From Eukaryota sp. TZLM1-RC (taxonomy: Eukaryota; Protista; Metamonada: BaSk clade): a stretch of DNA of 64,000 nt. Below the pieces are notes generated by a model. That model had not been told where the DNA came from. It was given only the letters and a program-made list of their open reading frames with translations, and searched no databases. The stretch spans positions 2,666,001 through 2,730,000 of the forward strand of contig JAUPSS010000003.1 of assembly GCA_040285825.1 (NCBI GenBank), given 5' to 3'. Every line of letters begins with the position of its first letter. Positions within the stretch are counted from its first letter, which is position 1. This document shows, in pieces, positions 1-64,000 of this stretch. The position numbers were made by a program, and so were the translations under genes.

Positions 1-927
1 CCCATCAAAGCTATGCGAGACGAAGTTGCTGTCCTTAAGGAACATCTCACCATGATGAAGTCCTCTGCCTCCGAACCTATCTCGTTCGCCACCCATGCTC
101 GTAAGTACCATGAGCTCTTCACTGCTCATCTATACAAGGAAAACAACATATTGTATCCAATGATTGATGAGCATTTGTCTGAAATTGACCATCTCATGCT
201 TACCCCTACCGTCAATCCAGATCAACTCCAAGGTCTCCGTTCCCGTGGTCAGTCCCTCGTCTCTGAGTTTGCAGTCCCTCAACCGTTCTCGTGTCCTCGT
301 GCTGCTCAATTAGAAGCTGTGGAAAATTCTTCATCTAAAGTCCTAGTCTCTGAACATGTGAATATCAAGACCATGTTGAATCTGTTTCGAAAGTACTGCA
401 AGAAATGTTCTAGTTTGAATGCTCTATATGATGTGGCATTAGCTGGCAAGTTTTTACGATTCTTTTCTGAATATGCTGATGACGTGCATCATCAAAAAGA
501 AGAAAAGATTCTTTTCGTTACTGCAGAACAACACTCTTTTCCAGTTAAAGGTGGCCCAATTGAAGTGATGTTGCTTGAACATGACCATAATAGAGAATTA
601 ATGCAGGCTATGAAGAAAGCACTTGCCAATGATGACGTTTCCGCTTTTATAGCTGCTGGCTTTGAGTATGTTCAGCATTTAACTCAACATATTTACAAGG
701 AGGATGAAATTTTATTTAAATTACTGGATAGCCACTTCAATGATTCTATCCATGCACAATTGTCCAAAGCCTATGAACAAGTTGATCATGACAGAAGGGA
801 TAGTGTTGGTGAGTTGCTGAGGTTGATGGGGGAGGTTGAGGGGGTTTTAGGAGAAGGAGAAGGGGTGACAATTGAGTTGAGTTGCGATGGATGTTCCAAA
901 CAGTTGGAGTGCCATTATAGATGCTAA
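1..927 (+). CDS. Multi-domain hemerythrin (HHE cation-binding) protein, 5' partial
   Basis: Frame is open from base 1 (PIKAMRDE). Repeated motifs HLYKENNILYP, EH...HHQKEEKILF, GPIEVMLLEHD and HIYKEDEILF are typical of bacterial-type hemerythrin domains. Confidence 0.9.
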   Translation, partial: PIKAMRDEVAVLKEHLTMMKSSASEPISFATHARKYHELFTAHLYKENNILYPMIDEHLSEIDHLMLTPTVNPDQLQGLRSRGQSLVSEFAVPQPFSCPRAAQLEAVENSSSKVLVSEHVNIKTMLNLFRKYCKKCSSLNALYDVALAGKFLRFFSEYADDVHHQKEEKILFVTAEQHSFPVKGGPIEVMLLEHDHNRELMQAMKKALANDDVSAFIAAGFEYVQHLTQHIYKEDEILFKLLDSHFNDSIHAQLSKAYEQVDHDRRDSVGELLRLMGEVEGVLGEGEGVTIELSCDGCSKQLECHYRC

Positions 928-1289
928 TTGATTTTTTTTGGCCATTTTTCGTTTCTTTAAGATATAAATAGTTATGTTTAAAATATAATTAATCGTTTTT
1001 AACACTGTAAATGAACAATTGAATACAACTTAATGCCCCAATAAAGCTCAAATTTTTGCCTGAAATTGACAATCCAACAAAGAATGACTTCCTCTAATGT
1101 TTGAAATATCAACCACCAGATGATGAATTAAACCATCCAGGTGATACCTGGTGAATGATTCTTCATTCAATCTCCATTAATCCAAAATTGCAAGGACTCC
1201 ACGGAAAAAGATCAAATTGCTTCAGTGTTCGTGGGCCATTGTTAATTATTCAAAAAAGTTTGTGCTTCATTTATCTTGCAATTGTAATT

Positions 1290-1905
1290 ATTTAATTGCA
1301 AATTTAATATTACATTTCGCTCAGTTGTTCATGATGCTGTAAGAGATCAATTGTATGCTATGTGTAGAGCAACCATATTGAATCTTTTGTTGAACCACTT
1401 GCGCGTAAATAGTCACCTGAAAGTGAAGATAATAGTACTTTGGGAAACACCGTGCTGATTTAATTACTCCTGGGTCTAATGGTGTGTTCAATGTTTTTGA
1501 AGTTGTCACTGTTGATGTTTGTAAAGAATCAGCAATTAATTTTGCTAAAAAGGTGAAACTCCTCTTGCTTTGCTGAGAACACAATCAAAAAGTACAATGA
1601 GCCTTTATCTCAGCTAGGGCGTGTTGAGCATGTAAAATATCCGCTAGTTCCATTTGCTGTTTCTCTTTTTGGTAACATTGGAATATCTGGTATTAATTTT
1701 TTTGGTTTCAGATTTTTAATGAAGGAAAGAGTAGGAAAAGAGTTGAACTTTAATTTCTGGCACAATTAAATTGTTTTTAGTATTCTTAAAGCAATTCCAG
1801 AAATGTTGACCAAAGCACTGTTACAATTAGCAATAGAGTATGAAAATCGCGCACTGAAGAGATTTGATGATGTTGATGCGTGTATTGAGGATATGAGTTC
1901 TAGAT
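1290..1905 (+). pseudogene. Degenerate 3' fragment (RLE domain) of a non-LTR retrotransposon
   Basis: Frameshifted translation LLNCKFNITFRSVVHDAVRDQLY...RADLI...DV...KKYNEPL...PFAVSLFG resembles the RLE C-termini of the other copies in the window. Confidence 0.8.
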
Positions 1906-2998
1906 TTTTGTTTAATTGTTCTGTTGGCGTTGGAAAATAAATAGACTGTTTTTTTTAAAAAAATCATCAGAGCCAAAATCATTCAATGACAGCGTGCTAT
2001 TTAGCAAAAACAGTGAGACACACGAAATTTTTGCATTTCTAGTCATATTGGAAACTTTATTTTTAATAGTATTATTGAATGATGGTGTTGTCAACATTTT
2101 TGTTGAATTGCAATCGTACCTGTGAGTCCTATTTTTTAATTAGACCTGTTCAATGGTCTTCAGAAAAATCATGGTTCAATCCGAGTCTTTTATTAGTTGA
2201 ATATTACCTTTATTGGTTTAGTGGGTTGAATTTTAGGTTGAATACTAATCCCTTTTCTTTTCCCTTCCCTGCTTAATCCCTGCCTAATTCCTTTTTTGTA
2301 TAACCCATATCAGAAAATTTTTGGGCGAAAAATCTGGCATTAATTAAATTTTCAAACTAAAAACTTAACTTCATTGCAGAAAAATGAGCTAAGAGATTAC
2401 GGTTATCATCCAAGTTGGTATTTGCAAATATAATCGTCAACTCCAAGATTGAGGTTCTCATTGAAGAACCTTTTTGTTTAATGGCCATAAGATTTTAATG
2501 GTGGACCATATGAAGATGGTACTCTCTTCTGGCAAGGAGGAGAACATCAGGCTATATGCAAGGATTATTCCAAGGACTGCAGTGATTCACTATTCAACAG
2601 GATAATATTTTGAGTGTTAGTCAATCCGAAAAAGACAGTATCGACAGCAACTAGTAGTCTTGGTGTCAAATCAGCCCTTTTAGAAAGTTCACCGAGACTG
2701 AAAAATTGATGTGTGAATAGATTAAGTCCACCATGTTTGTGAAAGAAAGCTACTTGCAACTGTAATCAATAATGTAAAACGACCTTAGCTGTGACTTTAA
2801 CAACCATGGCAAGCTCAGGAATGTACTGTGGATTAGAGAAATGCCATTCTCTTATCAAAGTGTAATATAAAAAGTTCTGTACAAGTAGAAGGTGTGGAGT
2901 TAATGAGTACACTATTATTAAACAATAGTTATTACAGATGAGAGAAACACCACTAGAAAGAGTACACGGGGAGTCCTAAAGCTCAAAAAAGAAGGTAA

Positions 2999-4400
2999 GT
3001 GAGGGAAATAAGAAAATAGTTTATGAAGTGAGGGGAAAGTGTGGGAATAGTGAAAAATTCGCAAAACCAAGTTGAAGGTTAAACACCTCCCAAAACAATC
3101 AACAGAAGTCGAAAATGGGGTGACAAGTGTAGAATTTGATACATGAGCTGTTTATTCTCACTACATGACAGACACCCACTCTGTGTCACGTGTATTCACT
3201 CGATCTTGTACACTTAACTCGCTGCTGACCCCTGCTGCAGTGCAACAAATTCGAACTGACCTTCCTTTGGTCACCGAAATTTGTCATGAAGCTTCTGTAT
3301 TGCTTCAATCTTTTCTTCTAAATTTTTCGTTGGCATCTAGAGCTTTAGTGGAACATGATGTATGGTATCTGTTTATGACCGTCATCACCAGTGGTTCTTT
3401 TCCAGAGCCATCCCCCTTCAAAGGACAACGCCATTTACTTCATATCTTTTACAATGGATTTCTTCCTGAAAGCCCACAAGACAGGTCTCTTGTTTCTTCA
3501 TGGGAAAATTCTTTGGTGCCTTATAGAAATTCATTCAATCTTTTTCTCAATGCTTGGCTGCAGTCTCAGAAATGTAATTTTATCAATAGAAAACGGCTTC
3601 TCATTACCTTGCTTGTCTGGGCTCGTAAATTAGCGTCTAACGTGAAGACAAGTTCACCTAAAATTTGTCAATCCTGGACAAACAACTTCATTCGTGCTCA
3701 TTGTAGAGCCCTGGATAAAACAAATGTATGTGTCAATTATCTTATATCTCTTTTACCAGACAAACCCTTGGCCCAACCCGAAGAAGTAGACGTTGATTCT
3801 GTTCTCGAACATTGCATCAATTTCCATGTGAAAATGGTTGTGTTATCAAAAGGACGTGAAGCACTTGTCAAACAGTGAATTTAATACAAGCAAACTGTCA
3901 AGTTGTTGCATGGCCGAGAGTATTCAAGCAGGCTCATGGCAGATGCGTATTTGTACTGAGTGTCAAATAGAAAATAACAGAGATATTTCCGTTGCAAAAA
4001 ATATTCAAATAAAGAAAAAAGCGGAATAGTGACTGGAAAGATATATTTGCACAAAAGATTGGTTGAGGAAATGAATGGGGAACCTGAACATACAGAAACA
4101 AAAACTTTGGAAAAACTGATATTTTATTTTGAGTTTTTTATTCTATTATTGATTTTTTTGAAAAACTTTTGAGACCGATCTACAAATATCTTAGTAGCAT
4201 TTGGTAGTTCCACTTAAATACATCATGTCGCGGGGCTTTGTTCTGTGAAATCAGTAGGTGTATTTAAGTGAAGTAGCCCATTGATGAAGATCATGATTGT
4301 CTTTGTCAAATGACGCTACATGTCTCTTATAGCCTGTGAGTAGACATTGAGAAAGTTGAAAACAGGAGTGAATTTCACATGGGAATGCATAATAAGTGAA
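2999..4400 (+). mobile_element. Internally deleted copy of Fanzor family 1 (non-autonomous)
   Basis: 3165-3825 matches the N-terminus of the 651-aa ORF and joins directly to its C-terminus (EFNTSK...CTEC...RDISVAKNI). It shares the 5' leader and the 3' non-coding tail; RuvC-I is deleted. Confidence 0.92.
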
Positions 4401-4442
4401 TAAATAAATATTGGTTTAGTGGGTTTCCTCAAAAAACAAGCA

Positions 4443-4934
4443 ATGTTCGACTCCTCTTCCTCCACCTTCCGCAAGAAAGTAACTCCATATCTCTCAGGGT
4501 TCTTGTTCACAGTTGGCATCTTCTTCTTTATTGATGCTGTACGTTTTCTTGTTTTAACTCTTTCACCGCAGATTGCTTATACACGCTTCCTAGACTCAGA
4601 CGACCAGCCTTCTATCCGTGTTTTCTTCTGGATTCCAGCACTTCTCGCTCTCGTGGCTTTCATGGGTCTCCAGATGATTGATCTTTCAAAGCTCCGGGGT
4701 GATGGATTCGGTGATGATGCCAAGATTACCCGCTACGGTCTCTTCTTTGTCATGTTGATAGCGTTCTCCTCTATCTTTATTGCTGTATGGATCCTCGTTG
4801 AACAGTACGTTCCAGAAGGCTCAGATGCATCTATTGATTCATGGCCGGGCTTTGCCCTTATACTGCATGTATTTTTGGTGTTACTGTCATCTTTTGTTCT
4901 TGCTGCTGGTAAATCACAAAGTGATGGTTTTTAG
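4443..4934 (+). CDS. UPF0220/Vps68/TMEM50-family 4-TM protein; probable 33-nt intron 4539-4571
   Basis: YLSGFLFTVGIFFFIDA, WIP and WPG motifs; four TM segments; in-frame intron candidate GTACG...TTTAAC...CAG. Confidence 0.8.
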   Translation: MFDSSSSTFRKKVTPYLSGFLFTVGIFFFIDAVRFLVLTLSPQIAYTRFLDSDDQPSIRVFFWIPALLALVAFMGLQMIDLSKLRGDGFGDDAKITRYGLFFVMLIAFSSIFIAVWILVEQYVPEGSDASIDSWPGFALILHVFLVLLSSFVLAAGKSQSDGF

Positions 4935-5535
4935 TGGAATGTAATTAGTGGTATAAAGTCATTTGTTTTTAAAGTCCCTTTTTTTTCTTATTTTTGTTTG
5001 TTATTATCTTTATTTATTGTTTGGGTCTTGTTTAGAATCAAGAAAAAACGATTTTACACAACATTTGACTGTCACTCTGGAAACTTATCCTTGAAAAAAT
5101 TGGTGGTCCTAAGCACCACACCACTAGAGAGACTGTTGTCCTAAGCATGCTTGCTTTGGTTTCTGTATAGACTCACAACATTCCATCCTCATGTGTTTTC
5201 CTTCCAAGGAGAACTTAATCAAGTTCAATCGAATGCCTTATTGGTCAAAATTGGCTGTCAATTGTTGTTCACTTTGTAAAAATCAATCAATTCCAAGACA
5301 AAGCATAGGTGTAATTTATTGTGAACTTTGTGCCTGAATCAATGTTTCTTAGTGATTTGTTTTAAATTTAAATTAATATGTACATTTATAAGCTACACAA
5401 TCCAAACCTTCACCTAGTCAAAGTAATCTTAATTAACACAGAAAACTAGAAGAGCGAAGCCAAAACAAAACAGTTGAAATGAACCTCAACAAGAAACTAA
5501 ATCAATCAATCAATCAATATATTTGATGAACCAGT

Positions 5536-6390
5536 TTACTTGAAACTATCATCAAAAACTTCACTGCCATCAAGACTGCAGAAACTCTCATTTAAATAGT
5601 TGCTCACATCTAAAGAGTTAGGGTTAGGGTTAGGGTTACTGATATTTGATTCTTTAATCTCAATCAATGGAGAGGTTTCCACGAGACTAGTCAGCGACAA
5701 ATCATCACTCTCAACATGTTCAAAATCGATGTTATGGATTGACTGCTGGAATTCACTAGGTGATGAATCAAATCCCTCTGGACTATCGTGATCATAAGCG
5801 ATTGCTTCATCAATTTTGATTGATTGATTGATTGATTCAGCGCTGTGGTCTGCACTACTGTCAACATCCTCCTTGATTAAAGTACTGCTTTCCTGTTCTA
5901 ATTGTTCAAGTAAGTGTTCTAGTTTTTGAAAGCTGCTGTATGGAAGTTTCTCAACTCGCTCCATAAAGTCTTGGATATGTAATGGCTGATTACGACTATT
6001 AGTCACATCTTCATCTTCTTCATCAACTACATTCTGTTGGAAATGTTGATTGTCCTCTGTGTATGGTGCTTCTGGACTTCTTGTGGGACAAATTTTAAGT
6101 TGTGCAACATCATCTGCCTTGATAACAACAGAACGATGTGCAGTGGACCATCTAGAACGAGCATGTCGTCCTGAACTGCTACCTGATGACGACGGAGACT
6201 GCAATCTTGTACAATTCGAAGCTTTGTTTGAATTTGCACCTGAAAAGAAAACGTTGAAAGCTGTTTCACGTTCTGAGGGCTGTGTTATCGTATGTTGTTC
6301 CAGAAAACGAGCACGCCCTTTGCGTTGTCTCTGCTGTTCTAGAAGTGCTTGGTAGGTAGCATTTGTGTGAGCCAAGCTCGGTGTAGGCAT
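5536..6390 (-). CDS. Hypothetical low-complexity protein with KATNIP(KIAA0556)-like N-terminal motif
   Basis: 284-aa ORF. YQALLEQQ...RETAFNVFFSGANS resembles the KATNIP N-terminal motif as recalled; the rest is acidic and low-complexity. Confidence 0.5.
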   Translation of the reverse strand: MPTPSLAHTNATYQALLEQQRQRKGRARFLEQHTITQPSERETAFNVFFSGANSNKASNCTRLQSPSSSGSSSGRHARSRWSTAHRSVVIKADDVAQLKICPTRSPEAPYTEDNQHFQQNVVDEEDEDVTNSRNQPLHIQDFMERVEKLPYSSFQKLEHLLEQLEQESSTLIKEDVDSSADHSAESINQSIKIDEAIAYDHDSPEGFDSSPSEFQQSIHNIDFEHVESDDLSLTSLVETSPLIEIKESNISNPNPNPNSLDVSNYLNESFCSLDGSEVFDDSFK

Positions 6391-6550
6391 TTAATGACAA
6401 AAATTGAATAATCAATTGCACATTATTTGAATTCTTTAGACCTCCTCACTTCATCAAATACAATTAGATCTCAAAGGACGATATTTCTGACAAGAATTGA
6501 TGGAGGTCTACAATTACCAAGAACAACAATTGTTTTTGTTTAGCTCAAAG

Positions 6551-6725
6551 TTCACGGATTCAATTTGCCATTATTAATAGATTACCAGAGTTTTTCAATC
6601 GAATAAGAGAAGCCTGTGCTAGACAGCAAGCAGATCAAGATTTTGTAGAGGAAATCTTGGTTCAATGATAGTCGTCCCATTCGTTATGAGTTAATTTAAT
6701 TAAGTGTGCAAATTCAATAAATAAA
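6551..6725 (+). mobile_element. 3'-end fragment of non-LTR family A
   Basis: Near-identical to 9247-9415 and 53012-53184; ends ...GTGCAAATTCAATAAATA. Confidence 0.85.
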
Positions 6726-6992
6726 ATTTAGCTCTTAAAATGTGGAAATTCAAAAAAAGATATTTATTGTTTAATGTTGCCATAGGTTATTTTTTGTTCA
6801 AATATTATATAATCATTTGTTTTAAAGGAATTTCTCCAACCAACTCCTATGATTTATCAGAAGAATCCACCCTTTTCCACACAATATTTGTTTTTAAACA
6901 AAGTACTACATTCCGAAAAAAACATGATTCCATAAAATATGGCAAAATTAAGGTGAACGCTGACCAAATTGTAGTCCACAGTAAATATTGTC

Positions 6993-7066
6993 GCTCTCTT
7001 AGCTCAGTTGGTTAGAGCGTCGTGCTAATAACGCGAAGGTCACAGGTTCGATCCCTGTAGTGAGCA
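6993..7066 (+). tRNA. tRNA-Ile (AAT)
   Basis: Cloverleaf GCTCTCT...AGTGAGCA; D-arm AGCTCAGTTGGTTAGAGC; anticodon loop CT-AAT-AA; T-loop GGTTCGATCCC; followed by TTTT. Confidence 0.96.
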
Positions 7067-7084
7067 TTTTCCCCTTGTTTTGAG

Positions 7085-9415
7085 ATGATGGGAAATTCAA
7101 TAATTGAAAACGTAAAAGCCGCATTTGTAAAAGCCGCGATTATTTCTTCAGAAGATTGCCTTGGTTTATTGACCAAATTTTTCAACCAAATATTATCTGG
7201 TCAACGCAAGTACCCAGAAGAATTAAGAAGTTCTCGTTTGACTGCACTTGTCAAAAATTCAAAAATGGATGTTCGCCCTATTGCAGTCCCTGAGAGCTTA
7301 CATAATATTGTTTCTGCGTGTTGCTTAAGCAGGTTCAATGAAAAAGCTAAAAAGATTCTATTACCCTTTCAATATGGTATAAATACTACAGATGGAGTCT
7401 CTTCAGCGATTTTTGCTACTGATGTCTTATTTCGTCAAAATGAATCCAATGTTTGCATGTCATTGGATTTTAGTAATGCTTTCAATTCGCTAAGTCGTCG
7501 CAGTATCCATGGTGCTCTATTGCAATATATGCCAGAATTAATACCATATTTTCAATCAACATATTGCACATATTGTAATTTACATTTTGGTAACAACATT
7601 TTGATTTCATCAAGTGGCGTAAAGCAAGGAGATCCGTTAGGACCTCTTTTGTTTTGTTTGGCCATTCATCCTATTCTACTGCAAATTCAAGAGATGTTTC
7701 CTTCACTAAAAATGATTGCATATATGGATGATGTTGTGCTTATTGGTGAATTAAATATTGTGAAAAAAGCAACTGTATGTTTTAAAGAATTATTTACCAA
7801 AATTGGTCTCCGACTTAATTTACTTAAATGTGTTTTGTTATCGAATTCTCCAGTTTCCACAATAATTGATGATATTGAAATTCAAGCCAAATTATATTCA
7901 ATTGATGCTATTCGTCATTTGGGTTCGTTTTTAGGAAATAATGATGAAATAACCAATAAATTGTTTGAAAAGTTGAACTCAATTTCTGACAAAATTGACC
8001 GAATGATGAATTTAGATATAAAAAAACACATCAAATTTACCATTATAAGACTGTGTTTTAGTTCCAATTTTAATCATATATTTCGATCTACAAATCCTCT
8101 CGTCACTAGACCTTTGGCTCAAAAGTTTAATGAGTTACGTGCAAAAGTTCTGTCTCAATTACTGGGATGTAAAATGTTTCAAATTCCAGATCATGCTTAC
8201 CTGAGTCCACAATATGGTGGTTTAGGGTGGACGAAGGCTTCTATTCTTACTTCGTGTGCTTTTGTTGGTGGATGCAGAAATGCAATCTTTGAGTTCTCCG
8301 AAAGATTTGCAGATTGGGAAGATTTATTGATGACAACGCAAAGTTCCACTGTTTTTGCATTAAATGAAGAAATTTCAAGAATTGATGTAGAAAAATGGGG
8401 TCGATGTTTTCCCCAATCATTCAATGGCAATATTCCAGAAAAAAATGTTTTAAATTTGAAGTATACTCTTCGAACATTACAGAAAAGATTGACTGGAATG
8501 TATGAAAAAGATCTTTATAATAATATTTGCAGCTCGTCTGTTTTAAATCAAGATCTTCACTCATTGTTATTGGAAAAGGGTGTTTGTGAAAACAAGGTGT
8601 CAGATTCTTCACTTTTTGTAACCATTGTACCACGAAGATTTGGATTGTGTGCTACTAATGAAGCATTTGTAACAAAAATGAGATTATAGTTGAACATTCC
8701 CATTAACCAATTATTATCAAAAGAAAAATGTATTTGTTCGAATTCACCTCAACTCACTTTGCGCCATGCTCTAAATTGCTCTAAATTGATAACTTATCGT
8801 TCTTCATTACATGATGCTGTTAGAGACACTGTTTTCAATATGGCACAAACCGCAAGAATAGCGTGTATCAAAGAGCCCCTGCTGAAAGAAACACTTTCTC
8901 TAAATAATTTTGGTTCTGATGATAGAGGTGATGTATACTGTGATTGGATTGATAATTCTGAAGCTATTGTTGACTTTGTCTCATGTAATGTTGCAAATGA
9001 TACTTTGTTTCACAGAAGAAAACTTAATCCTGTGGCTGCTCTGGATTTTAAAGCAAAAGAAAAACATAGAAAATATGATAAAGAAATTGAAGATGCAAAT
9101 ATCGATAGAAATACACAGCTGGTTTTTATTGCTTTCCCATTTTCGATAAATGGAAGATTATCAGTTGAAGCAGAAATTTTTTTGGATGACTTCCAAAAAA
9201 TGGTGAAAGAAAAAACAATGAAAAGATTTGATATTTTTTTATGGCGTTCACGGATTCAATTTGCCATTATTAATAGATTACCGCGGTTTTTCAATCGAAT
9301 TAGAGAAGCTTTAGCTAGACAGCAAGCAAATCAAGATTTTGTAGAGGAAATCTTGGTTTAATGATAGTCGTCCCATTAGTTATGATTTAATTTAATCAAG
9401 TGTGCAAATTCAATA
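7085..9415 (+). mobile_element. 5'-truncated RLE-type (CRE/R2-like) non-LTR retrotransposon, family A; RT + CCHC + RLE, one in-frame TAG at 8687
   Basis: RT motifs VRPIAV, LDFSNAFN, GVKQGDPLGPLLF, AYMDD; then CICS..HALNC, HDAVRD, EP..RGD..DF..KEKHRKY. Confidence 0.93.
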
Positions 9416-9429
9416 AATTAAATAATTGA

Positions 9430-9770
9430 TCGGAATAATATAAAATTGCTGAATACGGGAAACATATTTCTGCTGTTACTGCAAATTCTGCTGTCCAATT
9501 TAATTTATTTCCCTTCAAAGTTTCTTTGCTCGGTTCTTTAGGTAAGGCTGCTTTGGCATTCGTTGAAAATTTCATTGTAGTTTTAAAGGAAAGAAGTGGA
9601 AGAATATCCAATCGTGTACATTGGCAAAACAGGATTGTATTTTCTATTTATGAGGGAATTGCACAATTAATTTCTGATTCATTTTCTTCTTTTGGTAAAT
9701 TTTCTGAATCTTGAATTATTAATTGTTTCGATGTAGGAAGAGCAGGCTTTGAGAATGTGGAACTTTAGTT
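9430..9770 (+). mobile_element. 3' fragment of non-LTR family D
   Basis: KYKIAEY...SLLGSLGKAALAF...WQNRIVFSI matches 43276-43600. Confidence 0.8.
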
Positions 9771-10120
9771 GTGTAATTGATGATTTTTTATTGGGTATAT
9801 ATATTTTATTAAAGAAAATGGATCATGTCAATAAGTTGGAGATTCATTTTCCATCAGGACAGTAGAAGATTTTCAATTGTATACCATGTGAGATGTCAAG
9901 TTCCAAAAGACTATGTATGAATAATTTCTAGGAAGAGTTGTTTACCATTGATAAAACAAGTACGGACTTTGTATGGAAAATTGAAAATTGAAAATTATGA
10001 TGATGTTGAATTAGCCGATAATACAAATAATAAATATTGTTCAACCAAAAACAATTCAAAAATTGGTAAAGGTCTAATTGATATGCAAAATCTCCAACAC
10101 TTTAGCCTCCTCAAACAAAA

Positions 10121-11017
10121 CTAAACAAAACTCTGAAGGGAATCGAAAACTTCTTCAATATATTGGGATTCATTTTGACGCAAATAAGTGTGAGTTTCCA
10201 TTTGATATACCCCATCACAATCAACTTCCATAGCATCAGCAGCATATTCATTGGACCAGTTTGGAGAGGCGAGGTCCATTCTGTCTTCCATTACCCGATA
10301 CTCTAATCGTTTCAGAGCAATGGTAATCTGAACAGAAAGCTTTGCCATCATGCCGATAATGTTGAATCCTACTTCAGACCATAGTCCTAGTTGCCCAATA
10401 TCAAAACCATCATGACTGAGAACCCATAGGATTGGGAAAGGAGTCCATGTGATTACAGTAAGGAGAGAGAGACTTCTCAGAGAAGAAGAACCTTTAAACA
10501 AAGATTCCTTTCCTCCAGAACATGTTTTGACAAGGTTGTTTAGGTTAATCCCCATTAGGACAAAGTGTATACAGCCAAAAGCAAAGAAGATAGCTTTCCA
10601 CTTCACACTGCTGGACAATGCGCCAAGAAGACCAGCAAAATTAGTGATGAAAACGTGAAACACCATGAGCATTGGCTTTAGTTGTCCTACATCAGCTATG
10701 ATTCCAAGCTGAATTTGTAGTAGTGGACATGTGATACACCAGTCAATGTACCGAGATATATTTACTGGATTGTTGTGGTTTTCAAAGTCAAAGAGGTCAC
10801 TGATACTGAGTAAAATACAAGTACCAGAAATAAACGCGATAATCGCTGAAAGTCCGTTTAAAGAAGACGCTTTGTTGGTAAGTCGTACACAAACGTCATT
10901 TGAACTAGTCGAACATTGTTCAGGTTTAGTGGGATAAAACGATTTGAAGTAGAAAACACATCCTGTTATGAAAAAAACACTGAGGGTGAAGACATCAGCG
11001 ATACCTGAAGGAGGCAT
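10121..11017 (-). CDS. Microbial (type-1) rhodopsin, DTQ motif, helix-G Asp replaced by Gly
   Basis: Seven TM segments; helix C RYIDWCITCPLLQIQ; helix F TWTPFPILWVLS; helix G GMMAK with the retinal-binding Lys. Confidence 0.93.
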   Translation of the reverse strand: MPPSGIADVFTLSVFFITGCVFYFKSFYPTKPEQCSTSSNDVCVRLTNKASSLNGLSAIIAFISGTCILLSISDLFDFENHNNPVNISRYIDWCITCPLLQIQLGIIADVGQLKPMLMVFHVFITNFAGLLGALSSSVKWKAIFFAFGCIHFVLMGINLNNLVKTCSGGKESLFKGSSSLRSLSLLTVITWTPFPILWVLSHDGFDIGQLGLWSEVGFNIIGMMAKLSVQITIALKRLEYRVMEDRMDLASPNWSNEYAADAMEVDCDGVYQMETHTYLRQNESQYIEEVFDSLQSFV

Positions 11018-11315
11018 TCAGTGAGCTACTACTGCTGATGAAATCAGGCAGGAATAGCTGTAAAAAGGAAAGAACAAACTTGAAACAAACTTTTATGATT
11101 TTCATGATTATGGTGATTTGTTTGAAAATAATTGTACTTTAGAAGTGATAGTTTTACAAAATAATAGTATGGTTAGAGGACATCATCATCGAGATGGTAG
11201 AATGATCGAAGTCATGATGTGTGATGAAACAAAAATAGATTAAAAGAATGGTAATATGTGCAACATTGAATCATTGTTACAAATATTGTCTATAACAATG
11301 AAATAAGTGTCCTTT

Positions 11316-13193
11316 TTGCACCGATGAGAGAGACTGAGTTTTTGAGAAGTGGAAGATTTTCTCCTTGATACCTTTTTCTTTGAACCTTTGTCAACCTATG
11401 CTCTCTGTAGGTATATCGGTCTATCTCCACCTTTTACATGTGCTTCCATCACTGCCAACATATTGAGCGAAGCATTTCGGTCTCTATTCCACAAACTTTC
11501 GCATGATTCACACATGGTAAGCCCGTGAATAGACATCTCATGCCTCTTTAGTGGCCTTGGCTTTCTGCACCATTGGAGTGTTTCAACTGTTTTCTCCGCT
11601 TTCTTACAGTTGAAACAAAGCAAACTGGTTCGAAACTCATCAATCAAAAAGACCTTATAACCAGCCTTTTTAAATAGAATTCTCAAACCTTTTCCTTTGG
11701 TAGGTTCTTTGAATTTCATGTGTTTCCGTTGTTCCCAGTCTCTGATTCCAATAACTACTTGGCCTGGATCACCAATTTCTGATTTGAATCTCTGGATCAT
11801 CTTTGCCTCAGATCTTGTGCGATTAATCTCAGCCCACCATCTTAGTTTCCTAAATATTTTTTGATGATAGACTTCACCAACAATAATATTCACCAAATTC
11901 TTTTGTTTGATATATGCCATAAATCTATCAAACCTGCAGCTTCTGGAATTGAATTGGGATAAAGTTGCTTCCCATACTGCCACAGATTTAGTTTTTTGTT
12001 CATTGTTATAATTGATAAATAGTTCTTCTTATCTTGCTTTTTCAGAACGTTATTGTTTCTCTTTACATTATAGAAAACATCAACAAAACGATATAAGTAA
12101 TCAAAGAAGAACTCCTGGATATATGGTTATATATGGTTTTGAAATTCACAATCAGTTTGTCAATTGTGTTATACAAAATATTACTTAATCCTATTTTTAA
12201 TAAAACTTTTGGAACAAGTTTTTCTTTAAAGTGTGGGTGATAGAATTCCAACAACGGACAACAACGATGATGTTCCAAAGCTGTTTTTGTCTTTGCGTTA
12301 AGGGAACTTCCCTCCTCACTTTGGGACGTGACCACAAGAAAAACGTCACGAAATAATTGGGTTTCAATTTTTGGTAAAATATCATTTGGGTTTAAGTCAA
12401 AAAGATGCAAATAATAACCACAAATGAATTCTAAACCAACAATAGAAATTTCCTGACACCTAATTACTGCCTCATCGATAACGTCAAGCATTTTCAAATC
12501 TCTGATGACTTTTTTAGCCTGCCCCTATAACCATCATAAGGTTTATGTTTAACAGTTTCCATGAAATGGTCATTGTTAAAAAAATTAAATAATTTCATTG
12601 CTAATTCTGTATCCCTCAAACAATAAACTGCAACAACAGTTCTTTTTTGGGATAAGGATAAATCTGAGAAGGGATCATCTTCTTGAACCTTCCAATACTT
12701 TGCAATATACTGAGCATCAAGGCCAATTGTACTTTCCCCTAATAAAATTTTAGAAACTGTGTTTAGTTTGCGTGGTTGATAATAACTTGGGTAAATACTA
12801 CAAGGTACAACAACAAATCGACCAGCAATTCAAGGGTTCAAGTGTTTGTGATTCAATTCTATTACATTTGAGTTATAGTATTGAACCCATTCACTAGCAT
12901 CGATTTCACCCTGAAAAAGTCCTCATTTTCGGAATGTTTGATAAAATGTGGGATGTCAAATGTCACAATATTGAAACCGCATATTATATGAGGATTGTAA
13001 GTTTTTAGAAATTATTTGATGTGGTTGACATCTTTGTATAATTTTCCACAATTGTTGTTGTTACTGATTAACTAACTTGCTAGACAGATGAGGAATTTAC
13101 ATGATGACGTGGCATTTGTTCAAAAACAAGTATTTCTATTAATAAACCTCTTTTCTCTCTTTACTTCTTTGGTATTTCTGCCTAACGTCATCA
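11316..13193 (-). mobile_element. Degenerate exonuclease-Fanzor element, family 2
   Basis: Fanzor1 C-terminus (IDEFRTS..CFNC..HGL..CESC..WNRDRNASLN) at 11396-11983 and Fanzor N-terminus at 12063-12540. These are preceded in register by PolB exonuclease motifs GFNIVTFDIP (~12950-12980) and AVYCLRD (~12611-12631). Frameshifts and an internal deletion remove RuvC-I. Confidence 0.85.
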
Positions 13194-14339
13194 ATAATTA
13201 TTGGCCCTCATTGCAGATGAAATCTACACACGTACAACATCCGTCCCTTGCTTCTATGGAAGTGGATGATGTTCTGTTGTTCCTATAACAGTGGAAGGTG
13301 TACTCTTCTGTTACACCGAAAAAGGACCTTGTTCCAGGAAGGTTCCTCGTTGACCCCTTCTTGTTAGAATCATTGGTTCTCACAAGACCTGGGGTCGATT
13401 CATCCGATGAGGTGTTTCTGGATCATTTAAGATCCTCCATCTCGTTTTCCTCGTACGAGGAATTCAACTTGGTGATGTCTGAGTTGAAGGTTGATGTCCG
13501 TAAGGGCGACGTCCGTGAACGTATGTCCTGCTACCTGAGACATTTTCTTCAGGCGAAAAGCAGGGCTTCCGGACTGAAACTGCCTGACTCAGCCTTAATG
13601 ATCAGATTCGCCAAGGGTATTTTTCCATTAGGACTGCAGAAATCTCTGATTTCTCGAATTCCGGATGAGGTATTCCCCGATTTTCCTACATTGGTAAATA
13701 CCGCAGAGGATGAACGACTTGATTGCACGCGAGTAGCTTCTTGGAACAGGTCTTCAAAGACTGTTTCTGAAAATACCGACTCTGTGCGTCAAGCTGGTAT
13801 GAAGTCTCGTTCATCCCATAGGTCTCGCAATTTGACTGAAGGGACTTGTTTCAAATTTCACCAGAAAGGTCATCTAGCTCGTGATTGCCCCTCAAAAGTT
13901 AAGCACGAAGTCAATCATTTACGCCACGTGCCTCAGTATCTCACAAATCCCCTTTCTTCATTATGCTAAATGGTTCACGAAACTGTTGAAAGAAAATGGG
14001 AAGAAGTAGTGTTGTTGTTACTGAACATATTGTTTCAAATACTGTACATTGTCCACAAGTATGACTAGTGTATTATTATACTATTATTGTATCTTAGTGA
14101 ACAACACATAAGATTTCATTGGTTGATTCAAAGGTATCATGATGAGAAGGAAGTGTTGTTCTAAAGGAATATTTTCATTTGACAAGCTTTTGATCTTCAT
14201 GGATATGGAATTGTGATGCCGTTAGGCAGAAATACCAAAGAAGTAAAGAGAGAAAAGAGGTTTATTAATAGAAATACTTGTTTTTGAACAAGTGCCACGT
14301 CATCATGTAAATTCCTCATCTGTCTAGCAAGTTAGTTAA
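13068..14339. repeat. ~126-bp inverted repeat pair (13068-13193 / 14214-14339)
   Basis: TTAACTAACTTGCTAGACAGATGAGG...CCTAACG and its reverse complement, about 2 mismatches. Confidence 0.9.
13298..13969 (+). pseudogene. LTR-retrotransposon gag fragment with decayed zinc knuckle
   Basis: CFKFHQKGHLARDC (CX2CX4HX4C with one Cys lost); capsid-like segment. Confidence 0.75.
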
Positions 14340-14843
14340 AATGCATATGCGTTTTCAATAATAATGATAAAGTTTTTTGAAAATAAGAACGGAAAATTAT
14401 CCTTGTTGATGATGTATCAACAGTAAAACCCTAAACCACCTTGGAAGCCATAAATGTGATTAGAATTCATTGACGTGTTAAACGTTTTTCAAATCTATTG
14501 TCTCTTGATTCGTTCAGAATCTTTACCAGCACTGTTACAACTAAAAGAACCAATGGCTTGAAAAAATGATTCAAATTGAGCTAAATTATAATCTCAATAT
14601 ATTGTTAATACAAAAGGTCATCATTTTGACAAATGGCAAGTCTCCTGAGGCAAAGTTAGTTGACTCATCTTTTGTAGGGGTTTATGGTCGGAAAAATTCT
14701 GTCTTAGCATTGCATGATATATGATCAATTAAGCTTTAAGCTACTATAGTCCACGTTCATCTTCCAGTGGATGGTGTCACAGAGCCACCTTTCACTTTTA
14801 ATAACCTTCGTCTATGGATATAACCATTAAGATTGTTGAAAAC

Positions 14844-15168
<325 letters not shown>

Positions 15169-15169
15169 T

Positions 15170-15940
15170 AGAGTGACAACATACAGCCAAGAGCTAGAAC
15201 TTATAAGAAGAAAAATTCTCCACATCTACCCTTACACTTCTATATAACTTTTTGAATATCTGAGACAAGTATTTGGGAAAGCTTCGAAATAAAGCAAAGA
15301 TGATTCTATTACGCCAAATGGAGATGTTAAATAATCTGTTACGTTCAAGCCATAACTTGGCAAAAGAATCAAAAAACTTTTGACCTATCTTACCAATACT
15401 TCCAAAAATCGAAATTGCAAACGGAATGAAGACAAAAGAAGTGTATAAATTTTGATCAAGATTCCTCATTACTTCATCATACAACTGATTCTTACGTGCC
15501 TCCGCCTGACACAGATGCGAATTTTGATCATTAAAAACTGAAGACAAGTACACTTCTGCACAAGGGTCAACGGTAGTGAAATCAACAACCGCCTGAGATG
15601 AGTTAGTAAAGGGTACAATCAAATCTCCACGACGACAGTTGAAAATATCGTTATCACTGTAGTGTTTCAGTAGAGGTTCTATTTTCCCATTAACACCATG
15701 ACACCTAAACATCTCATATGTCACATCACGAACTGAATTGTGTAAGATTGACCTGAACTGAAGGAACTTTTTACAACTGACAATATGTTTGAAATCAGCT
15801 TTAGGTCTTTTAACACAGCAACAAACACTATTATCCAATAGTTCTGAGGGAAATAATCCAAGGCGAAGTCGCATATTCATTTTCCACGCATCATTGTCGA
15901 GATGAAGACCAAATGGTCTAGGCTGTTGCGTGATAAGAGC
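15170..15940 (-). mobile_element. 5'-truncated RLE non-LTR fragment (family B-related)
   Basis: MRLRLG..CCC..HIVSC..HNSVRD..EP..RRGDL..DFTTVDP..ARKNQLY. Confidence 0.9.
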
Positions 15941-15941
15941 A

Positions 15942-16163
<222 letters not shown>

Positions 16164-16169
16164 TTTATA

Positions 16170-17522
16170 TAAAGAATCAAATAAAAACAAAACAAACTAA
16201 AACACATAAGAAACTAAATTCTCCACGCCAACTCTTGATGAATCCTTATAAAGTTTGGACATCATTAAACTCAAGTACTTGGGAACACTTCTGTACAAAG
16301 CGAAAATGATACGATTTTTCCATAAATTCTCTGCAAAATTCTTACCACTTGAACGACAAAAATTACCAAAATCATTGATGAAATTCAAGGCGGATTGTCC
16401 AATGTTGCCAAAAATCGAAAAGGCAAAAGGAGCAAACGAAAACATCGAATAAAGGTTCTTATTTAAATCATTTAATATCTCAGTATATTTATCTCTCTTA
16501 CGATCTTCAGCCTTGTTTAAATGACCATTAGTACTAAGTAAAACATCATCACGATAAACAAAAGCAAAGGGATCAACTGTAGTGAAATCTACAACAACTT
16601 GAGAGGAATCCACAAAAGGAGCAATTAAATCACCTCGACGTGAATTAAAAAGATTATCATCACTATAATGCTTCAACAAAGGTTCTACTTTGCAACTAAA
16701 ATTGTAACACTTGAACATCTCATATGTCACATCACGAACGGCATTATGAAGAACTGACCTATATTGGAGAAATTTCTTACAGCTCACAATATGACGAAAA
16801 TTGGCAGTAGGTTTTTTGTTACAAATACAATAAGAATTGTCCAAAAGACCACTTGGATACATCCCTAATCTCAACCGCATGTTTTGTTTCCAAGCTTCAT
16901 TTGTTAAGTGAAGACCAAATGGCCTTGGTTGCTGAGATATTAAACTAGTACAGTTCTGAATGTCTGATAAAAAGGCAGCAAATACGGGATTATTAATCTT
17001 AGTCACACTAAGTCGTTTAGAAAAATCCAGGTCTTCAAAACCAATAAGAACAGACTTCTGTAATTTCACAACAGCAAGATGAAGGTTGGTGAAAGATCTC
17101 GAAGGCACAGCAGGCAAACTTGAAGGAAAACTCCGATTCCAAATATCAACAGGTAGTTCTTGCACCATTTTTTCAAGAGAAATTAATAAAGGATGTGATT
17201 CATTTAAAGGAATATGATCAAAACGAAGTTTCCATTCAAAAAGAAAATTTTTCATACCACCAATAAAAGCACTTTTGCATAAATACTCTGCTTTTGAAAA
17301 ACCAACTCCACCAAATTTAGGACTAAAAAATGCATGATAAGGAATTTTAGATGGACAAACTTCTACTAAATTTCCTAAGAAATTTGTTCTCAAAGAATTG
17401 AATTGACGTGCAAAATCATGAGAAATTGTGGGAGATAAAGAACGAAGAAGATGATTAATTTTTGATCCAAAACACACATTTAGGACCGAAAACGCTAAAT
17501 GTTTGTCAATTTCTAGATCTTG
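16170..17522 (-). mobile_element. 5'-truncated RLE non-LTR element, family B
   Basis: 426-aa ORF with RT thumb (FGGVGF), CCHC and RLE; near-identical to 25630-26975. Confidence 0.92.
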
Positions 17523-18209
<687 letters not shown>

Positions 18210-18557
18210 GTATTCTTCAATATTCATGGGCGGTAAACTTAAAATTGTTGCAAGCTCAGAATTTCACATTGATTGTCAATAGGAAAAAGTGCTTTTTATT
18301 AATTAAACGTGTTTTGTAAAAAGTTAAGAACTTGTATCACCATTCTATTGTTGTGACTTAATATGGCCTTATCAAGCTTGATATCCTGTGTTATAAATAC
18401 TCAAAGTTCCAATCTCTTATTGGTTCCAAGTCCTCTTGTGCTTATTCAGTAAAATTACTTATTTAAACTACAAATTGCGACTTGAAATTGTTAGTCTTTA
18501 TACACACCAGCTAATTGTCAATATGTGTCAATTTCTTCAACTAAAACGGTCACATTG

Positions 18558-19300
18558 TACTGTGAATTTCACCTATCGTGCATTCCCATGTGAAATTCAC
18601 TCCTTTTTTCAACTTTCTCAATGTCTACTCAGAGGCTGTAAGAGTCGTGTAGCGTCAGTTGACAAAGACAATCATGATCAACCTCACAATAGGCAACCTC
18701 ACTTAAATACACCTACTGCTTTCATAGAACAGAGCCTCGCGACTTGATGTATCTAAGTGGATCTACTGAATGCTACTAAGACATCTGTAGAGCGGTCTCA
18801 AAAGTTTTTCAAAAAAAAATCAAAAATGAAATAAAAAACTCAAAATTAAATATCAGTTTTTCCAAAATTTTTGTTTCTGTATGTTCAGGTTCCCCATTCA
18901 TCTCCTCAACAGATCAGTTGAGCAAATATATCTTTCCGATTACAATTCCGCTTTCTTCTTAATTTGAATATTTTTTGTAGCGGATATAACACTGATATAA
19001 CACTGTCATATACTATTTGACACTCAGTACAAATACGCATCTGCCATAAGCCTGCTTGAATATTTTTGGCCATGCAACAACTTGACAGTTTGCTTGTATT
19101 GAATCAACTGTTTGACAAGTGTTTCACGTCCTTTTGATCACACAACCATTTTCTGAAAGTCCTTGCTGATCCATATCAATTAACTTTTCGGCAATGAGAA
19201 GGGAACTTGGCAGAACCCACAGCAAGATAGAGTTTTTCAGGATGTCCAACCAGCCTTTGAAATTTGCTGAGCCTCTCTCGGAACCGTCTCCCTTTTTTTC
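18558..19300 (-). mobile_element. 3' fragment of Fanzor family 1 including the complete right end
   Basis: RRFRERLSKFQRLVGHPEKLYLAVGSA... plus the same 3' tail, ending GTGAAATTCACAGTA. Confidence 0.9.
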
Positions 19301-19490
19301 GTATGGAAAGTAACCTGTAATCGAACTCTTGGATGAGTTGATTAACAATTGTACATAGGGAATGTACTCTGACCATGCATCGTAGGCGTTAAAATCTACG
19401 AGCAGCTTCCTCAAATTCTGCAGAATGTTACGGTGACGGCGTTCGACTAAACCGTTGGACTGAGAGAAGTGAGGGACGGACTTTGAGACC
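19300..19490 (-). pseudogene. Ty3/gypsy integrase fragment embedded in Fanzor sequence
   Basis: SVPHFSQSNGLVERRHRNILQNLRKLL...QLLINS; a paralogue of 28159-28400. Confidence 0.8.
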
Positions 19491-20549
19491 CAGGGAAATT
19501 GGCAGAACCCACAGCACGATAGAGTTCTAGACGCCCATAGAAGTTACTTGTTTAGAGGATGTACAGACAAGTTCCTTTTTGATGATGAAGTTGATATTTA
19601 TGTTCAACCAGAGGAGTCTCACAACCTTTCGAGCAAGACCACTTTGAGCTTCTTATCCAATGTAATTTCATCGCCTCAGTAAAATCACAAAATGTCAAGT
19701 TGTATGAAATTGATGAAAAGCCTTTGATAATGATGGGAAAACCAAAAGCAGTATCAAAAAACGTAATTTTACCGATTCTGCTTTTCAAAAGTGGTTTATG
19801 AAAGGAGTCAAAGCTTTTTTTCGAGTTTTAGTTGATTTGACCAAAAATGAATACGGTCTTTCAGTACAAAACGGCACTGAAAAGGAAGCTATGAGTTTTT
19901 CAATTGATACATCCTGAATTCAGCCTTTCAACTCAAGGATGGGTAGAATTCAAGTTGCTTTTCGAAACAAATCAAATCAACGATTTGACTATTGCCCCAC
20001 TCAATACTTGTACAAATTGTTAAAAAAAACCCGTATCTCCATTTGGGTGCTGCTGATGAAACAATACTTGAACAAATACTGCAAAATATGCAGCAACAAC
20101 AACTAAACAAGTACGAAAAATGCTAAAAAAAAACTTTGTTAGGCCCCTAAAATCACAAAGAGATAAAAATTCGCAAATTTTATCAGATTTCTATTAGCAT
20201 CATCTTCTGGACCAACCGTATACGCAGAAGCTGAAGATCAAGGAAATGCTGCTATCATTGTCGAACACTCACGTAGTTTTGAATGTTAATTAATTAGTTG
20301 TAAATAGCCAAAGTAGTTAATATATTGGCAGGCGTATTCTGTTGAGATTAGACAAAAGGACAACAAGCCTATCAGTGAACGAGAGATCAGTCCCAAAGTT
20401 ACCATAATGTTCGTTGGCACTGTTCAGAGAATGTTGACGTGAAGCAGGAAGAAGAGACTGTTGCATATGTAAACAATGAAAGATTATTGTAATTTATAGT
20501 GACAAAAAATAACCTTATTCTTGTCTATTTTGCTCGACCTACTCAAAAA

Positions 20550-21510
20550 GATTAGGATTACTTAAAAACGGTGAAACATAAAGCTTTCTGTTGAGCAAAC
20601 CCGTATGTTCAAACAACGAAATACAATCATAATTTCTCAAGCTCTATAAGCATGACAAAATCACTTGTGTTGGAGGAGCAAATGGGTAAAGAGAAGACTC
20701 TTTTCGAACACGTCGTCGTAAGATAGCAAAAAATGTTTCAATGGGATTAGATTCTAATGCGTATGGCGGTAAAATCATATATTTGAAACCTGTTTCCCGT
20801 ACTGCAATGAAAATATGAGGAGATTTGTGAATACGACAACCATCCATAATAAGCACTGATTTGGGACCAGGAAATTTGTCGGTTACGCCGGAAGAAATAA
20901 AAGCCTTCAAGAAACCTATGAATTATATCCGATTCAAATGTCCTTCCTTAACTTGCCCAGCAACATAACCAAATCGGTTGCTAGCCACTACTACAGAGAC
21001 AGTAGGGGACCAAATATATTGTAGTGTGAAAATGCTTTCTAATAAAAGAGAGTTTATCAACGAACAGTAACTGAGAATGTACTACAGGTCCCGTTACTGA
21101 GGAGAACTTTAAAGAAAACTACTTTATCAGACTTGCCTTGCATTTAGATACGAATACACGAGCAACCTTGTTACTATACCCCGCATCTTGAAAAATGTTA
21201 AAGATTGTACCTTCAGAAACTTCCTTCCCAAATGTCCTTTGGGTTTAAATCTTCATTTGGTATTAGAAAAGATGTGGGTTTTCATCATCGATGCACAAAA
21301 GAGTAGATATTTGTGTTGGCGTCCACAGCTTGGCCCTAGCTCGTCGATACGCACCCCACTGAGAAGGGTCGAACGATTGTTATAACCATCGGGAGATTGA
21401 AGCTTCAGAAACGCTAAATTGGTTGGCTGTTTGTTTCTGTGACTGTGATTGAAAGTAAAACGCTGCACATGCACGGGCTCTGGTATCTTCGGAACAGTGA
21501 AGATTAAGTG
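20550..21510 (-). pseudogene. Tc1/IS630-family transposase remnant
   Basis: HTH (QKQTANQFSVSEASISRWL) and DDE_3-like VLIMDGCRIHKS...LPPYALESNPIETFFAIL; stops and frameshifts. Confidence 0.8.
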
Positions 21511-21521
21511 ATAAAATGTCT

Positions 21522-21748
21522 TGAGCTGATTTTATAAAAGACAAAATGCGATATGTAAAAGGTATCACGCTTAAGAGAATGTTTGGAGGAAAACTGAAAT
21601 TTGGAATGTTTGCTGGAGTGGGGGAATATTATTCAAAATGAAAAAATTGAGCTGATTTTATAGAAGACAAAATGCGATATGTAAAAGGTATCACGCTTAA
21701 GAGAATGTTTGGAGGAAAACTGAAATTTGGAATGTTTGCTGGAGTGGG
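21522..21748. repeat. Tandem duplication of a ~100-bp unit, next to a ~50-bp family-A 3' tail (21757-21805, minus)
   Basis: TGAGCTGATTTTATA...GCTGGAGTGGG occurs at 21522 and 21648. Confidence 0.8.
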
Positions 21749-22342
21749 AGAATTGTCGTATTTATTGAATTTGCACACTTAATTAAATTAACTCAATACT
21801 AGTGGGAGAATATTATTCAAAATGAAAAAATCTGCAACAGACCACCTAGTTTGACACTGATTCCATCTTCACGAATCCTAATAGCCTCATATCATTTTGA
21901 TATCCCGTTCTTTCTTCAGTTAAACGCTTTACTATCTGTCATAGGTGTTGAACGTCTAGTCCGTTTTGGGATATTGATGAATATGAAATTATAATACTCA
22001 ATACTACATATTCTGAATCAAAAAGAGTTCTTGATGTATCAGTTTCTATGTCATGAATATCATTGTGTGCATATGTTAACCGTTTTTCGGGAAAATGACA
22101 TTCGACTTTGCAAGCCTGGACGACATCTTCAACATGTTGGGAAGTTTCAAAGCCTATGCTGTTTAGACAAGTTGTAGTGGGTCGCAGTGAGACATACTAT
22201 GAAGAAGTTTGGGTTGGATGGGTTGTAACTCACTGTGAGTGGTACTGACCTCAAAACTGGAATGTTTTTATGTTGATTAGCGTTTGGATGTAGTGATATG
22301 CTTCAAATAGAACATTGTTTAAATAACATTGATTTACAATCC

Positions 22343-22616
22343 TACTGTGAATTTCACTTATCATGCATTCCCCTGTGAAATTCACTCCTGTTTTCAACTC
22401 CCTCAGTGTCTACTCACAGGCTGTAAGAGACATGTAGCATCATTTGACAAAGACAATCATGATCTTCATCAATGGGCTACTCACTTAAATACACCTACTG
22501 CTTTCACAGAACAAAGCCTCGCGACTTGATGTATCTAAGTGGATCTACCAAATGCTACTAGGGCATTTGTAGATCGGTCTCAAAAGTTTTTGTTTCTGTA
22601 TGCTCAGGTTCCCCAT
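22343..22616 (-). ncRNA. Candidate Fanzor omegaRNA scaffold / element right end
   Basis: Non-coding tail conserved in three copies, with several stems; a sharp homology boundary at CACAGTA in two copies. Confidence 0.65.
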
Positions 22617-24572
22617 TCATCTTCTCAACAGAGCATCTGGGCAAATGTATCTTTCCGGCCACAATTCCGCTTTCTTCTTAATTTGAATATTTTTTGCAGC
22701 GGAAATATCTCTGTCATATACTATTTGACACTCAGTACAAATACGCATCTGCCATGAGCCTGCTTGAATATTCTCGGCCATGCAACAACTTGACATTTTG
22801 CTTGTATTAAATTCACTGGTTGACAAGTGCTTCACGTCCTTTTGATAACACAACCATTTTCTGAAAGCCCTTGCTGATCCATATCGATTGACTTTTCGGC
22901 AATGAGAAGGGAAATTAGCAGAACCCACAGCAAGATAGAGTTTTTCAGGATGTCCAGCCAGCCTTTGAAATTTGTTGAGACTCTCTCTGAACCGTCTCTC
23001 TTTTCGTCTGCGGTTATCAAATTTAATTATTTTCCATTTCTGGCGATTACTTTCCAAATACACTTTCCTCCTGACCAAATTCCAATGGTTCAAATATTGG
23101 TTGAAATTTTGAACGGAATATTGGTTGGGAGAGTGTTTACTGGGTGAAGGTTTTGCCCTGTACCTCCTGCCAGTTGGACAAGGGATAACTCCACATTGAT
23201 AATCATTTAAGAAGTAACCACATAATCTTGATTGGCCAAGATCAACGCCGATAAGGGGGCTTTCAGGTAAAATTTCGACTGGATGTCTACGTCTTCGACG
23301 GGGCATTTTTTTAGTACCCTTCAACTGTGTTTCTCTGGTTTTGTTGGCATTAGGGTCACTTTTCATTTCATTTTTTGATCTTCTTTTCTTTTTCGGTGGT
23401 TCATCCAGCTCATCTGTGTTTTCTGAGTCATTATTTTTACCTTCAAAGGTCAAAAGCAGTTCATTACCATTAGTTTTCAATAAAATTTTGTTAAATCTAT
23501 TTTTCAAACTTTTTCTGTTGATATTGAATTTTTGGTAAGGACATTGTTTGAATATTCGTTTCAGACATGTATTTTTGATAAACTTTGTTTTGGAAGATGA
23601 TCCTTCAATAATTGGAAATTTTTTCACAGAGTGGAAAATTTGTGAAGGTACCTCAATAAATTTAGAACCTTTATGAGAAGCTAAAGGTATTATTCTAAAT
23701 TTCTTCCAGCAATGCATATGAGAAAAGAAAGTGAGTAAGTATTGTGAAATTTTATGATTGAAGAGAAAAAGCTCACTAATTTCCTTTGATGAAAAAGTAA
23801 TTTTATCATGTGAGGACAGTAGGGAGGCAGTGGTAGGAAATCTTTGAAGGAGATTCAAGATGAACTTACATGCATTTAATAAGAAGAATCTTTCTCTTGA
23901 ATTATTCAAATTGAAATTGATGAGGTATTCAAGAACAGAATCAACTACTACTTCCTCGGGTTGGGCTAGTGGTTCATCTGGCAAAAGTGAAAGAATATTA
24001 TTTGCAAAGACATTTGTTTTATCCAGGGCTCTACAATGAGCACGAATAAAGTTTTTTGTCCAGGATTGACAAATTTTAGGTAAACTTGTCTTCACGTTGG
24101 ACGCCAATTGACGAGCCCGACAAGCAAGGTAAGACGAAAGCCCTTTTCTATTGATAAAATTACAATTCTGAGATTGCAGCCAAGCATTGAGAAAAAGATT
24201 TAATGAATTTCTATAAGGTACCAAAGAATTTTCCCATGAAGAAACAAAAGACCTGTCTTGTGGGCATTCAGGAAGAAATCTATTGTGAAAGATATGGAGT
24301 AATTGGCGTTCGCCTTTAGATGTGGAAGGCTTAGGAAAAGAACCAGTGGTGATGACGGTCATAAACAGATACCATACATCCTGTTTCACTAAAGCTCTAG
24401 ATGCCAACGGAAAATTTAGAAGAAAAGATTGAAGTAATAAAGAAGCTTCATGACAAATCTCGGTGACCACAGGAAGGTCAGTCCGAATTTGTTGCACCGC
24501 TGCAGGGGTCAGCAGCGAGTTGAGTGCACAAGACCGAGTGAATACACGTGACACAGAGTGGGTGTCTGTCAT
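22617..24572 (-). CDS. Intact Fanzor (eukaryotic TnpB-like RNA-guided endonuclease), 651 aa, family 1
   Basis: RuvC-I IGVDLG, RuvC-II SEFNTSK, zinc finger SCC...CTEC, RuvC-III DRDISAAKNI; NLS PPKKKRR; Fanzor1-like N-terminus. Confidence 0.9.
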   Translation of the reverse strand: MTDTHSVSRVFTRSCALNSLLTPAAVQQIRTDLPVVTEICHEASLLLQSFLLNFPLASRALVKQDVWYLFMTVITTGSFPKPSTSKGERQLLHIFHNRFLPECPQDRSFVSSWENSLVPYRNSLNLFLNAWLQSQNCNFINRKGLSSYLACRARQLASNVKTSLPKICQSWTKNFIRAHCRALDKTNVFANNILSLLPDEPLAQPEEVVVDSVLEYLINFNLNNSRERFFLLNACKFILNLLQRFPTTASLLSSHDKITFSSKEISELFLFNHKISQYLLTFFSHMHCWKKFRIIPLASHKGSKFIEVPSQIFHSVKKFPIIEGSSSKTKFIKNTCLKRIFKQCPYQKFNINRKSLKNRFNKILLKTNGNELLLTFEGKNNDSENTDELDEPPKKKRRSKNEMKSDPNANKTRETQLKGTKKMPRRRRRHPVEILPESPLIGVDLGQSRLCGYFLNDYQCGVIPCPTGRRYRAKPSPSKHSPNQYSVQNFNQYLNHWNLVRRKVYLESNRQKWKIIKFDNRRRKERRFRESLNKFQRLAGHPEKLYLAVGSANFPSHCRKVNRYGSARAFRKWLCYQKDVKHLSTSEFNTSKMSSCCMAENIQAGSWQMRICTECQIVYDRDISAAKNIQIKKKAELWPERYICPDALLRR

Positions 24573-24759
24573 GTAGTGAGAATAATCAGCTCATCTATCA
24601 AATTTTACACTTGTCACCCCATTTTCGACTTCTGGTTGCCTGTTCTGGGAGGTTTTTAACCCTCAACTTGGTTTTGGGAGGTTTTCACTATTCCCACACT
24701 TTCCCCTCACTTCATTTTCCCTCACCTCACCAAAATGGAATTTCAACTCTATGTAACTC

Positions 24760-25190
24760 ATGAAAAACGCTCTCAGCATCATCAACAGATTAGTCTACGA
24801 TACTTCTTTGTCTAAAGAACGTTTCTTTGTTGGTTTTGATGATAGATTTGGCGGTGTATTCTTCCTCCCTCTTCACGATTTTCTTGCCTTATCTGTACCA
24901 TCTCACAGAATTCGCTACATATCTAAAGGAAACTCAATTCTCTGGTCTCGCACAAAACGAATCAACCTTATTGGCTCTGTTGCACCTTCTGTTTCTTTAT
25001 TCTCATCTCCAACACCTGGTGTTCTCTCCCGATATTTTCCTCCTCATGCTACTGGTAGAAAGAATTTCCAGTTACCCTTCTTCTCTAACATTGTTTCTTG
25101 TAGTGTAGGTGTTCATCATACATTGGCACTCACTGCTTGTGGTAATTGCTATGGATTTGGTCTGAACAAATCTACCAATTAGGCAACAAC
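24760..25190 (+). CDS. MJ1316 (RNA cyclic-end recognition) domain fused to an RCC1 repeat; apparently frameshifted or truncated
   Basis: IINRLVYD..FFVGFDDRFGG..VPSHRIRYI..ILWSR, then VSCSVGVHHTLAL..GNCYGFGLN with QLG in a shifted frame. Confidence 0.7.
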
Positions 25191-25624
25191 TGCCCCCAAC
25201 GCAGCACTTTCAAACCGTTTTCCTAAGATTTTTTTAGAAATTCAATCAATTTATCTATCCTAAATGAACCCTGGAGAAAACCAACAAAGAAACAAGAAAG
25301 TACACGCTTGTACTTGCTTCAATTGTGATGTATCCGGGACAATTCCACAGAAATGATATTATCAATAATGATTGAAGTTTGTTAACAATAATTGAGTTCT
25401 GCGAAACAGTGAAAAGATTTCTGTATGTATGTTATCATGAAGCTTCAGTTGTTTTGATGAACACACAACCATCCTTTTATGAACAGCAATTATAAATCCT
25501 CTATTAATGAGAAAAACATTAAAACAGCCAACAAAAGATTCACATATTTACACTGTTGTGACAGCATGTCAATGCTAAAACATTAAAATCAAATAATTAA
25601 GCCAATAAATAGTTATTTATTTTC

Positions 25625-27250
25625 TACGAAGAATCAAATAAAAACAAAACAAACTAAAACACATAAGAAACTAAATTCTCCACGCCAACTCTTGATGAAT
25701 CCTTATAAAGTTTGGACATCATTAAACTCAAGTACTTGGGAACACTTCTGTACAAAGCGAAAATGATACGATTTTTCCATAAATTCTCTGCAAAATTCTT
25801 ACCACTTGAACGACAAAAATTACCAAAATCATTGATGAAATTCAAGGCGGATTGTCCAATGTTGCCAAAAATCGAAAAGGCAAAAGGAACAAACGAAAAC
25901 TTCGAATAAAGGTTCTTATTTAAATCATTTAATAACTCAGTATATTTATCTCTCTTACGATCTTCAGCCTTGTTTAAATGACCATTAGTACTAAGTAAAA
26001 CATCATCACGATAAACAAAAGCAAAGGGATCAACTGTAGTGAAATCAACAACAACTTGAGAGGAATCCACAAAAGGAGCAATTAAATCACCTCGACGTGA
26101 ATTAAACAGATTATCATCACTATAATGCTTCAACAAAGGTTCTACTTTGCAACTAAAATTGTAACACTTGAACATCTCATATGTCACATCACGAACGGCT
26201 TTATGAAGAACTGACCTATATTGGAGAAATTTCTTACAGCTCACAATATGACGGAAATTGGCAGTAGGTTTTTTGTTACAAATACAATAAGAATTGTCCA
26301 AAAGACCACTTGGATACATTCCTAATCTCAACCGCATGTTTTGTTTCCAAGCTTCATTTGTTAAGTGAAGACCAAATGGCCTTGGTTGCTGAGATATTAA
26401 ACTAGTACAGTTCTGGATGTCTGATAAAAAGGCAGCAAAGACGGGATTATTAATCTTAGTCACACTAAGTCGTTTAGAAAAATCCAGGTCTTCAAAACCA
26501 ATAAGAACAGACTTCTGTAATTTCACAACAGCAAGATGAAGATTGGTGAAAGATCTCGAAGGCACAGCAGGCAAACTTGAAGGAAAACTCCTATTCCAAA
26601 CATCAACAGGTAGTTCTTGCACCATTTTGTCAAGAGAAATTAATAAAGGATGTGATTCATTCAAAGGAATATGATCAAAACGAAGTTTCCATTCAAAAGA
26701 AAATTTTCATACCACCAATAAAAGCACTTTTGCATAAATACTCTGCTTTTGAAAACCAACTCCACCAAATTTAGGACTAAAAAAATGCATGATAAGGAAT
26801 TTTAGATGGACAAACTTCTACTAAATTTCCTAAGAAATTTGTTCTCAAAGTATTGAATTGACGTGCAAAATCATGAGAAATTGTGGGAGATAAAGAACGA
26901 AGAAGATGATTAATTTTCGATCCAAAACACACATTTAGGACCGAAAACGCTAAATGTTTGTCAATTTCTAGATCTTGAATAACCAAAAGTTGCTCTTCGA
27001 TTTTTTCCAAAATACCTGACAAAATCGATTTAACTTTTTCACTATTTCCAAAATAAGATCCAAGAAACCGAATAGCAACTTCCTCGTAATCAACGTATTT
27101 GATAAAAGTTTCATTAAATGCCATCTCCGCAATCAATGTTCAATAAATAATTTTCGCCTTTTTGATTGAAAAGTAAATCTGTACAAACGCAGCACATGTT
27201 GTGCCATCGGGAATTCCGATAGCAAACTGATAAGGACTAAGGAATAATTA
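25625..27250 (-). mobile_element. RLE non-LTR element family B, frameshifted and internally deleted
   Basis: Near-identical to 16170-17522; an RT fragment (PYQFAIGIPDG) lies near 27200. Confidence 0.9.
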
Positions 27251-27494
27251 AGCCATATTTATTTCTATGTTGCCTAAAGTCTATTGTAGTAAAGAAAAGT
27301 CTGATTTATTTTCTATTCATATTATATAAGCCTTAGGGCGCCAACACTGCTTCTTCCCTTTTTCAAAATAAATCAGCTTATATGAATATGAAATAAAAAC
27401 TATATACAATTAACAAAACAACTATAATAAATACATATAATCGATATAATATAAATAATATAATATAATATAAATAATCGATATAAACTAAGAA

Positions 27495-30400
27495 TTAGCT
27501 CCTCTTCCTAATTCTATTAGTGCGTCTAGGCTTCTTAGAAGGCGTAGACTCATTGGAGGTACCTTGTCGTCGACTAATGGTACGTTTTCCAATTTTCTTG
27601 TTATCCTTACTAAATAACTTATAAGCTTCTGAGTGTCTAACCGAATGGAGTGGCTCTTCTGTTGTCTCACCGCCAAACCACTGAACAGTACAGAAACTAC
27701 CTGAATCAGAGTGGTATTCTGAGAGGATTTTCTCTATAACGTGTTTTTCGGAATCGCCCGCAGCGACTGCCTTGAGGAATTCAATGTCCTGTGGATTTTC
27801 TGCGTTATAGATTTTGCAATCTTTCTTGGCAGCTTTTAATTCTGAGCCAGTAGTAAGATTCTTCAATAATAAAGTGGATTTGGAAGGAAGGTCAATAACT
27901 AAAAATGGTCCATTCCAAGATCCATGCAATATATTATTTTGCTTGGTTTTACGTAAGACGTAGTCACCAATATTAAATACTATAAAACACGAATTAGTAT
28001 TATCTACTGAAGACGGAGTATTTAATGTTTGGTGACGCTCTGCTTCTTCCCTTTTTTCTTGTAGACGAGTGTTTTTCATTTTGATGTCATCTAATAAAGG
28101 GATATTAGTTTCAAATTTGGATAAATTTCCTAATATATTAGCAGGGTCTGTTCTTGGACTAATCGAAGAACCGAACATGAGTTCGTATGGGGTAAAACCA
28201 GTTTTTCTGCTTTTTAGTAGAATTTATTAATAGTTGGGATATAGGTACGTATGTAGACCAATTTCCGTAATCATTGAAATCTATTAATAGTTTCCTTAAG
28301 CATTGAAGAACGTCTCTATGTTTACGTTCTACAAGTCCATTACTTTCTGAATAGTGGGGAATTGAGTTACTCATCTCAATCGCTAATCTGTTACACACTA
28401 TTTTGAAAGTCTCATTGGCGAACTCAGGTCCATTATCACTATGAATTAACATAGGTATGCCAAAGATAGCGCAAACATTCCAAATCAAGGCATCTGCGGT
28501 TTCTAAGGCATTGAGTTCTTTTAGAGGGACTAAAATTGTATATCCAGTAAAAGAGTCTACAAATACTAATAGATATTTATTTCCTTCGTTGTCAGAATTT
28601 AGGGGTCCAATTGTATCGACATTTAATCTGGCAAAAGGACGATCTGCCCATAAAGATCCTGTGGAAGGTGTTTTTGATCTTTTAACTGGAGCCGTTTTTT
28701 GACAAGTTGGGCATCTTTTGACATGATTAATAAGGTCCTTTCTCATATTGGGCCAGTAGAAATCACTTTTGGACAGTTTGTGTAAACTATCGTTTTTGCT
28801 GGGGTGACCAGATTGAACCAAACCATGTATTAATAATAGTGCCTGTTTTCTGAGGCTCTTTGGAATCAAAATTTTGTTTTTATTATTTTTCCAAATTTGA
28901 GTGTTTACATCTAGAATTGCGTTATCAAATAAAGAGTCGTTGTTGTTTTTGGCTATTTGTTGTTCAGATCTTATCTTAGACAGCCAAGAAGAAAAAATAG
29001 GTAGGTCTTGGTGTCTACTTAGAGATGAGATTGAAGGGATGTCTTCAAGATCCGAATCAGAATCATCGTCTAGTGGAGGTATCTCGTAATTTGAAAGTAA
29101 AGTGTCTGGTATATTTATACTACAAATAGAAGGAGTTTCCTCGTTTTGATCCAAATCAATATTCCTCGATAACATATCTGCCCAATGGTTGTCTTCACCA
29201 GGTTCGTGGACTATGTCAAAGTCGAATTCAGATAGTATCGGCAGCCATCTCTTTACAATTCTATTTTTCTCTGGGGCTGTAGCCAGGAATGCAATGTTTT
29301 TATGATCTGTGAAAATTGTTAAATGTCTAGTCAACAAGTAGCTTTCTAAACAACTTTCAGTTAAAAATCAGAAGTATTGCGTATAATTCTTTTTGTAAGG
29401 TGGACCATTTTCTTTGTGTTTCTGTAAGTAATCTACTATAGAATGACAAAGGTTTCACTTTCCTTTTTATTTAGCGGGGTTCCTGCAGGAGAGTATGGTT
29501 CAATTTCTTGCCAAATAACACCTCCTACTGCTACATCTGATGCGTCAGTACTTATTAATACGCGCTTGCCCGGAGCTGGTAATTCAAGGGGCATGTGGTT
29601 TACTATTAGGTCTTTTATTTGTTTTTAAGTAATCGTCATGCTTGCAAGTCCATTTAATTATTCTGGGTTTTCCTTTAATTAGCTCGTTAATTGGAGCAAT
29701 TAATTCAGAAATACCTGGAAGCCAATCTCTAATATAATTGATGGATCCAACCAATGAGCGAACTTCTTTCACTGTTTTTGGTCTAGGGATTCTCATCAAG
29801 GCTTCGATTTTTTTCTTACTTATAAATCTAGTTTTTATCCTGGAAGGTACTTCCTAAAATGTCGATAGGGTGTTTTGATGTTACGAATTTACATTTACGT
29901 AAGCCTATATTTACACGTCTATTTCTGGCGCATTGGAGGACTCTTTGTAATCTCTTATAGAATTCTTCGAAAGTCGTTCCAACTATTATGATATCATCAA
30001 TATATATAAAAACGCCATCAATTTGGAATATTTCCATCATTACATTTTGGAAAACTGCTGGGATGTTCTTTAATCCGAAGCAAGCTCTTTTAAACATAAT
30101 TGATCTTCCAGGGATTGAGATTGATGTTTTCTCAATATCCTTCTCAGCAACATTCATCTGCCAGAAAGCTTTTGGTAAATCAAGCGTGGCGATGTAATTT
30201 GCTCTACTCAAAAATTCTAATATATCACTAATCCTAGGTAGATTAGGCTCTACTGAAATCGTATGGGCATTAACTCCATCTTTACCACTAAAGTCTCCAG
30301 TTAACCTGGGTTTTTTGCCGTCAGGGTATATAACTAAGACAATAGGAGAGCTGAATTTATAATTAGATTCAACTGCATAGCCCATTTCGATCAGTTCATC

Positions 30401-31270
30401 AAATATTTTGTTTGCTATTTCCATTTTGCTGGGATTTAACCGTCTAGCAGGTTTATGTACTATAGCATTCTCATCTCTAAAGGGGATTGTTAGAGGATTA
30501 CAATCGATTCCTTTTCTATTAGGAGTTTCACTAAAATTATCGCTGAATAATTTTAGTAGACTCGTTAATTTTAATTTATTATTACTATCATCTAAATTTA
30601 TCTCACATCCAGATCTTGCTAATTGCTCCTCAAAATCAGAAGGACTTGGTGATTGGTTATCTAAGTTCCCAATCGAATGTTGAGCGATCCTAGAGTCGAA
30701 TTCTGATTCTGCATTTAGCAAAGTGCGGTGTTCTTTGTCTAATCTAATGAAAAGACCATCATCCGTCTGAAGCCCAAGTGCTTTTAACATGTCTGTCCCT
30801 ATTAATAATTTGTTCGAACCCGGGATTATGGGAAGAGTATGTTTATAGTGAACTTGTTGCGCAATGCTTCCTACGTTGAACGACAGAATACCAGTTGCAC
30901 TCCCTAGCGATTTTGTGGATACGTTATTAGCTGGTAAGAACTTAATAGTATCCTTGCTATTGATTGACATATGGCATTGTTCAGCTAAATCTGCAGTAAT
31001 AACTGAACAAAACGCAGCCGAATCTATAGTCGCAATCATTTTAATATCATTTATTGATATCTCCAGTCTTAGAAATGGAGAACGCTGGGACCTGACGTGG
31101 TTTTCACTAACCGTAGAATTAATATCAAAAATGCTATTGATATCAGAGCTGGTTTGGTGAATTTGTAGAGGAATTAAAAGATTTTGTTGAGCTGTTGGAA
31201 AGTTGTTGACTGGGTTTCCTAAATCGGTTGTTGATTGGTTGTGATTGATTGCGTTGATATGTACCCGATT
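27495..31270 (-). CDS. pol (PR-RT-RNaseH-IN-chromodomain), split by several frameshifts
   Basis: LDLPKAFWQ, FGLKN, YIDD, TDASD, FTDHKN, CPTCQ, VDTIGP, SDNGPEF, NGLVER, VIEKIL..VQWFG. Confidence 0.9.
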
Positions 31271-34200
31271 AGGAAAGTTGCCTGTCCTGCTGTTCCGGTT
31301 GCTGTTGTTGATCCGTCTGTGAGGAACCGTACTCGAACGGGTCGGTTTTTGACTCAGTAGGGGATGCGTTTGATGATATGTCCTCTGTTGTGTTTATGTT
31401 ATGTATAGGTCTGTACTGACCTCTTCCTTTATGACCTCTATAACGGCCTCCACGGCCTCTAAATTTGAATCTATGTACACGTCTACCACGGCCACCTCGG
31501 CCCCTTTCTACACTGCCTCTACTAGCAGGCGCCTCCTGTTCTCCTAATCTGAATCTTTCTTCTTTGGGAACTCTGCTTCTAGCACAACGAGGATCTTTGC
31601 ATTCGAATACAGTGTGGCCAACAGGATTGTTACCTTCGACGTTGCTGCAGAATGTACAGAATTTTGACCCTTCTCGTTCATGCTTTTCAGGGATGTATTT
31701 GTGTTGAGGGGTTCCTCTTGACTTTCCACCTGATCGTCTTGCTCGTTTTGTTGGAGCCTGGGCTGATGGTGTTACTCCTCTTGAGTAAGTTCTCATTGCC
31801 GTGAGTCCCAAAGGAATATCTTCTTCGTTAGCCCTGTTCCTTAGTACATCCATTGTGGGCTTGTTTCCTGCTGTGTAACACCAAGCGAGGAAATGTCTTC
31901 TCGTTGTCGATATCAAATCGAGTAGAGTTGTTTTGTTCGGTGAGTCCCACAAGGATTCCCTAGTCCATACTGGGAGGAGTTCGCTTGATATAGCAAAGTT
32001 ATCCAGACCCATAAGGAAGTACTCGGCTATTAGAGCGGGAGATATGGTTATCAACCCACTGCTTCCTCTAATTAAATCGGGGATGGTTAGGTCGGTCATG
32101 TAGGTGGTCATTCTCAAGACGTCTCCAAAATCTTCTACATAACGACCAAACTCGTTGTCAGCCTCATGCCTATTGTGGATTTTCCTCCAATTTATTCTAG
32201 GCTTCATTAGAGCTGTACAAGCCTCATGATATGATGTGAATTGCGTTCTTTTTAACAGAAATACCATGACGTCGGCGTCGGTATAATCAACACCGAGTAA
32301 ACCTTGACTCTGCCATCTAGATAGAAGGCTAGGGTCGATCATGCTGGATATTCCTGTGGGGCAAGTGCTCATCATCATGCTCCTAAATAAATCATAATGG
32401 TGGATTGGGGGTCCGAGCTTATCTGTTATAGCTGGATCAATCCTTACCAAAGGCTGTGTTGTATCCCTGGTGATCTCGTCGCGTATATGTTTGGGGAGAT
32501 CTTTAATCCTATCTTGGGTTATTTCTGCTTGGCCTTCTCCAAATAGCTGGGTAGCTATCATAAAGGCTCTGGTCCAATCTGATTGACCTGGGGCTTCGAA
32601 GCTTCTATTAGCTATCTTTCGCCCGTATTTATCCCAAGTTTGATATTTTAAAAGAAAAGCTATGATAGACATTTTGTTAATAGGGTCATCAGCGGATAAT
32701 CGAGGTCTTTTTATAGTCGATATCCTTAGACCGTGGATCAATCTGTCTATGAAGGCTACTAGCTATGCTCATGTCAATAGCTCTTCTTGAGGATTGTAGG
32801 TCCTCAATACGCATAGGTCTATCGGAAGAAGAGTCTCTTACTGAGGGTTGAGGAGGAGCCGTTTCTCCAACGACTGGCCCGTTCAACTCAATGTCTTCTC
32901 CAATTTCACTTTCCATGGGTTGACAGGAAGTTGGTTCTTCCTGAGGTGCAACGTCTTGTCTTGTTACAGGTTCCGGGTCGTTCACTGTTGGAACATGATC
33001 GGGTATGCTGTCGATAGAGCAGACCTGTATTGGTTGGCTTTTTCAGAAATTATAGGGGCTACAACAGGCAGTTTGGGAAGGTGGAGAGATGTGGATGGAT
33101 CTCCCGTTACCCATTGTCTAAACTCTCGTTGTTTTGTGAACGAGTTACCATGTTGTTGGGTGTAGTTGTTAGGACGGCTCCTATACGTGGATACAGCTGA
33201 TCGTTCCGTATGAATGTTATTTAGAGCGTCTGCATCAAACCAGGGGGTTACTGGTTCAAGCTTGTCTTGTTCACTACTATCCTCCTGCTCCATAAATTCC
33301 CTAAAATATGTGGGAGCACCCTCTGTCAGCTCCGTGTAATTATGGATTTCCGTATCAAAGTTAGGATCAAACCAGGCAGGCAATTTGGATTGTAGGATGT
33401 CTTCCGAGTCGGTCCTACTTCTCTGTTCGATGGAGAGAAACCTTATTCTCCTGCCGTATTGATCTAGGAAGGAGGCCTTCCAATCCAATCTATCTTTGAT
33501 GGGAAGAGACATCAATTCATTGATTCTCTTGTCCATTCCAGAGATTCTGGGGCGGCGTTCTGCGTTACGCCCGAATGTCTCTCTACTCAATTTATCGAGT
33601 GCCTTTATGAGTTCATTCCTTTCATTGAGGGGAATTTCCAATACCTTTTGGGTATCCCCAATCATTCCGAGGGTCTGAAAACCAACGTTTCTGCCTCTTT
33701 TTTGAACGTAACTCCATAAAGGGGGAAGTTGCTCGAACAGACAGAAATCTGTTGGTTCGAGGTAAGCCTCCGCGTCCTCTCTTAATAACTTGTAGAACCC
33801 CTCAGAAGAGTCGTCTTCTCCCTCCATTTCATCTAGTTGAGATTGAATTTCTTCATATTCTCCTAATGGGGAAGACGTGTCTAAGGTGGGATCTCCATCC
33901 GTTCCCTTTGAGACAGGTTCTAGAATTGGGAGGGGAGAGGGAGCCAGGTCCGTTCTCGTTGCCTCTTCCATTGCTTTGAGGGGAGAGGGAGCCGGGTCCG
34001 TTCTCGTAACCTCATCTGTTTCTTTTTTCCTGAGGGGAGAGGGAGCCGGGTCCGTTCTCGTTGCCTCATCTGTTTCTTTTTTTCCTGAGGGAGAGGGAGC
34101 CAGGTCCGTTCTCGTAACCTCATCTGTTTCTTTTTTCCTGAGGGGAGAGGGAGCCGGGTCCGTTCTCGTAACCTCATCTGTTTCTTTTTTCCTGAGGGGA

Positions 34201-34415
34201 GAGGGAGCCGGGTCCGTTCTCGTTACCTCTTCTGTTGTTGAAGATGGAGGAACCTCGTCCACTCTTTCATCTTCTTCTACATTAAGGGAGGGGGAGGTGG
34301 GATCCGGGTCCGTTGCCTCGTTGCCCTCTATATCATGTGTATGTGACGCTGGTACCTGCTGCATATTAAGTGGTGGATTAGAGTCAGAGATATCTGGTTG
34401 GGAGATGTCTGACAT
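31269..34415 (-). CDS. Long gag-like ORF (~1050 codons, two frameshifts) with N-terminal 18-aa repeats and a CX2CX10HX4C knuckle
   Basis: ORFs of 477, 98 and 490 aa overlap in series; CTFCSNVEGNNPVGHTVFEC; RGG-rich tail. Confidence 0.75.
33930..34230. repeat. 54-bp coding tandem repeat (EVTRTDPAPSPLRKKETD), ~5.5 copies
   Basis: Direct reading. Confidence 0.9.
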
Positions 34416-34659
34416 GCTGTAAAGTGTCTGAAGATGTTCGCTAATGCTGAAGTTATGGTATACCTTTTGACTTTAAAATGGCCAATAATTATTGTTGCCT
34501 AAAGTCTATTGTAGTAAAGAAAAGTCTGATTTATTTTCTATTCATATTATATAAGCCTTAGGGCGCCAACATCTATGCAATACAAATCCAACTATCCTTG
34601 TTGTTGAGCTTTCATTGACAAGCTTCTTCCTAAAGTTAACAGAATGATCATAGGGTAAC

Positions 34660-34888
34660 AAACCAGCAGCTATAATTTCATCACACAACAATAATTGAGA
34701 AGAAATAACAGCAGATGAACGAATCATATTTCTTAAAACACAATAGTTGTCCCAAATTCCAAGTTCCTTTGGATCACAGGCTTCTCCAGAAAAGACATCT
34801 AAACCAACAATGCCACCCTCTTCGGCTTCTTCTTGCAAGTTGATAATAGTCTCTTCAGCATCAAGACCAGAGTTTTGAGCAAGTGTTT
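34660..34888 (-). pseudogene. C-terminal fragment of CCT/TRiC chaperonin (zeta-like)
   Basis: TLAQNSGLDA...VGLDVFSGE..DP..LGIWDNYCV...SQLLLCDEIIAAG; no upstream coding sequence. Confidence 0.8.
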
Positions 34889-35669
34889 ATCTCAATAGGT
34901 GAGAAACACAAAAAAGGGATTAGGGAGGGATTAGGGAGGGAAGGGAAAAAAAGGGATTTGTATTCAACCTAAAATTCAATCACTTGTAAAATAAATTCAA
35001 TCGTTTATTCTCCCTTCTCTTCACCTGTACAATGATATTTTGCATTATTACTTCATGACAGAAGGGATAGACCAGAAGCGGCTTTCATAGGGTAAAACAC
35101 TTTCTCATCTAGGTGATGTTTAAGTACCAGTCTCTTCTACACCACTATCACAACAACCATGTATTTCCAGAACTTAGGTGCTGACACAAGTTGTTCGTTA
35201 TACCTACTAAGTTTATCCTTCTATCGTGTTCCAGTGTCGTATCTTGTTTCAATGCGGTTCAATAGAAGTACTATGTACAAGGCGTCGGCAGCATCTGGTG
35301 CTGTCGTACTTGGATCTGTTTTGTTTATGAATAGACAAAGAGTAATCCATTCATCAAAACACGCTGTATCCAAAATAGCTTCTAGACGTAGGAAAACTTC
35401 CGAACTACCATTAATAATGGGTGAAGGTATCTGATCAGTATTTTATAAGTGAATAATGCCACATTCAATTTGATCACTTAACTGCTGTAAACACATAATA
35501 AAATTCACTTTCATGGATTCACTGCTACACCAGAAGACAAGAACTCAAAGACTTTTAACAATTATGTATAGAGTCAAACAAACTGGGACATATTGAATCA
35601 AGAAAGTTCAGAAGCATATAAAGCATACCTTTAAATGTCAATTTTTTAAAAAATATTTATTTATTGGAG

Positions 35670-36478
35670 AACTTATAAATCAACATCTAAATAATCCATC
35701 TCTCCCAAAACAAAACAACTAGATGCAACTCTCTCGTAGTGAGATCCAAGAGAAAGGAAAGCATCAGAAACCATCTTCAACATCCTCTTGACAACAAAAA
35801 AATTCTATTTTGCCAAAACAATCAGTTGAAATTTCTGTTACTTCTCCTCTTTACAATCATTTCAAAATCTGCCAAAATGCGTATAGCCGTGGGAGCAAGT
35901 GAACTATATAGAGAACATACAAATGGATACAAATTGTATTTTACATGCCGTTGACAATGCTGGACAATTTGGACAAAGATTGATTGTACTTTCTGATTTT
36001 GAAAATTTCAGCATTTGAATGAGGATTATGAATTTTAGAATTAGCAAGCTTTTCATTTGAGGCATAACAAGGATCATCAGACAATACATCCAATAAAATG
36101 AAGTTTCCATCTAATCTAGGTAATATGACATCACCTCTATTGTTCTTATGAAAATCATCAGTATCAAACAGATTTGACAACAGAGGTTCCAAAAAGGATT
36201 CAATTCTATGAGACTTACACATACAATATAACTGGTCTCTTACAGCATCGTGAACTCTACTTCTAAAAGTAATAAAATGTTTACAATTTAACAAATGAGT
36301 AATGGTAATTTTTTGAGAGCATTTATTTATTCAATTATGCGATAAATTATCAGGCCAGATCAAGAAACGAAATCTCATATTCAAAGTGCGGACAGAATCA
36401 GTTAAGAGAGAGCCATACACTTGAGGAATTGTTACTAAGGCAGAAGAAGTACTATCACACATATCTTGTAAAAGAATT
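35670..36478 (-). mobile_element. Degenerate 3' fragment of non-LTR family C
   Basis: High identity to 39085-39900. Confidence 0.88.
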
Positions 36479-36634
36479 CCAGCAGTAGCTGCTGGCATTC
36501 CGGAATTCCACCTAGAATTCTGAGAACATTATGTTTGTCTGTAATCGACTCCATAAGGTATTGGTTTATTGTTTGAAACAAATTGTCACATTTGTATACT
36601 TTTGTGCTTAAACTTATTAGATTTGGGGTCCCAG

Positions 36635-38929
36635 ATGCTACCCCTTCCGCCTAATTTGGGCTCTTTGCTCGTCTTTTGGTTGCCCATTGTTCTTGTTCTG
36701 ATGGGTCATGCTGATGCTTTTAGTTGGGGTGACTGGAATAACAGATCCTCTCAACAGCAATTCGCAAACATCACCTCCATTCCATCCAATGTAGATGCAA
36801 TGACTGCCAGTGTAGTCAAGTACCATGAAGCAGATTGCGATTCTATTGTTCTTGCTTGGCTCCATAATAACCGCATTAATTATCGAATCTTTTATTGCTT
36901 CTTTAAGTATGGACATTTTTCTTCAAGTGAGGGGTTCACTCCATTTTGGTCTTTAAGAGAGGAGGAACATAGTTTTCCTATCAGTGTGCCTGGCGACTAT
37001 CCTAATGCCCGTGGTTCCCCTTTAGTTGGTGTTTCTAATCGTCCAGATTCTTGGTCCATAGCTGTTGCCCAAGATTCCAATGGATTGGTTTTTTCCGTCA
37101 ATAGATGCTATAGTCGTGCTACTGTCTTGTACAGTGGTCAAGCTTGTAATAAAGATTTCCAAGTAGGCAGTAATGTTATTCAATGCCGTAATGACTCTTT
37201 TGATTTGGATCGGTTTGGTTAATCATTCTCTCATTTTAGTGATGTCCATGGACGTTGTAGGTACCGTGTGTACAGGGGAATAAAACTCCACGAGCCTGCT
37301 AATGGACTTCCTACGGTTACGGCCAATTCCCTCAGAGCTGTGCAACATTACCGATATGATGATATTCCTGAGCATGATGAAAGTCCAAGACATGCTGACC
37401 CAACCTTGTGTATGAACTTCCTCTAAATCTCACCTCCAGGGCAAGTACCAAACATGGTAGGTTCATTTTCTGCAATGAAAGACTTGGATGGCGATGATGT
37501 GCCAGAAGTAGTGACGGGTGGTGTTTATCGTCGTCCAGTGTCTTTATGGTCGTACAGAAGTAATATTGAAAGGCCTTGTTGCGAAAACTCCCAAGAAATT
37601 GATAGTGGTGCTAGTGACCCGGCTGATATTTTTCAAGACTGGAGAATGATTGAAGTACCCAACAGCCTCTCTGGAAGTATCAGTGACGTTTCTTCTGGTT
37701 GGGTCATTCGCAACAACAGGTATGTGAATTCCTGTATCAATTAATAGGAGAATTTTACCTGATGGTAATTGGAGACGACCAGCTAGAGTTTGTTGCTTTT
37801 GTGTTCTTATTTTAGGGTTGGCTAGACCCCTCTCCTGAGGCTTATAGTAGTACAGAAGTTGACATTGAATTCGAGTTTGCTTAATGGTCTTGCTTATTTC
37901 AGATGGGGAATTGATGAGGATAATTATGGTGCATTTAATCATGGAGAGTGTGTTCTTCCTATTCTTACATTAGAGCTGGTTTCCTCTTTGGAGTGTCAGA
38001 CGACAGCAACTATTATGTCTATGTCATGTCAAATCACCGACTCTGTGGCAATCTTCGTGAAGATTATGCTGAAGGTGTTTTGAAGGCTACATCTGGCTCC
38101 AGAAGTATCTTAAGAACTCGGGGTAACTTTCCTCAATTCTATCCTGGTCAGAAGCACGATTTCAGGATAACTCTCAAAGGGACAAGAATCCGAGTTTGGC
38201 GTGATGGTGTTCAGATCTTCAACTTTGTTGACTCTGGAACCATTCATTCAGGTAGCTATGGATTTTACGTTTGGGTGTGTACCATGTTTCAAGACCTTTA
38301 ACCTCAGGACCAAGATGTTTGTTAACTCACTTCATTTTAACCTTAGGGAGTATGTTACTGCCTTTCTTCATAACTCTAGGCTTATTTTGACAAGATTGTG
38401 ATTAACACTAGATCTGTATCAGGAGATGTGCAGGTAAATAGCGACTACAACAACCCAGCTTCGTCTACCAGAGAATGTGTCTTGCGCACCATTGTCAGTA
38501 GTTTCACAAGTAATACCTATGCATCTGCTGCCATGTTTGTAGACTCCTCTTTACCCTACTTACTCTAGTCGACGAGCTACTAATACCATCATACCTGGAT
38601 GTGGCTCCAGCAATGGTCCTCTTTCATGTACGGCTAGCTGGGTGAATCTAGACATTGACAGCAGACCCGATCTGTTGGTACACTGCACTGTTGGAACCTC
38701 TGACTTTTACAAAGTTGGTTATAATTGGGGTCTTTCAGGTCCTGTTTCTTGGGGTGATTTCTCCAGAGGGTCGATCAATCATTCAAATTCAAACACCAAA
38801 CTTGCCTTATTGGATGTACCTTTCAATGACCGAAGCCCTACAGCCATTTCCATTCCCAATCAAGTACCTCCTGTGATGATGATTACTGCTGTCAATGGAG
38901 CACTTAGATACCGCCACATGATGAGGTAG
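36635..38929 (+). CDS. Intron-containing secreted protein with FG-GAP-like (DLDGDDVPE, DIDSRPDL) and concanavalin-like segments; exon structure approximate
   Basis: Signal peptide (LLVFWLPIVLVLMGHADA); successive ORF pieces separated by ~27-35 nt GT-AG introns; HDFRITLKGTRIRVWRDG..DSG..SGSYGFY. Confidence 0.6.
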
Positions 38930-39084
38930 GTTTTGTTTTGTGTATATTTGTAAAATAAAGGAAGTTTAGATAATAAATCAAATATATTGTGAATCGATTT
39001 TTTCCTCAACATTTCACTCACTCAGAATTCTTGATTGCTTGAACTTTGGTAGAAAGTTTTTTTTTAAAAATTTAATTTTATTCA

Positions 39085-41130
39085 AAACCTATAAATCAAC
39101 ATCTAAAAAATCCATCTCTCCCAAAACAAAAACACTAGATGCAACTCTCTCATAGTGAGATCCAAGAGAAAGCAAAGCATCAGAAACCATCTTCAACATC
39201 CCCTTAAAAATAGAAAACACAATTCTATTTTGCCAAAACAATTTGTTGAAATTTCTCCCAGTTCTTCTCTTTACAATCATTTCAAAATCATCCAAAAAAC
39301 GTAAAGCAGTTGGTGCAAGTGAACCAAAAAGGGAAAATACAAATGGATACAAATTATATTTTGCATGCTGTAGACTGGCCAATTTGGACAAAGGTTCATT
39401 GTATTTTTTGAATTTAAAATTTTCAGCATTTGAAAGGGGATTATGAATTTCAGAATTAACAAGCCTTTCATTTGAGGCATAACAAGGATCATCAGACAAT
39501 ACATCCAATAAAATGAAGTTTCCATCTAATCTAGGTAATATGACATCACCTCTATTGTTCTTATGAAAATCATCAGTATCAAACAGATTTGACAACAGAG
39601 GTTCCAAAAAGGATTCAATTCTATGAGATTTACACATACAATATAACTGGTCTCTTACAGCATCATGAACCTTGCTTCTAAAAGTAATCAAATGTTTACA
39701 ATTTAACAAATGAGTAGTTGTAATTTCTCGAGAACATTTACAAATTAAATTATGAGGTAAATTATCAGGCCAGATAAAGGAACGAAATCTCATATTCAGA
39801 GTCCAAGCAGAATCGGATAAGAGAGTACCATAAACTTGTGGAATTGTTGTTACTAAGGCAGAAGAAGTACTGTCACACATATCTTGTAAAAGATTTGCAA
39901 AAGCGGGATTCTTTTTCTTGGCCAAGCCAAGTCTAACATCAAAATCCAAGCTTTCAAAAATCTTTGACAATTTTTGTTGAAGCTTTTTACAGCAAAACTG
40001 TAAAATTATATAGAGATCGGTTTGGAATTTCTTGAATTGATTGAGGAAAACATTTGGTCCAAATTTGTGGCGGTAATTTTTCAAGTTCACAAGATAACTC
40101 ATACAAATGGGGACTACAATTGGGGACTAACAGATGAGAATCATCAGGAAATCTACGAGAAAATTCATAAATAAAATTTTTGCCACCACCCAAGAATGCT
40201 GATTGACACAAAATTGAAGATTTAGTAAAACCAATACCACCCAAATTTGCTGAAGAAAATAAATGGCTTTTCAACATTCCTGGTTCTACATCCAATAAAT
40301 CAGCAAAAAATTCTGTTCTCAATGAATTAAAAGAACGACAAAAATCTAATGCTATGGAAGGAGCACAAGATCTCAAAATGTGGGTTATTCTCCCAGTGTA
40401 GCAAATTTTTAGCATGAAAAATTTTAATATGCTTTTCTATATCTAAAGAAGAAATTGAATCAAGTTCAATTTTCATTTTTTCCAAAATAACTTGCAATTC
40501 ATTCTGAATTTGAGGCACATTTCCTAACCAACAACCAAGGAACTTAAAAGCATCACTACTATAATTAGTAAATGGGACAATAGAATCGTTTATCACGAGG
40601 TCTTGAGCAGAAGAGCCAATCAGAAGGCATTTGCTGGCATTAAGATGAAGCCCAATATTTTCATATGAATCGGCAATTTCTTGAGCAACCAATTCTAGTA
40701 AATCAAATGAACCAATCAAGGATATATCATCCATATAAGCTACTATTTTTATAGAAGGGTATTTTTGCTTAATGATATTTAAAGTTTTGTGAATAGCTAA
40801 ACGAAACAATAATGGGCCTAAAGGATCTCCCTGCTTCACTCCAGAAGATGATTTAAGACCAAATGAATTAAAAATTAAATCTGATTCTTTCCCACAAAAA
40901 TGGTAGAAAAAACTCGATAGCTCAGGAAAGTCAGATTTAATAACTTCAAAAATTGCTTCTCGCTTTACAGAATTAAAAGCATTTTTAAAGTCGAGATTAA
41001 AAATAAAATTATTTTCCTCTGCATTAAAAAAGGTATCAGAGGCAATAGCAGCAACAGAAGCACCATCAATTGTTTTGATTCCAAATTGATGAGGATTCAA
41101 AAATGTAGAAGCTTTGTCTTTGACACGATC
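39085..41130 (-). mobile_element. 5'-truncated RLE non-LTR element, family C (RT+RLE, frameshifted)
   Basis: LDFKNAFN, GVKQGDPLGPLLF, AYMDD, CKC..HLLNC, HDAVRD, RGD. Confidence 0.92.
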
Positions 41131-43269
41131 TTTGGTAGAAAGTCTCAGCAGTTTATGCAGAGCTAGGTTCAATTTTTGACATAAATATTCTTTCACCGAA
41201 TATTCTTCATCATCAACAATTACCCACGAATGCAACTTGTACAAAATTGCACTTGATGCTTTGTAATATGTCACAAGAGTTTATTGGTACCATTTGTTCT
41301 GGAAGTGAGAAAAGAGTGTAGAATTGAAATTTCTGGATAAAACAATTAGTCCTTTTTATTAAAATTTTGTTGTGTGGAGTGGGCTACACATCTGACAAAC
41401 AGATAAGCCGAATTCAACTCAAGAATTTAATAAAAAATGAATGTAAATGATTAACTGAATAACGTAACAATTAGCCCAATTACTGTGAAGTACCAAATAG
41501 AGTCCGTGCTTAATAGAGCCCATAACTGAATTCTGTCCAATTTTTACATTATTTGTGTATAATTTTTTTCGAACATGAACCATAATATGTATTGTTATCA
41601 AAAACTCTAACTTTCTTTCTTTTATTTACCTTCACAATGTTTTTCTCCATCGCATCTCGTTACCACAGGACTACTGGACCTGCTGATGTGTTTCCTAAAA
41701 TCCGCAAGAGTTGAAAAAAGCCAGAGTTCAATACTCTATTGGTTTTGAACAGAAGGTATTGGAAAAGCTTTTGGAAAACGGCAAGTCACATATTCTAAGA
41801 CGTTATACCCAACTTGATCACCGTCAAAAAGAAGACTGCGCAAGAGACAGGATTGCAATAATGTCAGCAGAAGACATTGTAGCATAAATGTAATTGTAGT
41901 TTTTTAAGTTTTTTTATAGTCTGTGTTTAATTTAATTAAACTGTGTATTAGTTTATTCTTGATATAGGGTGTTAGGTTGAATGTTGGACCAAATAGAGCC
42001 CATAAATGATTTTTGGCGTCTTCTTTTGGCACTTGACAGTAGTAATAAATAGAGCTGGCCCAAGGGTTTGGATTCTCTCAGATCCCGGTAACCTTTCGAT
42101 AACCATTCTCTTACATTGACTCTTACCTCTTGTCTTCCCTCCATTGAACTTGACACTTTTTTAACTGATCTCCGCATCTTTATCTAATGTAGGTGAACAG
42201 CTTTATCTAATGTATCAGTTTACATTGGCTGATTCCTCACTTATTGGCCATTTTTCCCAGACTCTTGTTGGTATTAACAATGCAGATGTTACCTTTACTA
42301 ATGTTGATGTTTAGATTCACAAGCTTTTGGACATGTTGAATTAACCGATTCTAATTTCACTGCAGTGATGCCTGTGGGCTAGAGTCAGACATATGAACAG
42401 AGAGAGTAATTTATTACGACGGGAAATGAGCTATAGTGAATTTCAATACCATCACTAGTGAAGTCTCCATGACAGAACAATAAACATTAAGCTAATATAC
42501 AAGAACAAATAGATAAGTCTGACTACACTCTAGAATAGTGTAAAGACTAACAGCAGTAGATGTTGAATTTAACAATCTTGAAAGTAATGTTAATATTGTT
42601 AAAGCTTTAAATTTAAATTGTTTATTAATATAAACAATAATTTATTAAAGAAAAACTAACAATTAAATATAACTGACAATGATAATAACTAAGCTTCCAA
42701 AGCTTGAACAAGGCTTTCCACTCCTTTTCTGCGTCCCCTGTGAATAATGTCAGCATCTTCACATCCAGAAATCACAACTTGGAAACCAATGATTTGTTAT
42801 TCCTGGCCAAAAATAGCCTTAACCCTAGCGTCGGTCGTTATTCCTTTTAAAATTATGCCTCGAACAAAATTGTTGTCTACCGTGACGGGTATTCGGTAAG
42901 CTTTGCCCTCGAACCTTCCTGAAATTGCAAAGTTTTTCATGACTCTGCATTGCTTTCCATCATTCAATTTTAATGAACTGGCAATAGCGTTGGTTTTGGC
43001 CCCGTTGGCCTTCTTTCCTACCTTTTGATAATCCTGGGAAGCCATTTTGTCTTTGGGTTTTACGACATATGGCGGCAGCCCAAGGTGGAGGTATTTCTTC
43101 ACCTTTTGAACTATTTAACGCTGTGGAGTCTTTTTTGTTGTGAAAATCACATACATTAATGACATAGATTAATGCAACAAACCTCCATGATTTTGTGAAT
43201 TAAATTCTTATACTTTCTTAAAAAATAAAACCGGAATTTTATTCAACAACAAATATGAAAACATAAAAT

Positions 43270-44580
43270 ACACAATTAAAACTCCACATCCTCAAAACCT
43301 GCCTCCCCTACATCAAAACAATTAATTGCCAATGTTTCAGAAAATTTCCTAAAAGAAGATAGTGAATCAGAAATCAGTTTTGCCATTCCGTTAAAAATAG
43401 AAAATACAATCCTGTTTTGCCAGTAAACACGATTGAAAATTCTTCCAGTTCTTTCCTTTACAACTACAACAAAATCCTCAAGGAAAGCCATAGCAGCCTT
43501 ACCCAAAGATCCAAGCAAAGAAAAACAAAGGGACATAAATTATATTGAGCATGAGAATTTTCATTAATCGAGGAAATGGGTTTCGCATATTCAGCAATTT
43601 TATATTTTTCGCCTGCAAGAAGAGGATTATTTACATCCGAGTTAATGAAATGTTCGTTAGAAGAATTACAAGGGTCAATGGACATAGCGTCTAAAATTGT
43701 AAAACTACCATTTAAGCCAGGAACAACTAGATCACCTCTTGTCAGACCCATAGAAGCTCTGTTGTAACGCGTACTATCAATATTGGGATCATTAAGAATT
43801 AATTTTGATAACAGCGGTTCTAAAAAGGAATCTACTCGATATGATTTGCACATTACATAAATTTGGTCCCTGATGTTATTATGCACTTTTCTTCTAAATG
43901 TAATGAAATGTTTACAGTTCAAAAGATGAGTAAACAAAAGAGGTTTACCACATTTACAAGTTAATTGATTGGGCAAAATGTTTGGCCACAAAAATCAACG
44001 AAAACGCATGTTTAAAAGCCATTCATTGTTTTTTAACAAAAGCCCATAAACAGAAGTAATTTGAGTTACTATAACAGCAGCAGAGCTATCACGAATATCC
44101 TTTAAATTACCGAAAGCGGGATTTTTAGTTTTGGCCAAGCCAAGTCTTACTTCATAATCCAAGCCTTCATATAATTTAACCAGATGGTGTTGAAGCTTTT
44201 TCACGCAAAAACGTAAAATTGGAAGTGATCGGGTGGGAATTTCTTGAATATTTTGAGGAAAACACTGGATCCAGATATCACTAGGCAAATTATCTAAGTC
44301 AATTTGAAGTTGATTCAAATAAAAATTAGATTCACCATGGATCAGATGAACATCATAAGGAAACCTTTGAAAAAATTCAAAAACAAAATTTTTTCCACCT
44401 CCTAAAAAAGCTGCTTTACATCAAATCGAAGATTTCGTGAAACCAATTCCACCTAAATCAGCAGAACAAAAAACATGACTTCGACTTAAAGATTCATTTA
44501 CCTCCAATAATGAGGAAAAAAAATTTGACCCGAAGTTTGTTGAAAGATCTACAAAAATCAAGAGACACTGAAGGAGGAGT
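43270..44580 (-). mobile_element. RLE non-LTR fragment, family D
   Basis: CKCGK..HLLNC, RGDL, DAMSIDP, EKYKIAEY. Confidence 0.88.
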
Positions 44581-44599
44581 TGATCTTGAAAAATTGTTC

Positions 44600-45251
44600 G
44601 GAATTTTTAACCCATCCTAAAAATCTTGAATATTCAGTAATGAGCAGACGGAATCATTCAAAACCTCTTTGTCAAATAATGCAATACATTTACTTTTCCT
44701 GCTATTATCTGGATGGGATCGATGAAAAGCCCATCATTTTATTATATTTTCAGTCATTCCTACATAGACACCAGTAGGTAAATTGATTGTGTAAATACCT
44801 TTTATACAATGAGCTGTCGTGTTATCAATCAAATTTTTAACCTCGTTAAAATCTCTCGACGTAATTAAATCAAAAATGGATTTATTCACAAATGATTTGA
44901 TCAACGATATTCTTTTGTACAACATAACTATTTAAGTGCTGTTTGGGTCTTATTTACTTCATTTATGGGTACAGATGATACAATTCTTAAAAAGTTTGTT
45001 TGAGAAATTGATCGAGAAATTGATTGAGAGTGTGCTTGAGAAATTGATTAAGAGATTCAATGAAAGATTGATTGAATGTGGAATACCTCTGAGTCATAAT
45101 GGTCACTCTCGGAAGGAGACCCACTTGACCATTTACTAAATTCTACAAATTTTCCAACATATTTAGGAAAATAGTTCAAATCTTGAATTAATTGTCTAGT
45201 TGCAACCAATGAAGCTAATTCAGCAGTAATAGATCTTGTTGTTCCAGACAT
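44600..45251 (-). pseudogene. GIY-YIG endonuclease remnant
   Basis: KGIYTINLPTGVYVGMTENIIK*WAFH; TGA stands at the position of the conserved Arg (probably CGA>TGA). Confidence 0.7.
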
Positions 45252-46280
45252 TCTTACACTGTTTAATGCACAATTGATTTTGAGGTATTGAGTAACCTTT
45301 GCAGTAGTTTCATTAAAAAAAATTCTACATCATCCAGGAAATTTTTTTCTCTAAGGGAAAACATTTGTTCCTGAAAACATTCATTCCCTTGTCACTTTCA
45401 TGGATTTCACTTCCCTCTTTTCAGTGACATTGTTATATACCAACATGATCTTGAAGCTTTATCTGAAGAAGTTCATGTCATTTAGACTGAAATGATCAAC
45501 AAAGAATAAGATTGGATGATGAGATTGAGCAGTGCTTATCAACTTGGCCATATTCTGTTACCGTTTTTGACGAAATCTTAAAAACATGCATTTTATGATC
45601 ATATTCGTGGTGTCATCGATTCGAGGGTGTATAAAAATCAAATAAATAAATAAAAAAAACAAGAATTTTATTTAACACAGAAACTGTTAAAGTAGAATGA
45701 CTTTACTTAATCTAATCTTAACCTAATCTCAAGTTGTCATTTGTTTAAAATTATAATTATTATCATTATAACTATTTGTTAATTACTATATTAAATAAAA
45801 TTTTATTGAACTGTTAAGTTTTCTAATTGAAGTTCAACTTGTTTGGATTAGTGTTTGAAATCATTCAGTTAAATCAATTCCATCTCATAAATCTTATTAA
45901 ATAAACCCTTGGTTTTTCAGAAACCTGCAAATGGTTATGGACAAAAAAAATGTTGAACAATAGTATTACATGTGAACAAAATAATTGGTTCAAAAGAAAT
46001 AAAAAATGGTTCAATATAGACATATGTTGGAAAGCATTTGTTATACTAGGAAGATTGAAGATGTGTTTGAAGAATCATCAACTGGCTTGCTTTCACTTGG
46101 TGGATTACTTAGTGCACGAGGTGGTCAAGGTGGGCAAGCGGGACTGACATGACCTTGCACCTCCTCCCTGCTTCTTCAAAATTCCCCCTCCACCTTATCT
46201 ACAGTGACACTTGTCTTACATCATGATACCCTCTAAACTTTACAGTGGCCCTTCAACAGGGAAAACAACTGCTTCAAGCC

Positions 46281-47588
46281 ATGTTTCTCATGTACAAATT
46301 ACTACTACTCTCAACTATAGTCGCTCTGACGTTTGCTTGTGGTCACTTCTGTCCACCAACGGAAAAAGAGGCCCTCCTCAAACTTCACGAAGAACTTCAT
46401 GGTGAATCATGGACCAAGAAAGTTTGTGTCTCCTTATCACCTAACTTTAGTGGGATATGAAGGAAAAGGACCATTGTAAGTGGCATGGAATCGAATGTGT
46501 TGATGGTTCTGTCACTGTGATTGACCTTCAAGACAACAACCTCCAAGGAAAGCTTCCCCGAGAATTTGCATGTTTCCCAAGGCTCCAAACCTTGTACCTG
46601 CAAAAGAACAAGCTTAAAGGAAAGATCCCTGATGGCCAAGGTGGTATGTTTCTGAACCCAACTCATCGTAGAAGGAATAAGCTGCTTGATGGCCTTGAAG
46701 CACGTTGATCTTTCTAACAACAAGTTTAATGGCAAAATCCCTGAAGGTTTCTGTGAACTCTATCTCTCCCTCCAATACCTTTACCTCAACAATAACGACT
46801 TCCATGGCGAGATCCCCAAGTGTTTTGATGAACGTTTTACCAAATCCCTCAAAACTTTCCGTGCTCATTGTAACTTACTCGAAGGAAAGCTTCCAAAAGG
46901 CTTCCAAAAGATGAACGAACTCCGTGAGCTCTGGATTCATTGTAACAAAATGGAAGAAGCTGAGGCACCACCAAAGACCATTTCTTTCAAGCAAGGCGAC
47001 CTTGACTGCGAAACTCTTTGTCCCCGCAAAGAGTGTCCTGAATGGATCTATGATGAAGAATGCGGCTGGTACAAGAGAAAGGAAAAGCGTGAAGAAGAAG
47101 ATGAGAAAGATGAAAAGGAAGAAGCAGAAAAGAAGATTGAGCGCTGTATTGCCAAGTATAGCGGCAAATGCTACCGCAAATGTAAACGAATGATCAAGGA
47201 AGAAGACGATGATGAAGAAGATGAGGATAACGATTATGAATTCTATAATAAGCGTGATCGTAAACGTCGTGACAGGAGACGCAGGCACTATAGCGATTCT
47301 GATGATGATGACGAAGATGAGGAAGAATACCGCCGATGCTGTCGTAGTCGTAACTGCTGCAAAAAGTATAAGTGTTGCAAAGACCGATACACTGAATCCG
47401 AAACCGAAACGGAGAATGATCACGAGGAACGCATGGACATGTGCATGAATCTTTGTGTAAAGAAATACGAGCGCATCTGCTACAAGCGATATGAACACCT
47501 TCTTGAAGAAACTAATGACGATGACTACGATAATGATAATGACAAGAAGAATAACAAGAAGGACTGGAAGAAGGATAAATACTATTAG
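46281..47588 (+). CDS. Giardia-type cyst wall protein-like LRR protein with a charged, Cys-rich C-terminal tail; introns 46422-46450 and 46644-46671
   Basis: Signal peptide; CPPTEKEAL..W..C.W.GIEC cap; LRRs with ACFPRLQTLYL, HCNLLEG, LWIHCN and GDLDC. Splicing both introns joins the three ORF pieces in frame. Confidence 0.8.
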
Positions 47589-48343
47589 ATAGCTATGTAG
47601 ATGTTGCACCATAAACGCTTTATGTCCCTTTGTGATCATTCAACATTGGCACCCAACAGTGACACTTTAAGTAGCCATCTGTCATAGCTGAAACTCTAAA
47701 CAACAATTAATCCATAAAATCAATGGAATCGCACTTTGAAAGCAGATGTTTTATAAAGAAGATCTCTGCAACGAAATCACTGAAATGCTGTCTAGCTAAA
47801 GCTTCTCTAATTCAATTGAAAAACCGAGGCAATCTATTAATAATGGCAAGTTGCATTCAACAGCGCCAAAACAACTATAATAACTATATAACTATAACTA
47901 TAACTATATAACTATATAATTCAAAAATTCGATCATAACTGCTCTGGAATCGACTTTCGAATTTATGATTTAGCGAGAAATTATTCAATTTTTGCAATCT
48001 GTGCAAATGCATTTCAAACAAGAGAACAAATTTTCCAGAACAAATCATATTCCTAAATCTCCTTCCATTATGAATTTATCCTCTTGAGAGTTATTCTATT
48101 CAAAAAACATTCTGGAATTTCTAGTGGTTGACTATACACAAAAGCAGGTGACTTTTTGCTGAACAAAATCGTTACAGTAAAAATCCAAAAGACATCATAT
48201 CATCAACACAAATTTGCCAATAATTTCTTACCAATACTGGCATCAGTTACACATACATGTTACGTCTCTTTCCTAGGGATAAACTATTGGGTTGTTCTGT
48301 TATACTTCATGTTTACTATTAGTCAAAATGAACTCAGGCATTC

Positions 48344-49302
48344 TGGCCTCGAGGAATTGGATGGACTCAATTTTTGAAAACTTTTCAGTGAAAGAAATGG
48401 AGTTGTCGCTGTGATGATCAATGAAGCTTTCACTTCAACAATATATCCTGTTTGTTTTGAATAGGTTGATACGTTTTTGAGGGTAACCAATCCTACATTA
48501 TATTAGGGCTGTCCAAGTTCTGTTCTGCTCAGTTCAGTTCAGAAATAAATTTGGAACTTGAAATGAACTGAACTGAACCAGTTCCGAACCGGTATAATAA
48601 AAGAATAGTCTTTTTTTAAAAAAAATTTTATTTTGAAAACAATACGAACTAATTTCCTTAATATCTTCTCCATTCCTTTAGAGAGACTAACGTGACAACG
48701 GACAAGACCATTTGGGAGACGGGTTATATGTTTCAGAACCCAGGACCTGTTGGGTGAAGTGAAAGGAGAAGATATTGTGTGTTCTTCCATGGAAATGAAA
48801 CGAAAGAAGTCAAATGCAAAATATAAACTTTGATTTGAAAGTTTGAAAAACCAAATTAAACAAAAATTAAACAAATATTTATTAATTACTGGTTGTATTC
48901 ATTTATTTTAAGTCATTGCAATAACTGAAAACAAGTTATAAACAGTAGTAGAAAAACAAGCTGAGACATTGGCTGAACTGGTTCAGAACCAGTTCAAACT
49001 TGTTCGGAACCTGAACCTATCATTCTTGAACTTAACTCAACCGGAAATTCTCTGAACCTGAACTGAACTCAACCAGTTCCGAAATGAACCTGGACAGTTT
49101 TACATCATATAAGAACAAAATTCCGGTTACTACTTGTCATGGTTTAATAGCTTGCAATAGTGAGAGTTGTAGATTCAGTAACAAAGGCTCAACAAAGCTT
49201 TTCAATAGAAATAGGCTACCTTGTCTGAATATGTCTGCAATCGCCGGAGCCAGAATAAGTGCCAATGAAAGGGCTCAGTATCTGTGTAGTAAATAGTTTT
49301 TG
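48344..49302 (+). pseudogene. Degenerate 3' copy of Fanzor family 3, interrupted by a hAT element
   Basis: RGIGW..MINEAFTS..PVC..RVTNP | PVTTCHGLIACNSESC..LFNRNRL..QYLCSK matches 56677-57010. Confidence 0.88.
48504..49102. mobile_element. Non-autonomous hAT element (599 bp)
   Basis: Imperfect TIRs TAGGGCTGTCCAAGTTC / GAACCTGGACAGTTTTA; 8-bp TSD CATTATAT/CATCATAT; subterminal GAAC(T/C) repeats; BED-finger remnant RSWVLKHI..VRC on the minus strand. Confidence 0.88.
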
Positions 49303-51139
49303 TGAATACAGTGAATCCTCTATATCTACAATGGGTCGGGACCAGAAAAAACTGTTGCATATATGGAAATTGTAATTATAGAGGGTCTTTTCAAAGTCAA
49401 CAGCCAATCACAAATTATCCTCAATAGAAACAAGAGGAGCTTTTTTTCTCAAATTCTGACCGAAGTCCTTCAGAACTGACAAAAGAAGCGCAGCTACTAC
49501 TGTTTCATCTACTAATCTATTGTAACTAATTCATTAAGAACAATTAGATATACCCTACAGCATTAAATAATATATTCAATTATCTTCATCTATGTTGTTG
49601 TTTTCGATATCAATTTCAAAATAGTACCAGAATAATAAATGCAGATACAAAAATGCAAAAAAAACATAAAATATTCTATATTTCCCAGGAATGATCCCAA
49701 TCAAGTTCTATAACATCATCTGCTTCCTCCCTATTCAACCCAGTAGACAATTCTGTAAAGTAATGAAATGAAATTAGTTTTTTTTGGAAAAAATATTTCA
49801 ACTCTATGATCACCTGACATAGCTTGAAGCAGAGAGCTCTCTATCGAACTGTAATATGACCAGCTCATTAAATAGTAATATGACATGTAATGATGTGTTT
49901 AACACCGTTGCAGTTAAGGAGGGAGTTTTAGTTTAATTTTCCAAAGTGGGACTTGAAATAAGTTCCAAATTTCACTTAGACTGAAATTGCAGATTCGGAG
50001 GGTCAGTGTCCAATACACAATTACTGAAATTGTTGGAACATAAAATGGTGTTGCAGTTATAGAGGGTTCACTGCACCAAAATTGTTCATATACTTCTAGG
50101 AATTTCTCTTCTCAAATGCTCTCCCTCAATGACATCTGTGAGTTAGACCATGATTTTACCTAATCGCAGCAGGGTTTTCCACCAAGGGTTTGATCAGCTT
50201 ATCTGCATCTGCTTTTGTCGTACTTGTTTTCTTTGCCTTCATTGTTATTCTCATCAAACAGAAGATCAACATGGATTCTTTGTCTAACATCAACAACTAC
50301 ACATTCCTCATCTTTATCACTTCGCTCTCTGTTACTCTTGGAACTCTTGTGTCCTACTGGATCGATCTCAGCATCTTCACCTGTTTCAAGATACTAGCTC
50401 TCACTTTGCCCATTGTGGGTCTGTCAGGAGTCCGTAGTTTCAAAGGTTAGTATATGTTGATCTTTGTTGTAAACTTGTTTTTGGTTTTTGTTTTTGTTGT
50501 TTTACATTCGATTCTCTCAATAACTACACCATTATTCACACTTCTAAACTGAATCACTTATATTCTAACATTAATTATATCAATTTTCACAGAGCTCTGT
50601 GTTTCAAGATTCACCACCAGTAGTTTTTCGACTTGGTTCCTTCACCAGTTGAACATTGGTATTCTGCATCTGTGTACTTCCTATCACATCACATTAAAGA
50701 ACCATTGAAGCTGACATACAGATATGATATTTGAAATATCATTTAATGGTGGATACATTATATTTAAAGGAGGAAGTATGACATTATTTACACCAATTTG
50801 AGCTCTTTATTGAATTTGTTCAAGTAGATTCTCATAAGTCATGACCGACATTTCAGAAGTATTCTTGTTAGTTCTGAGACACGATTGTACATTTCCATTG
50901 TTTGCTAGATAACTATCGAAGGTCTTTGAGAATCGGCTTTACGGAGATTCCTGAGACGGAAAAATCTCGTTGATCCAATATTGTTAACATTGTTGTTGAA
51001 ACAAATTTACCTAGATGAATAGGGATAAATCAATGTTTTGACACGTTGTAACGAGTTAGTAGATAAAATGCTATGTTACACACTATTGTACCGTCTATAT
51101 TTTTAGTTTTTTTCTCATTGATCAACTTTTATTTATCGA

Positions 51140-52400
51140 TTAATTTCACCATTCCCTTAAAAATAGAAAATACAATCCTGTTCTACCAGTAAACTCGATT
51201 GAAAATTCTTCCAGTTCTTTCCTTTACAAATACATCAAAATCTTCCAGGTAAGCCATAGCAGCCTTTCGTAAAAATCCAAGCAGGGAAACAACAAAGTGA
51301 CATAAATTATACTGGGCATGAGAATTTCCTTTACAGAGGAAATAGATTTTGCGTATTGAGCATTTTTTTATTTTTTGTCAGCAAGAAGAGGATTATTGAC
51401 ATCTGAGTTAAAGAAATGTTCGTTAGAAGAATTACATGGGTCTGTGGACATGGCATTTAAAATAGTAAAACTACCATTTAAGCCGAATCCAAAAAATCAC
51501 CTCTTGTCAAACCACATAGATGCTCTGTTGTAGCGCATACTTTGAATATTGGGGTCATCAAGAATTTATTTTCTTAGCAAAGGCTCTAAATAGGAATCTA
51601 CTCGAAATGATTGACACATTACATAAATTTGGTCCCTGACATTAATGTGTACTTTGCTTCTAAATGTAATGAAATGTTTACAGTTCAAAAGATGAGTAAA
51701 CAAAAGAGGTTTACCACATTTACAAGTTAAATCATTGGGCAAATTGTTTGGCCATAGAAAACAACAGAAACCCATGTTTAAAAGCCATTCATGGTTTTTT
51801 AACAAAAGTCCATAAACAGAGGGAATTTGAGTTACTAAAGCAGCAGCAGAATTATCACGAATATCCTTTAAAAAATTACCGAAAGCGGGATTTTGAGTTT
51901 TGGCCAAGCCAAGTCTTATTTCATAATCCAAGCTTTCATATAATTTATCCAGATGGTGCTGAAGCTTTTTCAGGCAGAACGTAAATTTGACAGTGATCGG
52001 TTGGGAATTTCTTGAACATTCTGAGGAAAACACTGAATCCAGATATCACTGGGCAAATGATCTTTTTCAAATTGAAGTTGATTCAAATAAACATTTGATT
52101 CACCATGGATCAGATGAACATCATAAGGGAACCTTTGGAAAAAATCAAAAACTATATTTTTACCACCTCCAACAATGCTGCTTTACACAAAATCGAAGAT
52201 TTGGTAAAGTTAATTCCACCCAAATCACCAGAACAAAATAAATGACTTCGAATCAAAGTTTCATTGACTTCTAATAAAGAAAAAATTTTTGATTCGAAGT
52301 TTGTTGAAAGATCTGCAAAAATTGAGAGATACTGAGGGGGAGTTGACCTTAAAATATGAGTGAATTTTCCCGAATTACAAATTTTTTAAATGAAAAGTAA
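51140..52400 (-). mobile_element. Degenerate non-LTR fragment, family D
   Basis: Colinear with 43390-44580. Confidence 0.85.
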
Positions 52401-52667
52401 CTTTAGTTTGAAAGTTCTTTCCAATAATATTCATTATAAAATATTCTAGAATATTCTAGAATTGGAAGAATACTTGATCGAACCTTTTGGCAAAATAGAA
52501 TTGAATTTTCTCTTTTTAAAAGAATGTATAACCTTTATTCTAGTTCGTTGTTATCACTTGAATGTTTTTCTGAATAAAAAGCTGTAGGTAAATTTTCAAT
52601 GGTAGATGCGGAGTTTGAGGAAATTGATTTTTGGTGTTTAACAATGTTGTTTGAATAAAAATATATA

Positions 52668-53184
52668 AATAATTTTGGTTCTGATGATAGAGGTGATGTA
52701 TACTGTGATTGGATTGATAATTCTGAAGCTATTGTTGTCCTTGTCTCATGTAATGTTGCAAATGATACTTTGGTTCACAGAAGAAAACTTAATCCTGTGG
52801 CTGCTCTGGATTTTAAAGCAAAAGAGAAACATAGAAAAATATGATAAAGATATTGAAGAGGCTAATGTCGATAGAAATACACAGCTGGTTTTTATTGCTT
52901 TCCCATTTTCGATAAATGGAAAATTATCAGATGAAGCAGAAACTTTTTTGAATGACTTACAAAAAATGGTGCAAGAAAAAACAATGAAAAGATTTGATAT
53001 TTTTTATGGCGTTCACGGATTCAATTTGCCATTATTAATAGATTACCTCGGTTTTTCAATCGAATAATAGAAGCTTTAGCTAGACAGCAAGCAGATCAAG
53101 ATTTTGTAGAGGAAATCTTGGTTCAATGATAGTCGTCCCATTAGTTATGAGTTAATTTAATTAAGTGTGCAAATTCAATAAATA
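52668..53184 (+). mobile_element. 3' fragment of non-LTR family A
   Basis: Near-identical to 8902-9415. Confidence 0.9.
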
Positions 53185-53257
53185 GTACAATGAAGATATG
53201 TAACACAAACAAACGAAATTCTAAAATGGCATTTTTGACATCTCCAAATCATATCTC

Positions 53258-54308
53258 ATGCTTCTTGACACTGTATTACGTTTGTTGATCTTCACTGTCT
53301 TCTTCTTTGTCTTTTCTTGAACATCTCACCTTAGTGAACGCCCTTCCTGCTTCTGGAAAGTCCGAAGCTCGTCAATATCTTGGTTCTTTGACATCAGAAG
53401 AATGTGCTGAACACTTCCATATGGGAGAAACTGTTCAACTTGATGATTATCCATATGTACATATGATGAGAAGAATCGATGATCTCCTTGCTGCTGGAGG
53501 CTCAAAGCGTATCTTTTTTGCCGCTCCTGATAAAGGCTTCGCTGATGGACGCCAATGGGGAACTCTTATTCAACTTGTCAATGAAGATTATGATGATCTC
53601 AAGGCTCTCAAAGCCCCAGAAATGACCCACGATTCATACACCGAATGGATCCTCGAACGATTTGATCGTGCCATGGAAGCTGTTGGTATTGATGGACCCT
53701 TCAAGAATCTCGCCAAATCAGATGTCGAACTCATCAAGGCTGGCCTCGAACAAGAGGTAAAGGAACTCTATGAAGACAAAATTGCTGGAATCCCTGATAC
53801 TCTTGAAGGCAAAACTATTGTCATTGAGTTTGCTCGTGGTGGACCCCAAGGTTCTGAATATCCCCTCCCTGGTGCCCATGGCTATCTCTACTCATACGGA
53901 CAGCTATCCAAGGCTATCCTCTCCAACGCCGCTGTTCTCTACATCTGGGTTACTCCCGAACAATCCAGAGCCAAGAACCAAGCCCGTGCCCAACCCGACA
54001 AGAAAGCCGATTCCCTTCTCCAATCCCTTCATCATGGTGTTCCTGAATGGGTTATGCTCAATGAATACGGAACTGATGACTTGGGATGGTTACTGGAGCA
54101 ATCCGATCGTGAAAACTGTGTTCGTATTGAAAAAGACGGCGAAGTCTTTTATGTTCCTGTCGGTAGATTTGATAACAGAGTCGATAAGACCACTTTCTTG
54201 CGTGCTCCTCGTGAAGAATGGGATCCCAAGGACGTAGCTGCTGTTCGTGATGCCATGAATAAGGCATTTAACCAAATCATTCCTTCTTATGAAGCTCTCC
54301 ACCAGTAG
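53258..54308 (+). CDS. Uncharacterised P-loop protein of prokaryotic type; intron 53280-53334
   Basis: Splicing GTTTGT...TTAG gives MLLDTVLLNALPASGKSE (Walker A). Also QLDDYPYVH, VIEFARGG and AVLYIWVTPEQSR. Confidence 0.75.
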
Positions 54309-54895
54309 TTTTTTCTTGTCAATTGATATAGTCTGCACCTGTTTATTTATAAAGTTTTGCATTTTGTATCTGATGATTTTGTTCAATTCCCAATTGTTAA
54401 ATTGGAACATCCATAACTGTTCTGTCAAAATTAGCAAAACAATAATGCTAAACCAATTAACTACCAATCATTTTTGTGTAATTAAAGTCATTAAATGAAC
54501 TATTGAAAACGAGAAAGAGGAGTTATGAATGCTTCAATCCTTTCAAATGTCATCAGTGATATGGTGTCAAATTTGTGCTTCTCATGGCACAGAGTTTGTG
54601 CATTTGTTATTCGTTTTTTATAGAAGCATGTTCTCCATTATTATGGCAGTATTGCCGTGAAATGTTCATTGATACGGTAGAATTTCTGAATTCAAGATTA
54701 TATTTGAAGATAGCCATTTCAGAAGCAACTACCATGTTCTCATTTTGAGCTGTAGTTGGAAACTTTAAAATAAAATAAATATAAATAAAGGGAAAAAACT
54801 ATTTTACAAAGGACTAGTTTCAAACTACGAATATTATACAACTAAAAGAACTAAAAGAGCAAACAAGAAAATAAACTAAAAGAAAGCGAAGAAAA

Positions 54896-55498
54896 TCAAA
54901 GTATAACACAGCAGCTAGGATCCTTCTCATCTACAACAACATTAAACTTCCGCCTCTTTCTAATTAAGTAATCAAGCCTATTCTGCACCGTGCCGTCATC
55001 CACGAACTCTTGATCAATGGTGACTAAACCTAAGAGAGAAGAAGCGACATAAAAGTCATTGAAAGGGTTGAACTCAAGTTCTTTGAAATGATCTTGTGCT
55101 TGGTTAGTAAGAGAGACATATTTGGAAGGAAAAGAGCTCCAGTTACGTTCTAGAGGAGCATAGAAGTGTAGGAGTACAGTGAGATGCCATTCGAGTAAGT
55201 GTTGTGGTATTGTCATGGTTGCTATAGATGGCTGTTCATGACTACATTGTTGGAATAGTAACTGCAACATATCGAGTTTACCGAAAGGGGAGTTAAAAAT
55301 GAATAGACGACTCAATAGGATAGAGACATCATTAAATGTAAGGTCATGTTTAAGTTTAAATTGACGTCTAATAGCGGTAGAAAGCGAGTCCTTTGATGTG
55401 ACATACAGATAATGATAGAGTTCATCAAAAGACTCAACCTCACTATCATTAGCTACAACAAACCTGATGTATTCAGGGAGATTGAGTTTGATGTACAT
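54896..55498 (-). CDS. Hypothetical protein with C-terminal CAAX motif (CCVIL) after a polybasic stretch
   Basis: 200-aa ORF ending IRKRRK...SCCVIL. Confidence 0.65.
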   Translation of the reverse strand: MYIKLNLPEYIRFVVANDSEVESFDELYHYLYVTSKDSLSTAIRRQFKLKHDLTFNDVSILLSRLFIFNSPFGKLDMLQLLFQQCSHEQPSIATMTIPQHLLEWHLTVLLHFYAPLERNWSSFPSKYVSLTNQAQDHFKELEFNPFNDFYVASSLLGLVTIDQEFVDDGTVQNRLDYLIRKRRKFNVVVDEKDPSCCVIL

Positions 55499-56145
55499 TA
55501 ATGTTCATTGATTTTACTTAAATGTTTGTTTCTTAATTTACTAATCTCTTTTATTGAACAACAATAATCTACACTATTTATTCTAATAATTCTCTTCCAC
55601 ACTGTCAGACCTCTGCAGTACCATTGGTCTGGAATAATTATGAGTATTGGAGTGGGTATGAGTAGGAATACACGTGCAAAATACTGTTAATACCACCATC
55701 TCGGCATAAGAAACGACAAGTCATGTTTGCTATTTAAGTGCTTAAGCTAAGTTTTTTTGCTGAATTTAAATATATTTTCTGAAATACAACCTAGAAATCA
55801 AGTCGCCCTACAAGTTGATTTCCATCATCCGTCAACACTTTTAATTATAGAAAGTTAAGTTCTAAAAAAGCGATCATTATGGGAATAATTAATACTAACA
55901 TTTATTAAATTAATTAATATTTATGATAAAAAAAGGCAGATAATTGTTTTATTATATTTGGCTTGAAATTTAATATCAACTGTAACAATAAAAATTTTCA
56001 AACTAAACAACAGATAAATTAAAGTAAAAATGACAAAAATCCAGTATAAAATACACCAACAAAAAGACGACAAACAAAACCAACAGAGAACAAATCACAA
56101 AAACTAAATTATTAAAAATTATTGAACAAAAACTATTAATCTTAA

Positions 56146-56615
56146 TCAAGAGAAAAATTGTTTTAAATCTCGTTCAACATTAGAAATTTTGCATGTCAAA
56201 TCACCTATATTAGATTCTATTTGACTAATCCTTCTTTTTAAATCCTCCTCCATGTACTTGCAATGTGCTAACGCCTCCGATGGCAAAAACTCCGCATGAA
56301 ACCCAAGACCAACTTCCACAAACACAGTGGAGGTGTCGGGACTATGGTGAGAAAGAAGAGAAAATAACATACACGTGAGCCTCAGAAAAAACAGAAGATC
56401 CAAGATCAACAAGACTTGTGAGCTCCATTGAACCAGTCTCTACGATGTGTGTCAATGTTTTCTGTAGGTTCTGACTGCTGTAAGGGTAATAATGACCAGA
56501 CAAACAAATGCATAAGTTCGGTATTTAAATGATCACGTGTGATGCTTTGTTTCTGAAGGTCTTTTCGGAGAGCATCTTGAAGTAAAGAGTGAATCGAAGA
56601 GTCTAAGGTTTGCAT
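56146..56615 (-). CDS. UXT: UXT-like alpha-prefoldin; introns 56478-56505 and 56342-56372
   Basis: The spliced product reads LVDLGSSVFSEAHVPDTSTVFVEVGLGFHAEF, flanked by coiled coils. Confidence 0.8.
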
Positions 56616-56676
56616 AAGATTTGTGGGAAATTCCCATAAATACACGATCAATTTTCGTGTGGAATAATTACAAAAA

Positions 56677-59600
56677 CTATCTACTACACAGATACTGAGG
56701 CCTTTCATTACCTCTCATTCTGGCTTCAGCAATTGCAAACATATTCAGACAAGCCAGCTTATTTCTATTGAAAAGCTTTGTTGAGCCTTTGTTACTGAGT
56801 TTGCAACTCTCACTGTTACAAGCTAATAAACCATGACATGTAGTAACTGGAGTCTTTTCTCTTCTATAGAATCTGGGATTTGCGACTCTCAAAAACGTAG
56901 CAACCTTTTCAAAACAAACAGGACATTTTGCTGAAGTGAAAGCTTCATTAATCATCAATACTTCAAATCCATTTCTTTTCAGAAATTGAATCCATCCAAT
57001 TCCTCTAGTAGGTCTCTGATGTTTCAAATTCTTGGAACCTTTTTTACCATAATCACCCATTAGTATTAAAGTGTCTTTTGGATTGCCAAATTGCTGAACA
57101 AGGTTTTTTAACAACCAACTTTCAGTCCTTTGCTTGTGAATAAAAGCTTGCATTTTATGAATGCTCCACAAGTCAAGACTATAAAAGTCAATTGTCAAAA
57201 AAACTTGCCGAAGTTTGGCAACCACAAAGTTGGAAAAATTTATAAAAGTTGCTGAATTGGCAGCAAACGCGGATAATTCGGTGTTTGCATCTTCAATTGT
57301 CATTTCATTAGACTCTATCATTTGGTTCCTGTCGTAATCTACCTCAGTATACTTTATCGCCCATCGTTTTTGCTTTTCATTCATCCTACTTTTCAAAGAC
57401 GATGACATCTGAGTCATTCTTAACCATTTGTACTTCTTGTCTTGATTCATCACCCGACTATTTCTTTGCTGTTCAGTTTCATGTTCAGGTACCATGGCTA
57501 ATTCTTGATCAGTCTTTCTGCTCCCAAAATACAATAAATCACGTTTTCCAGGATCACAAACAACAATTCGTTTGCCTTGAACAGTATCAACATCAACATC
57601 ATCAATATATAAATCCGAAATACTAGCCTTGTTGTCTGGCTTACATTTCTGACCTTGTAAATCCCGACGAACAAATTCTACTGCAATATTAAATCCATCT
57701 GTGGGATAATGTTGTTGAATTTATAGCTCTTCTGTTTGAACATTGGTTGGTTTAAGTCGAGAATATTAGACCAAAAGTCAAATTGTTGAGGTGGTTTAAG
57801 TCTATGAACTTGGGCTAGTGTATTGACCATTTTTAATCTCTGATCAGGCAACAAATCGTCCATCAATGTTTGTCTAATAATTGTCCATATTGTTCTTGTA
57901 TCAATGGGAAAATATCCAGGACCTACAGTGGTTGAAACAGGAGAAATGTGATAAGGTTTTTTCTCTCTACTGGAAATATATTGGGCAATTGTAATTGCTG
58001 GTTTTAGGAATATTTGAGGATCTTTTTCAACAGCGTCTGCAAGAAAATGTATATCCACTGGAAATATGTTATCAACTAAATTCTCGTCAGTGACCAAATT
58101 CTCAATTTGGCAAGTAAAAGGCTCAATAAGACCTTCAAATATGTCTCTAAGTTCATTATTTCTTATATCATGATGTTCACATAAATCGAAAAATTCATCA
58201 TTCAGAAGGTCTGAAATATTTTCAGGATGATGAAACAAAGAACTCAAGCAATCTCTATCATCAACTAAAAACAAATTTTTGAATTGACGAAGCCTAAATC
58301 TATATAGTGAAATTATAGTAGATAATGGCGTTGAGTATCCACCCAGCTTGTGCATTTCTGATAACACATTTTCCACATCTGGTTTGTCAAAGTAAACATT
58401 AATAAATCGATTAATATGTTTTTCATAATTCAATTTCAAGTTATTCTCAAAATTGGCAAACATTACTGGGGCCATATACCCAGGTGGTCTACTGAATCCA
58501 TCAGTTGGAAATCGTGGAAAGAACTCAGGCCTATATCTCAAATGGTCTACATAACTCAATGTTTTGTTCAACTTTTGTTGTTCAAAGGTGGTCGATAATC
58601 TATAATCTCCTTCACCATAAACAAAGTTTTCAAAATCCTGTGGAAATGCACTCTTTGGTTTCACCATTTCTTGCCCATAATACTCAGCTGAAATATAACG
58701 AATTCTGGCCATTAATGATTCATATAATTGGGCAGATATTCGTGGTAATGACAAATTACGTTCAAAACAAGACTGTAAATACAGCTTTAAGCAACAAGTG
58801 GTGTGAATACGTAACTGTTGAAATTTTAAAGCAGTTTCTCTCAATTTGAGTATCACATTCGAATGTTTAACCATTGAGTTGACGGTTGCTCGAATGGTTT
58901 TATAAGATGATAAAATAAATTTGTCTTTCTGAAACAGCACGAAAAGTTTCAGACAAAGGATACAATCATGAAACCCATATTGAATCGAATTTTGTATCAG
59001 AGGAGAAGTAGCTAAACAATCAATTGGCAAAATATGGGAAAATTCCTGATGAAGTTTGATTTTCTTTTCATTTATCATTTTATATGCCAAATTGCCTAAC
59101 CCATGTCCGTAGGGTATTTTTATGAATTTTTTGGCAAAAACCCAAGTATCTAAAAGAAAAAAGCCATTTTCCCTGATGATAACTTCTCTCCATCTCGGTG
59201 AAAGTTGATTGAGTACATCAATTGCTGTATCATCTCGAACAGTGGGAAATGGTAAATCAAAATAATTCAATCTATTTTTTAAAACCTGTAAATCAAACTG
59301 CATTAAATTGTGATTAAGAAAACAATGGGGTTGATGAGTACCAGCAATGTTTTTTCGTCAGAGAATATTTTTGCCTGCACAACCATATCAATGTCTGGTA
59401 ATCTGATTTGAAAGCTCATTCTCAACATAAGTGAATATTTACTCTCCAAAAAGAAATTATGGTGGTCCAACTTACCAAATAACAATCGAAAGTAAAAACA
59501 CTTTTTGATCTGAAATCCACTCATCCATTTGCTCATCATTTTTGATTTTCAAAAGATTTTTACCCTCTTTTTTCCTTTTGTTGATAATCTTGTCAGGAGG

Positions 59601-59957
59601 GAAAAATTGGCCATCATGACTTTGGTAAAGATGACCATCCTGATAGGTTTCAAGATCAAAGCACATAACAGTAAGAAGATTTTGATTTGGGTTCATTGAT
59701 TTGAATTGAATCAATGCACCAGGCTTCAAGCCACTACGACTTGGTTCAATTTTTCTGACCATACTCGGTTTCAATGGTTTTTTTGTCAAAATCTTCCTGT
59801 TTTCAATATTCAACATTTTATTCTAAATACATATTTCTCGGTTCAGTGCATTTTGTTGTTTTTTCAGCTTACGCTTTGATGTTTGTTGGTCAAAAATCGC
59901 ATTTCTAATAATTTTTGATGGAGGAGTTGATTCAAAATTAGATCTTCTCTTTCTGGG
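56677..59957 (-). pseudogene. PolB-type 3'-5' exonuclease-Fanzor1 fusion (~1090 aa reconstructed; one in-frame TAG, ~3 frameshifts), family 3
   Basis: ExoI CFDLET; ExoII PHCFLNHNLMQFD; LLDTW; ExoIII QYGFHD. The Fanzor N-terminus YKTIRATVNSMVK follows in the same ORF, then TDG, IVVCDPGKRDL, MINEAFTSAKCPVC, CHGLLAC and LFNRN. Confidence 0.88.
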
Positions 59958-60035
59958 ACCAGGATTTGCTTCAACATCTCCATCAATTGTTAAATCAACA
60001 GTAAATGGGTTTGTTGATAGAAGATGTTGGCAGCT
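59955..60035 (-). other. 2A ribosome-skipping peptide
   Basis: SCQHLLSTNPFTVDLTIDGDVEANPG|P matches the D(V/I)ExNPGP consensus. Confidence 0.85.
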
Positions 60036-60064
60036 TCTGGATTGAAAAGATAAATTATAAACAT

Positions 60065-60515
60065 AATAATCAAACTCAACATTATCAAAATAACAATTTA
60101 AGACACAACATCCCATATCTAAAGTGCAAGAATCTAAACCACAAAAATGAACAAACTCATAAGCATCAAAACAACAATGTAAAACAAAACATATACAAAA
60201 GAAACATCCCACATCCACAGTACAAGTACGTAAACCACGAAAACCAACAAACCCAAAAACATCAAGATAACCTTTCAAAACAAAACACAAACAAGAAAAA
60301 CATCCCATATTCAAAGTACAAGTACCTAAACCAAAAACATCAACAAAATCAAAAACATCAAAGTAACAACAATGTAAAACAAAACACAAACCAGAACAAC
60401 ATCCCATATCTACAGTACAAATAGCTAAACCATGAAAAACAACAAACTCAATAACATCAAAGTAACAATTCAAAACAAAACACGAAGAAGAAGAGCATCC
60501 CATATCCAAGGTGAT
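60065..60515. repeat. ~96-bp degenerate tandem repeat (~5 copies) in the ORF upstream of the 2A
   Basis: The unit CTxDMGC..LCFVL.CYFDV.EFV.F.GL recurs. Confidence 0.85.
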
Positions 60516-61564
60516 TAGCACCATTGCTGATTCAACAGCACCCATATCATGACTCACATGATGACTCAGAAAAGTGCAATACTCTACCCCCACGGAAGAA
60601 TCAGAACGACGATTTCGAAAAGAAATCGAGGCTCTGACCTTCCGTTTATTCCTGTAAAACAGGATGACTGTTCCCGACTGAGGAGTTCGGGAAGAAGTAC
60701 TCGGCTGTTCTTTGAACAACAGGTTGAAGGAGGAGGTGGGAACTGAGTCCATAACCTCGTTATCCTTGTTCTCCTTTTGTGGATGCATATTTTGACCAAC
60801 GAAATTATTTGTGGAGTTTTTCAAGACGTTTAACCTACGAACCTTTATATGCACCTTTACGAACACATGGGGCTGTTGCCACTGGTCCACTGGCACTTCA
60901 TACCCAAGGCAACTCAACTCTATGATTGCTGCGGCAGTTGAACATTCCTTCATTGTTTACTCCACAGATCGATTACACATACTCTACACTGGTCCTCCTC
61001 TTCCTGGACCTATCAGTCACATGATATGGGTGAAGCGAGTTTTAGTCTTCTCTATATCCAATTCTGTCTACTCGTGGACACCTGGATCTCAAACAACTTC
61101 TGTCGTCCTCTCTTCCCATGCCCACATAGCCTCTCTACTCATTTTGATATAGAAACGGATATTTCAATTGGAAGCAAGCTGTATGTAAGAATAATTTACC
61201 ATAATCATTACCGTTTGTGAAATTAATGTAACTTACATTATGATTAACAATGACATTGAAACGATATTCTTTCTACAAAATCATGATCTGCTTGTTTTCC
61301 AGATTTTGCGATTCATTGAAAAAACAATGAAAAATTGTGTTCAGTAATACCATAAAAGATATCAAATTTCTTCATTGTTTTGCTTGAACCGATTGTGGGG
61401 TGTGGAAGTACTTCCTAGCTCTATTGAAAGTTTTGCATTTACGGAAAATAGAAAAGGAAATAAACGTAGGTTGGCTATTTTCAGACTATTAGCCTCTTCA
61501 ATGACATTATCGCTCTGTCTTTCTTTGTCCAATTCCATTTGCAGAATTATTTAGAATTATTACT

Positions 61565-61770
61565 CTCTAGTTTGGATGATGGCACGTTTGGACCACTTGC
61601 TTTATCTTTCTTGGATGATTTTGTTGAAATTGTGAAACAACGTACTGGAAGAGTTTTTGACAAGAGTTTTTGGCAATACAGAATTGTATTTTCAATTTTC
61701 AAAGGTGTTGTTCCCTTATTATCTTCAGCTTTGTTATCTCTTGGACGCTTTTATGAAGTTCATCAGTACC
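61565..61770 (+). mobile_element. Short RLE non-LTR 3' remnant
   Basis: GTFGPLALSFLDDF..RTGRVFDKSFWQYRIVFSIFKG. Confidence 0.75.
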
Positions 61771-62879
61771 GAAATAATTCAATGACAATGTTTTCGAGAT
61801 TCTTGCATTTCTTGCTACATTGAACGTTGTGTCATCAATGGAGAACAATTGCGGGCAGCACACAAGGTGATTTGTGGAAAATTTGATCAAGTACAGGTTT
61901 CAGGTAATAACATTTCATCAATGGAAAAATTTTATTTTAATTCAACTTTCATTTCATTTGTATTTCATTTTTACAGTCTTCTTCAATGTGAGCACACAGT
62001 ACAAATGTTGGCAGTACCATGGTTGACAAATAGTGATAAATCTCATGACTTATTCAAACATACATCTTGTTTTCAGAGTGTATTTTAAATTAATAAAAAT
62101 ATTTGAAAGTCACCAGCAATCATATAGATGCGGCAGCGGTGAAACAGTTGATGACAAAAACAACACAGAAAGCTCTAGAAGGTCATAAATGCAGAAATAT
62201 GTTGATACACAATCATTTAATTTAGGTCAACCATGATAATTTCAATCAAATGGTAGATTTACTGAGCCATCATTTCCATTGAATAATTTAGGAAACCATT
62301 ATTATTTTTTGTATGTCGATCTTTCAATCTCTTCATCAAATGCAAAAATAAATGAACTGAGGGATCGTTGTTTGCTTATCACAATCTGCATCTGTTTTAC
62401 ATAAACTTCTTTATATATGAATAACAACTATAATGAGTATGTAAGATATTAAGAATATAGCAAAAAAACAGTTTCAGAGTGTTCGTAGCTACTGGTTTAA
62501 AAGAGCCTTAAGTATAGCACACCACACATTTTTTTATTATCTTTGTTTATTTATACATCTTTGGTATATCACATTTAAAAGCAAAGAAACAATGGTTATT
62601 TACTGAACCCTCCTTAACAACAAATAGTCAGTTGCTCTGCTGCTTCTTTTTGAGAAACTCTTAATGTTTAAAATCTCGCTATAGTAGTAATAAAAAATTG
62701 CAATTATTGATCTGATTTCATTGGATCTAATTGTGGCTGATACTTATATTATTTACACGAATTAACATTAGCAACGTAAATTGAAAACAAAATTTCAAAA
62801 AGTTTATTAGGCGACAGTAAATGTGACCTTGATCCTCCTGCAATCGTGGTATTCGAAAAAACAATTCATTTTTTGTAAA

Positions 62880-64000
62880 ATGCAGCTTCTTGAAGTCTTG
62901 GTTTATGCATATGTCTTTTATGAGGGCACTAGACTATTATCCTCTAGCATCCAACACCTCTCTGCTATCTGGTCATCTAAATTTGTTGGTGTAATTCTAT
63001 CACCTATCATCTCCTCTATTCCTCTCCTGACGTTTGTTATACTCCCTCACTTTCTCTTAGACGAATATGATCCTCACTTTTCATTTGCTCTTCTATCAGG
63101 AAGCTCTATTATGTTGCTAACACTTTCCTTCACCCTTGTCATCTGGGCAGGACGACAGACGGTCCAATACGACTTTATGTCTAGCCGCAGAACATGTATC
63201 TCTGAAGAATGCAGTGGCTTCTCTCTTGGCAGACGTCAAGGGATTGAAGTCCATCCCTCTGTACGACGTGAGGTTTCTTTCCTCTTTCTCAGTACATTAC
63301 CTCAAATCACTTACTACATTATCACTAAAGCTTCAATGACCTCCGCACATCGCTCTTCTTCCTTCTTCTACGTCTCCATTGCCACTGTCTCCCTCATGCT
63401 TATCTACATTATCTATTCTCTCCTTTCTCGATCCACCCTCTTAGTATTACGTGTCAAGGAACTACGGGAACGCTTGCTGTGCTCTTGGGTCATAAAGATT
63501 CTTTCCAATACAGTAAAAACGATGAATGCTGATTATGAATCTCTCAATGGGTCGGAACTCGCTTTCCATGTAGGATCACAGTTTGGAGGTCAAAATCTCA
63601 AAAGTCGTTCCAAGTCAAACAGAAATTTGGTGATTGGATCAGTTACCTCTGAAGAGGTTTGTTGCAAGATTCCTGTCTTGAAAACTTTTTTCTTTGCATT
63701 ATTGTATTTAGTTATTGGAGTCTCCATCATTGTGCTATCAACCAAACATTTGACGGAATTACTTACAAGTTTTAATAATTCTTTTGTTCTTGGATTTGTA
63801 TTTGCACCTTTTTTTACATCTTTGGCTGAGTTAATTTCTTCCTTAATATTAGCAAATAGAAAAACAATTACTGCACTTACAGCAGCAGTTTCCACTTTAT
63901 TGAAAACCATCTTAGTCAATGAATTGTTAATCTTTGGAATTTGGATTTATATGCAATATTTTACTAATGTAATTGTTGTTGATTTAGGTCTTGTATTGTG
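62880..64000 (+). CDS. NCL-like Na+/Ca2+ exchanger-family membrane protein, 3' partial (missed by the ORF track because it runs off the window)
   Basis: Uninterrupted frame MQLLEVLVYAYVF...LLSGSSIMLLTL..WAGR...FVFAPFFTSLAELISSL..NRKT. Confidence 0.7.
   Translation, partial: MQLLEVLVYAYVFYEGTRLLSSSIQHLSAIWSSKFVGVILSPIISSIPLLTFVILPHFLLDEYDPHFSFALLSGSSIMLLTLSFTLVIWAGRQTVQYDFMSSRRTCISEECSGFSLGRRQGIEVHPSVRREVSFLFLSTLPQITYYIITKASMTSAHRSSSFFYVSIATVSLMLIYIIYSLLSRSTLLVLRVKELRERLLCSWVIKILSNTVKTMNADYESLNGSELAFHVGSQFGGQNLKSRSKSNRNLVIGSVTSEEVCCKIPVLKTFFFALLYLVIGVSIIVLSTKHLTELLTSFNNSFVLGFVFAPFFTSLAELISSLILANRKTITALTAAVSTLLKTILVNELLIFGIWIYMQYFTNVIVVDLGLVL

Follow-up and report, generated by a model that had tools for sequence, protein, structure and literature searches.

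The window, by which we mean the whole 64,000-nucleotide stretch of TZLM1-RC DNA that was analysed, carries on its minus strand a decayed gene (11272-13029) in which the remains of a family-B DNA polymerase (PolB)-type exonuclease run directly into a Fanzor1 nuclease. It is a dead, decayed copy of a multicopy mobile element, which we refer to as family 2. In six-frame translation the gene falls into separate open segments for ExoII, for ExoIII, for the N-terminus of the Fanzor and for RuvC. The features of the locus are:

12911-13029, minus strand: truncated exonuclease remnant with its 5' part gone; ExoII lies inside it and ExoI is absent
12978-12943, minus strand: ExoII, GFNIVTFDIPHF
12563-12910, minus strand: second half of the PolB-type exonuclease
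12769-12734, minus strand: KLNTVSKILLGE, within that second half
12625-12611, minus strand: ExoIII, YCLRD
12510-12562, minus strand: junction, with an in-frame Met and the lead METVKHKP (12539-12562), then a one-base loss
11998-12509, minus strand: Fanzor1 N-terminal part, presumably the WED/REC region to judge by its position
11993-12000, minus strand: breakpoint of an internal deletion that removed RuvC-I; a loose contig end lies at 11992
11396-11992, minus strand: Fanzor1 C-terminal part, stop at 11396-11398
11647-11624, minus strand: RuvC-II, LIDEFRTS, with its Glu at 11636-11638
11606-11617 and 11501-11512, minus strand: C4 zinc finger
11491-11480, minus strand: RuvC-III, WNRD, with the RD present
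11272-11395, minus strand: right end with a candidate omega-RNA scaffold, closing in a 12-bp hairpin (11272-11300)
13053-14339, plus strand: separate gag-bearing element, not part of the fusion, abutting the truncated 5' end
13068-13193 and 14214-14339: 126-nt inverted repeats of the gag-bearing element
13289-13966: gag/zinc-knuckle ORF of the gag-bearing element

The original prediction had placed the gene at 11316-13193, and both limits had to be moved: the right end of the element lies at about 11272, where sister copies diverge (11271-11272) and the flanks are variable, and 13193 is the end of one repeat arm of the gag-bearing element. The right-end hairpin region scored z -2.06 over 74 nt and z -0.11 over 129 nt, and the candidate omega-RNA region had no match in Rfam. 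The left end has been lost from the window copy. The repeat at 13068-13193 was considered as a terminal repeat of the Fanzor element and rejected, as contigs connect this repeat with the interior of the gag-bearing element, whose depth it also follows. The possibility that ExoI lies beyond the inserted element was likewise dropped, as 14340-14900 gave no match to residues 1-105 of the sister protein described below. The TTAA found at both ends of the gag-bearing element may be a target-site duplication, although contigs there show a split-repeat structure. No DNA transposase was found among the 33 frames scanned.

A search of 70 candidates with the ExoIII piece recovered two proteins, each of them from Eukaryota sp. 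TZLM1-RC; their clusters led to a sister protein, P0112 (KAL0218993.1, 450 aa). In a single ORF, P0112 holds ExoI (FDIET), ExoII (FNILKFDI) and ExoIII (YCLRD), followed by a Fanzor1 N-terminus. Its tblastn match to the window has an E-value of 1e-135 and is therefore not due to chance; in a frameshift-aware alignment, 274 of 338 positions over residues 107-447 are identical. Homology begins at 13029, which corresponds to residue 107. Residues 1-106, which include ExoI, have no match at or upstream of the window copy, and elsewhere in the window they gave only scattered chance-level matches (E 1.3 or worse). Relative to P0112 the window copy has three frameshifts (12911-12912, 12510-12511 and 12124-12125, the third accompanied by about four extra codons at 12121-12137) and two stops (13012-13014 and 12830-12832).

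The motifs quoted in the original prediction were all recovered on the minus strand, both by six-frame translation and in the P0112 alignment, including the ExoII pattern N-x3-F-D and the ExoIII pattern Y-x3-D, which the window copy shares with P0112; the ExoI pattern D-x-E is present in P0112. ExoII and ExoIII do not share a frame as had been read, and each of the two exonuclease segments contains one of the stops. The RuvC-II Glu and RuvC-III Asp are intact as claimed, the Glu in its rearranged position directly upstream of the [TS][TS]xx-C4 zinc finger (LIDEFRTSLLCFNC ... CESC), but the nuclease is not intact, because RuvC-I fell within an internal deletion of about 1 kb, or about 340 codons as judged from alignments with P0002 and P0003. 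The RuvC-I Asp lost here is present as ADPGK in the family-2 fragment P0002. Taken piece by piece, the ExoII segment matched PF03104 at E 7.6e-4 with 19.4 bits, where 23 is the cut-off; neither the ExoIII piece nor the Fanzor N-terminal piece, each on its own, matched a Pfam family; and the C-terminal piece matched PF07282 with 31.9 bits, above the cut-off of 26.3.

The single-nucleotide slip predicted in an A-run near 12512 is real and lies at 12510-12511. One X1 contig (12319-12673) and one X2 contig (12140-12672) span the junction in frame, their single gap against the window being an extra base behind 12509, and at least four family-2 gene models (P0109, P0111, P0112 and P0136) also carry the junction in one frame. 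Because the X1 and X2 contigs cross the junction with one extra base, an intron or gene-model artefact is unnecessary as an explanation. In run X3, coverage was limited to the C-terminal part and the inserted gag element.

Family 2 comprises at least seven gene models (P0002, P0107, P0109-P0112 and P0136), all of them fragments, all found in TZLM1-RC only and 84-92% alike. No complete family-2 ORF was present in the records found. A canonical RuvC D-E-D can be assembled across copies, with RuvC-I taken from the separate fragment P0002, and the exonuclease and RuvC-II/III occur in cis solely in the broken window copy. An intact family-2 protein would be about 980 residues long.

P0112 matched PF03104 with 57.5 bits (cut-off 23), and its best solved relative was yeast Pol delta (E 1.9e-8, residues 97-254). 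A PolB-exonuclease match was thus obtained as the original prediction had anticipated, and no full-length family-2 copies without the domain came to light. A structural model built from a 49-row alignment (pLDDT 73, pTM 0.54) has an RNase H-like PolB exonuclease fold. All 47 Foldseek matches listed for it were family-B polymerases or evolved variants of them, headed by Pol delta at E 3e-7; because the alignment contained PolB rows, this resemblance is not independent of them. Matches in the Atlas were to PF03104 clusters. The exonuclease has a clean boundary where the ExoIII helix ends, and Fanzor sequence follows directly. The PF00136 polymerase domain is absent from every fused protein scanned, and it is carried by 32 of 33 exonuclease-only matches scanned, the remaining one having a sub-threshold PF03175 match. 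Judged by sequence, the exonuclease derives from the proofreading domain (3'-5', DEDDy) of a family-B DNA polymerase, and its enzymatic activity is predicted. These matches do not point to a Polinton protein-primed PolB (PF03175) as donor; the trees contained no protein-primed PolB. Likeness to RNA/DNA-primed PolBs (Pol delta 3IAY and the PolBs of large DNA viruses) extends to ExoI-II-III, the fold, KLNTVS..LLGE and AVYCL.D, whereas the fusion has neither the polymerase domain nor the PolB N-terminal domain; the donor may have been host Pol delta or a viral PolB.

In the other half of P0112, residues 386-433 gave weak matches to GtFz1 and SpuFz1. For the C-terminal part, solved matches with E up to 1 were confined to three Fanzor1 proteins, the best being PpFz1 (E 6e-17) and SpuFz1 (E 2e-15). 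Judged by solved structures, Fanzor1 proteins are nearer to the nuclease half than TnpB or Fanzor2 proteins are. With the known Fanzor1 structures (SpuFz1 8GKH, PpFz1 9CF0 and GtFz1 9CER) it shares the split RuvC, the Glu before the C4 zinc finger and the terminal RD. The closest Fanzor relatives are stand-alone Fanzor1 proteins from giant-virus contigs and metagenomes (P0003, P0004 and L001-L080, many of them GVMAG), which are 38-53% identical over the C-terminal part (one outlier 25%) and have a similar N-terminal lead. They differ in being mostly 630-670 residues long and in lacking the exonuclease in 105 of 105 proteins and 80 of 80 loci. The window also contains a 651-aa Fanzor ORF that belongs to an 82-member cluster, in which all 14 other members listed are TZLM1-RC proteins.

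A second type of fusion, family 3, has a copy in the same window:

56677-59996, minus strand: family-3 comparison copy
59955-59996 and 59646-59660, minus strand: its 2A-like motif and ExoI (FDLET), respectively
59289-59312 and 58965-58979, minus strand: its ExoII and ExoIII, respectively, in one ORF with ExoI and the Fanzor N-terminus
57544-57558, 56932-56952 and 56758-56772, minus strand: its RuvC-I, RuvC-II and RuvC-III, the last with Asn

Family 3 forms a 42-member cluster, and full-length single ORFs running from the exonuclease to RuvC-III exist for the family-3 type in P0141 (1281 aa) and P0288 (1096 aa), although most gene models recovered are fragments. P0288 matches SpuFz1 at E 4e-31 and also Pol delta, at E 1e-3; an Atlas search with it gave no usable match. 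In three family-3-type lineages a 2A-like motif lies upstream of the exonuclease and not between the domains, and therefore the two halves would be released together; 2A sequences are known from non-LTR elements (PMC3708506). Proteins of the family-3 type have Asn at RuvC-III. We rejected this residue as a sign of inactivation, as it reproduces the non-canonical triad of GtFz1, which is active with the same residue (PMC11423790).

A profile made from six family-2 and family-3 proteins was searched against 1.84 billion representatives and gave 1,288 matches at E up to 0.001. Among the 150 matches listed, 62 had the exonuclease only, 81 had Fanzor only and seven had both; the seven fusions came from TZLM1-RC (2), TZLM3-RCL (4) and GEM-RC1 (1), all Skoliomonas assemblies. 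TZLM1-RC is Skoliomonas litria, a free-living soda-lake metamonad, and TZLM3-RCL is the deepest Skoliomonas branch, the most divergent SSU rDNAs being 88% alike (PMC11603281). None of 107 longer relatives of the family-2 RuvC part, 105 of them outside Skoliomonas as far as named, has the exonuclease, and neither does any frame of the flank in the best 80 of 467 viral matches, about 12 of which have less than 2.1 kb upstream. Pattern scans of metagenome and viral contigs, which need close pattern matches and so give weak negatives, found no fusion; the two viral loci that they picked up are plain PolB genes.

Six lineages have a complete exonuclease domain (family 2, family 3 and the P0138, P0141, P0142 and P0149 types), and in all six the ExoI Asp and Glu, the ExoII Asp and the ExoIII Asp are kept at pairwise identities across lineages of only 20-35%. 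As far as sequence conservation can indicate, this pattern speaks for a functional enzyme in the family-3 clade. It also makes it very improbable that the exonuclease is an inert passenger, acquired through insertion of a Fanzor element into a polymerase gene or through capture of a piece of one, and the fixed spacing between the domains in 6/6 family-3-type lineages adds to that case. The passenger reading draws on the fragmentary state of most recovered gene models and on losses in single copies, with His for the ExoIII Tyr in P0110 and Thr for the ExoII Asn in P0149. For family 2 alone the selection argument carries less weight, since copies with 84-92% likeness are too young for decay to be telling; the case against a passenger is strong for the family-3 type.

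The exonuclease-Fanzor fusion is therefore real, conserved and not a one-off. In the tree of either domain the family-3-type proteins group together at 100/100. They comprise at least six lineages from three Skoliomonas assemblies, and by these trees their fusion is old within Skoliomonas. The old, diversified clade envisaged in the original prediction thus stands for the family-3 type; family 2 may or may not go back to the same fusion. The congruence that had been sought between exonuclease and RuvC trees was mixed, with Fanzor trees separating the families and exonuclease trees either joining them weakly or separating them. The junction spacing said to parallel family 3 proved similar and not equal: by hand count, the first WED aromatic lies at +25 from the ExoIII Asp in family 2 and at +21 in all six family-3-type lineages.

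Family 2 stood apart from the family-3 clade in three of three free Fanzor trees, which include composite rows for both families: at 96/92 with 21 rows under LG+G4, at 82/85 under C20, and with 36 rows inside a 98/98 clade with seven stand-alone Fanzors. Family 2 is a long branch, and the stand-alone rows were partly found by similarity to it, so sampling bias is possible. AU tests of one Fanzor clade gave p values of 0.074, 0.133 and 0.338 (21-row LG+G4, C20 and 36-row trees), and one clade is therefore not rejected. The RuvC-only tree was unresolved. For the exonuclease, a quick tree of 54 rows placed family 2 among PolBs (SH-aLRT 93, unstarred), and two trees of 26 rows grouped it with the family-3 clade, at 85/65 in one and 69/37 in the other; the 85/65 join was flagged as long branches meeting, and the 26-row set, from which P0149, P0127 and 26 PolBs were left out, gave a topology that differs from that of the 54-row tree.

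These results bear on whether the two families go back to one fusion, their split in the Fanzor trees being a long-branch artefact, a reading that we hold tentatively and at somewhat less than even confidence. It gains from the AU tests and the exonuclease joins, from the domain boundary and the KLF..F after ExoIII that both families have in common, and from the finding of fusions in Skoliomonas only; the confinement of all fusions found to one genus leans toward a shared origin. Besides the free Fanzor trees, it has to accommodate a family-2 RuvC that is 52-53% identical to stand-alone Fanzors versus 29% to family 3, and a family-2 exonuclease whose scores reach 79 bits with ordinary PolBs and at most 52 with family-3 types among the matches listed. 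Family 2 moreover has Asp at RuvC-III where family 3 has Asn, it is without the post-ExoI insertion, and KLF is common in PolBs too.

The junction itself leans the other way. METVKHKP, whose Met is retained in the +25 linker of family 2, resembles the starts of stand-alone Fanzor1 proteins and sits where those proteins begin; BLAST alignments start at that Met. Of 105 stand-alone Fanzors, 48 begin M-x(2-4)-K-x-K-P, these 48 being related sequences whose representatives are not the nearest rows to family 2 in the 36-row tree. The +25 linker against the fixed +21, together with METVKHKP at the Fanzor start, leans toward a separate event for family 2. A second, independent exonuclease capture in family 2 is possible, at rather low confidence, and a single capture followed by a Fanzor swap is doubtful. 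The fullest version of the separate-event reading, in which two independent fusions in skoliomonads produced cut-and-trim enzymes for homing and the younger, family 2, was joined at a giant-virus-type Fanzor1 start codon, is on the unlikely side as a whole.

Compared with known Fanzor1 proteins (Bao and Jurka 2013, PMC3627910; Saito 2023, PMC10432273; Xu 2024, PMC11423790), the fusion adds an N-terminal PolB exonuclease of 250-260 residues in the same ORF. A natural exonuclease-Fanzor fusion was not found in the literature searched, which was without subscription papers and Repbase. The word 'exonuclease' occurs 0 times in the main texts of PMC10432273, PMC10530073, PMC3627910, PMC10711439, PMC10691335, PMC11423790 and PMC13565253, and 'Fanzor' 0 times in the Skoliomonas genome preprint. 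Two supplementary files of PMC10530073 and one of PMC10711439 contained no exonuclease match; figure S1B of PMC10530073, on extra Fanzor domains, may bear on novelty. The exonuclease-Fanzor1 fusion is thus apparently undescribed so far. Accessory exonucleases are carried by other transposable elements, including a DEDDy 3'-5' exonuclease in rotifer Terminons and LTR elements (PMC6431247) and a DEDDh exonuclease in P and piggyBac elements (cited in PMC3627910), but these serve other element types and are not fused to TnpB or Fanzor.

For the function of the fusion, the proposal that we favour, at about even confidence, is that the exonuclease trims the break ends made by Fanzor, so that homologous repair copies the element back. 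An omega-RNA combining the right end (about 11272-11395) with flanking sequence would guide the protein to the empty site, where the protein would cut 16-21 nt from the TAM, as does SpuFz1, which cuts after bases 16-17 and 20-21 (PMC10432273). The TAM-side end would then carry a short 3' tail of right flank that is unmatched in the element-bearing donor and would have to be removed before synthesis could copy the element. The tethered exonuclease could clear this tail in cis, a host polymerase would extend into the element, and trimming would incidentally prevent simple re-ligation. Excision and empty sites are assumed in this scheme, because no transposase, TAM or target-site duplication was identified.

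There are precedents for parts of end trimming. OMEGA nucleases take part in restorative homing (PMC13565253), and a review credits TnpB and IscB, but not Fanzor, with demonstrated homing. In T4 td intron homing, a homing cutter and a PolB exonuclease act on the same break (I-TevI, the gp43 exonuclease and DexA; PMC2988022), and the 3'-5' exonuclease of the T4 polymerase gp43 affects homing efficiency (PMC2988022, PMC12153337); there the exonuclease is supplied in trans by the replicative polymerase and the cutter is protein-guided, whereas here it is fused to a cutter of the RNA-guided type. By proofreading, Pol delta can trim an invading 3' end by up to 40 nt, but the proofreading-defective pol3-01 allele left the outcome unchanged in the single-strand-annealing assay of the same paper, which counts against tail trimming (PMC10868807). 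Homing also depends on 3' single-stranded tails, and an unrestrained 3'-5' exonuclease would make these shorter. Nor is an exonuclease generally needed for homing, because the 105 relatives outside Skoliomonas and the 80 viral loci are without the domain.

Tethering and catalytic conservation would fit equally well with an exonuclease that, in the manner of engineered exonuclease-Cas fusions, chews the break toward deletion-type repair or destroys the target, be it a competing element, a virus or a re-cut site. Engineered TREX2-Cas9 fusions increase editing efficiency (PMC13370227), and the 5' overhangs left by SpuFz1 have recessed 3' ends that would be substrates for a 3'-5' exonuclease (PMC10432273). 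We nevertheless regard this function as unlikely: the natural target would be the empty site, because the element would take its guide from its own right flank, and deleting an empty site would neither restore nor spread the element.

An improbable role for the exonuclease is to mature the 3' end of the omega-RNA or to clear excised or single-stranded element DNA, given that the domain derives from a DNA-polymerase proofreading domain, the known substrate of which is DNA. The rotifer retroelement DEDDy exonucleases, proposed to process the 3' ends of structured RNAs or ssDNA, offer a parallel for such a role (PMC6431247), but Fanzor RNPs produced in yeast show activity although they lack an exonuclease (PMC10432273).

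Fanzors are familiar as RNA-guided cutters that act alone; a conserved, tethered proofreading exonuclease suggests that processing of the break ends is a limiting step. The fusion is a natural counterpart of the exonuclease-nuclease fusions engineered for genome editing, and because P0141 and P0288 are full-length natural ORFs, the family-3 type can be assayed as deposited. If family 2 is a separate event, a single protist genus would have evolved the same fusion on two occasions, and that would hint at a gap in host repair that selects for it.

Replacement of the RuvC-III Asp by Asn is common to the family-3-type Fanzors, being found in the database proteins P0141, P0287 and P0288 and in the window copies. 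The known Fanzor1 GtFz1 has the same non-canonical triad. A 2A-like ribosome-skipping motif precedes the exonuclease in family 3 and also in two lineages of the Skoliomonas assembly TZLM3-RCL, its carriers besides the window copy being P0139, P0142, P0149, P0289 and P0290. In the window family-3 copy this motif and ExoI share a frame, separated by one stop.

56758-56772, minus strand: RuvC-III with Asn, family-3-type Fanzor
49036-49293, plus strand: family-3-type Fanzor with RuvC-III Asn
59955-59996, minus strand: 2A-like motif DLT.DGDV..NPGP (family 3), upstream of the exonuclease

Between motif and exonuclease, P0149 (898 aa, TZLM3-RCL) has a Ulp1-like protease stretch, recognized from motifs by eye (PF02902 matched only at E 0.59), which suggests a longer polyprotein. 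The single gene model of P0287 (2027 aa, TZLM3-RCL) encodes a DEAH-type helicase followed by a full exonuclease-Fanzor, and may be a merged prediction.

P0112 (P9112_004646), a family-2 gene model, and P0131 (P9112_004644), a family-3 one, lie on the same contig with locus numbers two apart, a proximity that may reflect a composite element or chance in a repeat-dense genome. A weak exonuclease-like remnant at 62717-62860 (plus strand) matches P0112 residues 178-220 (E 0.002-0.004) and could be an additional decayed family or a chance match. At viral locus L042, a giant-virus Fanzor1 (2102-4654, plus strand) has ~200 additional residues ahead of the usual N-terminus; no exonuclease match was found in this protein.

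Other genes are set among the repeats. One element bears TTAA at each end and contains a 15-nt direct repeat (13053-13067 = 14010-14024). Contigs connect 14024 to its left arm, and this split-repeat arrangement is reminiscent of tyrosine-recombinase retroelements.

13053-14339: element with 126-nt inverted repeats and a gag/zinc-knuckle ORF
10121-11017, minus strand: microbial-rhodopsin-like gene
13-927, plus strand: hemerythrin gene
24760-25182, plus strand: MJ1316-domain gene

The window also holds a third Fanzor family (82-member cluster), without exonuclease.

22620-24572, minus strand: intact 651-aa ORF
3023-4400, plus strand: partial copy
18558-19334, minus strand: partial copy

Among these three copies a 3' region of ~250-300 nt is conserved; it is a candidate omega-RNA.

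Follow-up and report, generated by a model that had tools for sequence, protein, structure and literature searches.

Fanzor1 nucleases such as SpuFz1, PpFz1 and GtFz1 share a WED/REC/RuvC/zinc-finger architecture with a rearranged RuvC-II Glu, and belong to multi-copy elements with a structured tail between stop codon and element end and a variable flank beyond it (PMC3627910, PMC10432273, PMC11423790). Their motif consists of the RuvC-I Asp, followed after 125-275 aa by [TS][TS]xx and a C4 zinc finger, and a terminal RD (PMC3627910). GtFz1, an accepted Fanzor1, has an Asn at RuvC-III and cuts DNA, and the D606N change in SpuFz1 raises its activity (PMC11423790). In SpuFz1 and other Fanzor1s the cut in the non-target strand falls 14-17 nt past the TAM (PMC10432273), and bacterial TnpB cuts vacant sites and drives recombinational re-copying (PMC10690162). 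Engineers have tethered exonucleases to RNA-guided nucleases, as in TREX2-SpCas9 (PMC13370227) and the T5-Cas12f construct exoCasMINI (PMC12337685).

Here we describe a gene of the metamonad genus Skoliomonas in which a leader, a 2A motif, a basic linker with an NLS-like signal, a PolB-type exonuclease and a Fanzor1 are joined in one frame, carried by a mobile element without a transposase. Like Fanzor1 elements in general, it is present in multiple copies and has a structured tail and a variable flank. Unlike them, it encodes a PolB exonuclease of about 245 aa in front of the Fanzor, together with the 2A motif, the leader and, in Skoliomonas sp. TZLM3-RCL (RCL below), optional Ulp1 domains, giving proteins of about 1100-1850 aa versus 650-710 aa for plain Fanzor1 relatives. 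The exonuclease has the ExoI DxE, ExoII NxxxFD and ExoIII YxxxD motifs of family B polymerase proofreading domains (PF03104; Pol delta, Pol epsilon, Pol alpha, herpesvirus, NCLDV and T4 gp43 enzymes), with the difference that a Fanzor replaces the polymerase domains behind it. It also differs from the engineered fusions: those are man-made, TREX2 is a TREX-type enzyme and the T5 enzyme works 5'-3', whereas the skoliomonad fusion is natural, evolved and of PolB type. In the literature searched, which included the main Fanzor/TnpB surveys and is incomplete in coverage, no natural exonuclease-Fanzor fusion was found; a first-pass annotation of the locus was likewise aware of none. By fold and motifs the protein is a Fanzor1, with a fused exonuclease undescribed in that literature.

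The window, a 64,000-nt stretch of contig JAUPSS010000003.1, comes from TZLM1-RC, the type isolate of Skoliomonas litria, a free-living anaerobic metamonad (PMC11603281). The copy that it contains (Table 1) exceeds the 56677-59957 first assigned to it, and the former start at 59957 is the Pro of the 2A-like motif. Alignment to the full-length sister copy begins at position 319, so the window copy is 5'-truncated and lacks the first ~318 bp.

Table 1. Features of the element copy in the window
Feature	Positions	Strand	Remark
Element copy	56623..60779	minus	positions 319-4304 of 4304-bp full-length sister copy L010
Leader frame upstream of 2A motif	59997..60779	minus	dN/dS 0.62-1.31
~4 tandem 96-99-nt repeats encoding a Cys-rich hydrophobic 32-aa unit	60065..60512	minus	
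2A/StopGo-like motif DLTIDGDVEANPG|P	59955..59996	minus	
Basic linker with NLS-like PRKRR and KRKLKK	59667..59957	minus	putative NLS function
PRKRR	59943-59957	minus	
In-frame TAG	59823-59825	minus	interrupts basic linker
PolB-type DEDDy 3'-5' exonuclease	58929..59666	minus	broken by +1 (~59477) and 22-bp deletion (~59342)
ExoI MCFDLET	59646-59666	minus	
ExoII HNLMQFD	59292-59312	minus	
ExoIII YGFHD	58965-58979	minus	
Fanzor1 N-terminal half (WED/REC-equivalent)	57704..58910	minus	
Fanzor1 first strand SSYKTI	58893-58910	minus	
Fanzor1 C-terminal half	56677..57703	minus	past 1-bp deletion at ~57703
RuvC-I CDPGKRD	57538-57558	minus	
RuvC-II NEAFTS	56932-56949	minus	
C4 zinc finger	56803-56925	minus	
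RuvC-III N (NRNKL)	56743-56769	minus	
Stop codon	56677-56679	minus	
Conserved 54-nt tail with tandem hairpins	56623..56676	minus	sharp right end; candidate omegaRNA scaffold
Copy-specific flank past right end	56603..56622	minus	putative guide, by analogy with SpuFz1 (PMC10432273)

Six-frame translation gives five minus-strand pieces (59826-60956, 59475-59822, 59306-59548, 57681-59357 and 56680-57720). Read through, the gene comprises 1092 codons, in agreement with the ~1090 aa proposed in the first-pass annotation; the one TAG it crossed is there, and its "about three" frameshifts are exactly three, a gain of 1 bp at ~59477, a loss of 22 bp at ~59342 and a loss of 1 bp at ~57703. PRKRR and the DEDDy motifs CFDLET, HNLMQFD and YGFHD were also read correctly. 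The proposal that one uninterrupted ORF runs from the exonuclease through the Fanzor1 N-terminus into RuvC holds in part: the stop-free stretch 57681-59357 contains ExoII, ExoIII and the Fanzor WED/REC half only, so the exonuclease-Fanzor junction is in frame in the window copy too, with the Fanzor half beginning ~6 codons past the ExoIII helix, but ExoI and every RuvC motif lie in other frames. Searched one by one, the broken pieces (joined with X at the breaks for trees) have only weak Pfam matches, to a 3'-5' exonuclease (E 0.0065) and a TnpB zinc finger (E 0.005), and thus the window alone would not prove a fusion.

The stop and the three frameshifts are decay of the window copy. In comparison with four sister loci (L002, L010, L011, L012; 91-94% DNA identity to the window copy), the extra base at ~59477 is absent from all four, while the 22 bp lost at ~59342 and the base lost at ~57703 are present in all four; the TAG position reads GAG or AAG in each of the three sisters that reach it. 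Contigs from short reads of public runs have an insertion at 57703, a deletion at 59480 and ~20 extra bases at 59355-59361, so that three of the four window breaks have an indel of the sister type at their position or close to it. The GAG or AAG of the sisters led us to reject both a changed genetic code and read-through as explanations of the TAG, and the lack of the indels in the sisters to reject programmed frameshifting. The sister copies carry private lesions of their own, and L011, from the same species as the window, retains 850 unbroken codons from ExoI through RuvC-I. In the TZLM1-RC genome annotation, the C-terminal part appears as ~30 fragments and the leader as 13. The window copy is a dead, non-functional, 5'-truncated relic of a mobile Fanzor1 element, a state that the first-pass annotation does not mention, just as it leaves out the 2A motif at the head of the protein.

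Intact forms of the gene are found among its relatives. A protein search with the window's 541-aa ORF against 1.84 billion representatives returned full-span matches in Skoliomonas only. Exonuclease and Fanzor share an unbroken frame at three RCL loci, of 1312 (L001), 995 (L007) and 980 codons (L008) from ahead of ExoI to the Fanzor stop. In the divergent lineages L003, L005 and L006, the first Fanzor1 strand likewise begins no more than a few residues after the ExoIII helix, and the placement of the junction is identical across six divergent lineages. The fusion is old and conserved across Skoliomonas lineages. The four breaks of the window copy, taken by themselves, could suggest an artefact, in which part of a polymerase and a Fanzor came to lie together by chance or by nested insertion, or in which the assembly is wrong. 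Nested insertion, which the first-pass annotation had named as the finding that would overturn it, is removed by the unbroken loci (L001, L007 and L008, with L011 also continuous, so in two species) and by the junction common to the lineages. Both domains are also under selection and the family is seen in short-read contigs, leaving the artefact effectively refuted by the three intact single-frame loci and scarcely credible.

In the exonuclease domain, PF03104 scores above the Pfam cut-off in a sister copy (P0002, 30.5 bits) and in the RCL relatives (42-61 bits). It is found alone: Pfam gives no match to the polymerase palm (PF00136) in intact relatives, bearing out the earlier remark that no palm is present, and the chain past ExoIII aligns to SpuFz1 and is without the palm, fingers and thumb of a family B polymerase. 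Of the proteins with a solved structure, yeast Pol delta is the best match by sequence. When the domain was modelled with AlphaFold (pLDDT 88), its fold agreed with that of exonucleases from family B polymerases, with a Foldseek E of ~1e-9 and Z 15-18.6 at rmsd 2.6-3.5, the highest Z, 18.6, being to Pol epsilon/alpha (rmsd 2.7 to Pol epsilon); Z is lower elsewhere, ~12 for DnaQ/TREX and ~11 or less for RNases. The N-terminal part therefore models as the predicted DnaQ/DEDD fold, specifically its PolB type, and the domain-by-domain check that was expected to return DNA_pol_B_exo plus Fanzor1 gave PF03104 with a PolB fold and the SpuFz1 fold. As possible donors of the domain, Pol delta and the polymerases of herpesviruses and NCLDVs have similar scores.

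In six lineages at 19-50% identity, only 24 of 218 columns show no variation, and the catalytic D, E, D, Y and D (the four carboxylates and the ExoIII tyrosine) are all among these. The window pieces retain ExoI D-x-E, ExoII D and ExoIII Y-x3-D as well. Comparison of S. litria copies gives a dN/dS of 0.33-0.62 in the exonuclease and of 0.21-0.42 in the Fanzor, values that come from small counts and are pushed towards 1 by decay after insertion; they point to purifying selection on both domains among copies. Given the PolB fold, the invariant catalytic residues and these ratios, the domain is likely to be an active exonuclease.

The Fanzor part is closest by sequence to SpuFz1 (phmmer E 6e-33) and PpFz1. 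An AF2 model of the intact relative P0055 (940 aa, pLDDT 82) has Fanzor1 structures (SpuFz1, PpFz1, GtFz1) as its top seven Foldseek matches, followed by Pol delta for the front domain; the match to SpuFz1 has an E of 4e-26 and a TM of 0.78. The CDPG Asp lies ~206 aa ahead of FTSAKCPVC..CNSESC, within the Fanzor1 spacing, and NEAFTS, directly before the zinc finger, aligns with SpuFz1 DEYKTS as the rearranged RuvC-II Glu. RuvC-I Asp and RuvC-II Glu are conserved in the clade. RuvC-III is Asn rather than Asp, NRNK/R in all clade members, and so departs from the strict terminal RD of the 2013 motif; in the alignment the Asn sits at the NRD of SpuFz1, and it falls within the Asp-or-Asn definition of Xu et al. 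2024. Because the active GtFz1 has the same residue, the Asn does not disqualify the protein as a Fanzor1. GtFz1 thus shares the non-canonical D-E-N triad of the clade, but it is a weaker structural match (E 5e-16) than SpuFz1, and no fused exonuclease has been described for it.

In a quick, midpoint-rooted Fanzor tree, the six exonuclease-bearing lineages and five fragments are separated from 19 plain rows by a branch with an SH-aLRT of 99, which is compatible with a single origin of the exonuclease-bearing clade. For the six lineages, the trees of the two domains have one pair in common and otherwise conflict weakly (AU p 0.07 and 0.044), a disagreement that may reflect module exchange or noise. 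Searches of viral and metagenomic sequence with the C-terminal part found 19 loci, all plain NRD Fanzor1s without an exonuclease, of 650-710 aa, one being a fragment. In pattern-seeded searches of viral contigs and metagenomes, which are weak for distant kin, the exonuclease domain was not found outside Skoliomonas.

A class A 2A consensus, GDVE..NPG|P (PMC12338488), is present in frame upstream of the exonuclease in the window and in four RCL loci (L005-L008). The sequences ahead of it are unrelated between lineages, and in the leader no protein-level constraint was detected (Table 1), with between-unit dN/dS of ~1 in the Cys-rich repeats; on this ratio the Cys-rich leader was rejected as a selected protein. 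We also rejected the called 376-aa ORF (start 60953) as the leader proper, since ~58 codons at its beginning come from DNA outside the element. Given the unrelated upstream sequences and the unconstrained Cys-rich leader, the 2A motif plausibly serves to give the enzyme a fixed N-terminus whatever precedes it. In RCL members the number of Ulp1-like protease domains between the 2A motif and the exonuclease varies from none to two; the window family has none. The same GDVE..NPGP stands ahead of enzymatic domains in the ORFs of non-LTR retrotransposons (L1Tc, APE-type; cited in PMC12338488); those ORFs differ in that here there is no reverse transcriptase or such endonuclease, and the 2A motif heads the RNA-guided nuclease of a DNA element.

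The full-length unit of 4304 bp is defined by L010 and L012. It contains no other long ORF that could be a transposase, and terminal inverted repeats or a target-site duplication were not found in these two copies. Features of the autonomous DNA transposons that carry Fanzors (Helitron, Mariner, MuDR, IS4-like) are lacking, and the element end reads ...TCCCAC, without CTRR. At the right end, six copies stop at one base, 54 nt past the stop codon (window 56623), and then diverge; in two RCL subfamilies the distance from stop codon to element end is 59 and 52 nt. The tails of the three subfamilies differ in sequence and have similar tandem hairpins, with fold z-scores of -1.6 in the window and -2.9 in L008; Rfam has no match for the tail. 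Its layout matches that of the SpuFz1 omegaRNA and makes it a candidate, not proven, omegaRNA. The 5' start of this scaffold may overlap the ORF end. In the adjoining flank an ATG occurs 7 nt in and may start a host gene. In a small sample chosen by protein matches, five of seven copies are 5'-truncated and six of seven keep the right end. L010 and L012 both have ATTTGTTT ahead of (A/G)GGTCCC, where with two copies a TAM is inseparable from the left end. A guide match elsewhere, an empty allele or a target site was not found in the DNA examined.

Past the domain architecture, we infer the following course of events. Ribosomal skipping at the 2A motif would yield a nuclear exonuclease-Fanzor protein, which would bind an omegaRNA made from the right end and its flank and cut alleles without the element. 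If the non-target strand is cut 14-17 nt beyond the TAM/insertion junction, as in other Fanzor1s, the TAM side would be left with a short 3' tail; because the cut falls inside the right flank, this tail would be unmatched to the donor at the left junction and would have to go before repair can finish. Most likely the tethered exonuclease would chew the displaced single-stranded tail back towards the junction, so that homologous repair could copy the element in, as homing or retention, and simple re-ligation would be blocked as well. There are precedents for such a step: Pol delta proofreading excises 3' non-homologous tails in yeast gene conversion (PMC9477423) and in phage T4 the exonuclease of the polymerase has an effect on intron homing (PMC2988022). 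Movement to new sites would need a transposase or replication protein in trans. We place removal of the 14-17-nt tail between empty-site junction and cut first among the roles considered, with a chance somewhat short of even, because a tethered PolB exonuclease fits the need of the enzyme that makes and displaces that strand. Against it stand the weak disagreement of the domain trees and the empty allele and target site looked for and not found in the DNA examined; nor is the domain generally needed, since ordinary Fanzor1s persist without it.

The next most probable role, in our view an unlikely one, is general erosion after the manner of TREX2, in which the exonuclease eats back both cut ends, prevents re-ligation and leaves targets deleted or pushed to recombination, with no specific tail step. 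A fused enzyme that degrades DNA 3'-5' and retains its catalytic residues would suit it, engineered TREX2 fusions raise editing (PMC13370227), and many copies have ragged 5' truncations; but deletion of a target brings the element no gain in copies, and extensive 3'-5' erosion would remove the 3' overhang needed for strand invasion. Tail removal for homing would suit a selfish element better than this analogy does. Rather less probable is that a modular polyprotein carries the exonuclease as accessory cargo, which would act on transposition intermediates or counter host surveillance independently of the Fanzor cut site. The variable Ulp1-like domains behind the 2A motif, the accessory DnaQ-like exonucleases known in retrotransposon polyproteins (PMC6338049) and the weak disagreement of the domain trees speak for such modularity. 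Unlike Ulp1, however, the exonuclease is missing from no lineage whose front end is intact, and it meets the Fanzor at the same very short junction, with no 2A motif or linker between them.

We consider it improbable that the exonuclease matures the guide by trimming the 3' ends of read-through omegaRNA to guide length. The guide does derive from flanking DNA and needs trimming, SpuFz1 omegaRNAs end 14-15 nt past the scaffold (PMC10432273), and the DEDD superfamily includes RNases. Yet other Fanzors have trimmed guides without an exonuclease, even in yeast (PMC10432273), and of the two roles proposed in the first-pass annotation, end processing is favoured over guide trimming because the domain is clearly a PolB-type DNA exonuclease, with RNases at a Z of ~11 or less versus 18.6. 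It is very improbable that the RuvC is inactive, with the Fanzor as an RNA-guided targeting module only and the exonuclease as effector. All members of the clade have the RuvC-III Asn and none of the 19 plain relatives does, but as a sign of a dead RuvC it was rejected on the evidence of the DNA-cutting GtFz1 and the more active SpuFz1 D606N (PMC11423790); the RuvC-I D and RuvC-II E are conserved, and without a DNA end a 3'-5' exonuclease has nowhere to begin. The artefact discussed above ranks last, below all of these.

The gene may encode a natural enzyme that cuts DNA under RNA guidance and then trims it: a Fanzor1 whose D-E-N triad is active, with a PolB exonuclease that would programmably resect the non-target strand to the TAM junction for homing. 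Its vehicle would be a class of transposase-free elements, known so far from skoliomonads alone, that express it as a virus-like 2A polyprotein, in some lineages together with SUMO proteases. We give this composite picture a chance somewhat below even. It would be the apparent evolved counterpart of a design that engineers build by hand. If the exonuclease clips the 3' tail between junction and cut, this would be direct evidence for Fanzors as homing nucleases and, if true, would show how an element supplies its own repair step. The fusion is also a possible single-chain editor with altered end chemistry, and intact natural genes for it exist (RCL1_001635, RCL1_006714 and RCL1_003749).

Two further Fanzor/TnpB-like types are encoded in the window besides the exonuclease-Fanzor element (see table). 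The broken gene with the canonical NRD clusters with the plain Fanzor1s, outside the exonuclease clade. The 657-codon reading frame sits on a very long branch, and represents a third family, distinct from both the exonuclease-Fanzors and the plain Fanzor1s.

Fanzor/TnpB-like and other features in the window and at related loci
Feature	Location	Strand	Details
Hemerythrin-domain protein	window 1-924	+	PF01814, E 2e-21
Broken plain Fanzor1	window 11399-12524	-	canonical NRD
TnpB/Fanzor-like ORF	window 22620-24590	-	657 codons, stop-free; DLG ... DRDISAA; PF07282 above cut-off
Partial copies of this ORF	window 3023-4400 and 18558-19296		
Second short exonuclease-Fanzor fragment	window 48349-48503 and 49107-49303	+	78-87% identity
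TnpB-like C-terminal fragment	L002 (S. litria sister locus) 7245-7592	+	zinc finger then RDISASLN; immediately upstream of truncated exonuclease-Fanzor copy
Additional divergent exonuclease-Fanzor lineage	L006 (TZLM3-RCL locus) 16868-17974	-	5 kb from first lineage, same locus

The two pieces of the second exonuclease-Fanzor fragment are separated by approximately 600 bp of other DNA. Since its 3' limit lies only 7 nt past the stop codon, this fragment lacks the hairpin tail.

Among relatives in the isolate Skoliomonas sp. TZLM3-RCL, three members (L007 8001-13596, protein P0056 and L005 8001-10895) have either a single Ulp1-like (C48) protease domain or a pair of them between the putative ribosome-skipping 2A motif and the exonuclease. 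In the precomputed annotation, Pfam DUF8286 (PF26935) recurrently matches the middle region of Fanzor1 proteins (P0007, P0055, L002 and L011), and these repeated matches suggest that it may be a Fanzor1 sub-domain.

An ATG at window 56615 (-), 7 nt beyond the right end of the exonuclease-Fanzor element, may be the start of an intron-containing host gene. Called same-strand genes begin 42-70 nt past the right end at four other loci (L002, L008, L011 and L012); the right flanks of L001, L007, L009 and L010 have no such gene start at that distance. This closeness of right ends to gene starts could reflect a gene-dense genome. At the left, both full-length copies (L010 9689-9705 and L012 9426-9442) share ATTTGTTT, followed by (A/G)GGTCCCG, and some of this common sequence may be the target-adjacent motif (TAM) rather than part of the element.

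Elsewhere in the window, retroelements are dense at 14844-18214, 25610-26978, 27498-34472, 39059-44594 and 51149-53184. These stretches include non-LTR relics, part of them adjoining long (ATTT)n runs, and one stretch resembles an LTR retrotransposon.
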